DNA of 64,000 nt, taken from the IMG/VR virus record IMGVR_UViG_3300012016_000699, positions 1 to 64,000 of that record. One strand, 5' to 3'. The position numbers and the translations under genes are program-made. This document shows positions 1 to 64,000 of the stretch, one piece after another; within the stretch, counting starts at the first letter, position 1, and the number at the start of each line of letters is the position of its first letter. The DNA is from a virus. Lineage: Duplodnaviria > Caudoviricetes. Below the pieces are notes generated by a model. That model searched no databases and was not told the DNA's origin. It saw only the letters and a list, made by a program, of their open reading frames with translations.

Positions 1-285
1 CTATTTTCCGCATTTCCTTTTGACACTTTCGTACAGTTCGTTCCCTTTGTTCTCAGCAATAAAGGCATCAGCCAGTCTTTTAGTGTTCTCGACCGTCTCG
101 GATTCCATCCAGAGAGGGTCGAAACAGTAGAACTGCCGTTCCTCGTCCTTGATGGAATAAGCCTCGTCGAATCTCATCTTCCTCTGCGTCAGTGCGCAGG
201 CTAACGTGAAAGGGCTCAGCGGCTCCTCCGTCATGACAAGGACGTCCTGCCCTCCGTCATTCACATTCGTTACAAGTATGTTCAT
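1..285 (-). CDS. hypothetical protein
   Basis: ORF; likely start MNILVT overlaps the upstream stop (ATGA). Confidence 0.55.
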   Translation of the reverse strand: MNILVTNVNDGGQDVLVMTEEPLSPFTLACALTQRKMRFDEAYSIKDEERQFYCFDPLWMESETVENTKRLADAFIAENKGNELYESVKRKCGK

Positions 286-746
286 TTCCTTTGGTGTTTG
301 ATTTTCTCGCATATCCTGACGATGGTGGGGAAGTTCTCCGGCTGGATCCACTCCTTGGCCACAAGCCACGTCACATTGTCGGTAAGGGGCTGTCCTTTGA
401 AGGTCTGCTGGTCATCATGGCGTGTCAGCCTGCCCTCCGTCGGCTTGAGGCCTTTGTCATGGAGCTCGCACAGTCCGTTATGGTAGAACGAACACCATCC
501 GTCGCGCTGATTTGCCTGGAGCATGGCGATGGGACTGTCGCACAGGCCCGCAATCTGGCCGACAAGCCATTCCGTAGGACACAGTCTGTCGGCATAGCCG
601 GCATCAACCAGTCGCTCGATATCCTCCGGCGTTCCGAGGCATGGCACATGGCACATCTGCCTGCAGCGTTCACAGCTGCACTCCGTTGGATGACAGTGGG
701 AGATCCGTTCGATACGCTGGAGTACGGTTTCCTGTTCCTTGTTCAT
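282..746 (-). CDS. Cys-rich Zn/Fe-S-chelating protein (YkgJ-like)
   Basis: CSCERCRQMC...PC...CSFYHNGLCELH...KP pattern. Confidence 0.6.
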   Translation of the reverse strand: MNKEQETVLQRIERISHCHPTECSCERCRQMCHVPCLGTPEDIERLVDAGYADRLCPTEWLVGQIAGLCDSPIAMLQANQRDGWCSFYHNGLCELHDKGLKPTEGRLTRHDDQQTFKGQPLTDNVTWLVAKEWIQPENFPTIVRICEKIKHQRK

Positions 747-1360
747 CCTGGATTGTAGTTTTTAAGGACGTACTCGGCCAGCTTCCTCTGGTTCTCCTTG
801 TCGAGCTCGCAGTAGAAGCGGTTCATATTGGCATTGTAGCCGATGAACTTCTTCATGATATGGTCGGCGAAAGGCCCGTCACCCCATATATCCTTGATGA
901 ACTTTGCAGGTTCGGAGAAGTTGTAGCTCCAGTAAACCCATTTACGTATGGCGTCCAGCTCACAGTCACTTGGTTCCTCTTCAAGAGGATTTTCCCCTTC
1001 CATCACACGGACGATATTCTTGAGCCAGTCCAACCAGTCTTCGATATCGTCGTAAAGATCCCGAATATTGTCGAAAGGCACCCCTTTCCCAGGTTTACCG
1101 TTTGGCCACCATATTATGACCTCATTGTCGACATCGAAGCCCTCTACATAATCCTTGAAAGCCTTCTTCCAGTCCTCAGAGACATCTAGGGAGATTATCA
1201 TATCGCCACCTCCGTCAGTGTACGACTCCAGTTCGATTTCCTCTGCATCTTCAACCTCTTCGTTAAATTTGAAGCCGAAGGCATCAAAGAAGTCCTCCCA
1301 TTTGTCGACCTCCACCGCTTTGCGGGCCAGGTCGATCATTTCCTGTGTAATCTGTTTCAT
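743..1360 (-). CDS. hypothetical acidic protein
   Basis: 205-aa ORF with coupled start/stop. Confidence 0.7.
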   Translation of the reverse strand: MKQITQEMIDLARKAVEVDKWEDFFDAFGFKFNEEVEDAEEIELESYTDGGGDMIISLDVSEDWKKAFKDYVEGFDVDNEVIIWWPNGKPGKGVPFDNIRDLYDDIEDWLDWLKNIVRVMEGENPLEEEPSDCELDAIRKWVYWSYNFSEPAKFIKDIWGDGPFADHIMKKFIGYNANMNRFYCELDKENQRKLAEYVLKNYNPG

Positions 1361-1683
1361 TATTCAAGCCATATTATATTGTTTGAAATCTCTTCGTAAC
1401 TTTCCTCCTCCTTCGGGTAGCCAAGCTCCTCGATAGCCTTGCAGAACGCTTTGACAAGATCAGTCTTGCTGCAAGTCTTGAGGTCGTCACCTTTGAAATG
1501 GAGAAGGTGTAGTATAAGAGGAGTGAAGTCCCAGGTACCCTTGTGGATGCCATAGACCTTGACGTGATAGATGGGCATTACCTTTCCGGTCCGCCTCTTC
1601 TCGAAGATGTAGATGTGGTGGTCGCTCAGCATTCCTCGGAATATCTGCAGCATTTCAAACCTGTGTTCGTCTGTCCATACCAT
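1360..1683 (-). CDS. hypothetical protein
   Basis: 107-aa ORF abutting the next gene. Confidence 0.6.
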   Translation of the reverse strand: MVWTDEHRFEMLQIFRGMLSDHHIYIFEKRRTGKVMPIYHVKVYGIHKGTWDFTPLILHLLHFKGDDLKTCSKTDLVKAFCKAIEELGYPKEEESYEEISNNIIWLE

Positions 1684-1838
1684 AGCTCATTCCCTTATAA
1701 TCCCTTCATTTACGAATTTGTCGTAGAGGCCAGCGAGGTCCTCGTCTTTGAGTAGCGGGTTTAGCGCATTGATTATCGGCGTGCTGTCCCACTCATCCTC
1801 CATGAACTGGAGGACTGCCGATGCTTTTTCCTTGTCTG

Positions 1839-2294
1839 TCATATTTCTAACTTTTTGATTTCGTTCTCGTCTGTCAGTACCAGATAGTTTGCCGGAGCTC
1901 TCTCGTCACCGCCGGCGACATCATAAATGCCGTCGAGGTATGCCTGCATCAGCTCCTTGGAGTCGAACTCCTTCTCGATAGGGCTGACATAGTTCTCCTG
2001 ACAGTACTCGTTGAGTGCTTCGATACCGTCGTACTCGTAGATTCTTGCGGCACAGTCGTCATTGATGACGACGGCCTTGAACTTCTTTGGCTCCCTGCCC
2101 TCCAGCTCGTCGATCTGCCTCTGTGCCTCGTCGGCGCAGAACAGGAGAACCATCTTCTTCATTTCGGGATTGCCGATGCCGGACTTTGTCCCGTCTCTCC
2201 ACTGGAAGATGACCACCTCGCAGTCATCCAGCTTGCTCATGTAGTCATCGCGGCATTTCTTGAGGTTCGCGATTTTCTCTCTGTTCTCGTTCAT
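1839..2294 (-). CDS. hypothetical protein
   Basis: 151-aa ORF with AT-rich upstream context. Confidence 0.7.
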   Translation of the reverse strand: MNENREKIANLKKCRDDYMSKLDDCEVVIFQWRDGTKSGIGNPEMKKMVLLFCADEAQRQIDELEGREPKKFKAVVINDDCAARIYEYDGIEALNEYCQENYVSPIEKEFDSKELMQAYLDGIYDVAGGDERAPANYLVLTDENEIKKLEI

Positions 2295-2301
2295 AATATT
2301 C

Positions 2302-2616
2302 TTATGCTAATGATAATTCCTCGATGTGGTCGGACAACAAGGCCGAAAGTTCCTCCAGATATCGCTTGTCTCTCCGAAGCGACTCCTCGGTGCCTGCCGT
2401 GTAGGGACGGTGGGCGTACCAGCTCTTCTTCGCCTCTGCCTCGTGGTTGGTACCGACGGCGCAGGGATAGTCCTTGCGGAACTGTGCGTCGTTGCGCTCC
2501 ATGACCTTCCTCAGCCGTGACTGGGCGACGGCCATTTCACTGTTCAGTCTCTCCTGGTGGGCGTAGGCCTGCTGTAATGTCAGGCCCGCCACCTCTTGCT
2601 TTCTGAGTGTCAACAT
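2302..2616 (-). CDS. hypothetical protein
   Basis: 104-aa ORF in operon. Confidence 0.6.
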   Translation of the reverse strand: MLTLRKQEVAGLTLQQAYAHQERLNSEMAVAQSRLRKVMERNDAQFRKDYPCAVGTNHEAEAKKSWYAHRPYTAGTEESLRRDKRYLEELSALLSDHIEELSLA

Positions 2617-2628
2617 AGTCGTAGGGGT

Positions 2629-2943
2629 TTAATTGTTGTTGAAGTTACGGCCAACCTTGACTTTGATTGCGTGGCGCTCGTCGAAGTGCCAGGCGATGGC
2701 CTTGCCGAGATAAGTGCGGGAAACATTCACCCAGTACCACCCGCAGGCAGCGTCGATCACCTGCAGGGGGTTACGGTGCATCCATGCCTTGGTGGCTGCG
2801 AGGTTCTGCTCTGTGACCACACCGGGATGGCTGATGTAACGGGTAAGGATCTCACGGATGGCCGGATTGTACTGGCAGTGAGCCTCGACGAGCGTGGTCT
2901 GGATGATGACCCGCTTCTGATGTGCTAAGATGAGTCTGTTCAT
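2629..2943 (-). CDS. hypothetical protein (first gene after promoter cassette 1)
   Basis: 104-aa ORF preceded by the conserved CAGAACAG leader. Confidence 0.65.
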   Translation of the reverse strand: MNRLILAHQKRVIIQTTLVEAHCQYNPAIREILTRYISHPGVVTEQNLAATKAWMHRNPLQVIDAACGWYWVNVSRTYLGKAIAWHFDERHAIKVKVGRNFNNN

Positions 2944-2977
2944 AATTACTGTTCTGTTTGAAAAAGGGTCTTGCCCT

Positions 2978-3084
2978 TGATTATTATCTTATTTGCTACT
3001 GCAAAGATACGAAAAAGTAATCAAATATGCAAGTTTTTACGACTTTTTGTTTGCTAAATAACGTTAATCAAATATGCAACCCAG
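2978..3084 (-). promoter_or_regulatory. Repeated early promoter cassette, copy 1
   Basis: Minus strand CTTG-N20-TATCTTTG (Bacteroidetes -33/-7); TAATCAAATATGCAA at 3018 and 3065. Confidence 0.85.
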
Positions 3085-3098
3085 CGACGGCCATAAGC

Positions 3099-3124
3099 AA
3101 AAGGCCGCGAGTTTCCCCACGGCC
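3099..3124 (-). terminator. Intrinsic terminator
   Basis: GGCCGTGGGGAAACTCGCGGCC hairpin followed by T-run on minus strand. Confidence 0.7.
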
Positions 3125-3162
3125 ACAGCCAGGCCAAACAGCTAAAACATAAACTCCCGGCT

Positions 3163-4122
3163 TTACATTAAAAGAGGAAGCCTTGAAAACCGCAGCTCTT
3201 CATAGTTCTTTCTCGCCGATTCCGGCGTATTGTTGGCGTAGCAGTACCGACACCCGTGGGCGCAGGTGTTGTAGTACCCGATATCCTTTGCTGCAGTGCA
3301 AAGGCAACAGTCGCGCTGTCCCTTGTCCTTGCCCATCTTGAGGACGCGCTTGGCGAAGTCATCGTCATTGGTGGCGAAGGACGATATCAGCTGGGCGTCG
3401 ATACAGGCATTGTGCTTGATGCCGAACTCGCTGAGGTCTGCCTTCTCGCTGCAGGTGGCCACCTCAAGGCTCCGCCCGGAAAGCCTGCTCATGAGCTTGT
3501 CGGCGAACTCCCTCTGCTCGTCGGCTGTCAGCTCCCGTGCGCCTGTCCCCCGCAGGTTGTAGCTGACCTTGCGGTAGGAGTTGATATCGGCAAAGCTGAT
3601 GACCAGCTTCGTCGGGAAGGTGTCGAGCCAGGAGTAAGTCTCCACGATTCGCTTCACTATCTCGTCGATGGTCAGCACCCCGTCGATGAGGAAGATGGGA
3701 TCCCACCGCCAGACCTGTCTGCCACGCCCCCACTCCTCCGCGATACGGCGGAAGATGGCGCAGCGCTCCTGGAACGGCGGCAGGTTGGGCTCCATTCCCT
3801 CCTTCTCGTAGTTGTTGAGAGTGTGCTGGAAATAGAAGCGGATGCCCATGTCATAATAAATGCGGCTTAGCATCGGTATCATCGGACCCGGGTTCTTCGA
3901 CCAGAACACTATGAACTTCGTCTTGGCAAAGCTGACATGCTGTGTCTGCTGGCTGAAGGGATTCACCCAGTCGCAGTAGCCTCGCATCAGCCTATTCATC
4001 ATCCAGTCGGCATAGAAGGCGGGGATATCCGTCCGACGGCTCGCGCTGATGATCTCCGGAGCGACGGCCTCGGCTGTGCTCCCGTCATCGAGCGTTATCT
4101 GTATTTTCTCGAACGTGCTCAT
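3163..4122 (-). CDS. DUF1848-family (radical-SAM-like) protein
   Basis: IISASRRTDIPAFY N-terminus, VFWSKNP, WRWDPI, C-terminal DIGxYNTCxHGCxYCYAN. Confidence 0.85.
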   Translation of the reverse strand: MSTFEKIQITLDDGSTAEAVAPEIISASRRTDIPAFYADWMMNRLMRGYCDWVNPFSQQTQHVSFAKTKFIVFWSKNPGPMIPMLSRIYYDMGIRFYFQHTLNNYEKEGMEPNLPPFQERCAIFRRIAEEWGRGRQVWRWDPIFLIDGVLTIDEIVKRIVETYSWLDTFPTKLVISFADINSYRKVSYNLRGTGARELTADEQREFADKLMSRLSGRSLEVATCSEKADLSEFGIKHNACIDAQLISSFATNDDDFAKRVLKMGKDKGQRDCCLCTAAKDIGYYNTCAHGCRYCYANNTPESARKNYEELRFSRLPLLM

Positions 4123-4457
4123 ACGGCTACTGGCATTAGGTCATCATAGACACGGGTGGCACCGCAGAGGGTACGGAGCATCGTGCTCGGCTCCTTCACC
4201 TCTTCGTACGGCGCAATCAGGATGCTGGTATAACCCCATCCGTCGTCGCTCTCGACAGTCTCCGCAGGCACCAGGCCATAGGCTTCCGCAAGCATCCTCA
4301 TGTCATTGACGAGTGGGACGTTCGCACCTGTCAGTGTTGCCAGGAAGTCGCCGTCTACGTCCGGATTCTCGATTCTCACTTCCACTTTGTGGTTTCTTGC
4401 AAGCACACGGAGGTCATGCTCCATCTGCTTCAGAATTTCTTCTCTACTCATATACAA
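4119..4457 (-). CDS. hypothetical protein
   Basis: 112-aa ORF overlapping both neighbours. Confidence 0.65.
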   Translation of the reverse strand: MYMSREEILKQMEHDLRVLARNHKVEVRIENPDVDGDFLATLTGANVPLVNDMRMLAEAYGLVPAETVESDDGWGYTSILIAPYEEVKEPSTMLRTLCGATRVYDDLMPVAV

Positions 4458-4953
4458 ACTCTTTTATGTGATACTTTTCTATTGCAAACTGGGCGCAGCC
4501 CATATTGATAAGCTCCTCCAGATAATGAGCACCTCCGTCGTTGGGTACGTTCAGGTACCACTCCTTAGACTGATGGTCTCGATGGACCTCCCCGTGCAGG
4601 ATGTTCAGCTCGTCAAGCCTTACCATGACCGCCATGAGGATATCGCTCCTGCAGGAACAGATGCGGCACACCTCACGCCTGTCGGGCTGGCTGGAGAACT
4701 CAATGTCCCATCTGGCTTTCATCCACTGAAGCTCCTTGGTGCCCTCCCAGGCCTCCTGCTCCGCCTCTGCGAACTTTTCCATTTCCTCCGGCAGGGTGCC
4801 GTAAGTCACGAGACTCCAGACCACAGTCCCCTTTCGGTCTGCCTTGCCTGTCATCTGATAGACGAACTTGCAATCCTGTGACTGCCAATCCTTGATGATG
4901 GCGTTCACCTCTTCGATCGTGGCCGTGTCCTGGCCGAAAATGTACTTCTTCAT
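4444..4953 (-). CDS. hypothetical protein (first gene after promoter cassette 2)
   Basis: 169-aa ORF with conserved leader. Confidence 0.7.
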   Translation of the reverse strand: MKKYIFGQDTATIEEVNAIIKDWQSQDCKFVYQMTGKADRKGTVVWSLVTYGTLPEEMEKFAEAEQEAWEGTKELQWMKARWDIEFSSQPDRREVCRICSCRSDILMAVMVRLDELNILHGEVHRDHQSKEWYLNVPNDGGAHYLEELINMGCAQFAIEKYHIKEFVYE

Positions 4954-4970
4954 AACGCTGTTCTGCTGAA

Positions 4971-5088
4971 TTGATTATTATCTTATTTGCTACGACAAAG
5001 ATACAAAAAAATAATCAAATATGCAAGTTTTTAAGGTACTTTTTTAAATCGCAATCGTTAAACGCTGTTAATCAAATATGCGAACCAG
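4971..5088 (-). promoter_or_regulatory. Repeated early promoter cassette, copy 2
   Basis: TATCTTTG -7 box at 4996-5003; motif copies at 5012 and 5069. Confidence 0.85.
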
Positions 5089-5107
5089 CGTAGGCCGTCG
5101 TACACAC

Positions 5108-5140
5108 AAAAAAGGATGGAGACGGATCGTCCCCACCCTT
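5108..5140 (-). terminator. Intrinsic terminator after the ParB-like gene
   Basis: AAGGGTGGGGACGATCCGTCTCCATCCTTTTTT on minus strand. Confidence 0.7.
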
Positions 5141-5165
5141 GGTGATAACATGAGAGGAAAGGCGG

Positions 5166-7169
5166 TTATTTCTTACCGCCCTTCTTGTTCTTCTTGCCCT
5201 TCTTCTCCTTGGCAGGCTTGGCCTTCTCCTCAGCAGGAGCGGCTTCCTCTGCAGGAGCCTCGGCAGGTGCTTCCTCGGCAGGTGCTTCCTCAGCAGGTGC
5301 CTCCTCTGGCTGATCGTCTGCAGGTGCCTCGTTCTCTGCGGGAGCGGCTTTGGCCTGTGCCTCCTGCTCCTGGGCTGACTCGGTCTGAACCTCTGCGGCA
5401 TCATCTGGAGCCTCCTCTGCCTCTGCAGGAGCTTCCTCGGCAGGCTTCTCCACCTTTTCCTCGGCCTCGCGCATCTTCTTCACGTCCTTTTTCAAGTCCT
5501 CGATCTTCTTGCGGAGGTTGTCACGCTGCTTGGCATACTTGTCGTCGAGCTCCTTGGTGATGGTTTCCTTGACTTGCGGGAACTGGTCGCTGACGAAGAT
5601 TTCGAGGATGCCTTGTAGGCCCTTGGCGAAATTCACGGACTTCTCGGCAAGGCACTGGCGGATGAACTCACGCTTGATGGCATTGCGGTTCTTCTGCAGC
5701 ACCTCCTTGTAGTTCTTGAGGAAGTCCTTGTCGGTAGTCCATTCCAGTCCGAGCGACTGCTTGAACTCATAGGAGAGGTGCATCAGCATGAGGGCTATGA
5801 GCACATCGTTCTCCGTTGCCCCCATGGCCGTGTTGAGCTTGCCGTAGTCACCCTCCTCGACGGCCTTACGATAGCGCTCAATCTTCTCGTCATGGCGCTT
5901 GTCCGTCAGTTCCGTCAGCTGGGCCTTGTACTTCATCGTCTGTTCCTGCCTCATCTGTCGTGACTCGTTGTTGAGTCCCATCGACTCGTCCTTGATGTTG
6001 TACACGTACTTCTGTTCGCCCGATAGGTGGCCGTTGAAGCAGACCTCATAGACAGGCACGATGTTACCGTCCTTGACGCCGATGTCGAAGATCGCCTTCT
6101 GGTGCGCCCATGTCTGATGGCGCTTGAGGTAGAACTCCTCCTCTGTAAAGTCCTCCCGTTTTGGCTCGACAGGGTTGACCACCGTCTTTCTGATGCCGAT
6201 GGGACTGACCTCCACCTCATGCGCCCGTGCGAATGAGAGGATTTTCTCGTTTTCCTTCTCCGTGCCCGTATAGACGACCTCCGTCCCTGCAGGCTGGTGC
6301 TTCGCCTCGCGGAGGATGTGCTGCACGGTCTTCAGCATGAAGCAGTCACGCTTCATACATCTTGGCGATGCCACGTCTCCCGTACCGGACGGATCGTTGG
6401 CGGTATTGAGCGGACACTTCGCACATGCTGGCAGCATCTCCCCGTCTGCGAATCCGTGGAATGACTCGTCGTTCAGAGGGAACTTTGCTGTCTCGAGCTT
6501 CATCATCACATTGGAGTCTATCATCTCCTTCAGCTCCGGGATGTTCGGGAACTTGTACTTCCATCGGGCGATACACTCCGGTGTGAAGCATGTCTCATAG
6601 AGGACTTTCTGCTGCTCTGGCGGCAGCTTGCTTATCTCAAGAAGATGGGTCAGCACAAGCGGGCCGTTCTGCATGAGGTCAACGAACTCCTGTATGGTGC
6701 CGTTGAGGCGGAGACGGCTGCGGACGAACGTCTCGCTCTTGCCGAGCATCTTGGCCACCTGTATAACCTCCGTACCGAACTCGTTCACGAGGCGGTCGAT
6801 GGCATTGGCCTCCTCCATGGGGTCGACGTCCTTGCGCTGCATGTTCTCAAAAATCATGGCCGTCAGGGCCTGCTTGTCATCGAGGTCTTTGACGATACAG
6901 TCTATCTCCTCGGAGCCTGTCAGCTGTGTGGCACGGTAGCGGCGCTCACCACACACTATCTCATACTTGGCGAACTCCGTCTCCTCATTCTCGCTCTTGA
7001 CCGGACGGACGGTGATGGGCTGCAGCAGGCCGTTCTCCTTGATGGACTCGGCCAGCTCGTTCAGCTCATCGGCATTGAACGTCTTGCGTGGGTTGTTGAT
7101 ACTCGGGACGATGTCCTTCAAAGGGATTCTCCTAACTGTGCCTGCTTCGGCGATTTCATTCTTTTTCAT
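5166..7169 (-). CDS. parB: ParB/RepB/Spo0J family protein with long C-terminus and acidic EEAPA tail
   Basis: NPRKTF...ELAESIKENGLLQPITVRP...IVCGERRYRA, ENMQRKD, HTH region. Confidence 0.85.
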   Translation of the reverse strand: MKKNEIAEAGTVRRIPLKDIVPSINNPRKTFNADELNELAESIKENGLLQPITVRPVKSENEETEFAKYEIVCGERRYRATQLTGSEEIDCIVKDLDDKQALTAMIFENMQRKDVDPMEEANAIDRLVNEFGTEVIQVAKMLGKSETFVRSRLRLNGTIQEFVDLMQNGPLVLTHLLEISKLPPEQQKVLYETCFTPECIARWKYKFPNIPELKEMIDSNVMMKLETAKFPLNDESFHGFADGEMLPACAKCPLNTANDPSGTGDVASPRCMKRDCFMLKTVQHILREAKHQPAGTEVVYTGTEKENEKILSFARAHEVEVSPIGIRKTVVNPVEPKREDFTEEEFYLKRHQTWAHQKAIFDIGVKDGNIVPVYEVCFNGHLSGEQKYVYNIKDESMGLNNESRQMRQEQTMKYKAQLTELTDKRHDEKIERYRKAVEEGDYGKLNTAMGATENDVLIALMLMHLSYEFKQSLGLEWTTDKDFLKNYKEVLQKNRNAIKREFIRQCLAEKSVNFAKGLQGILEIFVSDQFPQVKETITKELDDKYAKQRDNLRKKIEDLKKDVKKMREAEEKVEKPAEEAPAEAEEAPDDAAEVQTESAQEQEAQAKAAPAENEAPADDQPEEAPAEEAPAEEAPAEAPAEEAAPAEEKAKPAKEKKGKKNKKGGKK
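5251..5310 (-). repeat. 15-bp coding tandem repeat (EEAPA)
   Basis: gcaggtgcttcctc(g/a) units repeated within the ParB tail. Confidence 0.7.
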
Positions 7170-7189
7170 AAACTGTTCTTTTATTCGAT

Positions 7190-7228
7190 TGATAACTTAT
7201 TTGCATTGAATGATAACTTATTTGCATT
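7190..7228. repeat. 18-bp direct repeat with 21-bp period upstream of parB
   Basis: tgataacttatttgcatt at 7190-7207 and 7211-7228. Confidence 0.85.
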
Positions 7229-7248
7229 TGATGGAAGAACGGAGAGGC

Positions 7249-7875
7249 CTACGCCTCGTCCATCCAGTCCTTGATCTCCGGCTTGCGCCATGAGTTGAAG
7301 GCGTAGTCGTTGATGAGGTTTTCGTACGATATGGTCATCGGTGAGCCCTCGTCAATCTGTACGTCGACGGACTCCTCGAAATGCTGGCACGGCATGATGA
7401 TTGCCGTGATGTCCTTTGACTCGATGACAGCGGCCGTCGTCTGGTCTGACTTGTAGAGGACGGCCTCCTTGAGCTTCCCTGCCACGTTGAACACGGTGAG
7501 AATTGATACCAGGCTCTTGACCTTGTACGTCTTGTGGAGGATGGAAACCCTGTCATCAGGAGATGAAGTCTCTTTCCTCAGATGGTACTGGCAAGCTGCA
7601 TACAACTCCTTGAGGTCTATGCGGTGCTCATATTCCACCCGCTCCTTGGGGATGACACTCCGATAGTTCGGGTACTTGCCCTCAATTTCCTCGCCAGACA
7701 GATGGATAATCTTCCCATCGAAATTGGTCTTGCCACACTTGTAGACGACGAGCAGGTGTCCGTCACTGCCGACACATTCCCCTTCCTCGTCGAAGTACAC
7801 TCCGTTCATCACTGGTCGCAGCTCGTCGTTGGCCACGACATTGGCGTACATCGCCTTTAAGATTTTCTTGTCCAT
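7249..7875 (-). CDS. DNA polymerase III beta-clamp-like protein (partial clamp fold)
   Basis: DELRPVMNGVYFD, GSDGHLL, EGKYPNYRSVIP resemble DnaN central-domain motifs; about 208 aa, likely start MDKKIL. Confidence 0.65.
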   Translation of the reverse strand: MDKKILKAMYANVVANDELRPVMNGVYFDEEGECVGSDGHLLVVYKCGKTNFDGKIIHLSGEEIEGKYPNYRSVIPKERVEYEHRIDLKELYAACQYHLRKETSSPDDRVSILHKTYKVKSLVSILTVFNVAGKLKEAVLYKSDQTTAAVIESKDITAIIMPCQHFEESVDVQIDEGSPMTISYENLINDYAFNSWRKPEIKDWMDEA

Positions 7876-8138
7876 GTTGAATGAGATTTGAAAAGAATGC
7901 GGGAAAAGCATACCAGGCGGCAACTATTCGTGCAGGACGGATTATCGTCAGCCACATCTTACGATGAGGAAATTTCATGCTGCTTAGTGCAGGCCAAGGG
8001 CCTATGTAGCCATTGTCGTCACTGATGCGCCTCCACCGATCTGCGCAGACTATCAGAAGATTTTTGACCCGCATTCTGTTTCGGTTACACAAATTTGATT
8101 AGATTGAATATACCATATAGAAAGGAAACAAGGCTCCC

Positions 8139-8891
8139 TTAGAGAGCCTTGATGAGGATGCTGCGCTTGTACATCTTCTGCAGCGTTTCCGTCAGCTGCG
8201 CCATTGGCTCCGCCTCTGCGGTGACGATGCCCTTGGTCTTGGCTGTCGCTGTGAATCGGGCTGTCGGCCAGCACTCCACCAGCTGCTTGAATGACGATAC
8301 ATTCAGATTGTCGTTTGCAGCGATGTCGGCATCGACCTCCTCGATGGGCTTGGAGAGGAGGATGCTTGATGCCTCGTAAGGCTCCACGTCTCCACGGTCT
8401 GGAATCTCCGGCAATTCCTCCTCTTTCTTCTCGGGCTTGGTGGGTGTCTCTGCAGGTGCTTCTGTTCCCTGTTCGGGCTGCTCCTCTGCAGGTGCCTCGA
8501 CGCTTTCCTGGTTCTCTACTGCGGGAGCCTGCTGCTCCACGTTCTCGTTCTCTACCTGTGCAGTCTCGGCTGCATCGTTCTTTACTTCTTCCATGTTGTT
8601 TGGATTTTGATTGTTATTACTTGAGTTGACTTGCTTCTCGATAGCCTTGTAGAGCTTGGCCTGCTCCTTGATCGTCAGGTCGTCCCAGCAGATATCGCTG
8701 TTCGACTCGGCGGTGATGTAGACCTCGGTCTCGCTCACTACCTCGATGGCTGCGATCTTGGTCTTGGAACCCTTCTCGCCGACGGTTACTGACTTTCCGA
8801 ATACGAACGGCTCACTGGTTGTGCCCAGGAGATTGATGATTGCAACTCGGATTTCGCTCTCGCTTGTGAAATTTTTCTTTGAAGTTTTCAT
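8139..8891 (-). CDS. hypothetical protein with acidic low-complexity linker
   Basis: 250-aa ORF, first gene after promoter cassette 3. Confidence 0.7.
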   Translation of the reverse strand: MKTSKKNFTSESEIRVAIINLLGTTSEPFVFGKSVTVGEKGSKTKIAAIEVVSETEVYITAESNSDICWDDLTIKEQAKLYKAIEKQVNSSNNNQNPNNMEEVKNDAAETAQVENENVEQQAPAVENQESVEAPAEEQPEQGTEAPAETPTKPEKKEEELPEIPDRGDVEPYEASSILLSKPIEEVDADIAANDNLNVSSFKQLVECWPTARFTATAKTKGIVTAEAEPMAQLTETLQKMYKRSILIKAL

Positions 8892-8912
8892 AACTGTTCT
8901 GTTTTTAAAGAG

Positions 8913-9020
8913 TGATTATTTATCTTATTTGCTACGACAAAGATACAAAGAAATAATCAAATATGCAAGTTTTTACGGGATTATTTTAGTTAAATAGAGT
9001 TAATCAAATATGCAATCCAG
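8913..9020 (-). promoter_or_regulatory. Repeated early promoter cassette, copy 3
   Basis: TATCTTTG at 8938-8945; motif copies at 8954 and 9001. Confidence 0.85.
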
Positions 9021-9052
9021 CACCCCTCGGATCGTTGCCGTGAGGATGCCAT

Positions 9053-9084
9053 AAAAGGCGGGAAGCCTCCCGGCTGCCCACCTT
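9053..9084 (-). terminator. Intrinsic terminator
   Basis: AAGGTGGGCAGCCGGGAGGCTTCCCGCCTTTT on minus strand. Confidence 0.7.
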
Positions 9085-9293
9085 CAAAACGGGACGCTTC
9101 CCGTGTCGTTGTTTAACTATCTTACGAATCTACAAATAGATCTCCGACCGTACGTCGGGGCCTGGCTCGAACTCCTTGGTGATGTCTGCCTGGCCGCAGG
9201 CCTCGGTAAGGCCACACGGCTTGTCGTACGGGTAATACTGGTTCTGCACATGTGCGGTAGCAGAGATGCTCTGCTTTTCTTGAAATTGTTTTC

Positions 9294-10049
9294 TCATTTT
9301 GCTTCTGATTTTTGTTGGTTATTAATAAAGCGGAAGGTCTTCCCTTTGGCGGTCTTACCTTTCCTTGTTCTATCACTAAGGTATGAAGGCCTCACGCCGA
9401 TGCTTGCGGCAGCGTCGCTGATGGACGGGAACGTCTCACCAGTGTCCTCGCAGAGGACCGGCTTCATGAGTTTCCTGCAGCGATGCTTGGCAGCATACGG
9501 GTGACGGATGTTATAGCGGCGGAGTGCTTCCTTCTGCTTGGCCTTCTCCTCCATCGTGAGCTGGTGCCCTTTCTTGAACTCGCCCTCCGGGTTGTAGTGC
9601 TCGCCCTTCTTGAAACTTGAGGGGTGCCCGAGGCGCTTATGCTCGAATTCCGCCATCTTTTGGTGCTCCATGGTGATGGCATGCTGCCACTCCTTGGACT
9701 TCCAGAAACCGAGCTCCCTTGCCTTACGGATGAGGGTGCGGACGCTGACACCGAGGACGCCCGCAAGCTCCTCGTTCTTCGTCGTAGGGAAGAGGCGCTT
9801 GAGGTCATCGAGCATCCTGCGGTTCCAGTAGATGCGCGTACTCAGCCCCTTGTGCTCCGTGATCCTGCCCGTCACACTGTCATGGTGCAGGCCGTCAGGA
9901 ACCTTCCGGGTCCTGGCGTACCAGTCCCGCTTGTTGGCCTTCGTACAGTCCTTGCACCAGGAGGCGGTCCAGCCTCTCTTGGAAACGTAGAACTCGCGGA
10001 GCCACAGCTTGCGGCCACAATGAGGACAGACCTTCTTCCGTATCTTCAT
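9294..10049 (-). CDS. Zn-finger/NUMOD-type DNA-binding protein
   Basis: N-terminal CPHC...WCKDC, HTH-like LAGVLGVSVRTL, FKKG repeats, C-terminal NUMOD1-like KPVLCEDTGETFPSISDAA. Confidence 0.65.
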   Translation of the reverse strand: MKIRKKVCPHCGRKLWLREFYVSKRGWTASWCKDCTKANKRDWYARTRKVPDGLHHDSVTGRITEHKGLSTRIYWNRRMLDDLKRLFPTTKNEELAGVLGVSVRTLIRKARELGFWKSKEWQHAITMEHQKMAEFEHKRLGHPSSFKKGEHYNPEGEFKKGHQLTMEEKAKQKEALRRYNIRHPYAAKHRCRKLMKPVLCEDTGETFPSISDAAASIGVRPSYLSDRTRKGKTAKGKTFRFINNQQKSEAK

Positions 10050-10375
10050 AGCTGGCCGTTACCGTCGATGATGTTCAACTTATAGATCTTCGCGGCACGG
10101 TACTCGAGGTTGCAGCCGTCAGAGGCGTTCCATCCCCTATCAAGAAGGACGGTGTCGCATGTCAGCAGCAGGGCGACACATTTGCCGATAGCATCCGCTT
10201 CGCTTATCTTGGCATCGAGTGGCACGGCATCGAAAGGAGTCAGGACTTCCGCATCCTTGTACTCGTCGAGAAGGTAGGCCCTCAGCATGACAGATCGGCG
10301 GTATGCCGCCTTGCGCTTCTCATCGAAGGTTGCCTCGCTGCGGCCATTGACTGGGGTACTGATATAGATTCTCAT
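10046..10375 (-). CDS. DUF4406-family (nucleoside deoxyribosyltransferase-like) protein
   Basis: RIYISTPVNG...LLTCDTVLLDRGWNASDGCNLEYRAA. Confidence 0.75.
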   Translation of the reverse strand: MRIYISTPVNGRSEATFDEKRKAAYRRSVMLRAYLLDEYKDAEVLTPFDAVPLDAKISEADAIGKCVALLLTCDTVLLDRGWNASDGCNLEYRAAKIYKLNIIDGNGQL

Positions 10376-10533
10376 ATATTCATTCTTTAATTAAGTCAGA
10401 TAACAGGAGACTAAGGGCGAACACCTGGTCACGGCTTACCTGCATCTGCTTCACGCGGCGGCCTTTCGCCTTGGCATAGCCGCGACACCTTTAGAGTCCC
10501 CCGCCAATCGGGGGACGGCTATAATGCAGGGGG

Positions 10534-10854
10534 CTATTTGCCAGCAGCGCAATTTGCTTGCTGAAGGTCTATCAGTTGCGCTGTAACCTCTTTCAGTCTT
10601 GCTTCGAGTTCGTTGTTCATATCGTGAACCTGCTTCAACTCTTCGGCCAATGCTGAAGACTCGGAATACATCAAGGCTTCATTGCCTACGCATGAATAGG
10701 AATCATTGCCCATCCTCTCGATGTTGGTGATGTCTGGGCAACCTGGAGTCATCCACTCACGATAGATGTTGATGGCACCTTCGATACTGTCTGCTACTAC
10801 GAGGCGACCATTGATGCGGTACACCTGCGTCAATCTTACTTCTTCTTTTCTCAT
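10534..10854 (-). CDS. hypothetical protein with C-terminal coiled coil, flanked by an inverted repeat
   Basis: 106-aa ORF. Confidence 0.65.
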   Translation of the reverse strand: MRKEEVRLTQVYRINGRLVVADSIEGAINIYREWMTPGCPDITNIERMGNDSYSCVGNEALMYSESSALAEELKQVHDMNNELEARLKEVTAQLIDLQQANCAAGK

Positions 10855-10980
10855 TTTCGTAAATATTAAATGGTTTAACTTATGCTGCTAATCTCATTAC
10901 CGCTCGGCTTTGCCGCTTGGCTCGTCCAAGAACCCCTGCTTTATAGCCGCCCCCTTCAACGAGAGCGATCAGGATGTCTG

Positions 10981-11505
10981 TCATTCCACGCCTCCTTTCA
11001 ACCTCTCCTGGTACTCCTCATCGGTAAGGAGATACCACTTGTTACCAGCGTCGGCGCAGAGCCAGTCGCCCTTGTGGGCGAACTGCCACACCTCATGCTT
11101 CATCATAAAGGGATCGAGGATGTAATAGGCAGGCTCCGTCTCCCTCGAATCGCGCTTATCGGCACTGCGTACACACGGCAGCTTCATGATGTCGGTCACA
11201 TTGGTACCGATCTGCACGGCCTTGACGTAGCCACCGCGAAAGATATCGGTCACTCTCTTCCTCAGCTCCTCGTCTATAGGGAGCGGATTCCTGGCAAGAG
11301 CCTCCTCGAAGTCCATACGTGCCTTCTTCTCCAGCTCGGCTTGCCGGCGGTATTCTTCCTCGGTCTTGTAGAACCTGCCGTCACCGCCACGGTAGCCATA
11401 CTCACCTGTAACGTTGTTGAGGGTGTAGCCTTCAAGGAAGGCACCACATCTGCTGCAGCATCTCTTCAACTCCGCATTCTTCTCTCCACATTTCCTACAT
11501 ATCAT
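10981..11505 (-). CDS. Zn-ribbon protein
   Basis: N-terminal CRKC...CCSRC. Confidence 0.65.
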   Translation of the reverse strand: MICRKCGEKNAELKRCCSRCGAFLEGYTLNNVTGEYGYRGGDGRFYKTEEEYRRQAELEKKARMDFEEALARNPLPIDEELRKRVTDIFRGGYVKAVQIGTNVTDIMKLPCVRSADKRDSRETEPAYYILDPFMMKHEVWQFAHKGDWLCADAGNKWYLLTDEEYQERLKGGVE

Positions 11506-11834
11506 ACTATTCTGAATTTATCTGTGATAATTTCTTCGATCTCCACGTTCTTTATACACGGTTCACCGTCTGAGCCACGCCCGACGAAATCTCCCGTCAC
11601 CAGGAACACGTGGCGCTTCTGGTAGTTCAGCAGGGAATAGAGAGTGTTGAGCATCTTTTCCGTGATTGGAAGCGGAAGGACAAGATGCCAGCCGTCGTCC
11701 AAATACAGGGCATCATAGACAGACACCCCTGGCTCTTCTCCCCTGACGGTATTGTCTTCGTTCCAGGAGAAGGATTTCTCGTCTTTCGGTATGCCACCGA
11801 AGCGGATATAATACGGTTTCATTGTTTCTTCCAA
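11502..11834 (-). CDS. hypothetical protein
   Basis: 110-aa ORF (YIRFGGIP...PGVSVY...GSDGEP). Confidence 0.65.
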   Translation of the reverse strand: MEETMKPYYIRFGGIPKDEKSFSWNEDNTVRGEEPGVSVYDALYLDDGWHLVLPLPITEKMLNTLYSLLNYQKRHVFLVTGDFVGRGSDGEPCIKNVEIEEIITDKFRIV

Positions 11835-11837
11835 ATT

Positions 11838-12338
11838 TCAATGTTTCTTTCTTGATGATTTCTGCTGACGGCGCTTTGCCTTCTTTTTCTTGGCGTAGTC
11901 CTTGGGGTCTTGCCGACCTCCAATGTGCTTATGGCCTTTGCCGATGTCTGCGCCTCCGTAATAAGGTGAAGGCTCTTGCCAAAGGACTTCGGGCAGCTTC
12001 GGCATTTCCGGCATCGGTTTATATACGACGGCCTCCTGTCGAATCCTATCCATTTCGTCACGCTCTACTGGAACGAGGATGCAGTGTGCCTCTTCCTGCT
12101 TCTCACGGATGACGGCTGGGTCAAGGTTGTCGTACTGCTCTCGGAGTATGAACACCTTGGGCAGTTCCTGCGTCCTTACGTCAACGGCAACGAGGTCGGA
12201 CGCACCTGCGACGGGCTCGCTGGCAACGATGCCGACGTGTCCCATCGGCATACGTCTGCGATTTCTAAGTCCTGGTGGGCATGGAGCGCACTCTTTCGGT
12301 GCGTTCAGTGGCTCTTTCAGTGGTTCGCATTGTTTCAT
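11838..12338 (-). CDS. hypothetical protein with basic C-terminus
   Basis: 166-aa ORF. Confidence 0.55.
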   Translation of the reverse strand: MKQCEPLKEPLNAPKECAPCPPGLRNRRRMPMGHVGIVASEPVAGASDLVAVDVRTQELPKVFILREQYDNLDPAVIREKQEEAHCILVPVERDEMDRIRQEAVVYKPMPEMPKLPEVLWQEPSPYYGGADIGKGHKHIGGRQDPKDYAKKKKAKRRQQKSSRKKH

Positions 12339-12356
12339 GGGTCAGCCCTCCTTCCG

Positions 12357-12869
12357 TTAATACTCCACCTCAAACTGGTCCTTCGCCAGTTTCTTCTTGT
12401 TAAAACCCTTGGGGATGCTGTCGGAGCAGATGAGTAAATAGCGGTCGGCATCTTTGTCGTGCGTCGGCTGACAATAGTACGACACGCCATTCTTGTTGTC
12501 CAGTGCGTGAATGCCAAACTCATGCAGCGGTTCCTCGCCAATCTCGTGCTCACGGGCATACTCGTCGAAGGCGGCGGCCAGGGCAGCGCCTTCCTTGTAG
12601 CGTGCGGCAGGCACCCATACATCCTTTTCGCCCTTCTTCTTCCGCAGTACGTGCGGGTTGATCTTCGGTTCGTCCTCCTTACTGATGACGAAATCGTTCG
12701 TCAACAGAGAAATGATGCCCCAATGGAACAGGTGGTAGATAGTGGTCGGTCTGACGCCAGCCGACTTCTCCACCAGGTCTTGTGCCCCATTCATTGCGCT
12801 AACCATGCGGTCGTACATGTCCTTAATCGTCTGCTCCAGTGCAGAGCCTTTCTTTGCGATAATCTTCAT
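12357..12869 (-). CDS. hypothetical protein
   Basis: 170-aa ORF. Confidence 0.7.
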   Translation of the reverse strand: MKIIAKKGSALEQTIKDMYDRMVSAMNGAQDLVEKSAGVRPTTIYHLFHWGIISLLTNDFVISKEDEPKINPHVLRKKKGEKDVWVPAARYKEGAALAAAFDEYAREHEIGEEPLHEFGIHALDNKNGVSYYCQPTHDKDADRYLLICSDSIPKGFNKKKLAKDQFEVEY

Positions 12870-13022
12870 AATTGTTACTATTTAAAATTGACTATAATCT
12901 TCTTTCCTTTACGGGACACTTTCCTTGGACGGGCCTTATACTCCGTACAGTCTTCCCGATGATCTTGGCACTGCACAAACTTGGCGCAGAAGAAACATTT
13001 GGATGATGATGGCATAATCTAT

Positions 13023-13232
13023 TCATTTCTTTTCAACTTTCCCAATGAAGTTTTTGAACTCACGGCCATTCACTTCTGTTATGTGATAGACGGAGATAGA
13101 TGTGCAAGAATGGATGGATAACATCTTCTTGGCAAGGTGTATGGCAGCATTGTCATCAAGACAATGCTTGTTAGCAGATACTTCCTTGCCGTTTTCTCCC
13201 CTTATTCTGAATATGTAGCTTTTATAATTCAT
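13023..13232 (-). CDS. hypothetical protein
   Basis: 69-aa ORF, ATGA-coupled. Confidence 0.55.
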   Translation of the reverse strand: MNYKSYIFRIRGENGKEVSANKHCLDDNAAIHLAKKMLSIHSCTSISVYHITEVNGREFKNFIGKVEKK

Positions 13233-13657
13233 ACTCCTATCTTTTTAAACATTTCAACAGCTGCATCTACAAAGTTCCAGCCTCCAGTGGAATAAAGGGC
13301 TTTACCTTCGTGGTCAATATACTCGATAACATTCTTAGTGAGAGAGAATGTATAAAAAACATCACCTTCTCTAATAATGTCTGGCAACAAATCTAACAGC
13401 TTTGATAAGGACCATGCTGGCACATATCCTTTGGGGATTTCTCCCTTCATATCCAGGAATGGTCTTATCTGAGGAACGCAAAGATTCTTTCCGTTGTAGA
13501 AATAGCCCCACATCATGTCTGACGTTTCTGCGCTAAGGCCAAGAGACAGGAGTTCTTCCGATTGCTCCAGTGAAGTGCAGTTTTTGACATCTTTCAATTT
13601 ATGTGGTGCAGGAATATATGTTGCCTTAATGTGTCCCATCTTCATCCTCTTTCTCAT
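13229..13657 (-). CDS. conserved phage hypothetical protein
   Basis: TSLEQSEELLSLGL...PAWSLSKLLDLLP. Confidence 0.65.
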   Translation of the reverse strand: MRKRMKMGHIKATYIPAPHKLKDVKNCTSLEQSEELLSLGLSAETSDMMWGYFYNGKNLCVPQIRPFLDMKGEIPKGYVPAWSLSKLLDLLPDIIREGDVFYTFSLTKNVIEYIDHEGKALYSTGGWNFVDAAVEMFKKIGV

Positions 13658-13848
13658 TTTGCTATTGATTGGATTATTTCAAACTCGGCTTTCCTCAGCC
13701 ATGTATTGCTCTTACGGAGTGCTATGCAGCGTTTCCTGTCGCTGTCTGGCATCTTCTTCCGGCTCTGTGAGGCCACCTTGTTGATGGCGTTGACCTCAGC
13801 ATCATTGAGGGCTATTAGCTCACGTATCAGTTCTATTCTCCTGTCCAT
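13654..13848 (-). CDS. hypothetical protein
   Basis: Likely start MDRRIEL; coupled to the next gene. Confidence 0.5.
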   Translation of the reverse strand: MDRRIELIRELIALNDAEVNAINKVASQSRKKMPDSDRKRCIALRKSNTWLRKAEFEIIQSIAK

Positions 13849-13852
13849 AAGT

Positions 13853-14209
13853 CTATACGAAGAAGTCCAAACTATAAGCATCGCTGGTACCACCCTCTGG
13901 AGTGGCACGGACGCAGATATCACTCCCGATGGGGAACAGGTTGTCAGGGTTCTCGATGGTGAACTTGCGGCCATCGGCTCCTATGGCAGTACCACGCTGA
14001 AGGACATCCTTGACCTTCGCCTCGAAGATCTTGCTGACCTCTACGTGGACACCATCTCTCTCACGCATGTACGTAATGGGAATACGCCCTGTTTCCTTCA
14101 TCCAATTAATAACTTGCTCGTTCTCTTCAGTACGGCTTCTTCTCTCTTTGGTGCCAGGAATGACTACGTCCTGCACATCGTAAAATTGGTCTTTGTGATA
14201 TAGTTCCAT
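13853..14209 (-). CDS. hypothetical protein
   Basis: 118-aa ORF. Confidence 0.65.
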   Translation of the reverse strand: MELYHKDQFYDVQDVVIPGTKERRSRTEENEQVINWMKETGRIPITYMRERDGVHVEVSKIFEAKVKDVLQRGTAIGADGRKFTIENPDNLFPIGSDICVRATPEGGTSDAYSLDFFV

Positions 14210-14212
14210 AAA

Positions 14213-14677
14213 TTACCAGAATTTTAATTTTTTCAATACACTAACGTTATGCTCTTCTTTTGAGTCATTATTCCTTAAATCGTTTACCATCCGCTGTAGT
14301 TCCGTAATTTTCATCTCGCAGAAATCCCTGTCGGGACATTGGGCGAGGCGGATCTCAATGGTGCTGATTTTGCCTCTTCTTTTTTCCACGATGTCTTTCG
14401 GATGCTCGGAATCCATTCTTCTCATAATCATGTTATAGAGGTTCCGCTCACTCCTTCCATCGTAGTAGTGATCGAAGAGGGCAATCCATTTCCCCGGATT
14501 CCTGTAGAGCTGCTGGATGACTTCATCTACGATTCTTGTAGAGCGTCCTGTGGCCTTGGATTTGTACATAATGATCTCCCGGTTCAGCTCATGGATGTGT
14601 TTCAGCTTTTCAGGAAGAGCAGCTTCCGGCCTGCGAGACTGAGGCATGGAGATATCTGGTGCTTTTATTTGTCCCAT
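14213..14677 (-). CDS. hypothetical protein
   Basis: 154-aa ORF. Confidence 0.65.
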   Translation of the reverse strand: MGQIKAPDISMPQSRRPEAALPEKLKHIHELNREIIMYKSKATGRSTRIVDEVIQQLYRNPGKWIALFDHYYDGRSERNLYNMIMRRMDSEHPKDIVEKRRGKISTIEIRLAQCPDRDFCEMKITELQRMVNDLRNNDSKEEHNVSVLKKLKFW

Positions 14678-14679
14678 AG

Positions 14680-15012
14680 TCAGCCTCCTTTCAATTTTGC
14701 ATCAAACATCGCTTTAAGAGCATCCTCGCCGCGCCCCATCTTAACCATCATCTCGCCTACGTTGCCGTTGAAGTCTCTCGACTGCACGGTAATCAGAGCA
14801 ACCAGTGCCAGGTGCTTGATTTGTTGGGATTGGATGGCCGTTATCTCTATCACCTTGTCGAGCATACCTTGCTCACTCCAGCCACGATCTCGAAGCTGGG
14901 GAAGGTTCTGTGCAAACTTGTCGCTCGACGTTATCATGTCGATAATATACTTTATCAATGCCTTCTTGTCTTTCAGAAGGTTTACGATATCAAATTGCTC
15001 GTTCATATTCAT
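14680..15012 (-). CDS. hypothetical protein
   Basis: 110-aa ORF. Confidence 0.65.
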   Translation of the reverse strand: MNMNEQFDIVNLLKDKKALIKYIIDMITSSDKFAQNLPQLRDRGWSEQGMLDKVIEITAIQSQQIKHLALVALITVQSRDFNGNVGEMMVKMGRGEDALKAMFDAKLKGG

Positions 15013-15015
15013 AAT

Positions 15016-15210
15016 TTATAAATGATCGTGTTCGACTTCCACCCAGCTCTTGCCGTCGAAAGTTACAAGTTCCTTGATGGTATCGACCACGCAGAAAATC
15101 TCGTCAGTCCAACAATTCTCGTGTGAATACCAGTTAGTCATAAAAGCTGACTTGTCGTTCATTATTACCATGTACTGCATAGTCATTCCTCCAATTAGGT
15201 TTAGATGCAA
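15016..15210 (-). CDS. small hypothetical protein
   Basis: 64-aa ORF in a tight operon. Confidence 0.55.
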   Translation of the reverse strand: MHLNLIGGMTMQYMVIMNDKSAFMTNWYSHENCWTDEIFCVVDTIKELVTFDGKSWVEVEHDHL

Positions 15211-15222
15211 ATCGTTTGGTTC

Positions 15223-15489
15223 CTATTTCTTCGATCTTTCCTTTAGCATGGAGTCAACGATTGCAATGGTTTCCTGTTTTCTCATCTCCTTGCAAAGAGG
15301 ACAGTCAGGATCGTGCATCTTGTACCAATGCTTCAGGGCAGAGTAATGTGATGAAATCTTGTGTTCCTTACGCTTTTGGATAACACTATCCTTTTTGCCA
15401 GACTCGTCATTATTAGAACTGCTGTGGCGTTTCGTTTCAGCGCACCCGGCAAAGGCTATTATAGCCATAAATAAAATTAGTTTCTTCAT
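15223..15489 (-). CDS. putative lipoprotein
   Basis: MKKLILFMAIIAFAG-C signal peptide with lipobox; HDPDCPLC. Confidence 0.7.
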   Translation of the reverse strand: MKKLILFMAIIAFAGCAETKRHSSSNNDESGKKDSVIQKRKEHKISSHYSALKHWYKMHDPDCPLCKEMRKQETIAIVDSMLKERSKK

Positions 15490-15492
15490 TTC

Positions 15493-15675
15493 CTATAATC
15501 TTAAATCTTCGGGCCTTGTCGCTTTGGAGTTGATATCGCTTCCGTAGCGGACGAAGGCAAACTTGTTATTCACACTCGTTATCACACCTTCCTCATGGAG
15601 GGAGGGATCGCAGCCTACGAAGGGAACATACGTCACCTTGCGGCCAATACTTTCCTTGCACTCTTGTAATGTCAT
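15493..15675 (-). CDS. small SH3-like hypothetical protein
   Basis: IGRKVTY...EEGVITSVNNKFAFVRY. Confidence 0.6.
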   Translation of the reverse strand: MTLQECKESIGRKVTYVPFVGCDPSLHEEGVITSVNNKFAFVRYGSDINSKATRPEDLRL

Positions 15676-15677
15676 GG

Positions 15678-16076
15678 CTAAGCGTCCTTATAAAATCCAT
15701 ACGACATTTCCGGATCATCGGAAGTGTTTCCGACAACCGACAGCTCATAGCATCCGGCAAGCTCCCTGCCGCACTCTCCAGCTAAGAAACTGCCTTCCTC
15801 AAAGACAACCACCTCAGTAAAGACGTGGTTGATGCCATCCCATTCACTGATGTACTGCACGATGTCGTTCTCATAGACTGGCTTGTTCTTGGCAACGACC
15901 TCCGTGAACTGCCCAACCGACTCCGGCTTCACTGGTACCATGGAGTCGAAGGCCTTGCCATCCGCACCGTAGCCAGCCACGCGGATAAACGGTTTGTCAT
16001 CGCAGTCGAGTGACAGGCTTCCATAAACCCAGGTGCCGTCACTCACTTTCTGACCTCTGTACTTGCTCTTTCTCAT
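15678..16076 (-). CDS. YopX family protein
   Basis: KYRG...WVYGSL...VKPESVGQFT...YENDIV...VVGN. Confidence 0.8.
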   Translation of the reverse strand: MRKSKYRGQKVSDGTWVYGSLSLDCDDKPFIRVAGYGADGKAFDSMVPVKPESVGQFTEVVAKNKPVYENDIVQYISEWDGINHVFTEVVVFEEGSFLAGECGRELAGCYELSVVGNTSDDPEMSYGFYKDA

Positions 16077-16266
16077 TGTTCTCTGGTTTTGATAATAATA
16101 ATTTATTCGCATCGTAGCCGCACCAGGTGCAAATACCTTTGGCCACGTTCAATGCGTAATTCTCCTTGCCGCACTTGGGACATCTGATAAGGAGGACGAG
16201 CTTGGTACCGTCATCCTCATCCCATACCTCCACTCCAGGAGCGGGCTTGCTGATAAGTTTTCCCAT
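16039..16266 (-). CDS. Zn-ribbon protein
   Basis: CPKCGKENY...CTWCGY. Confidence 0.6.
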   Translation of the reverse strand: MGKLISKPAPGVEVWDEDDGTKLVLLIRCPKCGKENYALNVAKGICTWCGYDANKLLLSKPENNEKEQVQRSESE

Positions 16267-16272
16267 ATCGAT

Positions 16273-16797
16273 TCATTTTAATATTGCCTCCTGGCAGCTC
16301 AGACACATACTCTTGTCTTTGCGCGCGATGATGCTGATGCAGTTCCAGTCCTGCTTGCAGCCTGCTACCTCCTTCGGAGCGATATCGGTGATCCTGGACC
16401 GTCTGAAGTTGGCGATGGCTTCCTTCTGCTTGCAGACCCTGTACTTGAGTATCACCCTGTCTCCGACCTTCGGGCAAGTGTTCTTTCTGAACACGCCGGA
16501 CATGAGGGTGAAATAGGTGCTTGCCAGAACTTTCCTCAGTTCTTCCGGGACTTCCTCCTTGTTAAGAGGATCGACGTGATATCGGTAACGGCACAGCGCG
16601 TTTCCGATACGGCGGGTTACCGTGCCAGTCCAGTAGCTGTATTCAGGCTTAAAAGGAGGCGCGTTCTTCCTTGCTTCCTTTGCCCTTCTGCGCAGCTCCT
16701 CCACAACCTCGTCACGCAGGCTTCGCAGCTCTTCGGTGTCGATGGACTCGAAGAATTTCCGGAGGTCTATCTTGAGACAGTATTTACTTTCTTCCAT
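16273..16797 (-). CDS. hypothetical protein
   Basis: 174-aa ORF. Confidence 0.65.
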   Translation of the reverse strand: MEESKYCLKIDLRKFFESIDTEELRSLRDEVVEELRRRAKEARKNAPPFKPEYSYWTGTVTRRIGNALCRYRYHVDPLNKEEVPEELRKVLASTYFTLMSGVFRKNTCPKVGDRVILKYRVCKQKEAIANFRRSRITDIAPKEVAGCKQDWNCISIIARKDKSMCLSCQEAILK

Positions 16798-16802
16798 ATC
16801 GC

Positions 16803-17357
16803 TTAGAAATTGAAGTCACGGAACCGTTTCGGCTTGTCGGAAATCACGTAAGGGATGGAGTCGTTCACCTCGTAGAAATGACCGTCCTTGCGGCGGCGTA
16901 CCTCCACGACGATGCCCTTCGGGTCAGGCGTACAGATCCATTCCTGCACGGAGTTGTCGAAGTGGCCGCAGAAGCCTCCAGGACTGAAGGACTCCCTAAG
17001 CCGTTCTACGCTGCCGTCAGTCTGCACGTAGTCCATGCTGCGCAGCTTCAGACAGGTGTCGGAGATGACCTCGATCACTTCGTAGGGCTGCACGTCGCTG
17101 TAGAGGTGGCGGTTGCAGTAGAACTGGTCGAGTGAACGGATGCGGCAGTATTCCGCCTCTTTACTCAGCTTGTCGATCTTTTCTCTGTTTGGCTTGAATA
17201 TTCTATGATAGTAGCCATTCCAGGCCTCATGCCATTCCGGGCTGTCATGTGGCACTTTAGGCAGCTTCTTGTACTCCTCATCCATCTGCTTCTGCAGATC
17301 GGCAGTCTCAGACTCCAGCTGCTGCCATCTGCTCTTGTATTGGTACTTCGTATACAT
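16803..17357 (-). CDS. hypothetical protein
   Basis: 184-aa ORF (YSDVQPYEV...PGGFCGH). Confidence 0.7.
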   Translation of the reverse strand: MYTKYQYKSRWQQLESETADLQKQMDEEYKKLPKVPHDSPEWHEAWNGYYHRIFKPNREKIDKLSKEAEYCRIRSLDQFYCNRHLYSDVQPYEVIEVISDTCLKLRSMDYVQTDGSVERLRESFSPGGFCGHFDNSVQEWICTPDPKGIVVEVRRRKDGHFYEVNDSIPYVISDKPKRFRDFNF

Positions 17358-17763
17358 AGGGTAGAATTTTAAAGTAAGACATATTCAGCTTGTCGGCAAT
17401 CTCCAACAGACGTTGGCCACAGATATTCCACCACTGGTCGGTGAACATTTCCTGTGCGGGGTCGGTACGGAGTGGAAATCCCCAGCTCTGTCCGACTTTC
17501 ACGATCTCGTCGTTCCAGTAGGCCACTGTACAGCAGGATGGAAGTCCACGAAGCCAGTCGCCGATATGGTGAGCCGTGTTCCAGGTTTTGGGTTTCTTGT
17601 TGTTCTTCAGCCAGCTCTTGTAGCAGGCGAGAACGAGGTAGATCTTCGCCTTGTCAGAGGAAAAGTCACCCGTATAGTTGTCGGTCGAGATGCATTTGTC
17701 GAGTAGGTAGGCGTACTGCTTACCTGCCTCCTTGTATTCTCGGATGGGTTTTGTACGTGCCAT
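17308..17763 (-). CDS. hypothetical protein
   Basis: 151-aa ORF (DWLRGLPS). Confidence 0.65.
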   Translation of the reverse strand: MARTKPIREYKEAGKQYAYLLDKCISTDNYTGDFSSDKAKIYLVLACYKSWLKNNKKPKTWNTAHHIGDWLRGLPSCCTVAYWNDEIVKVGQSWGFPLRTDPAQEMFTDQWWNICGQRLLEIADKLNMSYFKILPYVYEVPIQEQMAAAGV

Positions 17764-17765
17764 AT

Positions 17766-17963
17766 TTATTCTTGTTTAAGGATTGTCTTACCTATCTTTT
17801 CAAGGCTGTCAGTGATGGCCTCCGGATCTATATTACACTCGGGATGATTCTTGCAGGCATCCGAAATGGGCTTCAGGATTTCTGCGAGCTTGTCAATGCT
17901 CTCGCGCAGACGACGGATCTCATTTGGCATCCGTGTCATATATTCTTTCTCCAAGACTGTCAT
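17766..17963 (-). CDS. small hypothetical protein
   Basis: 65-aa ORF. Confidence 0.55.
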   Translation of the reverse strand: MTVLEKEYMTRMPNEIRRLRESIDKLAEILKPISDACKNHPECNIDPEAITDSLEKIGKTILKQE

Positions 17964-17975
17964 AGACGTTCCTCC

Positions 17976-18389
17976 TTAAATCTGAATGTTGTTGAAGAAT
18001 GAGTTGATCTTCTGCGACAGGCCGACAATGAACTGGAAGGCCTCCTCGGCCGTTCCGAAGTGCTTGTCGGAAGCCTCGCGTACCAGCTTGCATGGAACTC
18101 CCTGCCACTGGCTGAAGCTCGTCTCGAAATGGTTCGTGAGTGATGAGAAGTCAGTGATGACCTCGATGCACACCTTTGATACTGCATCGTCATCACTACC
18201 TACGGTGACTGTCAGCGTCGAGCCGAACATCGTCGCCTGCCCGTTCTCGATGGCGAGGGTGTAGAGGTCTGCAAGGCATAGGTAGTAATGGCCTTCTTCC
18301 TTGCTTTCGGCGTCCTTGGAGCGCTGGATCATCTGCTCCTTGCGAAGCTGCAGCTTCTCGTTTCTGGTGGGATTGCTTGTAGATTCCAT
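17976..18389 (-). CDS. hypothetical protein (first gene after promoter cassette 4)
   Basis: 137-aa ORF. Confidence 0.65.
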   Translation of the reverse strand: MESTSNPTRNEKLQLRKEQMIQRSKDAESKEEGHYYLCLADLYTLAIENGQATMFGSTLTVTVGSDDDAVSKVCIEVITDFSSLTNHFETSFSQWQGVPCKLVREASDKHFGTAEEAFQFIVGLSQKINSFFNNIQI

Positions 18390-18410
18390 AATGTTTGTTG
18401 CGTTAAAAGT

Positions 18411-18525
18411 TTGATTATTATCTTATTTGCTACTGCAAAGATACGAAAAAGTTATCATATATGCAAGTTTTTACGGATATAAGTTTAATCAAATTAGTTA
18501 AAAGTTATTAATCATATATGCGAGC
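18411..18525 (-). promoter_or_regulatory. Repeated early promoter cassette, copy 4
   Basis: TATCTTTG at 18436-18443; variant motifs at 18452 and 18509. Confidence 0.85.
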
Positions 18526-18540
18526 ATGGCGCAGGCGCAT

Positions 18541-18578
18541 AAAAAAGAGAGGTGGCGCGTCTCACGACGGACCACCTT
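18541..18578 (-). terminator. Intrinsic terminator
   Basis: AGGTGG...CCACCT stem followed by T-run on minus strand. Confidence 0.7.
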
Positions 18579-18615
18579 CGCGTGAAATAATCAATTTCAC
18601 AGAACAGTTACATGT

Positions 18616-19392
18616 TTATCTGTAGATATCACCGCTGCACGTAGAGCACATGCCGGTGATGTTCTTGCAGTGGACGTCCCCGGAGCCTGTGGAGACGTTA
18701 CTTGCAGTATCGCACTGAACGTCTCCAGATCCTGTGCTGAGGTTGGCAACACTACCGTTGACCGTCACATCACCGCTGGTTGTAACGAGGTTCTGCACTG
18801 AGCCGTGAATTTCAATGCGGACCACATCGGCGTCCTGGTACTCGCCACCGACGTCCTTCCAATCCACTGGTATGCCGTCAACGTACCACTGACCGTCACG
18901 CTTTTCGATATTCTTGCCCTTGATGGTGTACGACTTCCCGCCTCTGATGACGTTCACGGTTCCGCTGTTGATGACAACCCGTCTGGAAGACTTCCCGTAG
19001 CTGCGGCCACCTCCGAACTCATTCATCACCACGCCTGCCTTCTGGAAGGCTTCCGACACTTTCCTGTTGGTGTCGTCGATGAGCTTCCTGAGATTCTCGT
19101 CACTCTCATGTTCTGACAGTACGGCTTCACTGCCGTCTATATACCATACCCCTTCCCTGCGTTCGACTGTACGGCCGGTGAAGCGGTAGGTCTTGCCTTT
19201 TATGAGGGTGCTGATGTCCGCATCCAAATAGCGCAGGTCCTTCCCGTCCACAAGTGAGATCACACCCCCATTATAGACGCTCCTGGTGTTGCCATTGATG
19301 ACTGTGCCTCGGTGTACGTAGATTGCACCGTCTTTCTTTTTCTGCTCCTCAACCCATTCGTCAATGGGCTTCCCGTTGATAATTGTACTCAT
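18616..19392 (-). CDS. DUF4097-like beta-repeat protein
   Basis: Repeated T(T/G)SGDV motifs at the C-terminus; internal duplication (WYIDG/WYVDG). Confidence 0.6.
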   Translation of the reverse strand: MSTIINGKPIDEWVEEQKKKDGAIYVHRGTVINGNTRSVYNGGVISLVDGKDLRYLDADISTLIKGKTYRFTGRTVERREGVWYIDGSEAVLSEHESDENLRKLIDDTNRKVSEAFQKAGVVMNEFGGGRSYGKSSRRVVINSGTVNVIRGGKSYTIKGKNIEKRDGQWYVDGIPVDWKDVGGEYQDADVVRIEIHGSVQNLVTTSGDVTVNGSVANLSTGSGDVQCDTASNVSTGSGDVHCKNITGMCSTCSGDIYR

Positions 19393-19414
19393 GATGATTC
19401 TGTTTTTTTAATTG

Positions 19415-20020
19415 TTAAACCTCTACCTTCTGTGGTATCTCGATGATTATCCTGCACTCCACAGGTGTGTGGAGAAAGGACAGATTGTTATCGTCAAGGA
19501 ACTTCTCCAACTGTCCTTTGATACTGTCGGAGAACGACGCGTGGCCGTCCCCGTCCCTATCGAGCGTGCCGATGGAGTCGAAGACCAGCGGTATCCTATA
19601 GTCATCCTCGTCGTAGGGCTCGCTGCTGATGCACTGAACCCATATGGGGTAGATACCAACAGGCAGTCGCGGAAAATAGTCTACGTCACAGTTGAACTTC
19701 AGGTACAAAGCATCGCCGCCCGTAACCTTGAAACTGCCGTCCTCATTGCCATAGTCTGGCTTGTCCCAAGTGATAAAGCGGTGGCGGAATCTTCCTGCCA
19801 GCCACATTTGATGACCACCTGGGAACTCTTTCATCTCGATGTGCAGATCGACGTATCTGAAGCCCTCGCCGAATGTGAGGTCCGGGCACATGGTCTTGAC
19901 GAAGATGCCGTCGATGCAGGAAAACTCCTTGCCGTCACTGCTCTGCGATACCTCACGGCTGCTAAGGAACTGTTTCCCGCGCATCCTCGTTGCGTAAAGT
20001 CTTTTACCTTTGATAATCAT
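19415..20020 (-). CDS. hypothetical protein
   Basis: 201-aa ORF. Confidence 0.6.
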   Translation of the reverse strand: MIIKGKRLYATRMRGKQFLSSREVSQSSDGKEFSCIDGIFVKTMCPDLTFGEGFRYVDLHIEMKEFPGGHQMWLAGRFRHRFITWDKPDYGNEDGSFKVTGGDALYLKFNCDVDYFPRLPVGIYPIWVQCISSEPYDEDDYRIPLVFDSIGTLDRDGDGHASFSDSIKGQLEKFLDDNNLSFLHTPVECRIIIEIPQKVEV

Positions 20021-20034
20021 TGCTATATGTTCTT

Positions 20035-20292
20035 TTAGAAGTTCAAATAAAGCTGCACGGGCTTTCTACCGAGCTTTGCTACAGTCTTCGCATAGTTGGG
20101 GCAGATGGATTTATAGGCGCAGTTCCCGGCCTTGGCTTCCTCGAAACGATGGTGCCATAGGTCAAAGGAGGTGTCGCCGACGCGTCTCATCTCCTCGGTG
20201 ATATGCCCGCACAACTTGATACAGAAGAACCCCTTGTCGTGGGACTTCTCGCCTGTAATCTCTACGAGGCCGTTTCCTACTGGTACAGCCAT
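20035..20292 (-). CDS. hypothetical protein
   Basis: 85-aa ORF ending QLYLNF. Confidence 0.6.
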   Translation of the reverse strand: MAVPVGNGLVEITGEKSHDKGFFCIKLCGHITEEMRRVGDTSFDLWHHRFEEAKAGNCAYKSICPNYAKTVAKLGRKPVQLYLNF

Positions 20293-20293
20293 A

Positions 20294-20656
20294 TTACTCT
20301 GTCTTGCTTTTGGTTATACTTAAAATCTTTTCCTTGGATGGGTACCACGCCTTGCCATAGAGATCTGGACGCAGTTCCCCGTTGTCATAGATGAGCCAAC
20401 GGACGAACCGCCCACGAACGGTATGTTTGTAGCCGAGCTGGTATCGGGGCTTGTTGCGATACTCAGGAACCAGCGAGGCACGGCTCTCCTCCGTAACCTG
20501 CAGGCGGATGTTTATCCAGTCGCCTGGTTTCAGCACCAGTGGCGCGTGCTCGTCGATATACTGCTGCTTCTTCTTCCCATAGATGGCGCAGGCTTTGTTC
20601 ATAATCTTGTCGCAGGTTCTCTCTGCGGCTTGTAGCTGCTTGTATGTCATACACAA
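20294..20656 (-). CDS. hypothetical protein
   Basis: 120-aa ORF. Confidence 0.6.
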   Translation of the reverse strand: MCMTYKQLQAAERTCDKIMNKACAIYGKKKQQYIDEHAPLVLKPGDWINIRLQVTEESRASLVPEYRNKPRYQLGYKHTVRGRFVRWLIYDNGELRPDLYGKAWYPSKEKILSITKSKTE

Positions 20657-20831
20657 AATATCAGTCTTTCTTTACGAATTTCTTCTGGTTGGTACACTTG
20701 GTGATCCGGCTGGCCGTACGACCATCCTTTGCCGTTGGTTTTCTCTTGAAGTTGGCACACTGCAGTCGTACTGGGCAGTGGAGACCTTGGCAATTTACGT
20801 TCCTGCTCATATCTTATAGCATTTATTTTTC

Positions 20832-21140
20832 TTAAAAAGGTAAGTCATCATTCTCGCCGATGGTGATATAGAGTGACAGCCAAAAGCCGAGGACTGAGAC
20901 ACGGATGTTTATCTCGCTATTACGGAAGCTGACTCGCAGAGTCGGAAGCGACTGGTTTGTAGGAGAATGGCCTACGGAGACTGTCACATACTTGCTGTCC
21001 CAGCAGCGAGTCCCTACGGTGTTCTCCAGCCAGAGGCTTGCGCAAAGCCACTCGAATACTAACGCATGATTGCGGCAGCGAATACCTATTGAAGGGATCA
21101 GTGACCATACACTCCAATGCCAGCGGAACCTTATTTTCAT
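20832..21140 (-). CDS. hypothetical protein
   Basis: 102-aa Trp-rich ORF ending DDLPF. Confidence 0.5.
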   Translation of the reverse strand: MKIRFRWHWSVWSLIPSIGIRCRNHALVFEWLCASLWLENTVGTRCWDSKYVTVSVGHSPTNQSLPTLRVSFRNSEINIRVSVLGFWLSLYITIGENDDLPF

Positions 21141-21706
21141 CCTTCATCTCCTTTCCTCACCAGTCGCTGATACACGGCATCGTAAACACTATTGAAGGTA
21201 CACAATAGCACCTCATCGCTTCTAACTGAAGCATCGAACACTTGTCCGTCAACGGTCTCTAAAGTCAGCTGGCTACGGTCATTTACACTAACTTTTGTCA
21301 CCTGCAACTCTTCTATCGTCACGCCGTCTGACGAATCCCATGACACACAGACGAATCCGAGATCTCCATCCTTTTCATCAGAGATATCGAGTTCTGCCTT
21401 CTTGAACTTCTCCATAAGGAACACGATGGAATCATAAATTTCTTCGTGGAGGTTAATCTTCTTACGCATGAAGTCGATGTACTCGATGGGCGTCTCATAC
21501 TCCATGCCCTCCTCATCATCCGCCCATTCGGCGACATATCGCTTGTAATAGGTACGCATATCGTCCTCTGTCATGGATACGACAAGATTATCGTTTGTAC
21601 TGCGGCGATATGGCTCGCCGGTAGGTGTGAGTGCCCATTCCTCTGGAATGCCCTCACTCTCGAAATACTCATTGGTAGTTTCGATGATTCCTTCTATAGT
21701 CTTCAT
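21137..21706 (-). CDS. hypothetical acidic protein
   Basis: 189-aa ORF. Confidence 0.65.
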   Translation of the reverse strand: MKTIEGIIETTNEYFESEGIPEEWALTPTGEPYRRSTNDNLVVSMTEDDMRTYYKRYVAEWADDEEGMEYETPIEYIDFMRKKINLHEEIYDSIVFLMEKFKKAELDISDEKDGDLGFVCVSWDSSDGVTIEELQVTKVSVNDRSQLTLETVDGQVFDASVRSDEVLLCTFNSVYDAVYQRLVRKGDEG

Positions 21707-21711
21707 ATTCT

Positions 21712-22044
21712 TTAGAATTTTAGTCTGAAATATCTGTAAAAATAGTAGTCATCGCTGATTTCGTCCTTTGACCGCGATATTAGCATTTTCCCGAAAGTAA
21801 AAAACTTCCGGCTGATGCCTTCTGTCTGCTTCTTTAGGTTGTCTGTCAGCTCCATTAAGGACTTATGCCCGCGAGGGAAATTCCTGATGACGAATGTGCT
21901 GCTTTCGTAGAACGTTAGTTCCGTCTGTGTGGGAGTACCATGCTTCCATCCTGCCGATACATAGTCTACCTCTTCTGCAACCTCCAGTTTGCAGAAGAAC
22001 TCTTCACGGGAGATTTCTGTAATTGCTTGTTCCATGCTATTCAA
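21712..22044 (-). CDS. hypothetical protein
   Basis: 110-aa ORF. Confidence 0.55.
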   Translation of the reverse strand: MNSMEQAITEISREEFFCKLEVAEEVDYVSAGWKHGTPTQTELTFYESSTFVIRNFPRGHKSLMELTDNLKKQTEGISRKFFTFGKMLISRSKDEISDDYYFYRYFRLKF

Positions 22045-22894
22045 AGAAATTTAATGTTAGTTGCTCAGGTACCTTTGCTTTCTGCTCCTTTGGAGCCTCG
22101 GCCTTGACTTCCTCCGGCACCTTGACGGTCTCTGTCCGCTTCGTTGCCTCGGCCATCCAGCCCATCGCGGCCCTGCAGCTGATGAACTGCATAGGCTCGT
22201 CGGTGATGCGGATAGTGGGACAGCCGGGGAAGGGGTACAGCCCTTCGTTGATGATGTAGCCCGTGAATGCCTTGTGAGGCTCGCAGAGGGTGTCATGGCA
22301 TACCACCTCGCCGAACATACCATGGGCACACATATTGACAGCCGCCATCTTACAGCAGATACGGTCGATGTCCTCACCGATGAAGTAGTAGGCACGGTGG
22401 CCACGCTCGCAGTTTGTAGCATGGGCGGCCAGCAGCATACGGGCAGACCCGCAGGCACTGTCATTGGCCACCACACGCTTGCCGAAGGCGTTGCAGGTGA
22501 CACGAGGCTCAGTAGTCTCGTCCCTGTCATCGAGTACCACCTTCGCCATGAAGTCGCAGATGGTGTGAGGGGTGAAGAACTGTCCCTTGTACTGCTGGGA
22601 CGTCCTGCCGACATTCGACATGAAGAAGTCGCCGAAGGCATCGTACCACCCGCGGGCGTCGATCATCCTCTGCAAGACGTACAGCCATTCCCTCATCAGC
22701 TGGAAGAACAGCTGGTTCTGCTCCTGGTTGTACTTCCAATATGGGTTGGGCTTCGGATTCGGGTTGAAGTTGAAGATGATGAACGTCAGCAGGTCGTCGA
22801 ACACGGTGATGGCGTCATGGTGCGTGACGCTCACGATGTGGTTGAACTGCTTCTCGAACTCACGGAGCTCCTTACTGCATATGTAGTCACTCAT
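22037..22894 (-). CDS. N-6 DNA methylase-like protein (HsdM-like, short)
   Basis: DAFGDFF...GQFFTP...DSACGSARML...GEDID...AVN; no NPPF/Y motif seen. Confidence 0.75.
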   Translation of the reverse strand: MSDYICSKELREFEKQFNHIVSVTHHDAITVFDDLLTFIIFNFNPNPKPNPYWKYNQEQNQLFFQLMREWLYVLQRMIDARGWYDAFGDFFMSNVGRTSQQYKGQFFTPHTICDFMAKVVLDDRDETTEPRVTCNAFGKRVVANDSACGSARMLLAAHATNCERGHRAYYFIGEDIDRICCKMAAVNMCAHGMFGEVVCHDTLCEPHKAFTGYIINEGLYPFPGCPTIRITDEPMQFISCRAAMGWMAEATKRTETVKVPEEVKAEAPKEQKAKVPEQLTLNFFE

Positions 22895-23808
22895 AGTTGG
22901 AATCTGTTTGTGTCACTGGAACGTCCCATGTGCTCGTTCTTGAACTTCATCTCTGGGAAACGGATGCGGCCGATGGTCTCCACGTACCTTTCGATGTCGC
23001 TCTCCGGGATGAGAGGGTACGAGTACGACCAGTTGAAGTTCACGCTTTTATCGTGCTCGTAGATGATGATGTTGGAAGACGTGATGCCAGCCTCGATGAT
23101 GCTGAGGTTCACGTCACGCTCTACCTCCAGCCGGTGCATCTGCTCCTCGTAGCGGTTGTAGATATCCTTGCGCACGCTGTCCATCCTCGCCATGTACTGC
23201 TCGTCGTACCTGGCCATTATCTTGTCGTCGTCATAGTAGCCCTCTTCCTCCAGCTGGCGTATCTGTTCCAGCTTGCTGTCGATGGCATGGATGTCGCTGC
23301 CTGACGTGCCGAAGTCACGGTCGACGGTCTCGCCGGTATGTTCCTCAAGCCATTTGATGAGCCACTCTGCAGATTCTTTCCAGTAGTCCACGGCCCCGAC
23401 CTTGCGGAGCATGAACGAGAAGTATTCGAGGTCGTGAGCAGACACCATCAGGCTGTCCACCTCGTCGGAGCTGATGCGCAGCAGCTTGCAGGCTTCGCGC
23501 TTGCGACCGTGCCGCAGCAGGTACGCCCCCTCGCAGACAGGGTTCTTTGGAGCCCCGTCAAAGCTGCAGCCGTGGAGCCAGAGATACTGGAAGAGCTCGC
23601 TGAAGTGCTCAAGGATGAACGATCCGTTGAAACCCCATGACTCCTCGTGCCATTTGTCATTGCAGTCCTTTACCTCCGTTCTGACACGAATGGAGAACTG
23701 TACGTTGCCCGTGTTGTAGATGTCCCCGAGCTTCACAGTCAGCTCACCACGATGGCTGCCGAGGGCATACGGCAGGACACCGGACTTGAATTCGATTACT
23801 TTTTCCAT
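22891..23808 (-). CDS. hypothetical protein
   Basis: 305-aa ORF coupled to the methylase-like gene. Confidence 0.7.
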   Translation of the reverse strand: MEKVIEFKSGVLPYALGSHRGELTVKLGDIYNTGNVQFSIRVRTEVKDCNDKWHEESWGFNGSFILEHFSELFQYLWLHGCSFDGAPKNPVCEGAYLLRHGRKREACKLLRISSDEVDSLMVSAHDLEYFSFMLRKVGAVDYWKESAEWLIKWLEEHTGETVDRDFGTSGSDIHAIDSKLEQIRQLEEEGYYDDDKIMARYDEQYMARMDSVRKDIYNRYEEQMHRLEVERDVNLSIIEAGITSSNIIIYEHDKSVNFNWSYSYPLIPESDIERYVETIGRIRFPEMKFKNEHMGRSSDTNRFQL

Positions 23809-23851
23809 AATGTGACTGATTATTTCCTATTTGCATGTAAAAATTTCCATT

Positions 23852-24307
23852 TCACGTGGGAAAATTTCCGAGTTTCACATAGAAATTCCCTTCTTTCTTC
23901 CTTTCATACTCCTCCAGTTCCTTCCGGCTGCATGGAACAGCTTTGCCCGTCAGGTACTCAAGGTCGTATGGATAGTCATAGCCGTGCTTCCCGCAAATAT
24001 CCCTGCAGTCCCCGTGTTCGTAGCTGCTGTCGTTGACCCACCATCGGTACGGCACCTCCGAGAACCCGAACTGGACCCGCTTGCCGTCCCTGTAGGCATT
24101 GACGTAGTGGGTGTGCTCCCTCTCGTACTCATCGCGTGCGGTGAAGCACTCGAAGCCCTGATTGGTGAGCGCCTCGCAGACCTCCAGCAGCACGAAGTGG
24201 TTGTTCAACTGACGGAGAAAATAGCTCTGCTCCGTCCTTATATAGGGACCTGCCTTATCCAGGCGCTTCTCCATGATAGTCTTTGTCTTCGGTGTCTCCA
24301 TGACCAT
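23852..24307 (-). CDS. hypothetical protein
   Basis: 151-aa ORF. Confidence 0.65.
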   Translation of the reverse strand: MVMETPKTKTIMEKRLDKAGPYIRTEQSYFLRQLNNHFVLLEVCEALTNQGFECFTARDEYEREHTHYVNAYRDGKRVQFGFSEVPYRWWVNDSSYEHGDCRDICGKHGYDYPYDLEYLTGKAVPCSRKELEEYERKKEGNFYVKLGNFPT

Positions 24308-24322
24308 TCCTTTTTTTCTTGG

Positions 24323-24571
24323 TTATTTTGAAAGTTTCTTTACCAGTTCATCCAGCGTGCCACGAAATACTACCTCGTTGTCGTTGCTCGTGATGCGTAT
24401 CTGCGTTTCCTCGCGTCGCAGATAGTCGTCACCCATGCCTTTGAAAGCATCGAAGGCTATAAAGCCAGGACCTCCTAAGTAAACCTCACACAGTCCTACT
24501 TCCTTTGGACTGCTTGTGCGGCCACCTCTTACTCCTTGAGTGCAAATCTGCAAAGTTGATATGTTAGCCAT
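24323..24571 (-). CDS. hypothetical protein
   Basis: 82-aa ORF. Confidence 0.6.
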   Translation of the reverse strand: MANISTLQICTQGVRGGRTSSPKEVGLCEVYLGGPGFIAFDAFKGMGDDYLRREETQIRITSNDNEVVFRGTLDELVKKLSK

Positions 24572-24754
24572 ATTATCTTATTTTAAATTGAATAACTTCT
24601 TGAAATCCTTGATGGTGATCCACTGGTAGCGGCACATCTCGCACTCCAGCCTCTTGCCGTGCCTGTCCTCGCTGATGACATGGCACGTGCGGCATCCGCA
24701 CATCGGGCATATGGTCTCTTTCGTCCTTGCCATTGTTCTGTGAATTGAAGGGGA

Positions 24755-25024
24755 TTACTTTTTCAGTTGGTCGTCCATGAAAACGCAGGTGTCGAGCTTG
24801 TAGGCGCCGGAAACGGGATGCTTCTGGTCGGTGATCTCGTGGTAGCAACGCCAACCTCTCGCGTAGGTGCGGACGTAACGCTTTCCGTTCTGCTTGTGGA
24901 TATAGACGGGAACGTTCTTTCCTTCTCCGTTGTAGCCGGTTCCGTCCCAGCCTTCGAAGGTTACGAACTCTTTCTTGCGGGTGTCCTCAAAGAGGAGGTC
25001 GAGTTTGAAAATTGATCTTGGCAT
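24755..25024 (-). CDS. hypothetical protein (first gene after promoter cassette 5)
   Basis: 89-aa ORF with conserved CAGAACAGTTATG leader. Confidence 0.65.
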   Translation of the reverse strand: MPRSIFKLDLLFEDTRKKEFVTFEGWDGTGYNGEGKNVPVYIHKQNGKRYVRTYARGWRCYHEITDQKHPVSGAYKLDTCVFMDDQLKK

Positions 25025-25046
25025 AACTGTTCTGTTTTAAAATTGT

Positions 25047-25153
25047 TTGATTATCATCTTATTTGCAATACAAAGATACGAAAATATAATCAGATATGCA
25101 AGAAATTACGGGATTTTATTTGTTAATTAGAGTTAATCAAATATGCAACCCAG
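25047..25153 (-). promoter_or_regulatory. Repeated early promoter cassette, copy 5
   Basis: TATCTTTG at 25071-25078; motif copies at 25087 and 25134. Confidence 0.85.
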
Positions 25154-25156
25154 AGT

Positions 25157-25190
25157 GAAACAAAGTCGCTTGCATCACTGCAAACGACTC
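25157..25190 (-). terminator. Intrinsic terminator
   Basis: GAGTCGTTTGCAGTGATGCAAGCGACTTTGTTT on minus strand. Confidence 0.65.
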
Positions 25191-25396
25191 ATTACAAACT
25201 ACTAACTAATCATTAGTAATTACGATTGGACCGCTGTCTCAACCATCTTACTGTCAATAACTAAAAACCTAAAAACTATAAATATTACTACTAACCTAAA
25301 ACAATTTTCATTCAGTCTAGTGTTGGATTGGCCCACCCACCCTGTATCTCGTGCAGGGCAGGCCTTGAGACAAATACGCAAGAAACGGGAAAAAGT

Positions 25397-26005
25397 CTAT
25401 TCCAACCTCTGCAGCACCTCCACGGATTTGACCTGTGCCTTTGGATTTTTTGAATATGCCTCGACTCTGGATTTTGTCTTCCACTTTATCAGTCCGAAAA
25501 GGATGCTATGACGCCTTGCCCATTCGACGATCACGATGCTGTCGCGAACTTCATAGCCTATAGAGGCCGTATTCGTTGAGTCAATGCGCACATCTATGGT
25601 GGCGTATTCGTCCTCATAATGCGTGGACAGTTCTCCGAAGGGCTCTACATTCACGGGGGCCTTAACACTGTCACGGGTGCTTACCTCGATGTGTGAAATC
25701 CCATCCACATCCTTTGGACGTACGTCAGAGGCACTCTTGGCCACCTTCATCTCTTCAGGGTAGCGGGTCTTGATGACCTTGTCCGTGACTTTCATTGGCT
25801 CTGACGACACAACGGTGATATCGCCTTTATCGGTCTTGACGACTGTAGAGGACTGTGGCGCCTGCCCGATGTTGGCGGCTGTGTTCTCCAGCTGTGAGGC
25901 CTTCTTCTCGAGGGCTTTGCACTCCAGGGTGAGGCGGTATGTCGCATAGCCCAGTCCAAGGACGGTGAGTGCCAGCAGGATGATTGCGTAGAATGACTTT
26001 TTCAT
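25397..26005 (-). CDS. Spanin-like lysis accessory protein (DUF6549-like)
   Basis: N-terminal TM anchor plus coiled coil; RDS...ILFGLIKW...SKNP C-terminus as in Bacteroidales phage genes next to endolysins. Confidence 0.55.
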   Translation of the reverse strand: MKKSFYAIILLALTVLGLGYATYRLTLECKALEKKASQLENTAANIGQAPQSSTVVKTDKGDITVVSSEPMKVTDKVIKTRYPEEMKVAKSASDVRPKDVDGISHIEVSTRDSVKAPVNVEPFGELSTHYEDEYATIDVRIDSTNTASIGYEVRDSIVIVEWARRHSILFGLIKWKTKSRVEAYSKNPKAQVKSVEVLQRLE

Positions 26006-26041
26006 AATACTTATATTGAAGATATGGAGTAAAAAATTCGT

Positions 26042-27298
26042 TTATACCATGAATCCAGAGAAATGGTTCATAAGCATCTCAAGACATCCGTCGCCTTCCC
26101 ACGGGAACAGAATGACGTTGCCGCTGATTCCTCCGATGGATTTCTCCTTGACCTCCCTGTCCCTGCCGAAGTGTCCGTATGCGGCCGTCTCCTCGTAGAT
26201 GGGTGTGTTAAGGTTCAGGGTCCTCGTGATGGCCGACGGCGAGAGGTCGAACAGCTGCATGACATGTCCTGCGATCTCCGTGTCGCTGAGGCTTGTGTGG
26301 TTTACCCTGGTCGTCACGTTGACGCTGACTGGCTGCGCCACGCCGATGGCATAGGCGAGCTGTATCGTCACTTCCTCTGCCACGCCAGCTGCCACGAGGT
26401 TCCTTGCGATGTATCGTGCCATATATGCGGCGCTGCGGTCTACCTTAGACGGGTCCTTGCCCGAGAAGGCTCCGCCGCCGTGAGGGGCGTAGCCGCCATA
26501 TGTGTCGACGATGATCTTACGGCCTGTCAGTCCGCTGTCGCCTGCAGGCCCTCCGATGACGAAGCGCCCGGTCGGGTTCACCAGCAGGCGGTAGTCCTTG
26601 CCCAGCAGCTGGCGGGCGATATCCTTGCAGCGGCTTTCCGGGATCTGCGAGATGACGACGGGGAACACGACAGCCTTGAGGTCGTTGGCTATCATCGACT
26701 GCATCTGCAGGTCGCTCTGGGCGAACACCTCATGCTGCGTACTGACGACCACTGTGTCGATGCGTACGGTACGTCCCTCTTCATCCGTCTCCACCGTCAC
26801 CTGTGCCTTGCTGTCCGGACGGAGGTACTCCATCAGCCCGGGACGTTTCCTGCGGACCTCCGAAAGCGTCTTGACGATGAGGTGTGAAAGGTACAGCGGG
26901 AACGGGATGAGCGCCGGTGTCTCGCTGGTGGCGTAGCCGAACATCATTCCCTGATCGCCAGCGCCCTGCTCCTTAGCGTCCACGCCCTGCGCGATGTCAG
27001 GAGACTGCTGGTGCATGGCATCGAGGATCCCGACAGCATCTGCAGCAAAGCCGTAGCAGGCCTTGTCATAGCCGATGCGTCTGATGACCCTGCGCACGAT
27101 ATCCTGTACGGGAGCCTTCACGCGTGACTTCACCTCACCGCCGACGATGACCTGGCCAGTGGTGACGAACACCTCGCACCCTACATGGCTGGAGGTGTCG
27201 TGGAGGATATAGTAGTCGAGGATGGCGTCGCTGATCTGGTCAGCGATCTTGTCTGGATGTCCCTCGGACACCGACTCTGATGTAAATAGTCTCTTCAT
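26042..27298 (-). CDS. metK: S-adenosylmethionine synthetase
   Basis: LFTSESVSEGHPDKIADQISD, GAGDQG, GRFVIGGPAGDSGLTGRK, GGGAFSGKDPSKVDRS. Confidence 0.97.
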   Translation of the reverse strand: MKRLFTSESVSEGHPDKIADQISDAILDYYILHDTSSHVGCEVFVTTGQVIVGGEVKSRVKAPVQDIVRRVIRRIGYDKACYGFAADAVGILDAMHQQSPDIAQGVDAKEQGAGDQGMMFGYATSETPALIPFPLYLSHLIVKTLSEVRRKRPGLMEYLRPDSKAQVTVETDEEGRTVRIDTVVVSTQHEVFAQSDLQMQSMIANDLKAVVFPVVISQIPESRCKDIARQLLGKDYRLLVNPTGRFVIGGPAGDSGLTGRKIIVDTYGGYAPHGGGAFSGKDPSKVDRSAAYMARYIARNLVAAGVAEEVTIQLAYAIGVAQPVSVNVTTRVNHTSLSDTEIAGHVMQLFDLSPSAITRTLNLNTPIYEETAAYGHFGRDREVKEKSIGGISGNVILFPWEGDGCLEMLMNHFSGFMV

Positions 27299-27307
27299 TT
27301 CTTGTTT

Positions 27308-27814
27308 CTATTTTTTGTTATTCCCTTTCTTCGCTGGCGGATAGGCGGTGTTGTCTGCGTTAAGGTGCAGCAGCACCTCATTGTAGTAGCAGTGAGCGAT
27401 TCTCCTTGCCTCGTCAATATCATGGTACTCGCAGTTCCCGCACTCTTCCTCAGTAGCACCTGGAACAGGACCGTCATAGGTGGCAATCCACGCGAACATC
27501 TCACGGACGGACCCGCTGATGTCGTCAACGCCGACATTCCCCTCCACGATGAGGTAGAAGCCGGTCATGCAGCCCATCGGGCCGAAATAGACGATGCGGT
27601 CGGAGAAGAAGCTCCTCGTACGGAGGAACGTCGCACCCAGGTGCTCGATGGTATGTACGGCTGCACCGTCCATTGTGAAGTCGCTGTACGGCTTGCAGAC
27701 GCGTATGTCGAATGTGGTTACGACTCCGTCGCTTCCGACGCTGTCCTGGCTGTGCACATAGAGGCCTCTATCCAGCCTCCTGTGGTCTATCTGAAAGCTC
27801 TTAATCCGTTCCAT
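27308..27814 (-). CDS. luxS: S-ribosylhomocysteine lyase (AI-2 synthase)
   Basis: SFQIDH, HTIEH (HxxEH), GPMGCMTGFY with catalytic Cys, CGN metal Cys. Confidence 0.96.
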   Translation of the reverse strand: MERIKSFQIDHRRLDRGLYVHSQDSVGSDGVVTTFDIRVCKPYSDFTMDGAAVHTIEHLGATFLRTRSFFSDRIVYFGPMGCMTGFYLIVEGNVGVDDISGSVREMFAWIATYDGPVPGATEEECGNCEYHDIDEARRIAHCYYNEVLLHLNADNTAYPPAKKGNNKK

Positions 27815-28529
27815 TGATCTCCCTTATTAGTTCCATGAGCATGTCGAACGACCGGTCTGCCATGTCCTTCCAGAACCCGTCGTACTTCTTGGTGTGCTGT
27901 GCATCCCCGACAACGTCGCTGATGACGCGTACCGGCAGGAACGGCACACCATAGCGGCAGCATACCTGTGCGATGGCGCCGGACTCCATGTCGACTGCCT
28001 TGGCACGTCCGCAGGCACGCTTTGCTTTCATCCTGTCGGCCATTGTCTCCATAAACCAGTCACCCGATACGATGGGGGCACGATGGATGCCGTAAAGGCG
28101 CTTCTTGCTGGTGTACTTCCGCAGGATCTTGTCGAACCCCTTGCCGCTTGCGTTGACACCGATGCACGGGAACCACTCAGGCTCTCCCTGCACCTGTCCG
28201 CGTGCGTTGTTGCCTCCGCACCAGACGTCACAGTACTTCACGCCGGAGCCGACGACGCAGTCACCGCTGGAAACCCTCTCGTCGAGCGATCCGGCCACTC
28301 CCGTGCTGATGACATAGTCCGGGGAGTACTCCGTGATGAGCGTATGGGTGGCGATGGCCGCATTGACCTTGCCAATGCCCGACCTGCAGATGAACACTTC
28401 GTCGTCGCCGAGCTTTCCCGTATATACCTGCAGGCCCGTGAACTTCACGGCCTCAGACTTCTCACTGACACGGCAGAGGATGAGCGCCAGCTCGATATCC
28501 ATCGCCACGATGATTCCTATCCTCTTCAT
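27801..28529 (-). CDS. mtnN: 5'-methylthioadenosine/S-adenosylhomocysteine nucleosidase (Pfs)
   Basis: IGIIVAMDIE, SGIGKVNAA, STGVAGS, VDMESGAIAQVC, RVISD. Confidence 0.93.
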   Translation of the reverse strand: MKRIGIIVAMDIELALILCRVSEKSEAVKFTGLQVYTGKLGDDEVFICRSGIGKVNAAIATHTLITEYSPDYVISTGVAGSLDERVSSGDCVVGSGVKYCDVWCGGNNARGQVQGEPEWFPCIGVNASGKGFDKILRKYTSKKRLYGIHRAPIVSGDWFMETMADRMKAKRACGRAKAVDMESGAIAQVCCRYGVPFLPVRVISDVVGDAQHTKKYDGFWKDMADRSFDMLMELIREINGTD

Positions 28530-28762
28530 TCCGGGAAAATCTCCTTCTCGTTGATGTTAAGAACCGTCATCTGCAGTCTCTTCTCCTTGGATAGCGTACA
28601 ACAGTACACCTTGCCCGTGAAAAGGAGCTTTAGCCTCTCCCACAAGGAGAGACGCCAGCATGTTACTACCTGCGGCACCAATTCGTCCACGTAAGCGGGG
28701 ATTGGGGCCTTTCCGACGATGGCAAGCGACTTGTTAGCTTGTTTGAACTCAATCTGCTTCAT
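28526..28762 (-). CDS. small phage hypothetical protein, first gene of the SAM operon
   Basis: 78-aa ORF, ATGA-coupled to mtnN (TCWRLSLWERLKLLFTGK). Confidence 0.65.
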   Translation of the reverse strand: MKQIEFKQANKSLAIVGKAPIPAYVDELVPQVVTCWRLSLWERLKLLFTGKVYCCTLSKEKRLQMTVLNINEKEIFPE

Positions 28763-28794
28763 TTATACTACAATTTTGGTTTTGGATTATTTAA

Positions 28795-28845
28795 CGTCTG
28801 CAAATATACGAAAATATTGCAAAAAGTCGTAAGTTTTACTATTTT
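28795..28845 (-). promoter_or_regulatory. Putative promoter for the mtnN-luxS-metK operon
   Basis: TATATTTG (TAnnTTTG) at 28801-28808 in an AT-rich gap. Confidence 0.6.
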
Positions 28846-28902
28846 TTAACCTCTCAGACGCTTTTTTCCGACTGAAAATGAGGAATTTCCGCCAAATTGT
28901 GG

Positions 28903-28935
28903 AAAAAAGGGGCAGAAGAGCCCGTCTCCCGCCCC
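28903..28935 (-). terminator. Intrinsic terminator after the endolysin
   Basis: GGGGCGGGAGA-loop-TCTTCTGCCCC followed by a T-run on minus strand. Confidence 0.75.
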
Positions 28936-28989
28936 AAAACCCAAAATCATAGCAAGAAAGGTCCTTAGACCTCTATTTCTATCGTCATT

Positions 28990-29109
28990 TCATATGCTTC
29001 TTACCAGGCAGAGCATGGCGGCGGCTGCTAACATCCCGAGAATGGAAAGCAGGCAGCCTGTCAGCCGGCTCTGCCTCCAGAGCGCTTCGTAGTACTCTTT
29101 GTCTGACAT
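28990..29109 (-). CDS. 39-aa single-TM peptide coupled to the endolysin stop
   Basis: MSDKEYYEALWRQSRLTGCLLSILGMLAAAAMLCLVRSI, read manually. Confidence 0.4.
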   Translation of the reverse strand: MSDKEYYEALWRQSRLTGCLLSILGMLAAAAMLCLVRSI

Positions 29110-29747
29110 CATGCGGTCGGTTTTATGCCGAACTCCTTCTTGAAGCGGCGCAGGAGGAACTTTCGGTTGGCCAGTCCGTTGGTGCCGCCGTTGATGCGCT
29201 TCGTCAGCCCGTCAGCGTCGTCGGCATCGGCCCATTTGTTACATCCGTTCTTCCACCAGAAGAAGAGAGCTGTCTTGACGCATCCTGGAGCCTTCGCAAC
29301 GAGGTCGGGGTTCTTCACGACGTCTCCGACGCAGAATTCCGAGTCTGAGTACTCCTTGTAGTTCGCCTTTCCTGTCAGGCCGATGAGTCCACGGCCACGG
29401 TAGCGCCATCCGTCTCCGGAAGCCTCCTGTCCGTTGCCCATGCGTCCGCCATAGACGCGGTTGGCGATCATCTCAGGCTTGCGTGCGTAGGCCTCTGCCT
29501 CGGCACGTGTCTTGAAGTACTTGGGGAACGTCTTCAGCAGTCCGTCTGCGGAATAGTTCAGGTTCTCCTCGGTGTAGCGGAGGTTCCCGCTCTCGTGGAA
29601 CACTTGCGAGAGGAAGTGCGCCACCCTCATGGGTGTGTTCACGCCAAACGGCTCGGCCCACTGGTTGAAGTAGGTGACGAAGTCGTTGATGCGCGGCTTG
29701 TATAGCTCGGGCACAGCCCGTAGCAGCTGAGCTTGTGTTATCACCAT
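29109..29747 (-). CDS. Endolysin, glycoside hydrolase family 19
   Basis: AHFLSQVFHESG...ENLNYS...IANRVYGGRMGN...YRGRGLIGLTG...INGGTNGL. Confidence 0.92.
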   Translation of the reverse strand: MVITQAQLLRAVPELYKPRINDFVTYFNQWAEPFGVNTPMRVAHFLSQVFHESGNLRYTEENLNYSADGLLKTFPKYFKTRAEAEAYARKPEMIANRVYGGRMGNGQEASGDGWRYRGRGLIGLTGKANYKEYSDSEFCVGDVVKNPDLVAKAPGCVKTALFFWWKNGCNKWADADDADGLTKRINGGTNGLANRKFLLRRFKKEFGIKPTA

Positions 29748-29751
29748 AATC

Positions 29752-30258
29752 TTAATAGTTTTCGTCGTCGATGTTTCCGGTCACGCCGGTACCCTCATCC
29801 TTCTTCTGTTCTTTCAGCAGGGCCTCCATCATCTTGTCGATGCCTCCGTACTCACGGATGAGCGCAAGGATGGCACGGCGGTACTCCTGCTGCTGCTTCT
29901 TCTCCTTGATGTTCGCAGGTTCCCAGATGCTCTTGATCTCCACAAATCCCACGTAGCCGAGTGCCACCAGCGTGAACCACGGTATCATGATGATGTCCCG
30001 CCCGTAGAAATGGTAGAGGAACATAAGCAGTGCGAGCTGAACGATGTCTATGAGCGACAGCGCGAAGGTCATGTTGAAGTACTGGGCGATCTTCTGTATC
30101 GTCCGCTTGTAGCCGTCGGAGAATAGCGGCTCGTTGCGTTTCCTTGCCTTGCGGATGCCTGCCTGCAGGTCACAGAAGATGAGGCCGAGGATGATGATGT
30201 AGCAGAGGAGCATCAGCCCTCCGTCGAACATCAGTGTTGTTAGTCTTTCTGTATACAT
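29752..30258 (-). CDS. Holin
   Basis: TM segments, DLQAGIRKA...KRTIQK, EIKSIWE; immediately upstream of the endolysin. Confidence 0.75.
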   Translation of the reverse strand: MYTERLTTLMFDGGLMLLCYIIILGLIFCDLQAGIRKARKRNEPLFSDGYKRTIQKIAQYFNMTFALSLIDIVQLALLMFLYHFYGRDIIMIPWFTLVALGYVGFVEIKSIWEPANIKEKKQQQEYRRAILALIREYGGIDKMMEALLKEQKKDEGTGVTGNIDDENY

Positions 30259-30259
30259 G

Positions 30260-30811
30260 TCATTTCGAAATTATCAGAAGGGTTAATAATGATGCCGCGA
30301 TGTTGAACCAGCAGACGAACTCTGCCAGGAACACGCCTTTTCTGCATACCCAGCACGACACTGAGTCGCTGGAGCCGGAGAAGACGAGCAGCACGGCGAT
30401 ATGTGACCAAACAAGCATGAACCAGGGGCATAGGACGCATACGCAGCATTGCGAGAAGACGCCGGCAGCGAGCGCCGACATGATGAACAACAGGTCCCTA
30501 TCCTTCCTCGCAAGTGGGAGTATGCCCGTCAGCACCATTGCCGTCGCGTAGACGTGCGCCGCCCCCTCCCACGCTTCCGGTATGAGTCCGAAGAGTGCGG
30601 GGGTCAGCGTGAACGTCGCGCCCCAGATCCACAGCGTGTACGGCAGCCTTCGCCATATCCTTGTATGAGAATAGGCAGCATCCGACACGGTGGCCGGAAG
30701 CTCCCCGTACTTCATCGTCCAGATGATGACGAATGACAAGACGATCATGAAAGACAGCATGACAAGTACACCCTGCCATGAGAGAACCGAAATTGAGGCT
30801 GATACCGTCAT
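30260..30811 (-). CDS. Multi-pass membrane protein (paralog of the neighbour)
   Basis: Hydrophobic; LPATVSD...GVFLAE. Confidence 0.7.
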   Translation of the reverse strand: MTVSASISVLSWQGVLVMLSFMIVLSFVIIWTMKYGELPATVSDAAYSHTRIWRRLPYTLWIWGATFTLTPALFGLIPEAWEGAAHVYATAMVLTGILPLARKDRDLLFIMSALAAGVFSQCCVCVLCPWFMLVWSHIAVLLVFSGSSDSVSCWVCRKGVFLAEFVCWFNIAASLLTLLIISK

Positions 30812-30824
30812 AACCGATACATAT

Positions 30825-31334
30825 TTATAGGTTGGTCAACTGTGCCATGACGAGCGACGCATAGCAGATTATCTCAGCAAAGAACACTCCCCTCCTCCAC
30901 ATCCACACGGGGATGCTCTGGTGCCACCACATACGGTCGGCCATCGGTATGACTGCCATCAGCACCCACAGCCAAAGCCAGCAGGGTGATATCAGCAGCG
31001 TGCACACCTGGCTCAGCACACCTCCGCAGATGGCGAAGATGTAGTGCGCGCGCCTGCCGTTCTTGTCGATCAGCGGCACGGCACCTGTCATACACAGCGC
31101 GGCGAGCATAGCGAAGGCGATGCCTTCCTGCCCCCTTGCCGACAGAGTATCGACTGCAGGGACAGCAGTGAGGAAGGACACTGCCCAGAGCCACACGCCC
31201 CATATCCAGCGACATGGTACGGACAGGTCGAAGACCATATCGGATATGCTCTCAGGTATCTTGCGTGTCTTCCAGATGACAGCCCCCGTGAAGAGGACTG
31301 TCATGATGATTGAAACGATCAGTGACGCTTTCAT
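30825..31334 (-). CDS. Multi-pass membrane protein (paralog of the neighbour)
   Basis: Hydrophobic; IPESISD...GVFFAE. Confidence 0.7.
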   Translation of the reverse strand: MKASLIVSIIMTVLFTGAVIWKTRKIPESISDMVFDLSVPCRWIWGVWLWAVSFLTAVPAVDTLSARGQEGIAFAMLAALCMTGAVPLIDKNGRRAHYIFAICGGVLSQVCTLLISPCWLWLWVLMAVIPMADRMWWHQSIPVWMWRRGVFFAEIICYASLVMAQLTNL

Positions 31335-31347
31335 GGCTCTATTATCT

Positions 31348-32022
31348 TTATGGCCACTCGCCGAGGGGACCGTTGACGTTTGGGATGGGGAACGCAGGAC
31401 ACCATTCAGTAATATCTCCTGTTACCGCATCGATGAAGATAGGGTCTCCGAAGCTGCCGATCACCCATTGTGCGTTGCAGTTACGCGGGCCTACAGGTAG
31501 TCTGAGCACCATGCCGTTAGACTTCTCAGGGATGACTCCGTTCCATTCTTTCAGTCGTTTCAGAACGTCCTCAACACCAAGCTTGATTTCGCAGTTGCTC
31601 AAGTCGCAGTCTTCTGTCCACACATCCTGAATCCTATTGGGGATAATCGTACCTTTCTTGATGTTTGTAGAAATGTACTGTACCCAAGGTCCATCTTCCC
31701 AGTAGAAGTACACGCTGGTAATGTCTGTGATGTGCAGGTCGTCGAGGTTGTCTGTCTTGATGAAGTCGTTGAACGACACCTGCAGGTTACGCCACTGGTA
31801 ATCGTGTCCCTTAACCAGGTTGAACATCGTCTGACGATGCAGGGCTACGATGTTCTTTGTGCCTGCGGTGAAGTCCTGCAGCACGCCGTCGTAGTCGGCG
31901 CTGTGCGCAGCCACCTCTTTAGGCTGTTTCTTATTCTCGGACTGACAGCCTGAACAGCCCGTAGCCATGATGCTGACTATCGCCAGCAAAAGGCCCATGA
32001 AAATAAACTTCTTCATATTCAC
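31348..32022 (-). CDS. Lipoprotein
   Basis: MKKFIFMGLLLAIVSIMATG-C lipobox; PepSY-like IFIDAVTGDI at the C-terminus. Confidence 0.7.
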   Translation of the reverse strand: MNMKKFIFMGLLLAIVSIMATGCSGCQSENKKQPKEVAAHSADYDGVLQDFTAGTKNIVALHRQTMFNLVKGHDYQWRNLQVSFNDFIKTDNLDDLHITDITSVYFYWEDGPWVQYISTNIKKGTIIPNRIQDVWTEDCDLSNCEIKLGVEDVLKRLKEWNGVIPEKSNGMVLRLPVGPRNCNAQWVIGSFGDPIFIDAVTGDITEWCPAFPIPNVNGPLGEWP

Positions 32023-32035
32023 CTCTTTTTTAAGG

Positions 32036-32527
32036 TTATTCGTTTACACCAAAGAGGGCGTTGTAGTCTACGTTGTCCTTCTCGGCCCAGCCCTCGTTCA
32101 GCGTCTGGTTGATGAAGGTGATAGCCGATGTGTAGAAATCGTCGAGTGAGCTAAAGCTCTTGAACGTGTGATACACAGGTTTGTGATTTTCGTCCTCGCC
32201 AAGCTTGAACTTCACTGGCAGATTGGCACCGTCCTTCTGCACTGCAAGGTCGTAGGCAGCCTTGAAATTGAACTGGCTTTCCTTTGACAGCCACACGGGT
32301 TTGCCGTTCCAGACGTAGCCAGTCAGGATCTTCTCGTCTGTCATTGAGTTGATATGTTCCTCGATGACATTCTTCAGTTCTTCCTTCGTGGGCTTGTGGT
32401 CGAACACATGACGGTAGTCAAAACCTTGACCGTCTTCTTCACCATAGCCGTAGATCAGGACGGCCTTGCCTGTTCCGTGGACGATCAGCTGGTCGTTGCG
32501 CACGGTTGCTCCAAATACTTTTTCCAT
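32036..32527 (-). CDS. Tail-associated protein (DUF4376-like)
   Basis: ILTGYVWNGKPVWLSKESQFNFKAAYDLA; position after the tail fibre/DGR. Confidence 0.55.
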   Translation of the reverse strand: MEKVFGATVRNDQLIVHGTGKAVLIYGYGEEDGQGFDYRHVFDHKPTKEELKNVIEEHINSMTDEKILTGYVWNGKPVWLSKESQFNFKAAYDLAVQKDGANLPVKFKLGEDENHKPVYHTFKSFSSLDDFYTSAITFINQTLNEGWAEKDNVDYNALFGVNE

Positions 32528-32529
32528 AA

Positions 32530-33996
32530 CTACTTCATATTATGTTTCTTAATCAGTTGTTCTATCTCTTCGTCTGACGGAGGCGTGAAGCCGAGGGCTA
32601 CAGCTGAGCATAGCTTGAAACAGGGATAGCGCCCGGAATAGTCTGCCGTGATCGACGAGAACAGCGGCAGCTGGTCATCTTCTCGCGCCTTGTCGAGCTT
32701 GGCCTTGTTGTCTGGTAGGCCCGTCCATACCTTGTACGGCTGGCCTTCGAACAGAATGCTCATGAGGTGTTTCGGCTTCGGCGGCTCAATGCCGACGGTG
32801 TTGCCTCCGTTCTCAAGAACCTCCCTGTCGTAGCGGTCCTGCTCCCTGCGAGGTATGACGTCCGGCTCAAAGTCGACGATGACAAATGGCTTGCCGATGA
32901 GCTTGTTCGCACCTAAGTCCGAACCCTTCAGTCTTCTCTTTCCGTTTGGATATGCGGCCTCCGCATGTACTTCTCCTATATCCGTCATAGATTTACCTGT
33001 TAATGTTCTGAATAAATGCTTGCAGTCTCCCCATTTCGCCATTCCCTTGAGGCTTCCTACCACCTCCTGCCTACGCTTGCGGCTCCTGACTTTTGCCAGC
33101 CTTCTCGCTGCCTTCTGCTTGGTGCGCTTGCGCAGCCTTGCCTTCCTGCCGTCGTAGACGAACCCGAGGAAGTCGATGCCCTCGCTCAAAGGCCTCACGA
33201 CCTCGTTGGGCTTGATCACTAGTCCGAGTCTGGCCACCTGCTCGTGCATGATATCACGCAGCATCCACAGCTTCCGCTTCGACCCTGCGAGGATCACGAT
33301 ATCGTCACAGTACCTGTAGTAGTACCTTACACCGAGGACATCCTTGAACCAGTGGTCGATGGCGCTCAGGATGATGTTGCCATAGCACTGCGACGAGCGC
33401 AGCCCGATTGACAGCCCCTTCGGCATCATCGTCACGAAGTTCTGCAGCATCGGCAGCAGGATTGGATCCTTGACATAGTGCAGGACCACCTCCCACATCA
33501 GCTGCTGGTCTATCGACTCGAAGAACTTGCGGATGTCGCACTTGTAGAAATACCTTGTGCCTTCGCGGTCGTTCTCGATATCATGGCGCATCTTCTCAAA
33601 CAGGTGGTGCATACCCCTTCCGGGGATGCTCGCTGCAGAGGTTCTGATGACGGTCGGATAGACCTTGTCCTCCACGATGCGCATGATGGCGTTGCAGCCG
33701 ATACGGTCCTCGACGCACGGGCTTTGTACGATTCTGTCCTTCGGCCCGTCGGTGACCTCCATTTCAGTATATTTGATGACTCTGAACGTGCCCGAGGATA
33801 TCCTTCTGGTAAGGCGTTCGATGATCTTCTTACGCCTCTTCCTGTAGTAGGTCTTCCTGCCTGGCAGCTCTATTGTCGTTCCGTCTGGAAGACGCTTCTT
33901 CCTATCATGCAGTTGGTCAACCACCTCGTCGAACGCCCGGTCCATGTTGTCCGGATCGACGATCAGCGGTATCAGATTTCCGAATCTCGTTGGCAT
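32530..33996 (-). CDS. DGR reverse transcriptase with C-terminal extension
   Basis: KCDIRKFF, GLSIGLRSSQ, YRYCDD, GIDFLG; adjacent to TR/VR. Confidence 0.95.
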   Translation of the reverse strand: MPTRFGNLIPLIVDPDNMDRAFDEVVDQLHDRKKRLPDGTTIELPGRKTYYRKRRKKIIERLTRRISSGTFRVIKYTEMEVTDGPKDRIVQSPCVEDRIGCNAIMRIVEDKVYPTVIRTSAASIPGRGMHHLFEKMRHDIENDREGTRYFYKCDIRKFFESIDQQLMWEVVLHYVKDPILLPMLQNFVTMMPKGLSIGLRSSQCYGNIILSAIDHWFKDVLGVRYYYRYCDDIVILAGSKRKLWMLRDIMHEQVARLGLVIKPNEVVRPLSEGIDFLGFVYDGRKARLRKRTKQKAARRLAKVRSRKRRQEVVGSLKGMAKWGDCKHLFRTLTGKSMTDIGEVHAEAAYPNGKRRLKGSDLGANKLIGKPFVIVDFEPDVIPRREQDRYDREVLENGGNTVGIEPPKPKHLMSILFEGQPYKVWTGLPDNKAKLDKAREDDQLPLFSSITADYSGRYPCFKLCSAVALGFTPPSDEEIEQLIKKHNMK

Positions 33997-34093
33997 GTAT
34001 GTATGAAGTTCTTCGTTTTCGCAGCCATAGCATTTTCGGCCTGCCTTCGCAGTCTACTCACCCATGATCGGCCACGACCTGAGATGTTCCGGC

Positions 34094-34132
34094 TTTCCAA
34101 TACTTTCCAGTAGTTTTCCAATACTTTCCAGT
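34094..34132. repeat. 18-bp direct repeat with 21-bp period in the DGR spacer
   Basis: tttccaatactttccagt at 34094 and 34115. Confidence 0.8.
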
Positions 34133-34286
34133 TCTTTAAGCACTGGAATGGAATTATTGCTGTTGCCGAGGCTCCGATTCCTCGCCGACTGCCATCATCC
34201 TTCCCGAGGATGTACGCCGTAGCGACGATTGGCTCCGGGACGATGCAAGCACGTTGCAGTCCCGTGAAGCAGATTCTTTCCGATTT

Positions 34287-34402
34287 AGCAGAGACGCGCG
34301 CCGTTGTTCGTGTTCGAGTTCGTCGAAGCGTTATTCGTGTTCGAGTAAGCGACACCCGCGTTCGCGTTCGCGTTGTTGTTCGAACGGCCCAACACACGGC
34401 CT
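34287..34402 (-). repeat. DGR template repeat (TR)
   Basis: AAC-rich; reads GRVLGRSNNNANANAGVAYSNTNNASTNSNTNNGARLC. Confidence 0.95.
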
Positions 34403-34459
34403 CGTGGAATCTTCCGCCTTTTGTGTTCATACCTTTTTTCCTTTGACTCGATGGGAAGC

Positions 34460-34472
34460 GGGCCTGCGGCCC
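34460..34472 (-). other. GC-rich mini-hairpin downstream of VR (candidate DGR target-recognition hairpin)
   Basis: GGGCC-GCA-GGCCC on minus strand between the target stop and TR. Confidence 0.4.
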
Positions 34473-34525
34473 TACGAACGCGCTCTCCGCACGACGTCCG
34501 GCCACAGTCCCACTGCATTTCCTAT

Positions 34526-37500
34526 TTATTTGATGTCCTCCTCATTCTCTATTTCACCGAAGAAGCAGAGACGCGCGCCGACGTTCGTGCCCGAGACCGC
34601 CGAAGCGTAATGCGTGTTCGAGTAAGCGACACCCGCGAACGCGTTCGCGTAGTAGCTCGAACGGCCCAACACACGGCCTAGGCCGTTATAGGAGGACTGA
34701 TAAGCTGCGTAGCAGTTGGCCCAGCTGGTCTCTGCAGTGTAAGAAGACACAACGATATCACAGTAGCGTCCGAAACGTACACGTGCGACGCATGTACCCT
34801 GGTTGGCAGACTCTGCCTTGACGTTACGCTCTTGTCCGTCCTGCTGGAGAATACGATAGATGTAGTCAACGACCCATCCTGTGCCCGTCTGGGCTCGATG
34901 GGACTTGATGAATGCGTCGAACGACGGAGCGTTCATACAAGCCTTATCCATCCACTCAAAGAGTGATCCGGTCCAACCTTCCAAGCCCCACATCTTGTTG
35001 AGCTGGCTGGTGTTGCTACCTGAAGCACCAGGCATAAGCGTAATGTCAGAGTCGGCAGCACCGATGCTGTCACGGATACCAGTGGTGTATGACGGCGTAC
35101 CGCCTGCACCAACGATGCTCTCGCAGTCACGGGTACCGAACCATGCCATCATGAGGTTGGCCAGGTCCTTCGATGTTTCGTATCCGACTGTCGTGTACTC
35201 ACCGTTCTGGACTCCTGTCAGTGCCGTGCGGACACGGGCGAGGTTGAAGAAGTCCATTGCCGTACCGTTGATGGCGATGGTTGGCAGTGCTGTCGGGTTG
35301 CCATCAGCATCATAGGTCCAGGAGATATTTGTCGAAGTATTGTTACCACGACTGGTTGCTTTTCCGCTGAGTGATCTCAGACCGCCCGTAGGCGTACCGC
35401 CAGTGGTGATACCAGGGGCATAGCCCTGCCACAGTCCGACGAGTTCCGGAAGGTGCTCCACCCAGTCCGGCTCGATGGCCTCTATCTCCTTCGAGTCTGT
35501 GAGGATAACCTCCGGCAGCTTGGCTGCGCTGAGCTTCGTACATGCGAAGTACAGGTTCGTGGCTTCAGCAGGGATGCTGAGGAATACGTAATCGCCGATA
35601 TCGTTATCAAAGTCGGCAGGGTTGATGACCACACCGTTCTTCTTCACGTCCGTCATCTGGAAAGTGAATATCTGGATGATGTTATCGAAGTCATCGGTGA
35701 AGAGGCAGCAGCCCAGCTTGTCCGTCTTGTCGAGGTAGCCCGGGAAGCGCACCTGCTTCATGCCCTTGACCTCCACTTTGTAGGTGTCGAGGCTGTCAGT
35801 GGTGAAGAACAGCGACTCGTCGATGGCGTCTCCTACGCTGTGGCGGCTGTTCAGAGGCAGTCTGTCCGCAATCTTCGTCAGCTCCGTCAGGGCCAGGCGT
35901 GTGGTTACGGTTGCCGAACTCTTCGGCTGGGTTGTCTTGAACGACGGAAGGAAGTACTTGCGTGCGTTCTTGTAGTCGTTGACACCCTTATACCAGTAAT
36001 GGGGCACGTAGAGGAATCCGTCACGCTCCAGCACGGACGATGATCCCGTATGGTCTGCATTGCTGCCATTGGCGAGCTTCGCATAGTTCTGTCTTGACAA
36101 CTCCTCCACATGCAGCTTGTGTGTGTCGGGGTTGACATAGGCCAGCACGGGAACGCAGTGGTCGTGTATCAGCTTCACGTGACCAGAAGCGTAGTAGCCG
36201 TTAGGGTGATCGATGGTCGGAGTGACGCCGGAACGGTAGTCATAGCCCGTCTTGTTGTCGACATTCGTGATGTTGGCAGGATCAGTCTCAAGATCGTCAA
36301 AGACATACTCAGAGTACTGGCACTCCTCCAGATCGAGGCCGCAGAGAGCGAAGAAGCTCTTCATTGCCTCGAAGTCGTCAACAACATCAAGCAGCTGCAC
36401 GGAACCGATCAGAGCGGGATAGGTCTGCTCCGTTCCGTCGGCCGTAAGTCCGCGGTAGCCAGACATGAACGGACGGAGCATGCTTGAGCGTACGCGTCCT
36501 GTCATGCCCTCGATACGGACATGGGTGATGTTCGAGCATTGCTGCATGATGGCCTGCCAGTCAAGGTACGGGCACTCTGCGAAGTTCAGCGCAGTGATGT
36601 TGCTCGTTCCCTGCAGCGTCAGGCCGCTCTGCTCGAGCTTCGGCAGGTAGCGCAGCGTGAGCGCCTGCAGCGTCGACGGGAGCACCAGCGTAGTGATGGG
36701 CGCACCTTCGGCAAGCTTCACGGTGGTGAGGGCTGTGCCGCCTGCAAGCAGGGTCTTCAGACGGGTCTGCTTCGACAGGTCGAAGAGTCCGGCAGTACCA
36801 GTATGTACAGCTGTCTGGCCGGTGATGTCGACATACTCCAGCTTCGAGATATTACCAAGAGTCAAAGGAGCGTTACTTACACCCATAGTTGCAGGCATCA
36901 CGAGCTTTGCAAGCATGGTACACAGAGACAAACCGACAGTACCGTTCAACTGAGAACCCATGTTCGTAAGGTCGAGCTCACGCAGGCAGCTTGCACCACC
37001 GAGCATCAGCGGGTCGTTCGTAGCCAGTGTTCCTGTGAACTGGAGAGTCAGGTTCTCGCCTGCGGCAACCTTGGTAGGACCTTGCAGCCAGAGACCGTTG
37101 AGCTTGTAACCGAAATAGTACAGGTCGCCAGATGTCAGCTTCATAGAAGAATAGGCATCGCCAGCGTTTCTGACTACAGTGAACGTCACGACATCGCCGT
37201 TATAGTTTCCTGCGCCATAGCGGGCATCAAGCAGACGTGCACGGTCAGCAAGGAACTGTCTGATGTGATCCTCTCTGCTACCAGTCAGAGTATAGACGTA
37301 GTTCATGTTTTCGATGGTGTCGATGTACTTGAGCTTACCTGACTTGTTGTACTGACGTGGACTCCAGTTGCCAATCATGGTGCCGATAAATTCATCGAGC
37401 ATCACCTGTGTTGACATGGCGTTACGGAGATTAACGGCGCATGCTTTCAGTTCTTCCTCGAAGTTTGCAAGCACAAGACACCATAACCATGAGTTATGAC

Positions 37501-40500
37501 CTTCAAATGCGTACTTACTGCGCTCAGAGTCGTAGCTGTCACGGGTAATATTGTAGAGATAAACGATGAAAGCATCATTTCTGATGGCTTCCCATGTATC
37601 ACCGTCGTAGAACGTAGAGAACCACTTCAAACCATCCCATGTGCGCCAGATTATATTCTTGGCCAGCTGGTCTTTACCAGCGAGATAGTCAATGAAGATA
37701 TAGTAAGTCAGCAGGTGGTCGCGGTCGAAGTAATTTGAAATCTCGTTCTTGAACTTCTGGCTCACCCACTTTGCCTTTGACTCATCGCTCCAGCCGAGCT
37801 GTGTACCGAAGTCTGGGCTTGCTGGGGTCATGTTGCCTGCCTTGTAGCCTGCGGTGTCGCAGAAGCAGTCGTAGATCCATCCCATCCAGCGCTTGATGGC
37901 TGCACGGGCACCCTCCACGGGCTTTACGGACCACTTGTTCTTGCCTGCGTCCCACTGGCCCTCATCGACATTCGCCCACTTTGCGTCTTCGGGGAAGTTG
38001 AATTCGAAACCGTCGTCGAACTGCTTCGAGAGCTGTGCGGAGAGGTCCGGGCTGTCGGCAGAGCCTGCAGGCTGGAACAGTGTCATCGGAGATGCGTTGT
38101 TCAATGCCTCCAAAGCGATAGACATCGGATTCAGTGTTTCGTCACCGCTGAAACCGCTGACACCCTCCATGCCGAATATCTTGCCAGACTTTGATTTCTC
38201 GTTGTTGAGAACGAACTGTCCGCAATAGGTCAGAGAGCCTTGCTCCGATGTGCCTGCGAAGATGTCACAAGGCAGACCGTCAACAGACTGACGTACCCTT
38301 GCGTCATACTCCTGTGGAGGTGTGTTCAGACCAAGCTGATTCATGACGTTGTGGAACAGATGGGCACCACCTGTATTACCAGCAAGTGAAGAGTCAACGA
38401 AGTCCGTCTTAGCACAGAGCACGGCCTGGTCGATTGAGTTGGCATTGCCACGAAGAGCATAGCCACTGGCCGTTGCCGTTACGTCCACACCACCGATCTT
38501 CAGCACGCGGGCTACGTCGCCCTGCTGTGTAGTCAGGTAGATACGGATATTCTTATATGGGTACTTCACGGATGACGTACCTTGTATGCGGATTCTCACG
38601 TTACGCGCCTCGAAGCCTTCACCGATAGGGTTTCCATTGCTGTCGAGAGGAGGCTCCCATCGAACGAGGTCGGCCTTGAAGTTCTGCTTCTTGTCGGCAC
38701 ATGCGAACAAGTCGGACAAGCCCATGCCGGAGTCACCGCTTCTGATGATAGTCAGAACGCCGCGTCCCCTTGACAGGAGCGTGTCACGGCTGATGGCGAT
38801 GTTACCGTCAGCATCGCTTGTCTTGTTGGTGTCACCGACGTTGTTGTCCTCGGATGCGCTCTGTATCTCAGCAGCCGTCGGACGGTCAATGATCCAGTTT
38901 GACAGAACTTCGTCAGCACTCAGCGGATTGCGGTAGTAGCGCAAGCCACGGATGCGGATGTCTGCCTTATCTGAATCGAAAGTAAGGTCAGCGGGTGTGT
39001 TCTGTCTCAGAGAGCCAGTATATCTGTTAGCTGCCGACAGAACGCCATTGATGAACATCATGGCCAGTCCGTAGCCGCTTGTAACAGGCTGAATCACGAA
39101 TGCCACATGCTCCCAACGGTCAATAGCGATATTCTTTGCCACACCGTGAGGGCGTGAGATCTTCAACTTAACGGGCTCTTCCACGGGATTGCCCTCGTAG
39201 TCGATATAGTTGCCGTTCTCGTCAACGAGATCCTCGGCAGTGGTGATTTCCTCCACGCCTCCGAAATACAAGCCTGCTTCCTCAGTCGTAATCTTGATAC
39301 CCATTGGGTATCCAGAGTTATTGTTATCACAGAGACAGCTCATGATAGTTGCGCCACGCTCCATGACCTGCGATATCATGATCTCCATCTCCAGCGTCAT
39401 ACCGCGACCCTGGATGGAGTAGTCGCCATCCTCAACGTCCTGCACGAACGGGCGCAGGCCGACGATGGCACGCGAGCCGTTGGTGAGCAGCAGCGTATCG
39501 ACGCCCTGTGAGTCCTTGCCCCAGCCGTTTGTGCGCCAGTCCACGCCGTAGAACTTCGTGATGCCTCCCCAGTCGGCGGGGTTGGCCTCGCTGTTCGAGC
39601 GGCCTGTGGCAGTCAGCTTCTTACGGTAGCCTACGGTCTCCGTCTCGGAGATGCCGGAGGCAGTGACGGCCACTGCGAAAGTACGAACGCTCTCGCCGCA
39701 GGTAATCGTCATGGCATGGTTGCCGGAGGTGTCGAAGCGCTGGATGATCGACTGCATCGTGCGGCCTACGGCCAGTGTCTGGGTAGTAACGCCATCGACG
39801 GCCACTACTATTTCGCTCGTCAGTGCATCGGCATTCCATGCTGCGATATCCATCACAAGCTCACTGAACTGGGCAACCGTGGCAGGCAGTCCGGTATTGC
39901 CATAGGCGAACGGCAGCGGCATATCGCTCAGCTGTGCGACGGGAGCCGACATGCGCAGACCGACGTATTCCGCCTCGGAGCCTGCCTTCAGCAGGTCGAC
40001 GATGACTGCGTTGGAGAGCAGGCCTCCGCTTTCCGCCAGCAGCTGAATGTTATGGCGTCCTGCCGCGAGGTTCGATGCCTGCAGATAGATATAGTTTCTT
40101 CCTGTACCGCCGATGGTGGTCGTCGAGTCGAGGACTCCGTCCACCCAAACACGGAGCGTCGTGCCTGTAGGAACGGTATAGGTATAAGGGATGCTGACGG
40201 TCTGTCCGTTCACGTAGCCATTGCTCAGCGCAAGCTGAGAGGCAGGGTCGAACGTAGTAGCCAGGTCCATGGTGATGACCGTCACGGTCTTTGAGCTGCG
40301 ACTGGTCTTCACTTCCTCGTCGATAGGCGTAGTAGCCATAACCTGGATGTTCACCGTGCCTGCTGACGTGATCTTCGATGCGTCGAGGGTCAGCATGCGG
40401 ACGGTGTCGCTCGGAGCCACCAGTGAGTGCATCTCGCTGTGGACCGTCGTAGTACCTACCTTCACGGTTATCTCCACTGTCTGGGCTGGGTAGTTGGCAC

Positions 40501-41113
40501 GCTCCGAGGTACCCTCAAAGGTTCTCAGACAGTCGTATTTCCACGTCATGATGATCGTGTCTCCCAGCTTCGTCACGGCTGGGGTCAGCAAGGCGGTTGT
40601 CACCTTCGGGGCAATAACTTCACCTATCTCCTGCGCTGCTGGAATCTGTGCAGAGAACACTTCATCACCTTGAGCGTTACGGAAGATCAGCGGCACCATA
40701 CCGCCAGACTCCTGTGTGGCGTCCACCTCAGCCTCTACCGGCAGGTTTGAGTTCAGTGCGTTGATCTCGCTTGTGATGACGTTGTTAGCCACAGGGTTCG
40801 GGCTCACGGCACTGAGCGACTGGTCCACGACGGGAACGCTGAGGTTCACCTTGCCGTTGGGATCCTTCTCCACTTCGGAGTTGTTCACTGTCACGCCTGC
40901 CACCTTGCCTGCGAGAGCCGTCTCTGCAGCAGCGCTGATGTGCTGCTCACGGAGGAAACGCTCTATCTCCCCCTTGTTGATGCCCCACTCGGCACCTGCG
41001 GGAATGGTCACGCCATGCACCGTGATGGGGGCGTTGGTGTTGTTCACGCCGCCCCAGGGGTCATTCTTGCTTGTCAGGATGTTCGTTCCTGGAATAGTAA
41101 TTTTCTTTGCCAT
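34526..41113 (-). CDS. Large tail fibre/receptor-binding protein, DGR target (LamG-like, CotH-like, LRR, C-type-lectin-fold VR)
   Basis: 2195 aa; VR at the C-terminus; LRR-like LxxLxL repeats; ConA/LamG-like WEHVAFVI...FINGVL...LRYYRNPLS. Confidence 0.88.
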   Translation of the reverse strand: MAKKITIPGTNILTSKNDPWGGVNNTNAPITVHGVTIPAGAEWGINKGEIERFLREQHISAAAETALAGKVAGVTVNNSEVEKDPNGKVNLSVPVVDQSLSAVSPNPVANNVITSEINALNSNLPVEAEVDATQESGGMVPLIFRNAQGDEVFSAQIPAAQEIGEVIAPKVTTALLTPAVTKLGDTIIMTWKYDCLRTFEGTSERANYPAQTVEITVKVGTTTVHSEMHSLVAPSDTVRMLTLDASKITSAGTVNIQVMATTPIDEEVKTSRSSKTVTVITMDLATTFDPASQLALSNGYVNGQTVSIPYTYTVPTGTTLRVWVDGVLDSTTTIGGTGRNYIYLQASNLAAGRHNIQLLAESGGLLSNAVIVDLLKAGSEAEYVGLRMSAPVAQLSDMPLPFAYGNTGLPATVAQFSELVMDIAAWNADALTSEIVVAVDGVTTQTLAVGRTMQSIIQRFDTSGNHAMTITCGESVRTFAVAVTASGISETETVGYRKKLTATGRSNSEANPADWGGITKFYGVDWRTNGWGKDSQGVDTLLLTNGSRAIVGLRPFVQDVEDGDYSIQGRGMTLEMEIMISQVMERGATIMSCLCDNNNSGYPMGIKITTEEAGLYFGGVEEITTAEDLVDENGNYIDYEGNPVEEPVKLKISRPHGVAKNIAIDRWEHVAFVIQPVTSGYGLAMMFINGVLSAANRYTGSLRQNTPADLTFDSDKADIRIRGLRYYRNPLSADEVLSNWIIDRPTAAEIQSASEDNNVGDTNKTSDADGNIAISRDTLLSRGRGVLTIIRSGDSGMGLSDLFACADKKQNFKADLVRWEPPLDSNGNPIGEGFEARNVRIRIQGTSSVKYPYKNIRIYLTTQQGDVARVLKIGGVDVTATASGYALRGNANSIDQAVLCAKTDFVDSSLAGNTGGAHLFHNVMNQLGLNTPPQEYDARVRQSVDGLPCDIFAGTSEQGSLTYCGQFVLNNEKSKSGKIFGMEGVSGFSGDETLNPMSIALEALNNASPMTLFQPAGSADSPDLSAQLSKQFDDGFEFNFPEDAKWANVDEGQWDAGKNKWSVKPVEGARAAIKRWMGWIYDCFCDTAGYKAGNMTPASPDFGTQLGWSDESKAKWVSQKFKNEISNYFDRDHLLTYYIFIDYLAGKDQLAKNIIWRTWDGLKWFSTFYDGDTWEAIRNDAFIVYLYNITRDSYDSERSKYAFEGHNSWLWCLVLANFEEELKACAVNLRNAMSTQVMLDEFIGTMIGNWSPRQYNKSGKLKYIDTIENMNYVYTLTGSREDHIRQFLADRARLLDARYGAGNYNGDVVTFTVVRNAGDAYSSMKLTSGDLYYFGYKLNGLWLQGPTKVAAGENLTLQFTGTLATNDPLMLGGASCLRELDLTNMGSQLNGTVGLSLCTMLAKLVMPATMGVSNAPLTLGNISKLEYVDITGQTAVHTGTAGLFDLSKQTRLKTLLAGGTALTTVKLAEGAPITTLVLPSTLQALTLRYLPKLEQSGLTLQGTSNITALNFAECPYLDWQAIMQQCSNITHVRIEGMTGRVRSSMLRPFMSGYRGLTADGTEQTYPALIGSVQLLDVVDDFEAMKSFFALCGLDLEECQYSEYVFDDLETDPANITNVDNKTGYDYRSGVTPTIDHPNGYYASGHVKLIHDHCVPVLAYVNPDTHKLHVEELSRQNYAKLANGSNADHTGSSSVLERDGFLYVPHYWYKGVNDYKNARKYFLPSFKTTQPKSSATVTTRLALTELTKIADRLPLNSRHSVGDAIDESLFFTTDSLDTYKVEVKGMKQVRFPGYLDKTDKLGCCLFTDDFDNIIQIFTFQMTDVKKNGVVINPADFDNDIGDYVFLSIPAEATNLYFACTKLSAAKLPEVILTDSKEIEAIEPDWVEHLPELVGLWQGYAPGITTGGTPTGGLRSLSGKATSRGNNTSTNISWTYDADGNPTALPTIAINGTAMDFFNLARVRTALTGVQNGEYTTVGYETSKDLANLMMAWFGTRDCESIVGAGGTPSYTTGIRDSIGAADSDITLMPGASGSNTSQLNKMWGLEGWTGSLFEWMDKACMNAPSFDAFIKSHRAQTGTGWVVDYIYRILQQDGQERNVKAESANQGTCVARVRFGRYCDIVVSSYTAETSWANCYAAYQSSYNGLGRVLGRSSYYANAFAGVAYSNTHYASAVSGTNVGARLCFFGEIENEEDIK
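34564..34679 (-). repeat. DGR variable repeat (VR)
   Basis: Matches TR except 14 positions, all TR adenines; encodes the C-terminal GRSSYYANAFAGVAYSNTHYASAVSGTNVGARLC. Confidence 0.95.
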
Positions 41114-41142
41114 TTCTCTTTATGCTTTTGGTTTTTAATATT

Positions 41143-41244
41143 CTACCACGCCTCCGAACGGAAGAAGCCGTCGGAGCGGAACCAGTCTGCAATGGCCGCA
41201 ATCTTCACCGAGGCCATCATTATCGCTCTGCGGAATATGCTCAT
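41143..41244 (-). CDS. 33-aa peptide
   Basis: MSIFRRAIMMASVKIAAIADWFRSDGFFRSEAW, ATGA-coupled. Confidence 0.45.
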   Translation of the reverse strand: MSIFRRAIMMASVKIAAIADWFRSDGFFRSEAW

Positions 41245-41723
41245 GACTGGGCGGCCTCCCATCCCGCTGCCACGGCCATGCCGTGCAGGATGCTCACCTG
41301 GTAGGTGTAGCCGTCCTCCCACTCTGGAGCCTCGCCGCCAGCCCATCGGACATCCGAGGCGAAGTTCAGTTCGAACAGGTTACCGCTGACCGTGAACTCC
41401 ATCATGTATTCACTCGCACCGCTGCCGGTAGCCGTCAGCAGCGTGATATTCAGCTCCGTCATAGGCGAAGCCCATCTGTGCAGGATATTCGGCTTGATGC
41501 CGACGGTGGCGGAAGACTGCTGCTGCTCCGGCATGCGTGGATCGGAAGTGTCCTTTTGCCACCACTCAGTATCGGTCACGGGATGTCCCACATTGCCGGC
41601 CTTGCGGCTGATGTAGGAGCAATCCGTCTCGGCGTCATACACCCTTACCAGGGCCTTGTACTCCATGGTAGGGTCGTAGCCACCTCCTGCAGTGATACCA
41701 ATAGTAAATCTCTTAGTTGCCAT
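41241..41723 (-). CDS. Tail-associated protein
   Basis: 160 aa; IKPNILHRW...EYMMEFT...VRWAGGEAPEWEDGYTYQVSI. Confidence 0.65.
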   Translation of the reverse strand: MATKRFTIGITAGGGYDPTMEYKALVRVYDAETDCSYISRKAGNVGHPVTDTEWWQKDTSDPRMPEQQQSSATVGIKPNILHRWASPMTELNITLLTATGSGASEYMMEFTVSGNLFELNFASDVRWAGGEAPEWEDGYTYQVSILHGMAVAAGWEAAQS

Positions 41724-41752
41724 AATTGTATTTTTTGAATTATCAGTGATCG

Positions 41753-41992
41753 TTAATCTGTGGTCTGTATGGTCAGGTCTCCGTTATCGAAGTCGATGTT
41801 GTCCTCTACGATGGACGTGCCCTCCTCATATTCCATGATGAGTTCACCGTCGCTGAAGGAATACTCGAAGTTGACATACGGCAGGCCCTCCACCAGCATC
41901 TCTACCTTACGCTCGATCTTCTCCAGACGACCGTCGCACAGTACAGACAGCTTCTTCATCAACAGCCCGAGGGCGCCCAGTTTCTTGGCCAT
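41753..41992 (-). CDS. Small tail-associated protein
   Basis: 79 aa; shares GELIMEY/FDNGD motif with 43987-44748. Confidence 0.65.
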   Translation of the reverse strand: MAKKLGALGLLMKKLSVLCDGRLEKIERKVEMLVEGLPYVNFEYSFSDGELIMEYEEGTSIVEDNIDFDNGDLTIQTTD

Positions 41993-42096
41993 ATCAATTC
42001 CTTGCTTTTTTTTTACCTAAACTTTTATCGCATTATAAGCTTGTAAGCGTGAGGGACGGCAGGATAACAAGACCGTCCCCCACGTCGTCAGAAAGC

Positions 42097-42945
42097 CTAA
42101 GCCTCGTCGGTGATAGAGTCATCACTTACTCCGGGCAGAGTGGTGGTAACCATCTCGCTGTCGGCTGCATAGCCGTACCAGCTGCCGATCTCAGCGTCTG
42201 AGATCAGTGAGAGGTCCATGTCCTCAACGAGATTGTCGAGGTTCTCCTTGTCCTGTGCGGACATGGCACCGTTCGAGCCGCCCGCTCCGTTGGTAGAAGG
42301 AGTGGCGAGGGCAAGCTTCAGGCCTTCGGCGGTGATTGACAGACCGTTGGCATTGCTGCTGTCGATCTTGATGGCCAATCCGTCGGAAGACACCTCCAGA
42401 CCGCTGGCATCAGCGTTGTCCACCTTCTTCAGCTTGATGCTGAATACCTTGTTGTCAAGGCTGAGGCCGTCACCGTTGGTGTAGATGTCCATCAGCTCGG
42501 TGACGTTGATACTCAGGTGGTCGTCGGTCTCCGATCCGTTCTCGGTGTCCTTGGTGTTGATCACCAGGTCCATCCACTGGCCAGCACCAGTCACTGTGGA
42601 GGGAGCCTCGTAAGGCTCTGCGACGGCTGTGCTGTCTACCTTCGTCACCATCCACTTGCCTTCGTTGTCGCCTGTTCCGGCCACGACGGTCAGCAGGTGG
42701 GACTTACCCTTCTTCACGAGGAAATCCTTCGGGATGTCGATCTCGATGCGGTTAGCGTCTGCCTCGGCTGCAGCCTGTGTCTTGGCTGAGGAGAGGATGA
42801 TAGTCTTCAGGTAGCCGGTGTTGGCGGTACCCTTCTCGTACCTACGAAGTTTTGATAGGTCGATTTGCTCGTCGGTGTAGCCCTTCGAGGTCTTGGAAAT
42901 CTTCTTGAGCACGAGCCCAATAGCAGAATGCTTCTTTTTAGCCAT
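42097..42945 (-). CDS. Tail fibre/structural protein
   Basis: 282 aa; IDIPKDFLVK, GL-repeat segments, GAMSAQDK. Confidence 0.7.
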   Translation of the reverse strand: MAKKKHSAIGLVLKKISKTSKGYTDEQIDLSKLRRYEKGTANTGYLKTIILSSAKTQAAAEADANRIEIDIPKDFLVKKGKSHLLTVVAGTGDNEGKWMVTKVDSTAVAEPYEAPSTVTGAGQWMDLVINTKDTENGSETDDHLSINVTELMDIYTNGDGLSLDNKVFSIKLKKVDNADASGLEVSSDGLAIKIDSSNANGLSITAEGLKLALATPSTNGAGGSNGAMSAQDKENLDNLVEDMDLSLISDAEIGSWYGYAADSEMVTTTLPGVSDDSITDEA

Positions 42946-43014
42946 AATGCAATAAAGATTAAAATGTTAATAAAATGTGAACTATACTGACGGGACGAAT
43001 CCCAGTTTCAGTCT

Positions 43015-43470
43015 TTACTTGAGAGTGTAGACGCTGCTCGTGCAGTCGTCTATGGTCACGCTGACAGTCGCTGAGACGGCAGCCCTGTAAGCCGAAGAAT
43101 CCTCCTCTGAGAGCGTAACCGTCTTACCTTCACCTTCCAGGCGGTGCTCCGTTCCGTCAAGGGTCAGAAGCCATTCGGCCGCATCCTCGCCGTCGATGAA
43201 TCTGCCGTCAATGGTAAGTATGACGCCGCCCTCGGTATCCTCAGCCGTGATGTTGTTGTATTCAGGGTCATAGAAGAAGTTCTCGATGTCCTCTTCAGTG
43301 ATCTCGCAGACCATCTCTATGACGGCATTGTTGGTAGCCTCCTTGACCTCCTCCTCGGAGTACAGCCTCTTGCCTTCCTTCAGCTGTCTGGAAATGGCGG
43401 CCATGTCATCGAGGAGCTGGTCAACTTCCTCTACGCTTTCGCTGATACATTTCTTTTCTTCCAATGCCAT
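43015..43470 (-). CDS. Tail-module acidic protein
   Basis: 151-aa ORF. Confidence 0.6.
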   Translation of the reverse strand: MALEEKKCISESVEEVDQLLDDMAAISRQLKEGKRLYSEEEVKEATNNAVIEMVCEITEEDIENFFYDPEYNNITAEDTEGGVILTIDGRFIDGEDAAEWLLTLDGTEHRLEGEGKTVTLSEEDSSAYRAAVSATVSVTIDDCTSSVYTLK

Positions 43471-43475
43471 GATAT

Positions 43476-44015
43476 CTACTGATTCCTGTATTTGTGAACA
43501 AAAATTGGATTGCCGTTTCGGTCATGGATGACCTGGCCGTTGCGGTCGAGAAGCAGCATGAGTCCGTCGTCGTTGACGCTGGTCATCCATACTCTCGTGA
43601 AGGTCACCCAGTGCTTGTGCCTGCAGTAGCCCATGGCATAGCCGGGCATCGTGCAGTAAGGCTCATAGAGGAACTGTTCGTCTGTCTCCTGCCGGTAGCC
43701 GCCAGCATAGTCTCCGTCTGGGATGCCGCAGGTGGTGGTGACGAAAGTCTTTCCGATGCGGGCGCGTACGGTGATGTAGAAGTTCCCTTCCTCGTCGACG
43801 AGGCTATCGTCCTTCGTAATGGGAAGCTTCCTGAATTCGTTGCGGAGCTGCAGCAGCCACGGATCCGTCTTCGGGTCGAAGCCCTCAAGGCTGAAGTCCA
43901 CGCGGAACTTCAGGTCCGTGTCCGGGTAGATAACGTTCATCTCCTGCTGCGTGCTTGTTTCTTGTCCTTCCATACTGTTGTATTGCTTATATGTTGTAAT
44001 CCACAATGAAATCAC
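43476..44015 (-). CDS. Tail-module protein
   Basis: 179-aa ORF (TDLKFRVD...IPDGDY.GG.RQE). Confidence 0.6.
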   Translation of the reverse strand: MISLWITTYKQYNSMEGQETSTQQEMNVIYPDTDLKFRVDFSLEGFDPKTDPWLLQLRNEFRKLPITKDDSLVDEEGNFYITVRARIGKTFVTTTCGIPDGDYAGGYRQETDEQFLYEPYCTMPGYAMGYCRHKHWVTFTRVWMTSVNDDGLMLLLDRNGQVIHDRNGNPIFVHKYRNQ

Positions 44016-44748
44016 CGTTATCGAAGCTGAACATATCCATGGTGAGCCTGTCCCGCTCTACATATTCCATGATCAGCTCACCCTCCTCGTAGTTGTAGCT
44101 GAAGTCGAGACAGAGGATTCCCTTCCGTGAGGCCTCCTCTTCCTCCCACTGCTGCCAGTTGGCAAGGACGCGCGACCAGAAAGCATCCCAGTCGGGCACC
44201 ACGCCATCCGTATAGAAGTCCTCCCACTGCTGCTGCGATGTGGCAACGAACCCCTCGAAACGGGTGTAGAGTGCCTCTGCGTCGTGCTGGAAGCCGTTGT
44301 TGTTCTGCCCGAGGAACCAGGCGAACATCAAGTCATGGATCTGCTGTGCCTCGGCACCCTGCTGCTCGGCAGTGTTACCCTGCTGGCTGACACGCTCGTA
44401 GAGCGTCTGGTAGCCTTCCAGTGCGTTCTCCACGCGCTCTCCCTGTGACTGGGCGTAGCCTGCGGCACGCTCTGCGCTGGAGGCGGCATTGTCGCAGCGT
44501 TCACGCACATCCTCTCCGAGACGGCTGAGGCCTTCCACGATGGAGGTAGGCGACACATTCTCGATCCTGCGTATCCCCTGGTAGATATACGACGCCAGCA
44601 GTCCTGCGTGCCTTTCGGAGTCGAAGTTCACAATCTGGATGTCCGACGCCTCCCGCATGATCGTGGAGAAGTAGTCCAGGATATCCTGCTTGTGTCCGCG
44701 CAACCATTGCCACATGATTCCTGACATGGTGTTGTCAATCTCTGCCAT
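43987..44748 (-). CDS. Tail-module coiled-coil protein
   Basis: 253-aa ORF. Confidence 0.65.
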   Translation of the reverse strand: MAEIDNTMSGIMWQWLRGHKQDILDYFSTIMREASDIQIVNFDSERHAGLLASYIYQGIRRIENVSPTSIVEGLSRLGEDVRERCDNAASSAERAAGYAQSQGERVENALEGYQTLYERVSQQGNTAEQQGAEAQQIHDLMFAWFLGQNNNGFQHDAEALYTRFEGFVATSQQQWEDFYTDGVVPDWDAFWSRVLANWQQWEEEEASRKGILCLDFSYNYEEGELIMEYVERDRLTMDMFSFDNGDFIVDYNI

Positions 44749-44768
44749 AGCCGTTCAGGGTTTCGTTA

Positions 44769-45077
44769 TTAACTTTCAGCTACTGCCTCGTCCTCCGGCA
44801 TCAGCTTCATGATGATGGAAGCCACGGTCTCAGTGATATCCTTCTTGGTGGAATTCTTCAGGCCTTCGACACGTGCGTTAAGGAAAAGGCGGCCGTCCCT
44901 GTTGTCCATCACAAAGCGTCCGAGACTATCCTCGCCCTTCTTGATAACTCCCTCGATGACGAGACTGCCGTTCCTTACGCTCTGGCTCGACTCGATGGAA
45001 ATGTTCTCACTGATCATAACAGGCGCGTAATCAACGTGCATGTTGTTGTTCTTCTCTGATAACTGAATCTCTTTCAT
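44769..45077 (-). CDS. hypothetical protein
   Basis: 102-aa ORF. Confidence 0.6.
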   Translation of the reverse strand: MKEIQLSEKNNNMHVDYAPVMISENISIESSQSVRNGSLVIEGVIKKGEDSLGRFVMDNRDGRLFLNARVEGLKNSTKKDITETVASIIMKLMPEDEAVAES

Positions 45078-45095
45078 ATCTTACTTTTTTAGGGG

Positions 45096-45398
45096 TTATA
45101 CTTCTTTCAGCATCTCGTCGAGCTGCGGGTTCACGCTCAACAGGATGAAGGGAGCAAAGCCTGCGTTGATGAGATCGCGAACAGTTTTCAGTTCTTCATC
45201 CGTCAGCTCCACTTCCTCGTGGTGATAGACCTTCTGTCCCAGCTCGGAGATACGAATATCCTTCCCGCCATAGAACAGACCGTTTCCGAGTGCTTTGGCA
45301 AAGTCATAGGGCACTTTCGCCCCCGCCTTGTCTGCCACCTTATAAGGCTTGCCGTCGATGTCCTTTACGACAATCTTTGAAAAGTCAATCTTTCTCAT
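45096..45398 (-). CDS. hypothetical protein
   Basis: 100-aa ORF (KIDFSKI...DFAKALGN). Confidence 0.65.
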   Translation of the reverse strand: MRKIDFSKIVVKDIDGKPYKVADKAGAKVPYDFAKALGNGLFYGGKDIRISELGQKVYHHEEVELTDEELKTVRDLINAGFAPFILLSVNPQLDEMLKEV

Positions 45399-45402
45399 TC
45401 TT

Positions 45403-45759
45403 CTATGAATTTAGGGTGAATAAATATTTGGCCCAGGCATAGTGCCTGCGTACTTCGTTGTAATAGACCTCTTCCTGATGTTCGTATGCTTCCTGTTCGA
45501 AGCTGATGCTCATATAGGCCCTATCTCTGTTGAACTTGCAGAACGGCAGCTTGATGATCCACTCCAAGACGTAAATCAGAAAAAACAGAAGGAACAGACA
45601 TTCCGCTTGCTGTAATGCGTGAGTCGTCTCGTGACGTTCAACCTTTTTAGTATATTTTTCAGCACGATCTTTACGGACAAAGACGAATGGATATATCGTC
45701 AACGCCGTGTAGCACTTAAATGGGAAACTCCCTGTTATTATCTGCCTTAACTTAACCAT
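45403..45759 (-). CDS. Small HExxH (zincin-like) membrane-associated protein
   Basis: RHETTHALQQ, hydrophobic stretch, ISFEQEAY. Confidence 0.65.
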   Translation of the reverse strand: MVKLRQIITGSFPFKCYTALTIYPFVFVRKDRAEKYTKKVERHETTHALQQAECLFLLFFLIYVLEWIIKLPFCKFNRDRAYMSISFEQEAYEHQEEVYYNEVRRHYAWAKYLFTLNS

Positions 45760-48700
45760 TATGTACTCCTTCCCAATTTTTTACACAAAGATGACCATCA
45801 CTATCGACAAAGACATCTCCCTTGCTATATTCTCCTGTGTTTACATCGCTGAAAGTCAACCATGAATCAAATGGTGCAAGAATGCGTAATTTATTGTTAT
45901 ACATCTTTACTGTAAGAACGGCACTTGCCCCGCCATAAGAATTGCTTTCGATTTTCATTTCACCAGGATATATATAAGTCTGGCCTCCTGAAGGATCATA
46001 CAATCTTAATCTCGGTTCCATATTCGTTCCCGAAGAATATTGCCAGAATCCAAGGTCAAACAATTCATTATAGCTGTTGTCTATTCCTCTGATTCCAGAG
46101 CGTTTGATGGATGTTCCCTCGTCAACGTAAATTTGCACCTTCCTATTACCTGTCCCAATAGTTGTATTGCCATCAATTTTTCCATGAAATGTACCTGCGA
46201 TAGACAGATTTCCGTTACTGTCAAGGTGGAAAATCTCTTGTTTGGACGAATTCTTTACGCTCCAGTCGAAAGTCGTGAACTTGATGTTATCGGCATCTAC
46301 TTCGAAAGTGGAGAGCTTATCGCTGACATACAACCCAACCTTGCCATTAGCAGCGACATTGCCATTGCTGTCAAACGAAGCGGCTACTACGCTCCACTTG
46401 TTTTTGTTTTGGGAAATCCACGTTGCCGAAGCAGTTTGTTCATCGTCAACATCTTCGATATAATCACGTAAGTTTTCAAAAGCCTTGTCTGCTGCATCCT
46501 TGTTATCCGTAACAGTGGTGGAAATATTATTTACCTGTACTTTCAGATCTGCATATCCTTTGATAGTGCCGTCGGCATTGAACTCTGCTGCCATTAACGA
46601 CAGAAGACGATCATTCTGATATACCCAGGTAGCTTTGTATGTGTCCTCAAGACTCTGACGGTCTGCTATTTCATCATTAAGATCAGATATGAGATTTTCA
46701 AAAGCCTTGTCTGCTGCATCCTTGTTATCCGTAACAGTGGTTCTGATATTATCGAACTCTATTTCTATCTCAGCGACAGCCTGATTCAGATCGGCGGTCT
46801 GCTTTGCGGCCTGCAATAGAATATGGCGAGAAGTCTGCTCGAAGAGAGTCTGATAAGTCTCTTTGCTATTAACGATGGGATCAGTACGCAAAGCAACAAA
46901 TCTGATATAACACTCACCAGTATATGAAAGGATCATACGGCCCTGCTTGCCAGTATAAGCCCAAGGCATAGCCTCAGAATCTCTTGCCTGAACAAGAGTC
47001 CATTCACGCGAAGCATTGATCTGCTCACTCCAAGAAGCAATTGACTGGCCGTTTGAGTTTACGAAAGATACAGTCAGTGTACCAGCAGACAGAGCAATCA
47101 TTCTGACACCCATATACAGAGTATCTTCCACGTCTTCCATGACAGTATAGTCATCACTCTGATCATTGTCGGTTTTGTTCTCTTTGTGAGTACCATTGGC
47201 CTTGATGTCAGAGAAATCCTGATATACACCCATTCCAAGCAAGTGCAGAACTTTGATTCCGTCGTAATCCGTCACCTCTGCTGTGAGGCGGCTCATATAC
47301 GCCAATACGGCACCGTTGACCATCAGTGGCGTGCCGTTGCCGGAGTCGATGACCTGCTGCGCTGGGCTATCCGGGGCTGCGCTGCCGTCGCAGGCACACT
47401 CCGACCATCCTTCCATGTCCCTTGAAAAGAAGCCGTTGGTGAGGAAGTTGTCCTCGTCCTGTATGTTGAACGTGGTCTCCGTGTAGACGCTTCTCAGGCG
47501 CTCACGGGTTATCTCGATACTGGAGTTGAGGCTCTCGCCAGTCTGGCGGTTATACAGCTTTCCGACGGCGTAGATGTTCGGCAAGTAGGCACCGAAGCCC
47601 TCCAGCCATCCGAAGAGGTCAGTGCGGATGCCCTGCAGGTTTCCCTCACGGAGCTTCAGCGCATCGTTCGGGTTGGTCTTCATTCCGTAGTACACATCCT
47701 GGTAAGGTGTGTTCGGTCCTACGGTGATGATCTGCATCAGGCCCTTTCGCTCCGGATCCGTCTCGTTGTCAAGGCGGACGAAGGTGTCTCCCTTCTTGAT
47801 GAGCTGACCAGCGGTATAACTGTCCTCATCTGTCTGGACGGCAACCTCTTCCTGCTGCTCCTCCCCTATCTCGGCCTTCGCTGCCTCAAGCAGTGTACCA
47901 TAGTCGACGGAGCCGCGTGCAACAGGTACGACGGATGCTCCGGCCAGACGGCCTATGATTGTGTCGCTGAGCCAGTGGTAGCGAGTTATCTGCCTGCCCA
48001 TGGCGTACTCGTTTGCAGCCTTCAGTATCAGGTCGGCCTTGTCAGGCATCAGCTCCACGAGGAACAGGGCACCTGCAAAGGTCGTCGAGGAATGGCCGCT
48101 CGGATAGGAATTGGCGAAGACGCTGGCGCGTGAGTCCCTGTCGAAGAGCTCCGGGTCGGTATAGCCTGTCGGCGTTCCGTCGGAATTCTCGATGTCAAGG
48201 TTCACTAGCACGCCTTCCTGCCCTGTCGGTGAGCTGCCGTCCTTGTCGCCCTGTCCTGGACGCCTGCGGCCATAGTACTTACCGTCTAGGAGAGGGCTCC
48301 TGCTGTGTGTGCCGAGCTTGCTGATCTTCTCGTATGAGGTGGCCACTCCGCCGCTGACGGATATCTCCACGCCGATTGTCTCCTCACCGAAGACCGGGTG
48401 GAAGGTGTAGCCACCGCCGTGACGGTTCGGGCCGAAGACGTGGTCGACGGTAGCCTCCTTGTTGGCAATGGCCTGTGCCGTTTCCTGGCTGTATGTGGGG
48501 TTGTTGAGGTTATAGTAGGTCACCACCCTGTTGTGGATGTCAAGGTCTGGTTGCAGGTTGTGGTCGTCGAGGTCGTTGTCGTCATATGGCACGCCTCCGA
48601 TGGACGAGCGGTCGGTATAACCCTTGAGGTACGGGCCCGGTGCTGTCGGCATGAACAGCGACAGGTCTACATAGAACGAGTCCTTGTAGTTGTCGAAGGA

Positions 48701-50329
48701 GGATCCGTAGACGTCAGCCACACTATAGTTGAAAGCTGGCGCGCTGATTTCCGAGCGCAGCTCCTGGATGTCAGGCTTCAGCCTTCCTCGCATGGCGGAG
48801 CAGATGACCGAGGCTACCATACGTCCCACGTTCGGGTCACTCTCGAAGGTGTACTTGTAGATGTAGGCATCTTTTCCGGGTCCGAGGTTATAGCCCGTCT
48901 CCATGATGATGTTCCTCTTGGCTGGGAACATCTCCGTCAGTACCGAGGCGAGCAGCCATCCTGCCACACCGTCGAACGCTTTCTTGTCGACGTCCCTTCC
49001 GTAATAGTCGATGACGTTCGGAAAGAGAGACTTCTTGAAGAGCAGTGGAAGATTGTATGCGGACTTGCCGCTGTAGTACTGCGTGTATGTCTCGTAGAAC
49101 ACTTCCGACAGATACTGGAACGCCTTCGTCCATGCAGGAACGGATATACCTGCAGCCTTGACGAAATGGCTGAGGTACTCGGAGGTCTTCGTCTGTATCT
49201 CTACGGGAACGTCCTTCACGGCCACGCCTCCTTCTTCGGTGCTCATGGACGTGGTGAAGTTCTTGAAGGTTACCCAGTCCAAGCGGTCTCCGTTCTCATC
49301 CTCCATTCCTCCCGTTCCGGAGTCCGTGATGACGAGCTCGTAGCTCTTGGTGATGTAGCCGTCGCCGCCACCTACGACGTCGTTGCCTGGCTGGTACTGC
49401 TGGCACTTGATGTAGTCACCCTTGCGGAAGGAGACTGCCTTGATGCGCCCGCACTCCGTGGAAAGCCACACCTTGCCAGTGTCGGGATCGTAGTGATGCA
49501 CCTCCATCATCGCCGCAAAGACGTAGTTGTCGAACTCGCCCCTCAGCTGCGAGACAATCATCTCGTAGACACGCAGCGTCTCGCGGACGGTGACGTTGTC
49601 TATCTCCAGCGTATAGTACTCCTCCTCCACGCCAACGGCATTGATGCGTGTCTTCTTCTGGATGGCCCAGCCCTTGCCGCCGAGGAAGGCACTGATGAAC
49701 TCCACCGACGAAAGGTTGCCGCCGAAGGTCGAGTCGTTCACCACAAAGAGCTCCTGCAGCTTGGCGAGGCCTCTGGTAATGAGCGTCTTGATCTCCACGT
49801 GTCCCTCCGGGGTGATGATGCCGCCCTCCACGCCCTCGGCATAGTAGCCGATGAGGATATTGCCGAGCGTCTGGAGGCCGACCTTGAAAATGGTCTGGTT
49901 CGTCACCTCGTCGATATGGGCGGTGTTGGCATAGACCTCCCTTGCCCTCATGAGGTTGCGGACAGTGGCATAGTCGATCTCGATGTTCCATGTGTCGACG
50001 GCATTCTTCCAGATGCTGAAGCCATCGCCCGTGTTCACGTCCCTGCCCCTGGCATCCTTCACCCATTCTCCCAGATGGAAGTCTGGGGACTTGGCGAACA
50101 TATCGACGATGAGCCCCGCGAGGAATGTCACAAGATGGTGCGTCTCGTCGTCATGCGCCTTGGAGATATACATGGAGTCGTACACCCTCAACAGGTAGAG
50201 CAGGTCAAGGAACGCCTTACCGATGCGGGCCGCGGTGTTCGCCCCGGCCTGCGTCTCGTCCCTGATGACCTTGTACTCGCTCTCAAGGCTCTCTATCTGC
50301 TGATTAAGTTCCTGCATCGACAATGCCAT
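45752..50329 (-). CDS. Large tail tip/fibre protein with inserted PAP2 acid-phosphatase module
   Basis: 1525 aa; tail-type LEIDNVTVRETLRVYEMIVSQLRG; internal RRRP, SYPSGH, RQITRYHWLSD. Confidence 0.8.
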   Translation of the reverse strand: MALSMQELNQQIESLESEYKVIRDETQAGANTAARIGKAFLDLLYLLRVYDSMYISKAHDDETHHLVTFLAGLIVDMFAKSPDFHLGEWVKDARGRDVNTGDGFSIWKNAVDTWNIEIDYATVRNLMRAREVYANTAHIDEVTNQTIFKVGLQTLGNILIGYYAEGVEGGIITPEGHVEIKTLITRGLAKLQELFVVNDSTFGGNLSSVEFISAFLGGKGWAIQKKTRINAVGVEEEYYTLEIDNVTVRETLRVYEMIVSQLRGEFDNYVFAAMMEVHHYDPDTGKVWLSTECGRIKAVSFRKGDYIKCQQYQPGNDVVGGGDGYITKSYELVITDSGTGGMEDENGDRLDWVTFKNFTTSMSTEEGGVAVKDVPVEIQTKTSEYLSHFVKAAGISVPAWTKAFQYLSEVFYETYTQYYSGKSAYNLPLLFKKSLFPNVIDYYGRDVDKKAFDGVAGWLLASVLTEMFPAKRNIIMETGYNLGPGKDAYIYKYTFESDPNVGRMVASVICSAMRGRLKPDIQELRSEISAPAFNYSVADVYGSSFDNYKDSFYVDLSLFMPTAPGPYLKGYTDRSSIGGVPYDDNDLDDHNLQPDLDIHNRVVTYYNLNNPTYSQETAQAIANKEATVDHVFGPNRHGGGYTFHPVFGEETIGVEISVSGGVATSYEKISKLGTHSRSPLLDGKYYGRRRPGQGDKDGSSPTGQEGVLVNLDIENSDGTPTGYTDPELFDRDSRASVFANSYPSGHSSTTFAGALFLVELMPDKADLILKAANEYAMGRQITRYHWLSDTIIGRLAGASVVPVARGSVDYGTLLEAAKAEIGEEQQEEVAVQTDEDSYTAGQLIKKGDTFVRLDNETDPERKGLMQIITVGPNTPYQDVYYGMKTNPNDALKLREGNLQGIRTDLFGWLEGFGAYLPNIYAVGKLYNRQTGESLNSSIEITRERLRSVYTETTFNIQDEDNFLTNGFFSRDMEGWSECACDGSAAPDSPAQQVIDSGNGTPLMVNGAVLAYMSRLTAEVTDYDGIKVLHLLGMGVYQDFSDIKANGTHKENKTDNDQSDDYTVMEDVEDTLYMGVRMIALSAGTLTVSFVNSNGQSIASWSEQINASREWTLVQARDSEAMPWAYTGKQGRMILSYTGECYIRFVALRTDPIVNSKETYQTLFEQTSRHILLQAAKQTADLNQAVAEIEIEFDNIRTTVTDNKDAADKAFENLISDLNDEIADRQSLEDTYKATWVYQNDRLLSLMAAEFNADGTIKGYADLKVQVNNISTTVTDNKDAADKAFENLRDYIEDVDDEQTASATWISQNKNKWSVVAASFDSNGNVAANGKVGLYVSDKLSTFEVDADNIKFTTFDWSVKNSSKQEIFHLDSNGNLSIAGTFHGKIDGNTTIGTGNRKVQIYVDEGTSIKRSGIRGIDNSYNELFDLGFWQYSSGTNMEPRLRLYDPSGGQTYIYPGEMKIESNSYGGASAVLTVKMYNNKLRILAPFDSWLTFSDVNTGEYSKGDVFVDSDGHLCVKNWEGVHNG
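46473..46741. repeat. 47-bp perfect direct repeat (46473-46519 and 46695-46741)
   Basis: Encodes TTVTDNKDAADKAFEN twice. Confidence 0.9.
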
Positions 50330-50330
50330 A

Positions 50331-50870
50331 TCAACCGATCTTTCTGATGACTACTGCGTTATGCGGACTCCCGGCGCTGTTCCTTCCACGCTTGAAATAC
50401 TCGGGGAAGGCATGGCGCACATAGCCCATGGTCTCCTTGAGGAACCCCTGTGCTGCCGACAGCGCGTTGTTGTAGCAGTCGCTGCGCTCCTTGGATGATA
50501 CATGGGAGGAATACTCGCTGTTCTTCATGACGACACCAGCCCTTGTGAGCTGGAAGTCGCCGTCCATGACGTACTGCGCATAGACGAAATAGCTCATTGC
50601 CATGCGCAGGCCGCTGAATATATGGTACCGCCCGTCGCAGTCGGTGTACTCACCGCCGTCGAGCAGCGTCTTCATTTTCTCATCTATTTTGCCTTGCTCC
50701 CACTCGGAAGCGGCCTTGAGGACATGCGAGAAGAGCTCGTCCCCAAGTACTGGCTTGATGCTGAGCCGTTCCGTCTCGTAGATGTACGACTGTATCTTCT
50801 CGTCATCTATCTGCTTGCTGATGGGACGGCCAAGCTGCCTCAGTTCCTCGATAGTTATAAGGTGTTCCAT
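50331..50870 (-). CDS. Putative head-tail adaptor/connector
   Basis: Follows the portal; YIYETE..IKPVLG..LF, GLRMAMSYFVYA. Confidence 0.55.
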   Translation of the reverse strand: MEHLITIEELRQLGRPISKQIDDEKIQSYIYETERLSIKPVLGDELFSHVLKAASEWEQGKIDEKMKTLLDGGEYTDCDGRYHIFSGLRMAMSYFVYAQYVMDGDFQLTRAGVVMKNSEYSSHVSSKERSDCYNNALSAAQGFLKETMGYVRHAFPEYFKRGRNSAGSPHNAVVIRKIG

Positions 50871-50887
50871 TCCTTGCCAGTCTTTGG

Positions 50888-52087
50888 TTATTCTTTGTCA
50901 GTGTTCTCGTTGCTGATGTGCCGTACGGGCAGTATCGAGTAGTCGTCCGTCGGGCATACAGGGTTCCCTCCGTTAAGGCTCGTCGCAAAGCGTGAGAATA
51001 CCTTCCGGAAGATCTTCGCTATCTCGTCACGCTCACGTGTCACGCAGCTGTTGTAGTAGGCGAAGGCATCGTCCACGACGGTGCCGGAGAATCCCAGCTT
51101 GCCAGTGCGGATGCAGTAGAACACCTCCTGGTTGAAGGCGGCATAGATACGCTCTTCAGTCGACTTCTCCGTGGTCTCGAACTTCTTGTCGAAGTTCTGG
51201 GCCTCGAAGGACTTGAACTCCGGGAAATCCTCATCCTGGTTGATGGTGACATCCATGATGGCGCAGGCGTTCTCGTCGCCCTGGAAGATGTCGAGGCTGT
51301 CGCTGATGGCGTTGCCATCGTCCTCTTCCTTGATCTGCCTGCCTGTCTCCGGGTCGATGCCAAGCTGCATGGCTTTCTTGTGGATGAACATACCCGCAAG
51401 AAGGAAGTTGTTGCGGACGTTACGGTACTTCACGTTGTCAAGGCCGTCGTCTGTGCTCATGCACGTCACCACGCCGTCATAGATGGGCGTGGGGTACTTG
51501 AAGCGTCCGTCCATGGAGTACCAGAGGATCTGCCCGAGGTACTTGTCCATGCCCCCGCTCTCCTCCACCTGGTCGAGTACGACGAAGGGGTTCGGGTTGA
51601 ATACGTAGAACTTCTTGACGTTCTCCGCCGTGACGCTGATGCGGTTGCCGGAGCGGGTCTTCCTGCCCGTCCAGTCGGGGTGGTAGTTGATGTAGGTGAC
51701 ATGCCCGAGGTCGTCCTCCTCCTCCAGGCGGCATGCCTCGAACGGGATGTGCTGGACCTCCACGATCTGCCCCATCATGTCGTAGTTCACATGAAGGGCG
51801 AAGCCGCTGAGCTCCGCGAGGTCCTTGGCGACGAGGTGCAGCAGCTCCGCCACGGTCTCCCGCGAGCGGTTGCACACGAAGTCGGCCAGCATCTTGTCGG
51901 CAAAGCCTCCGCCCTCGATGAAGTCCTTGTAGCGCTTGCAGCACGTCCCTGCCGTCGGGGAGTTCCTCAGAAGCTCTATCATACGCTGCGGATAGAGGTT
52001 ATCCTTGCCGTATGACTGGATGTTCATCGTCGACAAGTAGCGTACGTCAAAGCGGCGCTGTGCTTTCTTTACGTTATGGATGTTCAT
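50888..52087 (-). CDS. Portal protein
   Basis: 399 aa; YGKDNLYPQ, GFALHVNY, HIPFEACR, NNFLLAGM typical of Bacteroidetes phage portals. Confidence 0.8.
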   Translation of the reverse strand: MNIHNVKKAQRRFDVRYLSTMNIQSYGKDNLYPQRMIELLRNSPTAGTCCKRYKDFIEGGGFADKMLADFVCNRSRETVAELLHLVAKDLAELSGFALHVNYDMMGQIVEVQHIPFEACRLEEEDDLGHVTYINYHPDWTGRKTRSGNRISVTAENVKKFYVFNPNPFVVLDQVEESGGMDKYLGQILWYSMDGRFKYPTPIYDGVVTCMSTDDGLDNVKYRNVRNNFLLAGMFIHKKAMQLGIDPETGRQIKEEDDGNAISDSLDIFQGDENACAIMDVTINQDEDFPEFKSFEAQNFDKKFETTEKSTEERIYAAFNQEVFYCIRTGKLGFSGTVVDDAFAYYNSCVTRERDEIAKIFRKVFSRFATSLNGGNPVCPTDDYSILPVRHISNENTDKE

Positions 52088-52123
52088 AAAGGGCGGTTGC
52101 TATTGATTGGGTGAAAAACGGTC

Positions 52124-52888
52124 TTACTTCTTGGCAGCTGGCTTGCCTTCCTTCGGTGCCTCCTCAGCAGCCTTGCCATCAGCGGATGCGGCGGCTTCCT
52201 CGGCAGGTTTCTCGGCAGGCTGCGCTGCGGCCTTGGCGGCAGCCTCCTTCAGGGCGGCGATCTCTGCGTCCCTGGCGGCGATGACGGAGTTGAGGCGGGC
52301 AACCTCCTCGCCAGCTTCGGCCTTACCTTTCTCCATGGCCTCCTTCAGGGCGGCGATCTCGGCTTCCTTGGCCTCGAACGTCTTCTCGGCTCCCTCCATC
52401 TTCTCGGAGAGCTCCTTGTTGACGGCCTTCAGGCCCTCTACCTGCTTCAACAGCTCTTCCTTACTGATCTCGTCGGCGGCAGTCTTCTGCTCAGACTTGA
52501 CGGCCTTGCGTGCTGCCAATACCTCATCAAGGTTGTCGGGAACCTTCTGGAAGAGGTCTAGACGACCGATGTTGTCGTTCAGTGCGTCCATGGCGATAAC
52601 GTCTGTGAGGTTGTCATTGACGTACGACTCCCCGGCGAAGTGCAGCAGCACTCCGGCACGAAGGATGAATAACTTTTCCTTTTGCATTTTTCCTTGCTTT
52701 TTAAGTTTGTTGATAATCTCAAGGTAGGCGTCGCGGTAGCAGTCCCTGCAGGCCGTATTGCGTACGGGCCTCCCGAGAACGGCGATGCTCGCCTCCTGTA
52801 AGAAAAGCCTGTCAGAGGAAGAGAAGCCGTCATCAAAGCGGCTCCTCATCTCTGCCAGACGGTCCATAACCCCGCTATAGGTAAGCAT
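52124..52888 (-). CDS. hypothetical protein (CxxC, coiled-coil/Ala-rich tail)
   Basis: 254-aa ORF in the head module. Confidence 0.65.
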   Translation of the reverse strand: MLTYSGVMDRLAEMRSRFDDGFSSSDRLFLQEASIAVLGRPVRNTACRDCYRDAYLEIINKLKKQGKMQKEKLFILRAGVLLHFAGESYVNDNLTDVIAMDALNDNIGRLDLFQKVPDNLDEVLAARKAVKSEQKTAADEISKEELLKQVEGLKAVNKELSEKMEGAEKTFEAKEAEIAALKEAMEKGKAEAGEEVARLNSVIAARDAEIAALKEAAAKAAAQPAEKPAEEAAASADGKAAEEAPKEGKPAAKK

Positions 52889-52902
52889 AGGCTACGAGAG
52901 GA

Positions 52903-53481
52903 TTATGCGTTACCAAGGGCGTTGAGAAGCGCACGTGTGGCCGTTTCAGACTCATTGAAGAGGAAAAGGCCGGAAGACGGTGCGTTCTGCTCCTGGAGCG
53001 TGACGCTCCATCCGCCGTCGGTATCGTCAGAGTTCAGGTCACGAGTGCCTGCAGTGAGCTTCAGACCCTGCTCGAAGCCGTACACCTCGAACTTGTTCTT
53101 GGAGTCTGAGCCTGCAAACACGTTCTCCAGCACGATGACGAACTTGCCGTTCGCCAGCTTGTCGATGATGTCGTGGCTCACATCAGGACCGCTGTTGAGG
53201 ATGACGAACGACACGGTCTTGTTCCATTTCGTCCGGTATGTCCCAACCACTGCCTCTATCAGCGTACCGTTGAACGGTGTCCCTTCTGGTACGATGATCT
53301 TATAGCCCTTGGCACCATTGGCCAGGGCAAGGGCAGTGATGATGTTCGCTGCACGGTTGCAGGAAGCCTTCAGCACATCCTCGTAGTTCACGATGTAGCC
53401 AATCTTCTCGACACCCTTCTGTGGGAGGTTCTCACAGTCGAACTCGATGCTCTTGGCTATCTTGAAATCACAGTTTCCCAT
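52903..53481 (-). CDS. Major structural protein (tail-tube candidate)
   Basis: 192 aa right after the capsid gene; FEVYGFEQGL...GGWSVTL. Confidence 0.55.
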   Translation of the reverse strand: MGNCDFKIAKSIEFDCENLPQKGVEKIGYIVNYEDVLKASCNRAANIITALALANGAKGYKIIVPEGTPFNGTLIEAVVGTYRTKWNKTVSFVILNSGPDVSHDIIDKLANGKFVIVLENVFAGSDSKNKFEVYGFEQGLKLTAGTRDLNSDDTDGGWSVTLQEQNAPSSGLFLFNESETATRALLNALGNA

Positions 53482-53500
53482 TTACAGTAGCGTTTAACGG

Positions 53501-54598
53501 TTAATAAGCTGCCTGCAGGAGCGCATCCTCGCCGATGAGCGTACCGATGGTAGAGCTGGCGTAGATGTGGTTCTTGCGGGTGATATCGTCGAACTTGATC
53601 GACAGAGAGGCGATCTTGTCCTTGTCCTCGGTACCGACGAACAGGTTCTTCGGAGACACGACGATGGCACGGTGCGGGTTGTTCACGCGCTCCGTGGTGA
53701 CGGCGTTGTCACCCTCACCGGTGGTGGTGGTGATGGTCTCGTACTTCTTGATCATGCGGTCCCAGATGTCCAGGACGATGATGGGCGTGCCGTCGTACTC
53801 CGACAGGGCGATGCCCTTGGCGATCTGCTCCACCGTCAGGGTGCACTTCACGCGCTTGTACACGTCGTTGCGCAGGGCCTTGAACAGCGAGTTGGTCATG
53901 ATGAGACATGCCTGGTCGTCGTCGAAGATACGCGAGTCGGCATCCTGCAGCAGGTCGTCCACGATGCCGATGGCAGTGCCCTCGACCTTGATGGCTGCCA
54001 TCTGGGCTGCCAGTGTGGACTGTGCGTTGGCGGCGATGGTCGTGCGCTGACGGCTGTTAGCCGCACAGACGGCGAAGATGCGCTTCCACAGACCGTCGGC
54101 AGTGGTGAAGAGCTTGGTCTTCACGCCGTCGGTGATGACACCGCCGTCGGACACGTTCTTGGCCTGCTTGTCGCCGAACCACACCATACGCCAGAACATC
54201 TGCTTCATGACACGCTGCAGCAGCGGCATGAGGACGGTGTCCCAGTACGGGGTGTCCTGCAGGTCGGCCTTGTCGGTGCCGGCCTTGAGGCCTGCCTTGC
54301 CGATGGTGTTCTCGATGTCGGTGTAGCAGAGGTACTCGGCCACTTCCCATGTTCCGAGCTCCCACTCCTTCTCGACACCGGTGATCTTCACTTTCTCATA
54401 CTCAGGGTCGCAACCGCCACCCTTCACGCCGACGTCCTGCATGGTGTCGACATAATCGAGCTTCTGGCCGTTCTCCACCTCAGTCTTCTGTGTGGTGACC
54501 TTCTCCACGTCAGGATCCTCGAAGGTCTGCAGGAAGAGCAGGTCCTTCAGGTCGGTAATCGCACCGTTGTCAACGGTGAACTGTTCCCAATTAATCAT
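53501..54598 (-). CDS. Major capsid protein
   Basis: 365 aa downstream of the Clp protease; highly biased codons; RMVWFGD...DGLWKRI. Confidence 0.75.
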   Translation of the reverse strand: MINWEQFTVDNGAITDLKDLLFLQTFEDPDVEKVTTQKTEVENGQKLDYVDTMQDVGVKGGGCDPEYEKVKITGVEKEWELGTWEVAEYLCYTDIENTIGKAGLKAGTDKADLQDTPYWDTVLMPLLQRVMKQMFWRMVWFGDKQAKNVSDGGVITDGVKTKLFTTADGLWKRIFAVCAANSRQRTTIAANAQSTLAAQMAAIKVEGTAIGIVDDLLQDADSRIFDDDQACLIMTNSLFKALRNDVYKRVKCTLTVEQIAKGIALSEYDGTPIIVLDIWDRMIKKYETITTTTGEGDNAVTTERVNNPHRAIVVSPKNLFVGTEDKDKIASLSIKFDDITRKNHIYASSTIGTLIGEDALLQAAY

Positions 54599-54654
54599 AT
54601 CCTTTAAAGTTTTTTTGAATTGTTACTAATGTTGATAAAACTCTCACGGAAGAC

Positions 54655-55989
54655 CTAGTCCTTCTTGCCGCTAACCTCCTTGTTCTTACGCTTGGCGTAG
54701 GCCTCCTTGGTCTCGCGGATCTTGCGCTGGGTCTTGGTCTCGTTCTCAGGGACGTCAGCGTTACGGTCCTTGTGGGCCACGAACTGACGGTTCTTCGGGC
54801 TGAAGGTGGACTTCATGCCGCAGACCTTGTCGAGCCACTCCTTGCCGCCGGCCTTGCCGACAACTTCGAGGATGGCCTTCTCGTCCTCAGTCTTCTGTTC
54901 GCCCTTCAGCGCCTCGATCTGGCCGTTAGCCTCGTCGAGCTTGGCCTGCATGTCGGCAATCTGGGTGTCCTTGTCGTTGACCTTGTTCTTCAGCTCGTCG
55001 AGCTGGGTCTGCAGGTCCTCAATCTGGGCCTTGAGCTGGTCCTCCTCGGTAGGTGTACCGCCCTCGCCGCCTCCGTCACCCTCGGTGCCTTCCTCAGCGG
55101 GCTTGTTGATCTCAGTGATGACCCCGTCGGCGACAACGACGACAGTGCCATCCTCCATAGTGTAGGTGCCGTCGGGATAGGCCACGTCGCCTACCTGTGG
55201 GTCACCTTCCTCACGTTCTACGGTGAAGCTCTCGCCCGAAGCGCTGGTGATGTACTGGTCGAGAACCTTCAGGTCCTTCAGCTCATCCAGCGTCTTCACA
55301 CCGTACAATGCACAGATCCGCGCTGCGGTCTTAGCATCAATCGTTACATTCTCTGGCATACTCTTTGATGATTTAAAATTTGATTTATGTGACTTGGTGT
55401 CAGTCATCTCGGGAAGGATACTGCCGATGAAGCCGAGCTCCAGGGCCTTATCCATGTTGATGTAGATATCCTGCTCCATCAGCTTCTTCAGCTCCTTCAG
55501 GTCAGCCCCCGTACGCTCGACATAGAGGTTGAGGATCTTGGCCGTCTCGTTGTCAAGCTGCGTTGCAAGCGTCTTGAGCATGTCGCTCTGGTTACGGAGC
55601 TCCCCGCTGGTCAGGCGACTGCAGCAGAACAGGTCGTCCGGGTACTGAGCCAGGGCCGGGTTGTGGATACACAGGCTGGCGTTGCGGTAGGCAAAGCGAC
55701 GCTCCTTTGGAGCGGCCAGCAGGATAATGGTAGCAATCGAGGAGCACTTGCCCTCGATGGTCGCGCTGATGGTCTTGCCAGCAGCCTGTCGGAGTGCGTC
55801 GTAGATGGACCACCCCTCGACGACGTTGCCGCCGTCGCAATGCAGACGGATGTCGATGACGCTGTCATCCTCCGGCATGGCAGCAAGGGCCTCGCGCACA
55901 TCCTTGTACGTGATGCCGTCCAGGCCTTCCCACTGGAGCCACAGCTTGTCCTCTTCGTCTACGATGTCATGGAATATATTCAGTATCAT
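54655..55989 (-). CDS. ClpP-type prohead protease with scaffold-like C-terminus
   Basis: IRLHCDGGNVVEGWSIYDAL...EGKCSSIAT...IHNP...ALELGFI; likely start MILNIF. Confidence 0.85.
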   Translation of the reverse strand: MILNIFHDIVDEEDKLWLQWEGLDGITYKDVREALAAMPEDDSVIDIRLHCDGGNVVEGWSIYDALRQAAGKTISATIEGKCSSIATIILLAAPKERRFAYRNASLCIHNPALAQYPDDLFCCSRLTSGELRNQSDMLKTLATQLDNETAKILNLYVERTGADLKELKKLMEQDIYINMDKALELGFIGSILPEMTDTKSHKSNFKSSKSMPENVTIDAKTAARICALYGVKTLDELKDLKVLDQYITSASGESFTVEREEGDPQVGDVAYPDGTYTMEDGTVVVVADGVITEINKPAEEGTEGDGGGEGGTPTEEDQLKAQIEDLQTQLDELKNKVNDKDTQIADMQAKLDEANGQIEALKGEQKTEDEKAILEVVGKAGGKEWLDKVCGMKSTFSPKNRQFVAHKDRNADVPENETKTQRKIRETKEAYAKRKNKEVSGKKD

Positions 55990-56004
55990 ATGCGTATGAT
56001 TTTC

Positions 56005-56045
56005 CCGCAAAATTAGGACAATAGGATAAGGGGTGAAAAAAACTT
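56005..56045 (-). promoter_or_regulatory. Putative promoter of the head operon
   Basis: TAATTTTG (TAnnTTTG) at 56008-56015 on minus strand. Confidence 0.5.
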
Positions 56046-56080
56046 CCGAATATTCCGCTGAACGATTCGCGCAGTGTTTC

Positions 56081-56112
56081 CTTGCACCTTTCCTTTTTTC
56101 TTCGTATCTTTG
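56081..56112 (+). promoter_or_regulatory. Promoter of the EEP gene
   Basis: CTTG-N20-TATCTTTG. Confidence 0.7.
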
Positions 56113-56143
56113 CACCGTTTTTCAACTGAACTTTGCGGTTTTT

Positions 56144-56812
56144 ATGAAGATTATCTCCTACAACATCCACCACTGCACACAGGAGAAGGTGGACAACATC
56201 ATCAGACGCGGGGCGGACGTGTGCATCCTTCCCGAGATGTCAGATCCGGCAACGATGGCCATTCCAGCCGGATTCAATGCGTTCTGGACGGGCGACATCA
56301 GCTGGAAAGGGCTCGGCGTCATCGTCCGTCCCGGCATACAGGCAAGGGTTCCGGATTGGTTTAACCCATCCAGCAAGTACTTCATCCCCCTCATCGTCAA
56401 AGGCATGCTGATAATTGCAGCCTGGCCGACGCGCAGGGAGTCCAATGAGCCGAAGGGCTACCCTCAGATAGCGCTGGAAGGCATCAGGGAGTATGCCGTG
56501 CACTTTGACGCATTTCCGACACTCATCAGCGGAGACCTCAACCTCTACATGGGGCAGCAGGACGAGACGGAGGAATACTCCCTCCTGTCCTTCGCATCCC
56601 TCCTCAGACGCTACGGCATGGTAAGCGCCTACCATCACTTCACCCATGAGCTGTTCGGCGAGGAGTCGGTGGCAACCTATTACCACAGGTTCGACGAAAG
56701 CCAGCCGTTTTTCCTTGACTACACGTTCACGAACATTCCTGTGAAGAGGTACAGGCTCGTGAAGTGGAACGCCGGCTTCAGCGACCATGTGGCACAGTTC
56801 ATAGACATCTGA
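56144..56812 (+). CDS. Endonuclease/exonuclease/phosphatase (EEP) family protein
   Basis: MKIISYNI, DVCILPE, ISGDLN, FLDYTF, FSDH. Confidence 0.85.
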   Translation: MKIISYNIHHCTQEKVDNIIRRGADVCILPEMSDPATMAIPAGFNAFWTGDISWKGLGVIVRPGIQARVPDWFNPSSKYFIPLIVKGMLIIAAWPTRRESNEPKGYPQIALEGIREYAVHFDAFPTLISGDLNLYMGQQDETEEYSLLSFASLLRRYGMVSAYHHFTHELFGEESVATYYHRFDESQPFFLDYTFTNIPVKRYRLVKWNAGFSDHVAQFIDI

Positions 56813-56817
56813 AACTG

Positions 56818-56862
56818 AAAAAGGGAAGGCCGGCACCGTCATGGATACCAGCCTTCCCCTTT
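56818..56862. terminator. Probable bidirectional terminator
   Basis: AAAAAGGGAAGGC...GCCTTCCCCTTT between convergent genes. Confidence 0.7.
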
Positions 56863-56891
56863 CCAGGATGTGCGGGAGGATTACCCCTCTC

Positions 56892-57122
56892 TTATCTTAC
56901 TATCTGCGCGAGGCGTCCCATCACACGGTAATAGTGACGCTCTGTGAAGCCGTATTTTTCAGCCATCAGTGCAGCGACGAATGAAGTCTTCTCCCCTTCG
57001 TCAAGCAGCTTCCTTGCCTCGTCGTACATGCCAAGGAGCTCCACGTCTTCCGGCAATATGTGGTTCTTCGTGATTGCGCTCACCACGGCGCTGTTCTTTC
57101 TGAGAAAATCCGCGATATTCAT
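56892..57122 (-). CDS. Small HTH (Mor-like) protein
   Basis: 76 aa; MAEKYGFTERHYYRVM. Confidence 0.55.
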   Translation of the reverse strand: MNIADFLRKNSAVVSAITKNHILPEDVELLGMYDEARKLLDEGEKTSFVAALMAEKYGFTERHYYRVMGRLAQIVR

Positions 57123-57127
57123 AGCTT

Positions 57128-60100
57128 TTAAATTGAGTCGATGTTCTCTATTACCTCTACCCTTCTTTGTCCGTCGTTGATGTCCTCCACCGATACCACG
57201 GGTGCCGGCATGTTCTCTATGGTGTCAGCCATCTGCTCGACCATTCCGCTCTCAGCGGCGATGCCGTCACTGATCTGGCGGGAGTTCACAGGTGCACCAC
57301 CGCCTATCTCTGAGAAGGAGGACGTGACAGGGGTAAAATCCAAGGGCTGCTGGACGGTGCCAGCGGCAAGTCCGAAGAGTTCCTTTTGGTCTGCCTTGGT
57401 GAAGTTCCCGCTCTTGCCAGTCAGGTCCTGGTGGAGGCGTTTCTGCTCGTCCTCATTGAGCACCATCTCGCCCTTGTTGACCCTTATGAGCACCTTGTCG
57501 TCGTTGTTCTTCGGGTCATCGTCCTCGACGATACCTCCGTGTGCGAACTTCGCGCTGTTGACAGTGCTGACGGCCGTAGCGACGTTGGCAAGCACGGTGG
57601 CAACCGTCTGGGCGATGGCGAGGAGGTTGGACGGGTAAGGCATCTTTGCTGCCGACGCGATACCGCTGGAGAGCGCCTTACCTGTATCAATGGCAATCTG
57701 TGCAAGGGTCACGACCTTCGACAGCTTGGCCATGGCCTCGTTGTTCTTTCCGATGGCATCCATGAGCTTGATGAGACCGCCGGTAACCTGCGATGCGGCA
57801 CTGAGCCTTGCGTTCTCTACCTCGGCCTCATATTCCTGGACGGCCTTCTCCTTCTCGGCAAGCTGCTGCTTGGCCTCGATAAGCTCCTCGTTGTACTCCT
57901 CGGTAGTCTGGTTCTCCTGCTCCCCGCGCTCCATAAGCATGTCAAGGTACTCCTGCGCCTGTTCCCTCTGGAGGTCGAGCATCTCACGCTGTTCCTCATA
58001 GGTGCGGTCGTCCTTGAGCATCAGCTCGTCGATCTGGTTCTGGTAGACGAGCTTCATCTTCTCGATCTGCTCATTGTCGAACTCATCCTGCGCCTCTGCC
58101 ATCTTCATGCGCTGCTCTTCGTCAGCCTGCTCACGCTGCTGGCTGTAGGAGTCAAGGATCCCCTGCTCGGTCTCCATTCGTGCCTCGATGGCGGATATCT
58201 CCTCTTCGGAGCGTCCCTCCTCCACGGCACGGGACATCTCCTTCGAAAGCTCCAGCACGTGGTTCTGCTGCTCCTGGATCTTCTCGTCGAGGATGCTGCG
58301 GCGGTTGTCATACTCCACCGTCAGCTGCTCCTGTACGAGGGCGAGACGTTCCTCTGAGCCCTTCTTGGTAAGCTCTATCTCCTTCGAAAGCTCCTGTGAG
58401 CGTGCCTCGGCAAGTGCCCTCACGCGCCCGTCATCGAACTCCTGGAGCTTGCGCTGCTTGTCCCTCTCAAGGTTTATGATCTGCTCGTTGAGGCTCTTCT
58501 TGGCATCCTCGGTGAGCTTCGCCTCGGTGGCAAGCTTCGTCTTCAGCGCTGCTATCTGGTTATCGTACTCGACATTGATGGCAGCCCTCTGGCGTGCGAG
58601 GTTACTGGTGATGATGGCCAGCATCTGCTTTTCACCGTCGGCGAGGATCTTCGCCATCTGCGCCTGGTGGCGCGCCTCCTCCTTCTCCTCGCGCTCACGC
58701 TCCTTGGCGGCCTTCTTCGCAGCGTCGGAGTCCTTCTTCTCGTCGGCGTCGGACTTGACTGGCGTAGGCTTGGTACCGCCGGACGGCTTGTTCACGTCCG
58801 GGATATCGGGGTTGTCGACGGTCACGGGGATGACGATGGGCGGCACGTCGGCCGACTTCACTGTGTTCTTGATGCCGTCAATGGCGGACATCACGGTGTC
58901 GGAGATGGCTCCACCGATGCCCTTGGCCACGTCTGCTACGGCCTGTGCCACGCCCTTGCCTGCCTCTATGGCACCCTCCTTGATGAGGCTCCAGTCGGCA
59001 TTGAGCACGCCCTGTATGACCTTGCCCAGACCCATGAGGGTGTTGATGAGCTCCTTGAGGACGCTGAACACGGCCTTGAAGACGTTGGAGATGATGCCCC
59101 ACCCTGCCTTCACTACGGTGATGATACCCTGTATCGGGGCACGGACAGCCCACGAGCGGTTATAGAGGTCTATGAACTTGTTCGTCAGCTCCACGACCCA
59201 CTTCAGCAGACTGATGAGCCCCTCGGTGATGTAGGTCTTGGCCTGCACAGTGATGGCCTCGAAGCCCTTGTCGGTGACGTCGAACATAGCGGACACGACG
59301 TTGTTCAGCTCCTTCTGCGTCTCCATCTGCTTGCGGGTTGCCTCGCCGTACTCGCCCGTGACCTTCTTCACCTCCTCGATGTCCTTGGTCATCGTGTCGA
59401 GCTGCTCAATCAACTGGAGGCCTGCGGATGCGCCCTGTCTGCCGAACACGTCCTTGAGGACGTTGCCAACCTCCTGCGAGTCCTGCGGGAGCTCACGGAG
59501 CTTCGCCGACACTTCCTGTATGACGTCGAAGGTGGACTTCGCACCGCTGGAGAGGTCTTCCTCCACCTGCTTGGCACTGATGCCGATACCGTTAAGCGCT
59601 GACTCCGTGCCAGTGGCCATCTCGCGGATCTTCTTCGAGGCCATTGCTATGAGGTCCATGCCTCCCTCAGAGAATATGCCGGATCGGGTCTGTGCCATGA
59701 TGGCCATCATCTCGTCGGCTGCGATGCCTGCGTCATGGAACTGCGGGGCAAGGTCCTTTATCTTGCTGAGCATATTGCCCCCCTCGTCGGCTCCGGCCTG
59801 GAAACCGTCTTGTATGACGGTCATGGCCTGCTCTGCCGTCAGGCCGTACTGAGACATCAGGGCATCAGTGGTCTCCAGCACCTCCTTGTAGTCCTTGCCA
59901 TAGACATCGGCCGTAGCCTGTATCTCATTGCGGACGGCTTTGAGGCTGTTGCCGGAAAGCCCAAGGAACTCCTTCGTCAGCCTCGTGGCCTCAGCCAGCC
60001 CCTGGTTGTAGTCAAACCACCACTTGAAAACCGTACCCGCACCTGCTATGCCTGCGAGGGCGAGAAACACTGGATTGGCAAGGAAGCCTGCCAGCGTCTT

Positions 60101-60685
60101 CAGGAAAGCAGCCGCAGACGTCTTGGCACTGTCAAACATCCCGGACAGGCCGGAACCGCTCTTGGTCATGTTGAGCAGCGAGGAGGCAAAGCTGTTGTTC
60201 AGCCCGAAGGCGTTCTTGATGGCCTCCTCGTAGTTGCCGACGTTGCGGGAGAATACGCCTATGGCCTCCTCCGCCTGCTTGATGTCATCGTTGGTCTCCT
60301 TGATGAGTTTCTGCAGGGCCACTCCCTGCGCACTCTCACGCTCAGCCTTGCTGAGGGCGTAGTACTCAGCCTTCTGCCTGGCCAGTGCAGCACGGAGGGC
60401 ATCCACGCTGTCGACCTGCGACTTCTCGAACTTGATGTTGTCCTGGATCTCCTTGGAGAGGTTGCGCACCTCCGTCTGGTACTCCTTCGTGGCTTCACGG
60501 ATGGCGGCGAGCTCCCTGTGGTACTCGGAACGGGACACCTTGCCCGCATTGAGCTCCATCTTCAGCTCCTTCTCGCGTTCCTTCAGGCCCTCGATCTTCT
60601 TCTGGTAGTCCGCGATGCCCTTGATGGCGTTGTTGTAGTCCACGCGGATGCTGAGGATCTTCTCTACTGCTTCCTTGTTGTTCAT
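57128..60685 (-). CDS. Tape measure protein
   Basis: 1185 aa Ala/Lys/Glu-rich helical; RNVGNYE; C-terminal PVVSVEDINDGQRRV. Confidence 0.88.
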   Translation of the reverse strand: MNNKEAVEKILSIRVDYNNAIKGIADYQKKIEGLKEREKELKMELNAGKVSRSEYHRELAAIREATKEYQTEVRNLSKEIQDNIKFEKSQVDSVDALRAALARQKAEYYALSKAERESAQGVALQKLIKETNDDIKQAEEAIGVFSRNVGNYEEAIKNAFGLNNSFASSLLNMTKSGSGLSGMFDSAKTSAAAFLKTLAGFLANPVFLALAGIAGAGTVFKWWFDYNQGLAEATRLTKEFLGLSGNSLKAVRNEIQATADVYGKDYKEVLETTDALMSQYGLTAEQAMTVIQDGFQAGADEGGNMLSKIKDLAPQFHDAGIAADEMMAIMAQTRSGIFSEGGMDLIAMASKKIREMATGTESALNGIGISAKQVEEDLSSGAKSTFDVIQEVSAKLRELPQDSQEVGNVLKDVFGRQGASAGLQLIEQLDTMTKDIEEVKKVTGEYGEATRKQMETQKELNNVVSAMFDVTDKGFEAITVQAKTYITEGLISLLKWVVELTNKFIDLYNRSWAVRAPIQGIITVVKAGWGIISNVFKAVFSVLKELINTLMGLGKVIQGVLNADWSLIKEGAIEAGKGVAQAVADVAKGIGGAISDTVMSAIDGIKNTVKSADVPPIVIPVTVDNPDIPDVNKPSGGTKPTPVKSDADEKKDSDAAKKAAKEREREEKEEARHQAQMAKILADGEKQMLAIITSNLARQRAAINVEYDNQIAALKTKLATEAKLTEDAKKSLNEQIINLERDKQRKLQEFDDGRVRALAEARSQELSKEIELTKKGSEERLALVQEQLTVEYDNRRSILDEKIQEQQNHVLELSKEMSRAVEEGRSEEEISAIEARMETEQGILDSYSQQREQADEEQRMKMAEAQDEFDNEQIEKMKLVYQNQIDELMLKDDRTYEEQREMLDLQREQAQEYLDMLMERGEQENQTTEEYNEELIEAKQQLAEKEKAVQEYEAEVENARLSAASQVTGGLIKLMDAIGKNNEAMAKLSKVVTLAQIAIDTGKALSSGIASAAKMPYPSNLLAIAQTVATVLANVATAVSTVNSAKFAHGGIVEDDDPKNNDDKVLIRVNKGEMVLNEDEQKRLHQDLTGKSGNFTKADQKELFGLAAGTVQQPLDFTPVTSSFSEIGGGAPVNSRQISDGIAAESGMVEQMADTIENMPAPVVSVEDINDGQRRVEVIENIDSI

Positions 60686-60689
60686 AATG

Positions 60690-62993
60690 TCAGTTGTTTA
60701 AAAGTGAGTTGGGTATTCGCACGAGCTCGACGGTACATTCGCCTTCGCTCTTGCGCTTGATTGAGATGACTCCAAAATAGCTGGAATACTGTCTGAGGAA
60801 TACGGGGACGGTGAAGTTGAGGTCACGGAGCGTCACCTCGTCGATGTCCATCGTCACCTTGATGATGTACGGCGTCTTCAGGATCTCCTCGAAGACCCTG
60901 TACCGCTGGCGGACTATGCTGTCGGGGTCTGCGAAGGACAGCCCCTCGAAGGACAGCTTGTCGAGATTCTTGGTGAACAGGTTCTCCGTGGTCAGCGGCA
61001 TCGACCAGTAGCTGCTCTTCACCCTGCGCCCTATATGGGGCTTGGCTTCCTTGAACACGAATCCCGCCACGTCCTCCACACAGTTCCTGTAGATGTTGAG
61101 AATCTGAAACCGTATCAGCATCCAGCCTGTCGGCAGGGAGTACGATGTCTGAACCGTGCCGTTCTCGAAGACCGGAACCAGTGCCCTGCCGTCATCCATC
61201 TGGCCATGGGAGGCGAAAGGCAGCGTGAAGAGATCGTCCTCATCGTTAAGGCTCTCGTCGGCCACGTCGAAGTAGCCGGAATATTTCGGGTTGTCCTCAT
61301 CATCGTCCTTGTAGCGCATCCAGTTGCGCCTGTTGAAGTTAGACACTGAAAGCGATATCGACTTCGGCAGCACGGGGTTTCCGGTAACGAAGTCCGACCA
61401 GTCAGGGGCATATGGCATGTTGTCTATGAGCTTCCCGTACCTTGCGAAGCACAGCTCGCCGTCCTTCATGTAGGGGAACATGCCTGTCAGTCTCAGCACG
61501 CCCTTGATGAAATCCATCGGCTTCATGTCCGGCATGTTCGGCTCCAAGTATAATTCGTGGCCGACAAGCTTCTCGTTACTGTAGGGCTCGATGTACGACC
61601 CTTCCGTGAACACAGGCGTCACCGTCGCGTAGTTGTCGTAGGCCTGCGGATAAGTCCCTGTCCTCATGGAGGTCAGCGTGGCCTTCTCGATGTCGAAGGC
61701 AGGCTTGTAGTAGAAGAACGCCCGTGACACGCCCTTTAGCATGAAGCGGCGGATCCTGCGCAGTGACTTGAGTGCATCGACGCTTTTGATGCCCGTGATA
61801 TCCCCAATCTCCAGACCGTCATTGCTCTCAGACTCCTCTTCATCGTTCTCGAAGCGTACCTCGAAGTACGTCACGGAATGGGTGGCGTCGACAGGTCTGC
61901 GCCACTCCCCAGAGACGAAGGTTGGCTTCAGCGAGAGCACGGAGGTGACGTCTTCGGTGCCTGTGCCGTTCATCAGCTCCAGCGTCAGGTTCTGCAGCAG
62001 GAATGCCTCCATCCACTCGGTTGTCCTCACCCTCGTGTTGAGCTCTACGTCTTCCTCGCAAACGAACAGGCGGATGTGTGGCTTGACCTTGTATTTCATC
62101 AGCTCATGCTTTCCTATCCAGCCGCAGAAGTACTGCGAGTAGTCACCGTCGTAGGCTCCCGTAACCCTTGGATTGAAGAACGGGGATGAGTAGACGGGTG
62201 AGAAGGAGTTCAGGGTCCTCATGCCAGAGCCGAGGATCCTCACATGCCCGTCATCGGCACAGGTGGCGCCGAAGTCCTCACGGAATACCGAGTAGTACTG
62301 TCCTTTCTCGGTGTCATTCAGCGTCGTCATCGGACAGTAGAGGCTGTTGAGAAGGTCATCATCATCCTCCGTGGCGATCATCGTGTTGAGGCTGTGCGGA
62401 ATTCCATAGTGGTCGAGCAGCCTGGCGATGATCCACGTCACCTTGAACGACGGCAGCGTTCCGATGTATCGGACGGGCGGTACGCCGTTGTAGTAGTCCA
62501 GCGCGAGGACGTTGTCATGCAGGTTGGGGTCGATAATGGAGTTGTAGTAATCCTCATAGGGCACGGTGTGCATGACCTCGTTGCCATTCAGGTCGGTACT
62601 GAGGACCTCCGGTATCTTCCGCTCCTCCTCGCTCATCTCCTTGAAGCCGGTGACCGCGTTCCATGTCAGCGTTATCTTGTAGTTCTCGCCGTCAGTTCCC
62701 ATGAGATAGGCGTTGGCGTCACCAAGCAGGTCCACGCCGTTGCAGTAGTAGCGGGCACTCATGCGCTTGCCGACGACGGCCCTGGTGTCCTCCGCCTCAG
62801 CCTTCTCCATCGTCTCCATGCTTGCGAAGATACGTCTGTTGTGCTGCGTCATCGGCAGCTTCACTGTATAGCTGTGGGAGGCGACATACTTGCTGATGTC
62901 GCTGAAGATGACACTCTTCCATTCCAGCGTGATGTTCGTATCTCCGATATTCACGCGGCTCCCGTTGATGAATAACTCCTCGTACTGTTTCAT
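60690..62993 (-). CDS. Minor tail/baseplate protein
   Basis: About 767 aa; SHSYTVKLPMT.HN, NMPDMKPMDFIKG; likely start MKQYEE. Confidence 0.7.
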   Translation of the reverse strand: MKQYEELFINGSRVNIGDTNITLEWKSVIFSDISKYVASHSYTVKLPMTQHNRRIFASMETMEKAEAEDTRAVVGKRMSARYYCNGVDLLGDANAYLMGTDGENYKITLTWNAVTGFKEMSEEERKIPEVLSTDLNGNEVMHTVPYEDYYNSIIDPNLHDNVLALDYYNGVPPVRYIGTLPSFKVTWIIARLLDHYGIPHSLNTMIATEDDDDLLNSLYCPMTTLNDTEKGQYYSVFREDFGATCADDGHVRILGSGMRTLNSFSPVYSSPFFNPRVTGAYDGDYSQYFCGWIGKHELMKYKVKPHIRLFVCEEDVELNTRVRTTEWMEAFLLQNLTLELMNGTGTEDVTSVLSLKPTFVSGEWRRPVDATHSVTYFEVRFENDEEESESNDGLEIGDITGIKSVDALKSLRRIRRFMLKGVSRAFFYYKPAFDIEKATLTSMRTGTYPQAYDNYATVTPVFTEGSYIEPYSNEKLVGHELYLEPNMPDMKPMDFIKGVLRLTGMFPYMKDGELCFARYGKLIDNMPYAPDWSDFVTGNPVLPKSISLSVSNFNRRNWMRYKDDDEDNPKYSGYFDVADESLNDEDDLFTLPFASHGQMDDGRALVPVFENGTVQTSYSLPTGWMLIRFQILNIYRNCVEDVAGFVFKEAKPHIGRRVKSSYWSMPLTTENLFTKNLDKLSFEGLSFADPDSIVRQRYRVFEEILKTPYIIKVTMDIDEVTLRDLNFTVPVFLRQYSSYFGVISIKRKSEGECTVELVRIPNSLLNN

Positions 62994-62995
62994 GA

Positions 62996-63178
62996 CTATT
63001 GTATTTTTATGACGTGGGAAATGATGATGCAGGCTACGATGCCGACAAGACACACCCCGCTGACAATCAGCATGAGGATGTAGTCGTACTCCATTGCCTC
63101 ATCTGCCGTGGCTTTGCCGCTGTTCACCTTCCTTGCCAGCATCATGAGCCGGCAGAACGATTTCCTGAAATCTGTCAT
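62996..63178 (-). CDS. Small membrane protein
   Basis: 60 aa with C-terminal TM segment. Confidence 0.45.
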   Translation of the reverse strand: MTDFRKSFCRLMMLARKVNSGKATADEAMEYDYILMLIVSGVCLVGIVACIIISHVIKIQ

Positions 63179-64000
63179 AGCGACTGTGCGTTTACGTTAG
63201 GCAGCTCTATCTCGAACTTGAAGTCCTGCAGCACGTCCATGGACCGCTTGATGGTACCCTTGGCGATACGCACGGGCTCCCAGCCCACGATGGTGCTCGG
63301 GTGGTAGAGGTCAATGACAGGCGATGTGAGGATACCCTCGAGCATCGTGTACTCCTCCTCCGTCACGTTCGGTGCGCACAGCTCCTGTGACACTTCCCCG
63401 AAGAAATACTGCTGGCGCTTGATGTTGCGGAAGCTGTTTCCCTGCCTGTCGGCATAGTTCATCGTCATCTCAGCTCCTCCCTTATTGTTGCGGACTTCAC
63501 GGACGCCCTTGTCAAACAGCCAGTACTGCAGCAGTCCGTGGCGGTCTATCCAGCGGAGGAAGAGGCCGTCCCTGCTCTCGTCGTGTATGAAGGAGATATT
63601 GGCGATGGCACCTGCGCGGAAGGTGAAGTCGAAGGTATAGTCGAAGGGAGAGACGGTCATGTACTGGTCGTTGCGGATATCCAGATCCTGTATCATGCCG
63701 CCTGTGAAGACGCTGACGCGCTGCGGCCAGTTGTCGAACCAGCGCACCGTCCTCTTGCCGTTGAAGGTCTCCCCTGGGGCGATGTTGCCCCAGATGGCCA
63801 CCGTCTGGAATCCGAAGACGACACTGCCGTCGACGATGAGCTGGGCGTTCACGTCCACGCTACGCTTCTCGGTGATGCTGTAGGAGTCGAAGAAGAGCTG
63901 GAGGATCCTTGCGATGTTCGCTGTCACCATCCCGCCATAGGCGGCATACGTCAAGGTGTACGAGGTGACGTCCATATCCACTGCAGCGGAGATCCTTATA
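63175..64000 (-). CDS. Tail protein (possibly 5'-truncated by the window edge)
   Basis: FLRWIDRHGLLQYWLF...LTSPVIDLY; typical Bacteroidetes phage tail gene. Confidence 0.6.
   Translation of the reverse strand, partial: IRISAAVDMDVTSYTLTYAAYGGMVTANIARILQLFFDSYSITEKRSVDVNAQLIVDGSVVFGFQTVAIWGNIAPGETFNGKRTVRWFDNWPQRVSVFTGGMIQDLDIRNDQYMTVSPFDYTFDFTFRAGAIANISFIHDESRDGLFLRWIDRHGLLQYWLFDKGVREVRNNKGGAEMTMNYADRQGNSFRNIKRQQYFFGEVSQELCAPNVTEEEYTMLEGILTSPVIDLYHPSTIVGWEPVRIAKGTIKRSMDVLQDFKFEIELPNVNAQSL

Follow-up and report, generated by a model that had tools for sequence, protein, structure and literature searches.

An intact orf78-mtnN-luxS-metK operon in the lysis region of a Bacteroidales prophage: a probable SAM supply and clean-up module for phage DNA modification

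MetK forms SAM from methionine and ATP, Pfs (MtnN) converts SAH to S-ribosylhomocysteine, and LuxS splits the latter into homocysteine and DPD, the precursor of AI-2. Genes of all three families have been described on viral contigs. Kieft et al. (bioRxiv 10.1101/2021.01.05.425418) reported that viral metK, mtnN and luxS show enrichment in samples associated with humans and in part a link to Prevotella, that luxS co-occurs with mtnN and metK with dcm, and that purifying selection acts on them. Their Table S1 includes a 340-kb rumen contig with mtnN as gene 133, luxS as gene 134, metK as gene 10 and two dcm genes. Moreover, a phage SAM-cofactor enzyme supplies DNA modifiers, often together with ParBc proteins, in cmoA/cmoX/cmoY DNA carboxymethylation (PMC12783734). 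A SAM synthetase gene lies beside DNA-modification genes in the Streptococcus agalactiae prophage 12/111phiA, where a link to AI-2 was suggested (PMC8223999), and phage luxS from an anaerobic digester virome was proposed to promote quorum sensing (PMC13644194). Our literature search found no functional study of a phage mtnN-luxS-metK set.

The window analysed here, 64,000 nucleotides at positions 1 to 64,000 of the virus record IMGVR_UViG_3300012016_000699, contains an intact orf78-mtnN-luxS-metK operon, whose position within the lysis region of a Bacteroidales prophage of 102 kb we confirmed. The genes are all on the minus strand and encode, in order of transcription, a conserved viral hypothetical protein (orf78, 28526..28762, 78 aa), an MTA/SAH nucleosidase (mtnN/pfs, 27801..28529, 242 aa), an S-ribosylhomocysteine lyase (luxS, 27308..27814, 168 aa) and a SAM synthetase (metK, 26042..27298, 418 aa). 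They are joined by a 4-nt ATGA overlap, a 14-nt overlap and a 9-nt gap, respectively. An earlier note on this DNA had described three full-length, tightly coupled genes with phage genes on both sides, and all of this holds; orf78 is a fourth conserved gene within its span that it did not mention. Upstream lies a GH19 endolysin gene (29109..29747, minus strand; phrog_181, E 4e-76), in whose place close relatives have an Amidase_3 endolysin. The downstream flank is a gene for a DUF6549 membrane protein (25397..26005, minus strand; PF20186), which from its position may be spanin-like and which comes after the holin in relatives. Genes for terminase, portal, head protease and tape measure are found elsewhere in the genome, and the record is classed as an IMG/VR provirus (CheckV 100%). 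No integrase domain (PF00589) was detected in the provirus record; as the record begins at a Cro/Xis-like gene, it probably stops short of the repressor and integrase genes. Judging by the promoter type, by the affinity of MetK and by a Prevotella MAG that contains a related prophage, the host is probably a Prevotella-like member of the Bacteroidales. A close copy was not found in GTDB genomes, the best among the matches listed reaching 52%. The luxS and mtnN matches in INPHARED fell on faecal contigs without annotation or on what is probably contaminating host DNA.

By score and catalytic residues, the three enzymes are predicted to be genuine members of their families. MetK scored 480.5 bits over its full length against the curated NCBIfam model TIGR01034 (cut-off 309.4), LuxS 174 bits against NF002604 (cut-off 158) and MtnN 134 bits against TIGR01704 (cut-off 74), and futalosine and DeoD family models scored below their cut-offs for MtnN. 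Matches to known structures were obtained for MtnN (PDB MTANs, E 1e-35), LuxS (B. subtilis-type LuxS, E 6e-22) and MetK (PDB structures, E 1e-115). Within the phage clade the catalytic residues E13, M181, E182, R201, S204 and D205 of MtnN are invariant, as are H14, D16, K17, E42, D115, K164, K261 and K281 of MetK together with its motifs GHPDK, GAGDQG and GGGAFSGKD. In LuxS, H54, E57 and H58 of the HxxEH metal motif, the third ligand Cys C125 and the catalytic Cys C82 are invariant among 17 clade members. The orf78 product had no match in Pfam, PHROG or NCBIfam. In the ESM Atlas it matched unnamed viral clusters and nothing else, and the searches retrieved none of its homologues from outside the cassette. 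It is 82-87% identical among relatives and not intact in phage L001.

The provirus record was excised from a longer contig, and mtnN and luxS are adjacent in many bacterial chromosomes, those of the host family included; a chimeric assembly, or freshly captured host genes in decay, could therefore be suspected. Conserved synteny and the selection on the genes rule this explanation out, and we give it practically no weight. Three other assemblies are 99.98-100% identical over both junctions, although they may stem from the same or sibling samples, and the operon occupies the same site in five distinct close relatives and in more distant gut phages. Purifying selection acts on each of the four genes, with dN/dS values of 0.08-0.14 for orf78, 0.10-0.19 for mtnN, 0.19-0.32 for luxS and 0.11-0.20 for metK (overall 0.08-0.32 at dS 0.65-1.4), luxS being the least constrained. 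Their GC3 of 0.70-0.77 resembles that of other phage genes. Identity to host-family proteins is at most 51% for LuxS, 60% for MetK and 45% for MtnN. The comparison of gene trees with host copies, which the earlier note had proposed, placed host and phage copies in separate clades for all three proteins; phage MetK branches outside the host clade, and the Bacteroidales-phage LuxS sequences group on the same side of a 94/93 branch that parts them from all cellular LuxS sampled. The trees are midpoint-rooted and their phage branches are long; what they demonstrate is that phage and host copies are separate, not how many transfers took place or in which direction. Synteny, selection and trees thus reject the chimera that the earlier note had named as its refutation. 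The genes are flanked by viral genes within a genuine viral genome, are conserved in related viruses and are under purifying selection, as expected of auxiliary metabolic genes.

The operon has its own upstream terminator and promoter, which the earlier note had not described. The intrinsic terminator (28909..28935, minus strand; 11-pair stem and U-run) parts it from the endolysin transcript, and a comparable stem and T-run is present at this position in six aligned phages. The Bacteroidetes -7 promoter box TATATTTG (28801..28808, minus strand) is invariant in six phages and was also found in distant relatives. Besides, a palindromic operator-like site with the consensus TCGTAA-N3-TTACGA, here called class B, overlaps the -33 region (28827..28841, minus strand). 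The site was first spotted post hoc; only three copies with at most one mismatch occur in 102 kb, where 0.17 are expected, and the other two lie in the promoters of a ParB-ParB-ParB/methyltransferase operon (73372) and of the Sak4 operon (100959). In G001 it occurs at the same three promoters, and in the partial genome G002 at the ParB and cassette promoters. A matrix trained without the cassette sites returned the cassette site as its top non-training match and detected it in all seven close relatives, 0-10 of 1000 shuffles scoring as high, and its spacing is 18 nt in each of the seven. It is absent from the distant relatives L375, L377 and L380. About ten other phage promoters carry a class A operator, which was also detected at the G001 repressor locus.

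The promoter of the cassette does not carry this class A operator and is of host type. Together with the provirus status of the record, this would suit lysogenic conversion, in which the unit is a moron expressed from the prophage to the benefit of the host's methionine/SAM economy, cell envelope or aggregation. A moron is expected to have its own promoter and flanking terminators, and both are seen, the downstream one as a second hairpin that closes the operon before the holin in relatives only and not in the present genome. Prophage metK has been reported to affect aggregation and biofilm in S. agalactiae (PMC8223999). However, with the operator that it shares with the Sak4 and ParB/methyltransferase operons, the cassette promoter is in the company of lytic-type functions. 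The DUF6549 lysis-region gene starts 36 nt past metK in the present genome with no strong terminator between them and is probably on the same transcript, and other lineages drive the same genes from the holin promoter, behind holin and endolysin. In addition, metK was present in 61 of 61 host-family genomes sampled and luxS or ahcY in 58, so that phage copies would add flux more than a new route, as fits the SAM supply considered next. We therefore consider lysogenic conversion unlikely.

In our view the operon is probably a phage-domesticated SAM supply combined with clearance of SAH and 5'-deoxyadenosine for phage DNA modification. The module would serve the phage's own SAM-dependent enzymes, presumably during lytic development. 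MetK would turn host methionine and ATP into SAM, and MtnN would clear both the product inhibitor SAH, arising from methyltransferases, and 5'-deoxyadenosine/MTA, arising from radical-SAM and related reactions. LuxS would release homocysteine for remethylation to methionine by the host, with DPD/AI-2 given off as a by-product. Since the operon contains no homocysteine methyltransferase, the cycle must close through the host. The likely end would be DNA modification that guards against restriction. Five candidate SAM users are encoded in the genome. Most of the SAM would probably go to the ParB-ParB-ParB/class I methyltransferase operon next to the terminase (genome 70432-73301), with an N6/N4 DNA methylase (genome 79771-80682) and two radical-SAM-type proteins as likely further consumers. 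A DUF1848 protein (3163..4122, minus strand; PF08902) with a CxxxCxxC motif is a candidate radical-SAM-like consumer. A partial N6 DNA methylase-like protein (22037..22894, minus strand; PF02384, residues 85-208 only), in which the motif scan found no DPPY-type motif, is a candidate SAM binder. The fold of the ParB fusion is that of a class I methyltransferase, its best structural matches being generic class I or tRNA methyltransferases. Its 94% identity is nothing special, as TerL reaches 92-93%. We infer the activity of this protein on DNA, its limitation by SAM or SAH and the identity of the regulator. An Rfam search revealed no SAM or SAH riboswitch, the sole match being RT-3 in a DGR.

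Relatives of the phage also bear on this function. In G164, G166 and G169, which do not carry luxS, mtnN and a cmoA-like gene lie directly upstream of the same ParB/methyltransferase operon; a cmoA-like gene is located at or near the head of that operon in these three, in G003 and in G188. This neighbourhood and the shared operator lend independent support to the SAM supply for DNA methylation that the earlier note had suggested, and its activated-methyl-cycle module is well supported. Among 28 phages picked for the ParB-methyltransferase irrespective of luxS, metK was present in five, a nucleosidase in four and luxS in none; most of the 28 lack all three, which makes the module optional. A short nucleosidase-like gene adjoins metK in G162 and G163, again without luxS, and the sister cassette of L375 retains orf78, mtnN and metK with no luxS within 20 kb. 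In unrelated phages, nucleosidase-luxS is found immediately 3' of a Dcm-like gene or ParB genes (L002, L038), and metK-luxS immediately before a DNA-modification/ParB/terminase operon (L027). A large mtnN-luxS lineage from the human gut gave no more than weak matches to DNA methylases. Five phage records contain luxS without any nucleosidase, and removal of an inhibitor does not account for these. No cmoA was detected in G000, G001 or G002, no C5-methyltransferase (PF00145) in G001 or G002 and no PC motif in the ORFs of G000; Cx-SAM chemistry was rejected for the present phage as cmoA is absent.

The same five records would fit retention of the module for signalling, where MetK would feed flux into AI-2 that alters quorum sensing and biofilm of host and community or cues prophage induction via a host receptor. 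The Pfs and LuxS route is complete and intact, so AI-2 production, as the earlier note suggested, follows chemically if the genes are expressed. The phage LuxS is split from cellular LuxS, and about 43% of the sampled host-family genomes are of the AhcY type without luxS; such hosts would gain AI-2 output from the phage. In E. coli, prophage T1 is induced by AI-2 (PMC6737242), and rumen bacteria are rich in dCache_1 AI-2 receptors (PMC9540692). On the other hand, phage quorum sensing requires a synthase, here present as intact pfs and luxS, and a cognate receptor, and no receptor of the two types searched, PF13407 (LsrB/LuxP fold) and PF02743 (dCache_1), was found in the four luxS phages G000, G001, G003 and G005. 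The sole LuxR-family gene, at genome 101374-101757, encodes a 127-aa GerE HTH without a recognised ligand domain. The lesser constraint on luxS and its absence from L375, G162, G163, G164, G166 and G169, which keep metK or mtnN, also speak against signalling, as does a related prophage in a Prevotella MAG with its own luxS. Furthermore, 558 surveyed rumen genomes already encode LuxS (PMC9540692), which would make the phage signal one voice among many. Altogether, signalling as the reason for retention is rather doubtful, and use of AI-2 by the phage for itself, as put forward in the earlier note, is possible but unsupported. It also seems improbable that a LuxS lineage of their own has long been maintained by gut Bacteroidales phages to make AI-2 that infected cells or lysogens broadcast as an interspecies signal, new in hosts of the AhcY type, that phage or host senses via an unrecognised receptor, possibly involving orf78 or the GerE-type regulator, and that times induction or reshapes biofilms.

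SAM-AMP signalling occurs in Bacteroides. The operon might act in counter-defence, by restoring SAM or removing SAM-derived products against a host defence or a competing phage that drains or repurposes SAM, such as SAM lyases or type III CRISPR signalling by SAM-AMP. SAM is indeed contested, as the T3 SAM lyase and SAM-AMP signalling cited in PMC12783734 illustrate, and a MetK from outside the host clade could escape inhibitors of the host enzyme. Nevertheless, extra SAM would feed rather than block restriction and SAM-AMP systems, luxS would be left unexplained and no direct evidence for counter-defence emerged from this analysis, which makes it very improbable.

Temperate phages that infect dominant gut Bacteroidales devote genes to a near-complete activated methyl cycle, and the separation of their copies from host copies and the occurrence of at least two gene orders indicate that this investment is long-standing. 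The shared operator and the mtnN/cmoA-ParB/methyltransferase neighbourhoods point to a phage DNA modification not yet characterised, for which cofactor supply may be limiting. Irrespective of what selects for the operon, induced cells would release AI-2, and part of the luxS genes and transcripts in rumen and gut quorum-sensing surveys may consequently be viral. Every subset of the three genes occurs in natural variants, which makes the question of metabolism versus signalling for luxS testable here.

The earlier note was aware of phage metK genes but of no other phage with the three-gene set. To regard the set as unique would be too strong, since the viral co-occurrence search it had proposed showed that metK-mtnN-luxS recurs in other Bacteroidales phage lineages, and the contig of Kieft et al. 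carries the set as well. On that contig, however, metK is distant from mtnN-luxS, and the genes were read as feeding sulfide production; a three-gene operon, a lysis-region position, a link to a methyltransferase operator or a functional test are not described in the parts of that preprint considered here. Compared with the bacterial activated methyl cycle in its Pfs/LuxS branch, the enzymes and catalytic residues are the same, whereas here the genes are phage-borne, metK is joined to them and the lineages are separate phage ones. The prophage 12/111phiA of another phylum has metK only, in truncated form and without pfs or luxS, and AI-2 was not measured there (PMC8223999). The digester virome luxS is a single sequence that clusters with bacterial homologues, with neither an operon nor a test (PMC13644194). 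In contrast to the cmoA/cmoX system (PMC12783734), the present genome lacks cmoA and its closest relatives lack a C5-methyltransferase; the enzyme here is a ParB-fused class I methyltransferase in place of CmoX.

The orf78-mtnN-luxS-metK operon, encoded on the minus strand in the lysis region, is real, functional-looking and widespread. It starts with orf78 (28526-28762), followed by mtnN (27801-28529), luxS (27308-27814) and metK (26042-27298), with a 4-nt overlap, a 14-nt overlap and a 9-nt gap at the successive junctions. The earlier note described the three enzyme genes as a unit between phage genes, which was confirmed by their coordinates and flanks, a GH19 endolysin upstream and a DUF6549 protein downstream. 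Moreover, MtnN, LuxS and MetK each pass the curated NCBIfam cut-off, match solved structures and keep all catalytic residues checked. The full record (101,963 bp, its first 64 kb being the window) is classed by IMG/VR as a provirus with a CheckV completeness of 100% and has genes for the terminase, portal, head protease and tape measure. Though classed as a complete provirus, it contains neither a tyrosine integrase nor a repressor; it starts at a Cro/Xis-like gene, which in the related phage G001 is immediately preceded by a repressor-like gene. A lipoprotein-like gene shifts position round the cassette: it lies upstream of the lysis genes in the window (31348-32022), and directly 3' of metK in the relatives L001 (9771-10472) and L015 (11775-12440); in locus L047 a lipoprotein-like gene sits between metK and luxS (9341-9964). 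Besides, the record carries a DGR (RT 32530-33996; Rfam RT-3 34022-34230; template 33991-34520) whose two variable regions both match the template at 88% identity; they lie at the end of a 2195-aa protein (window 34564-34679) and in a remote small gene (record 87675-87791, gene 87580-88185).

That the operon is an artefact is hardly credible, since the same block is kept between the endolysin and holin/DUF6549 genes in five distinct relatives (L001, L010, L012, L015 and L017; LuxS identity 62-74%) and also occurs in the more distant phages L376-L378 and L380 (LuxS near 50%), the last with one additional ORF ahead of metK. Three other assemblies, which may share samples with the window, are 99.98-100% identical across both cassette junctions. 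Selection also argues against an artefact, with Nei-Gojobori dN/dS, computed at dS 0.65-1.4, of 0.08-0.14 for orf78, 0.10-0.19 for mtnN, 0.19-0.32 for luxS and 0.11-0.20 for metK, as do a GC3 that agrees with other phage genes and top identities of only 51% (LuxS), 60% (MetK) and 45% (MtnN) in the sample of the likely host family. In L001 orf78 (7050-7285) is not intact, yet this phage retains the promoter spacing and all three enzymes; the gene is thus dispensable there. Gene trees likewise place the phage enzymes apart from host copies: a 94/93 branch divides all Bacteroidales-phage LuxS sequences from every cellular one, and host MetK and MtnN form groups of their own. As these trees are unrooted and phage branches are long, we take them as indicating separation and not as a count of transfers.

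Upstream of orf78 we found a terminator (28909-28935, minus strand) and the Bacteroidetes -7 box TATATTTG, unchanged across six phages. The AT-rich promoters of the record split into two classes. Class A comprises about ten near-identical promoters (window 3009, 5003, 8945, 18443 and 25078; genome 70352-93354) with the operator-like motif TTGCATATTTGAT, which is also found at the repressor locus of G001. The motif is present in the distant phage G003 as well. Class B is marked by the palindrome TCGTAA-N3-TTACGA at three promoters (0.17 sites expected by chance), those of the Sak4 operon (100959), the ParB-ParB-ParB/methyltransferase operon (73372) and the cassette (28841); the same promoters bear it in G001 and, where covered, in the relative G002. 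With a matrix trained on non-cassette sites only, 28841 was the best remaining site of the genome. The matrix also detects the site in 7/7 close relatives, always at a spacing of 18 nt to the -7 box, and only 0-10 of 1000 shuffles score equally high; three distant relatives (L375, L377 and L380) lack it. Because the palindrome overlaps the -33 region and was noticed post hoc, its sharing is sequence evidence, not proof, that the cassette is co-regulated with the Sak4 and ParB/methyltransferase operons. A GerE-type HTH gene (101374-101757) just upstream of the Sak4 promoter is a candidate for the regulator. No riboswitch was found. A hairpin is kept before the holin promoter (L010:11790-11900, L012:11820-11900, L015:12490-12560, L017:11860-11930, L001:10510-10560); its loop contains a second conserved stem, GTACTGC...GCAGTGC, and it is possibly a regulatory RNA or anti-terminator.

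The reactions of MetK, MtnN and LuxS are established chemistry. We consider it probable that the induced operon supplies and cleans SAM for phage DNA modification, with AI-2 as a by-product. Upon induction, a phage regulator would activate three operons jointly: the cassette, the Sak4 operon and the ParB/methyltransferase operon. MetK would raise SAM, MtnN would clear SAH and 5'-deoxyadenosine, and LuxS would return homocysteine to host methionine synthesis. Phage SAM enzymes would then modify progeny DNA, the presumed substrate, while DPD/AI-2 would leave the cell. Five proteins are candidate SAM users: a ParB-fused class I methyltransferase (record 70432-71832), two methylases, one an N6/N4 DNA methylase (79771-80682) and the other a partial N6 enzyme (22037-22894), plus a radical SAM protein at 82998-83879 and a DUF1848 protein that bears CxxxCxxC. 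The predicted fold of the ParB fusion (pLDDT 86) matches class I methyltransferases, with no substrate indicated. Its operon (70432-73301) is conserved across some 300 protein clusters, in which the motifs DFGCGK and NSV do not vary.

Among 28 phages picked by the ParB-fused methyltransferase and not by luxS, 5 carry metK, 4 a nucleosidase and none luxS. G164, G166 and G169 carry mtnN plus a cmoA-like gene immediately 5' of the ParB/methyltransferase operon, and their class I methyltransferase occurs in two tandem copies; in G162 and G163 a short nucleosidase-like gene adjoins metK ahead of the holin. L375 has orf78, mtnN, three other genes and metK at the same lysis site, with no luxS within 20 kb. 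The metK-mtnN-luxS gut lineage has cmoA at the head of its ParB operon; the record itself lacks cmoA. These contexts suggest that metK, mtnN, luxS and cmoA are interchangeable SAM-cofactor accessories tied to DNA modification. A simple version of this is weakened by five phage records that retain luxS without a nucleosidase and by a large human-gut mtnN-luxS lineage with only weak DNA-methylase matches. Counter-defence at the SAM level is very unlikely as the role of the operon. Several gut phages carry a cmoA-like gene upstream of the ParB-ParB-ParB/class I methyltransferase operon (L362:2140-8805, L364:534-8715, L369, L370). Should this methyltransferase use Cx-SAM, it would count as a carboxymethyltransferase of the non-C5 type, of which PMC12783734 states that it found none. 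G186-G188 have a C5-methyltransferase elsewhere in the genome that could be the partner.

In 61 genomes of the family of a Prevotella MAG (G006, G008-G067), taken as possible hosts, metK was present in 61, luxS in 32 and ahcY in 26; luxS and ahcY were mutually exclusive (both 0/61, neither 3/61). Roughly half of the possible hosts thus already have the functions that the phage brings, and in the remainder it would confer AI-2 output. AI-2 signalling as the selected function is unlikely in our estimate; searches of four luxS phages revealed neither an LsrB/LuxP-fold nor a dCache_1 receptor. Lysogenic conversion is similarly improbable.

Scanning viral sequences with the LuxS alignment gave 148 confirmed matches, and mtnN adjoins luxS in most of the 80 kept. 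The earlier note knew of no phage with the three-gene set, a view overturned by a second arrangement, metK-mtnN-luxS behind a holin or endolysin, in gut and rumen phages (L031-L037, L039-L040, L043-L044) and in L183, a prophage within a Prevotella MAG having its own metK and luxS. Other loci combine metK with luxS (L003, L027, L047), mtnN with luxS ahead of head genes (L049-L103), or a nucleosidase with luxS after a Dcm-like or ParB gene (L002, L038). The three-gene set is therefore a trait that recurs among Bacteroidales phages. A very common human-gut lineage (L049-L103) has HTH-mtnN-luxS immediately ahead of its scaffold and capsid genes, with variants in which mtnN is swapped for nothing or metK is added (L003, L048, L101). 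Short nucleosidase-like proteins (150-176 aa), below NCBIfam and Pfam detection, adjoin luxS or metK (L002:1951-2403, L038:2423-2911, L365:5377-5907, L366:3590-4111). A PAPS-reductase-like gene amid the ParB genes of G005 (L107) suggests that its DNA modification differs.

The operon belongs to an already known kind, the viral auxiliary metabolic genes. A quorum-sensing role was proposed for a single phage luxS in a digester virome (PMC13644194), the metK of a streptococcal prophage influences biofilm (PMC8223999), phage cmoA provides Cx-SAM for DNA modification (PMC12783734) and phage T1 is induced by AI-2 via a host-dependent route (PMC6737242). In literature covering subscription journals thinly, we found neither the three-gene operon nor its lysis-module position described, nor any functional test. 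Kieft et al. (10.1101/2021.01.05.425418) report viral metK, mtnN and luxS, co-occurrence of luxS and mtnN, and purifying selection. In their Table S1 all three genes share one rumen contig with metK distant from the other two, whereas here they form one operon.

Follow-up and report, generated by a model that had tools for sequence, protein, structure and literature searches.

Related enzymes and phages

Class A acid phosphatases are broad in specificity and work best at acidic pH. The substrates of membrane PAP2 lipid phosphatases (PgpB, LpxE, LpxF, LpxT, and those of BacA-type function) are lipids of the envelope (C55-PP, PGP, lipid A phosphates). Phages of Gram-positive bacteria deploy phosphodiesterases that cleave teichoic acid (phi29 gp12; GDPD domains in staphylococcal baseplates). 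The virion-associated enzymes of fibres and spikes that have been reviewed are depolymerases, deacetylases and esterases, and lysins (PMC5380687); the string 'phosphat' is absent from that review. Tail-module proteins of hankyphage have been detected by mass spectrometry in particle preparations (PMC12135933, S6 table).

The window analysed here is a 64,000-nucleotide stretch of a Caudoviricetes genome (IMG/VR record IMGVR_UViG_3300012016_000699). A sequence-only reading of it had proposed that a PAP2/class A acid-phosphatase module is inserted in frame into a tail protein.

The carrier protein

The carrier gene (P0001; 45752..50329, (-)) encodes a 1525-residue, tail-fibre-like protein with the module inserted, as defined by the ORF list and translation, homologue clusters (113 besides P0001) and BFVD matches. 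Its N-terminal part, residues 1-368 (49226..50329, (-)), is conserved in homologues that lack the insertion. GC3 is 0.83 there and 0.38 in the distal C-terminal part, residues 1201-1525 (45752..46729, (-)), which is the most variable portion among homologues on the BLASTP map. Two exact 17-residue repeats, TTVTDNKDAADKAFENL, turned up by a search of the translation, occupy residues 1197-1213 and 1271-1287 (46469..46741, (-)) and are ~74 residues apart. A CBM-like jelly-roll beta-sandwich at residues ~955-1155 (46865..47467, (-)) is modelled with pLDDT 80-94 (model of residues 1-1200) and matches CBM4/16/22/61, as well as accessory domains from phage fibres and tailspikes, at VIA Z scores of 10-12.5; beyond residues 950-1200, and so also across the N-terminal 1-368, the AF2 monomer model of the carrier is poor.

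Residues 820-1175 (46805..47872, (-)) are homologous to the 'minor tail protein' of hankyphage p00 (tblastn, 25% identity, E 4e-13 to 4e-18). Downstream lie a 2195-residue homologue of the DGR-diversified hankyphage tail fibre (34526..41113, (-); 32% identity, residues 68-2121; phrog_14959) and the DGR reverse transcriptase (32530..33996, (-); phrog_1423, E 6e-86; 38% identity to the hankyphage RT), so that the order tail protein, DGR fibre, RT is common to the two genomes (BK010646 annotation). Entries named 'Tail protein' (E 2e-20), tail fibre and RBP head the BFVD structure matches of the carrier. Taken with the CBM-like domain, these results uphold the earlier assignment to a tail protein: by sequence and model the carrier looks like a tail fibre, and it would presumably be displayed on the virion.

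The carrier might instead be no tail or virion component at all: it could be secreted, exposed on the cell surface or tied to lysis, or else be a decoration protein or fibre of the head, with the phosphatase working in or on the infected cell, as membrane-anchored paralogues of the module probably do. Most phage copies of the cassette are in fact membrane-anchored and non-structural-looking (46/94), and a PHROG search with P0001 yields no match at E<=0.01. The gene order upstream is also atypical of a tail module: there is no classical tape-measure, hub and tip series, a 399-residue upstream product matches a portal-annotated PHROG, and the protease and capsid genes are preceded by a TMP-like gene. 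Against this, the carrier and its neighbourhood resemble the hankyphage tail protein and DGR fibre in sequence and gene order, BFVD matches are mostly to tail and fibre proteins, the CBM-like domain, the long repeats and the variable, mosaic tip are all typical of fibres, and the 1525-residue product lacks any signal peptide or TM helix. A non-tail carrier is, on balance, improbable.

An optional insertion

The module comprises residues 369-838 (470 residues; 47816..49225, (-)). It is bounded by the flanking peptides LDWVTFKNFTTSM (350-362) and AGQLIKKGDTFVRLDN (840-855) and by linkers that are acidic, as had been noted (N-side STEEGG, C-side EIGEEQQEEVAVQTDEDSY); the position and boundaries of the in-frame insertion of ~470 residues, inside the ORF 45752-50329(-), also agree with the sequence-only reading. 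Alignment of homologues makes the insertion optional: in 111/114 clusters residue ~368 is joined straight to ~839 on the BLASTP map, and residues 369-838 are covered by only P0002 and P0003 among the 113 other clusters. These three bearers form a clade nested among insertion-less carriers; the distant P0115 holds the module at the same site. At E<1e-30, 60 clusters or more conserve the module as a unit, and by sequence comparison it is under purifying selection (dN/dS ~0.27 against the orthologue on the independent IMG/VR contig L020).

That the insertion is an assembly chimera or other artefact has negligible likelihood, and no point in its support was found. The same architecture recurs in several independent assemblies: P0002 represents 14 member sequences on 6 contigs and P0003 5 on 2, and contig L020 and the divergent P0115 share it. 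The reading frame is continuous, selection acts on the module, and its GC content (0.574) is close to that of the adjoining N-terminal part (0.58).

Fold and active site

Sequence and model together confirm the module as a genuine PAP2/class A acid-phosphatase-fold unit, far beyond a chance match, and the PAP2 identity first read from the letters holds under structure prediction. Pfam PAP2 (PF01569) scores 40.9 bits over residues 728-803 (gathering cut-off 27.2; E 2e-10), a threshold also passed by 9 other family members. The AF2 model of the module has pLDDT 94.3 and pTM 0.93. Its catalytic domain, residues 536-828 (47846..48724, (-); VIA-align and Foldseek), aligns with PhoN (2a96_A) at Z 18.8 and rmsd 2.6 over 213/217 residues (model range 168..460), a superposition that involves the C-terminal 290 residues of the module, and the top 20 Foldseek matches are all class A acid phosphatases. 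Structural Z is 15-19 for class A phosphatases, 11.6 for LpxE and 10.7 for PgpB. The sequence match to the E. blattae acid phosphatase (PDB 1d2t; E 1e-11) is gap-free over residues 740-826, spans motifs 2 and 3 and stops at the C terminus of the class A enzyme; identity to class A phosphatases is ~35-40% over 87 residues, and the signatures YHWxSD and NSYPSGHS are present. The NCBIfam PhoC equivalog NF045654 remains below its cut-off (73.8 vs 430 bits), with only the last ~88 residues matching. This is not the stand-alone, secreted, single-domain form of ~230 residues: it is a two-domain unit of 470 residues inside a much longer protein that has no signal peptide.

The motif strings YGRRRP, SYPSGH and GRQITRYHWLSD occur in the ORF translation where they had been reported. 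Of the PAP2 set that had been invoked, PSGH and SRx5Hx3D stand and Kx6RP does not. YGRRRP is residues 686-691 (48257-48274), and the motif 1 variant GRRRP is residues 687-691 (48257..48271, (-)), in which R688 and R690 are invariant (94/94 family members) and P691 nearly so (93/94); the spacing in P0001 is K-x5-RP (K684), and the Lys column is variable or gapped across the 94 members. The invariant R688, two residues before the RP arginine (GRxRP), may replace the motif-1 Lys; since the canonical Lys is missing, chemistry or substrate may differ from those of classical PAP2 enzymes. Motif 2, SYPSGH (residues 741-746; 48092..48109, (-)), provides P743-S744-G745-H746, aligned to S148-G149-H150 of 1d2t. 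Motif 3, GRQITRYHWLSD (residues 778-789; 47963..47998, (-)), reads G778-R779-x5-H785-x3-D789, with Ser replaced by Gly in P0001; R779, H785 and D789 are gap-free against R183, H189 and D193 of 1d2t. The set R688, R690, S744, G745, H746, R779, H785 and D789 is invariant in 94/94 modules (11/11 of the giant-protein clade).

The N-terminal helical domain of the module, residues 369-528 (48746..49225, (-)), is all-helical in the AF2 model and finds only weak matches in the PDB (Z<6). A degenerate copy of the PAP2 motif-3 helices at residues 458-524 (48758..48958, (-)) emerges from profile-profile comparison of the N half of the module with its C half (hhalign probability 95.5%, E 1.5e-8), which is how the earlier suggestion of a preceding degenerate copy gains its support; BLASTP between the halves is not significant (E 0.12). 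The copy lacks the catalytic Arg and His and retains Asp498 (invariant 94/94). Judged from these comparisons, the N-terminal domain of ~160 residues holds a catalytically dead, partial PAP2 repeat.

The sequence-only reading had left both PAP2 phosphatase and vanadium haloperoxidase in view; the class A phosphatase fold stands, and the haloperoxidase alternative is weak by model. A vanadate-dependent haloperoxidase would share the active-site template common to PAP2 enzymes and the layout of two helical bundles, the N-terminal one a degenerate internal repeat, and one ESM Atlas neighbour cluster has the VCPO_2nd family in 10% of its members. Yet the structural Z to VHPOs is 8.4-9.9 (1idq, 8cxl, 4usz, 1qi9, 8vgx), well below the range of class A phosphatases, whose signatures and sequence identity the module also has, and the anaerobic rumen/gut habitat probably offers little peroxide. 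Haloperoxidase activity is very unlikely.

Distribution of the cassette

The ~450-residue cassette occurs widely among phages associated with Prevotella, rumen metagenomes are the source of the relatives, and by sequence the cassette is not peculiar to this tail protein. Three architectures exist among the 94 family members: fusion into giant proteins, anchoring by an N-terminal membrane helix, and Prevotella lipoprotein. In the module tree the cassette has become fused to a large protein independently 10 times or more; in one of these fusions (P0143) the module is at the C-terminal end of a protein that has PHROG tail-fibre domains. The Prevotella chromosomal versions carry lipoprotein signals, which suggest use of the family outside the cytoplasm. 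In most free-standing phage paralogues an N-terminal membrane helix is followed by Lys-rich sequence, so that by the positive-inside rule the catalytic domain is expected in the cytoplasm, not an obvious place for an enzyme that acts on the surface.

Proposed function

The best explanation overall, to which we give a probability of about one half on sequence and model, is that the tail-fibre protein of a temperate phage of Prevotellaceae (rumen/gut Prevotella-type hosts) displays an inserted phosphohydrolase directed at the host envelope. A mobile ~450-residue cassette would have entered the carrier, a tail-fibre-type structural protein, at the short linker that joins its N-terminal part to its carbohydrate-binding-like domain. 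The cassette would be a two-domain soluble PAP2 enzyme in which the helical dead-repeat domain is packed against a class A acid-phosphatase fold that is complete. H785 would serve as the phospho-histidine nucleophile, D789 as its partner Asp and H746 as the general-acid His, with the Arg, Ser and Gly residues binding phosphate. Each fibre subunit would then present an active phosphohydrolase beside a glycan-binding domain, and at adsorption the enzyme might strip phosphate, or cut a phosphate-linked group, from a phosphorylated component of the host envelope. Candidate substrates are LPS core or lipid A phosphate, phosphorylated capsule or exopolysaccharide, and a phospholipid or sphingolipid head group; the effect could be to expose or create a receptor, or to loosen a cation-bridged surface.

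A module that only recognises phosphate, lectin-like, on a phosphorylated glycan or lipid receptor, with little or no turnover, would suit its place in a receptor-binding-type protein, the adjoining CBM-like domain and the absence of the classical motif-1 Lys. It is disfavoured because the two His, the Asp and every Arg, Ser and Gly that binds phosphate are invariant (94/94) across three architectures, a conservation not normally demanded by binding; dead enzymes, moreover, usually lose the nucleophile, as the module's own N-terminal repeat did. A purely binding role is unlikely, if worth keeping in view.

An enzyme displayed on the virion could also be aimed at the environment in place of the receptor, with phosphorylated polymers of the matrix as its substrates or, in an apyrase-like or scavenging role, organophosphates or extracellular nucleotides; the benefit would be easier diffusion or interference with signalling. 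The acidic optimum of class A enzymes suits rumen pH, and the rumen origin of relatives agrees with such a role, but the few enzyme copies per virion make bulk scavenging implausible, and a site on a fibre, adjoining a glycan-binding domain, suggests the cell surface. Environmental substrates are therefore quite improbable targets.

If the envelope-directed phosphohydrolase is real, the module would be an enzyme that modifies or destroys the receptor, of a chemical class as yet undescribed for virions. Since the same cassette occurs in many related phages, phages may work on the bacterial surface by removing phosphate, a strategy not described to date.

Comparison with known systems

The carrier shares with the hankyphage p00 protein ('minor tail protein' or 'tail protein with endopeptidase domain'; BK010646, DAC76692) the 25% identity over residues 820-1175 and the position upstream of a DGR-diversified fibre and RT. 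The hankyphage protein differs in having no PAP2 module and an N-terminal 660 residues unrelated by BLAST, and its upstream neighbours (tape measure, hub) are not those of the present genome.

Phage fibre and spike enzymes likewise consist of an enzymatic domain on a receptor-binding structural protein, with modular exchange at domain boundaries and carbohydrate-binding domains adjoining. What sets the module apart is its catalytic class: PMC5380687 lists no PAP2 histidine phosphatase. The sequence-only reading had recognised no described class of tail enzyme here, and a search of papers, PHROGs and GenBank phages likewise found no description of the cassette, as a tail enzyme or otherwise.

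Membrane PAP2 lipid phosphatases have the superfamily and catalytic template in common with the module and match its model at Z 10.7-11.6; they are integral to the membrane, whereas the module is soluble and much nearer the class A enzymes. Vanadium-dependent haloperoxidases (1idq, 1qi9, 4usz) share the active-site template and two helical bundles per chain, the N-terminal one degenerate and without catalytic residues, but the model fits them far less closely (Z 8-10) and the signatures here are those of class A phosphatases.

The nearest likeness is to the class A non-specific acid phosphatases (Salmonella PhoN, PhoC, E. blattae EB-NSAP; 2a96, 9qcj, 1d2t): the fold agrees (Z 18.8), motif 2 and 3 residues are in register, the NSYPSGHS and YHWxSD signatures are near-identical, and both are soluble and not membrane-embedded. 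The domain here is larger, at ~290 residues, with insertions of ~80 residues (53 of them between motifs 1 and 2), has GRxRP in place of Kx6RP with the motif-1 Lys lost, and is fused to an extra helical pseudo-repeat domain of 160 residues; it lies within a phage fibre protein, where the class A phosphatase is a periplasmic enzyme of ~230 residues.

The carrier protein

The minus strand holds nearly all genes of the window, among them that of P0001, the 1525-residue tail-fibre-like carrier protein (ORF 45752-50329). The IMG/VR source record is a provirus of 101,963 bp, rated complete by CheckV. Translation of the ORF recovers the three motifs that the sequence-only reading had picked out, YGRRRP at residues 686-691 (motif 1), SYPSGH at 741-746 (motif 2) and the motif-3 peptide GRQITRYHWLSD at 778-789, all within the PAP2/class A acid-phosphatase-fold module formed by residues 369-838.

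Residues 820-1175 of P0001 share 25% identity with the 'minor tail protein' of the Bacteroides hankyphage p00, whose gene lies after the tape measure and hub genes and before the DGR-diversified fibre and reverse transcriptase genes. The downstream gene order of the window is identical to this: a fibre homologue of 2195 residues (34526-41113; 32% identity to the hankyphage DGR target over residues 68-2121) is followed by a reverse transcriptase (32530-33996; 38% identity to the hankyphage enzyme). Mass spectrometry of particle preparations has identified hankyphage tail-module proteins (PMC12135933, S6 table). No Pfam family is found for the 2195-residue protein at E<=0.01, and Pfam support for a suggested identity as a CotH kinase is likewise absent at that threshold.

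In BFVD, entries named 'Tail protein' lead the matches to the carrier (E 2e-20), accompanied by many tail-fibre and RBP entries; no PHROGs family is found for P0001, a first caveat to the tail-fibre reading. The AlphaFold2 model of residues 1-1200, made from a carrier-only alignment, has a poor overall pLDDT of 51.6, as expected for a trimeric fibre modeled as a monomer, and is usable only at residues ~950-1200. This confidently modeled part is a jelly-roll, with Z scores of 10-12.5 to carbohydrate-binding modules and to accessory domains of phage tailspikes and fibres.

A second caveat is that the genes upstream of P0001 differ from the classical tail series, and structural gene order across 50888-63053 is unusual. 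Immediately upstream of the fibre gene are those for a DUF6712 protein and for a 399-residue protein whose matching PHROG has the annotation portal; genes for a 1185-residue protein with a PhageMin_Tail/TMP-like domain and for a 787-residue protein are found upstream of those for the ClpP scaffold and the putative capsid, which places the TMP-like gene before those for protease and capsid.

GC3 along the P0001 gene declines from 0.83 (residues 1-368) through 0.74 (the module) and 0.61 (839-1200) to 0.38 (1201-1525), and the distal tip looks recently acquired from a source of lower GC, a pattern seen in mosaic fibre genes. The overall GC content of the module (0.574) matches that of the adjoining N-terminal part of the carrier (0.58). 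Two exact copies of the 17-residue peptide TTVTDNKDAADKAFENL, spaced 74 residues apart in the C-terminal shaft region (window 46469-46741), point to a tandem structural repeat of ~74 residues. Exact repeats of this kind and the fall in GC3 are two features typical of mosaic fibres.

An optional insertion

A search for carrier homologues over 5.8 billion proteins yielded 113 other clusters. On the BLASTP map only two of these, P0002 and P0003, cover residues 369-838, and the remaining 111 run straight from residue ~362-384 into ~833-844, which bears out the proposal that the module is optional among homologues of the carrier. At the junction, insertion-less carriers have a short linker (NFTTxME..TPE.LIxKGDTFVRVDN) that in P0001 is split between STEEGG and a Glu/Asp-rich stretch. 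In a tree built from the carrier parts only, P0001, P0002 and P0003 constitute a clade (SH-aLRT 96) nested among insertion-less proteins; P0115, a very divergent carrier, bears the module at the same site, so that at least two events of gain or loss are needed.

The module might have been joined to its carrier by chimeric assembly. This is excluded because the same architecture recurs in independent assemblies: in P0002 (6 contigs), in P0003 (2 contigs), in the orthologue on IMG/VR contig L020, and in P0115. Many carrier homologues (P0004, P0005, P0007, P0008, P0010-P0016 and others; 1760-1930 residues) are insertion-less and have an additional N-terminal extension of ~770 residues, for which no counterpart was found anywhere in the window.

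Fold and family of the module

Pfam PAP2 scores 40.9 bits on residues 728-803 of P0001 (gathering cut-off 27.2). In a search of PDB sequences, residues 144-230 of the Escherichia blattae class A acid phosphatase align without gaps to residues 740-826 (E 1e-11), the alignment stopping at the enzyme's own C terminus; H746, R779, H785 and D789 of P0001 fall on its H150, R183, H189 and D193. AlphaFold2, given an alignment of 46 sequences, models the module as a single compact all-helical unit (pLDDT 94.3, pTM 0.93). (The combined alignment of carriers and free-standing modules, A3, misplaced module-only rows and was left out of folding.) The best Foldseek matches of the model in the PDB are class A acid phosphatases without exception, and VIA-align superimposes PhoN on model residues 168-460 with a Z score of 18.8 and an rmsd of 2.6 over 213/217 residues. 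The predicted fold agrees with the PAP2 fold proposed from sequence.

For the remaining class A enzymes Z is 15-18, against 11.6 for LpxE, 10.7 for PgpB and 8-10 for the vanadium haloperoxidases. The reading of the module as a vanadium haloperoxidase was rejected as unlikely. Within the PAP2 superfamily the domain is divergent, and its nearest relatives are the class A acid phosphatases. It is not PhoC in the sense of the NCBIfam equivalog model, on which it scores 73.8 bits, well under the cut-off of 430.

Module residues 1-160 constitute an additional helical domain for which no convincing PDB match was found. The sequence-only reading had described a degenerate copy preceding the motif-3 peptide. 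Pairwise BLASTP of the two halves of the module gives only E 0.12, a result superseded by profile-profile comparison (hhalign of the alignment halves), in which module residues 90-156 align to 383-445, the motif-3 helices, with 95.5% probability and E 1.5e-8. The degenerate copy, which lacks the motif-3 Arg and His, is therefore real at the level of the family; as a pseudo-repeat it resembles that of the vanadium haloperoxidases.

Catalytic residues

R688, R690, S744, G745, H746, R779, H785 and D789 are invariant in 94/94 full-length modules, and P691 is retained in 93. Outside the catalytic core, D498 and D595 are likewise conserved in 94/94, and K624 and R677 are also among the invariant residues. 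The canonical motif-1 lysine, part of the Kx6RP motif cited in the sequence-only reading, is no feature of the family: at its position the alignment varies or has gaps, and in P0001 the lysine K684 is one residue out of register. Motif 1 of the family is instead GRxRP, with an extra invariant arginine that may replace the lysine.

Motifs 1 and 2 are separated by an insertion of 53 residues rich in Gly, Ser, Thr and Asp (residues 692-739 of P0001; window 48113-48256), containing a conserved IExxDG element (D717 in 81/94). This segment may act as a loop that binds metal or as a lid over the substrate. Relative to the L020 orthologue, and with dS near saturation, dN/dS is ~0.27 in the module and 0.17 in the N-terminal part of the carrier. 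The module is concluded to be a divergent, soluble PAP2 phosphohydrolase that is probably active.

A family of cassettes

An exhaustive HMMER search of 1.84 billion representatives with residues 369-838 returned 613 hits, of which 60 fell below 1e-30. The top ~47 (P0115-P0162) match almost the whole ~450-residue unit (query 5-455) and are proteins of 530-3370 residues in which the position of the module varies. The family is large and modular, with at least 60 clusters at E<1e-30 and many independent fusions, and is confined to phages of rumen and gut Prevotellaceae. The family loci come from 26 viral and 15 genome contigs, the latter mostly from rumen Prevotella/Prevotellaceae MAGs, plus one isolate.

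The cassette occurs in three architectures. In the membrane-anchored form of phage contigs (n=46), the chain begins at the N terminus with a hydrophobic helix and continues through a Lys-rich stretch and a Pro/Glu-rich linker into the module; free-standing paralogues of this kind are found on viral and Prevotella MAG contigs (L005, L022-L024, L026-L038, L040 and L041). Lys and Arg are commoner after the helix than before it in 42 of the 46, which by the positive-inside rule predicts an N-out, C-in orientation and a cytoplasmic catalytic domain. Neighbours of one such copy, L027, have no Pfam hits.

In the lipoprotein form, which is encoded on Prevotella chromosomes (L008 and L010-L013, for example L012:7899-9437) and constitutes one clade nested among the phage forms, a signal peptide precedes the module. 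A phosphatase predicted to face the cytoplasm is odd beside these bacterial members of the same family. In Prevotella sp. ne3005 the gene sits between those of an outer-membrane beta-barrel protein and a DD-carboxypeptidase, but no neighbours of the lipoprotein genes conserved between species were found, so that synteny yields no clue to substrate.

In the third form the cassette is fused into large proteins (n=30). On the module tree P0001 groups with other giant-protein modules in a well-supported clade (11 members) that lies within the membrane-anchored phage forms, and the giant state requires at least 10 changes. P0143, with the module at its C-terminal end and several PHROG tail-fibre matches, is an independent fusion. 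Three phage contigs, two from IMG/VR at 435 kb (L023/L039) and 412 kb (L025/L038) and one of 129.5 kb (L021/L024), have two copies each; those of the 129.5-kb contig are one giant-protein and one membrane-anchored copy.

Proposed function and relation to known systems

Virion-borne enzymes set which bacteria a phage can reach. Enzyme domains carried on fibres are well known, the recognized classes of virion enzyme being glycosidases, lyases, deacetylases/esterases, peptidases and cell-wall lysins. No PAP2 or acid phosphatase was found described from a phage tail protein in the literature (where 'PAP2' is confounded by the phage names PaP1 to PaP3), in keeping with the earlier remark that this is not known as a described class of tail enzyme and with the lack of a PHROGs family. 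A review of virion-associated enzymes leaves phosphatases unmentioned (PMC5380687). Comparison of the module with 50,697 deposited phage genomes gave only one weak fragment match, and its neighbours in the ESM Atlas are PAP2 clusters without names, for the most part from Uroviricota.

P0001, a fibre-type protein, has the full set of PAP2 catalytic residues in a domain modeled with high confidence, just before a glycan-binding-type domain. The fibre would display one phosphatase per subunit, and as the phage adsorbs, the displayed enzymes would hydrolyze a phosphomonoester in the host envelope; a pyrophosphate or phosphodiester is also possible, as some PAP2 enzymes cleave such bonds. Candidate substrates are lipid A/LPS core phosphates, phosphorylated capsule or exopolysaccharide, and phospholipid or sphingolipid head groups; the sequence gives no ground for choosing among them. 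With a fibre-borne histidine phosphatase, phosphate groups, possibly those of lipid A/LPS core, capsules or phospholipid head groups, would join the surface features that phages actively remodel. To our knowledge, the phages of rumen and gut Prevotellaceae are abundant and little studied, and almost nothing is known of their receptors. Expression and assay of the recombinant module should be straightforward, which would make the receptor chemistry of these phages directly testable; the module might also serve as a new enzymatic tool for removing phosphate from Bacteroidota envelopes.

The existence of membrane-anchored paralogues hints that this chemistry is at work from inside the infected cell as well. 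A broader proposal, to which a probability of only about one in four is assigned, is that the two-domain PAP2 cassette of Prevotella phages constitutes a phosphate-based receptor-editing system whose fibre copies and membrane-anchored paralogues act on the same molecule. The fibre copy would remove phosphate groups of LPS, lipid A or a phosphoglycan, or cleave at them, to gain access; the anchored paralogues, which in some cases share a phage genome with it, would edit that molecule in the infected or lysogenic cell, so that superinfection would be blocked or progeny not trapped. If this proposal is true, the chemistry is new to phage biology, and the cassette can be thought of as a functional analogue of neuraminidase, a receptor-destroying enzyme.
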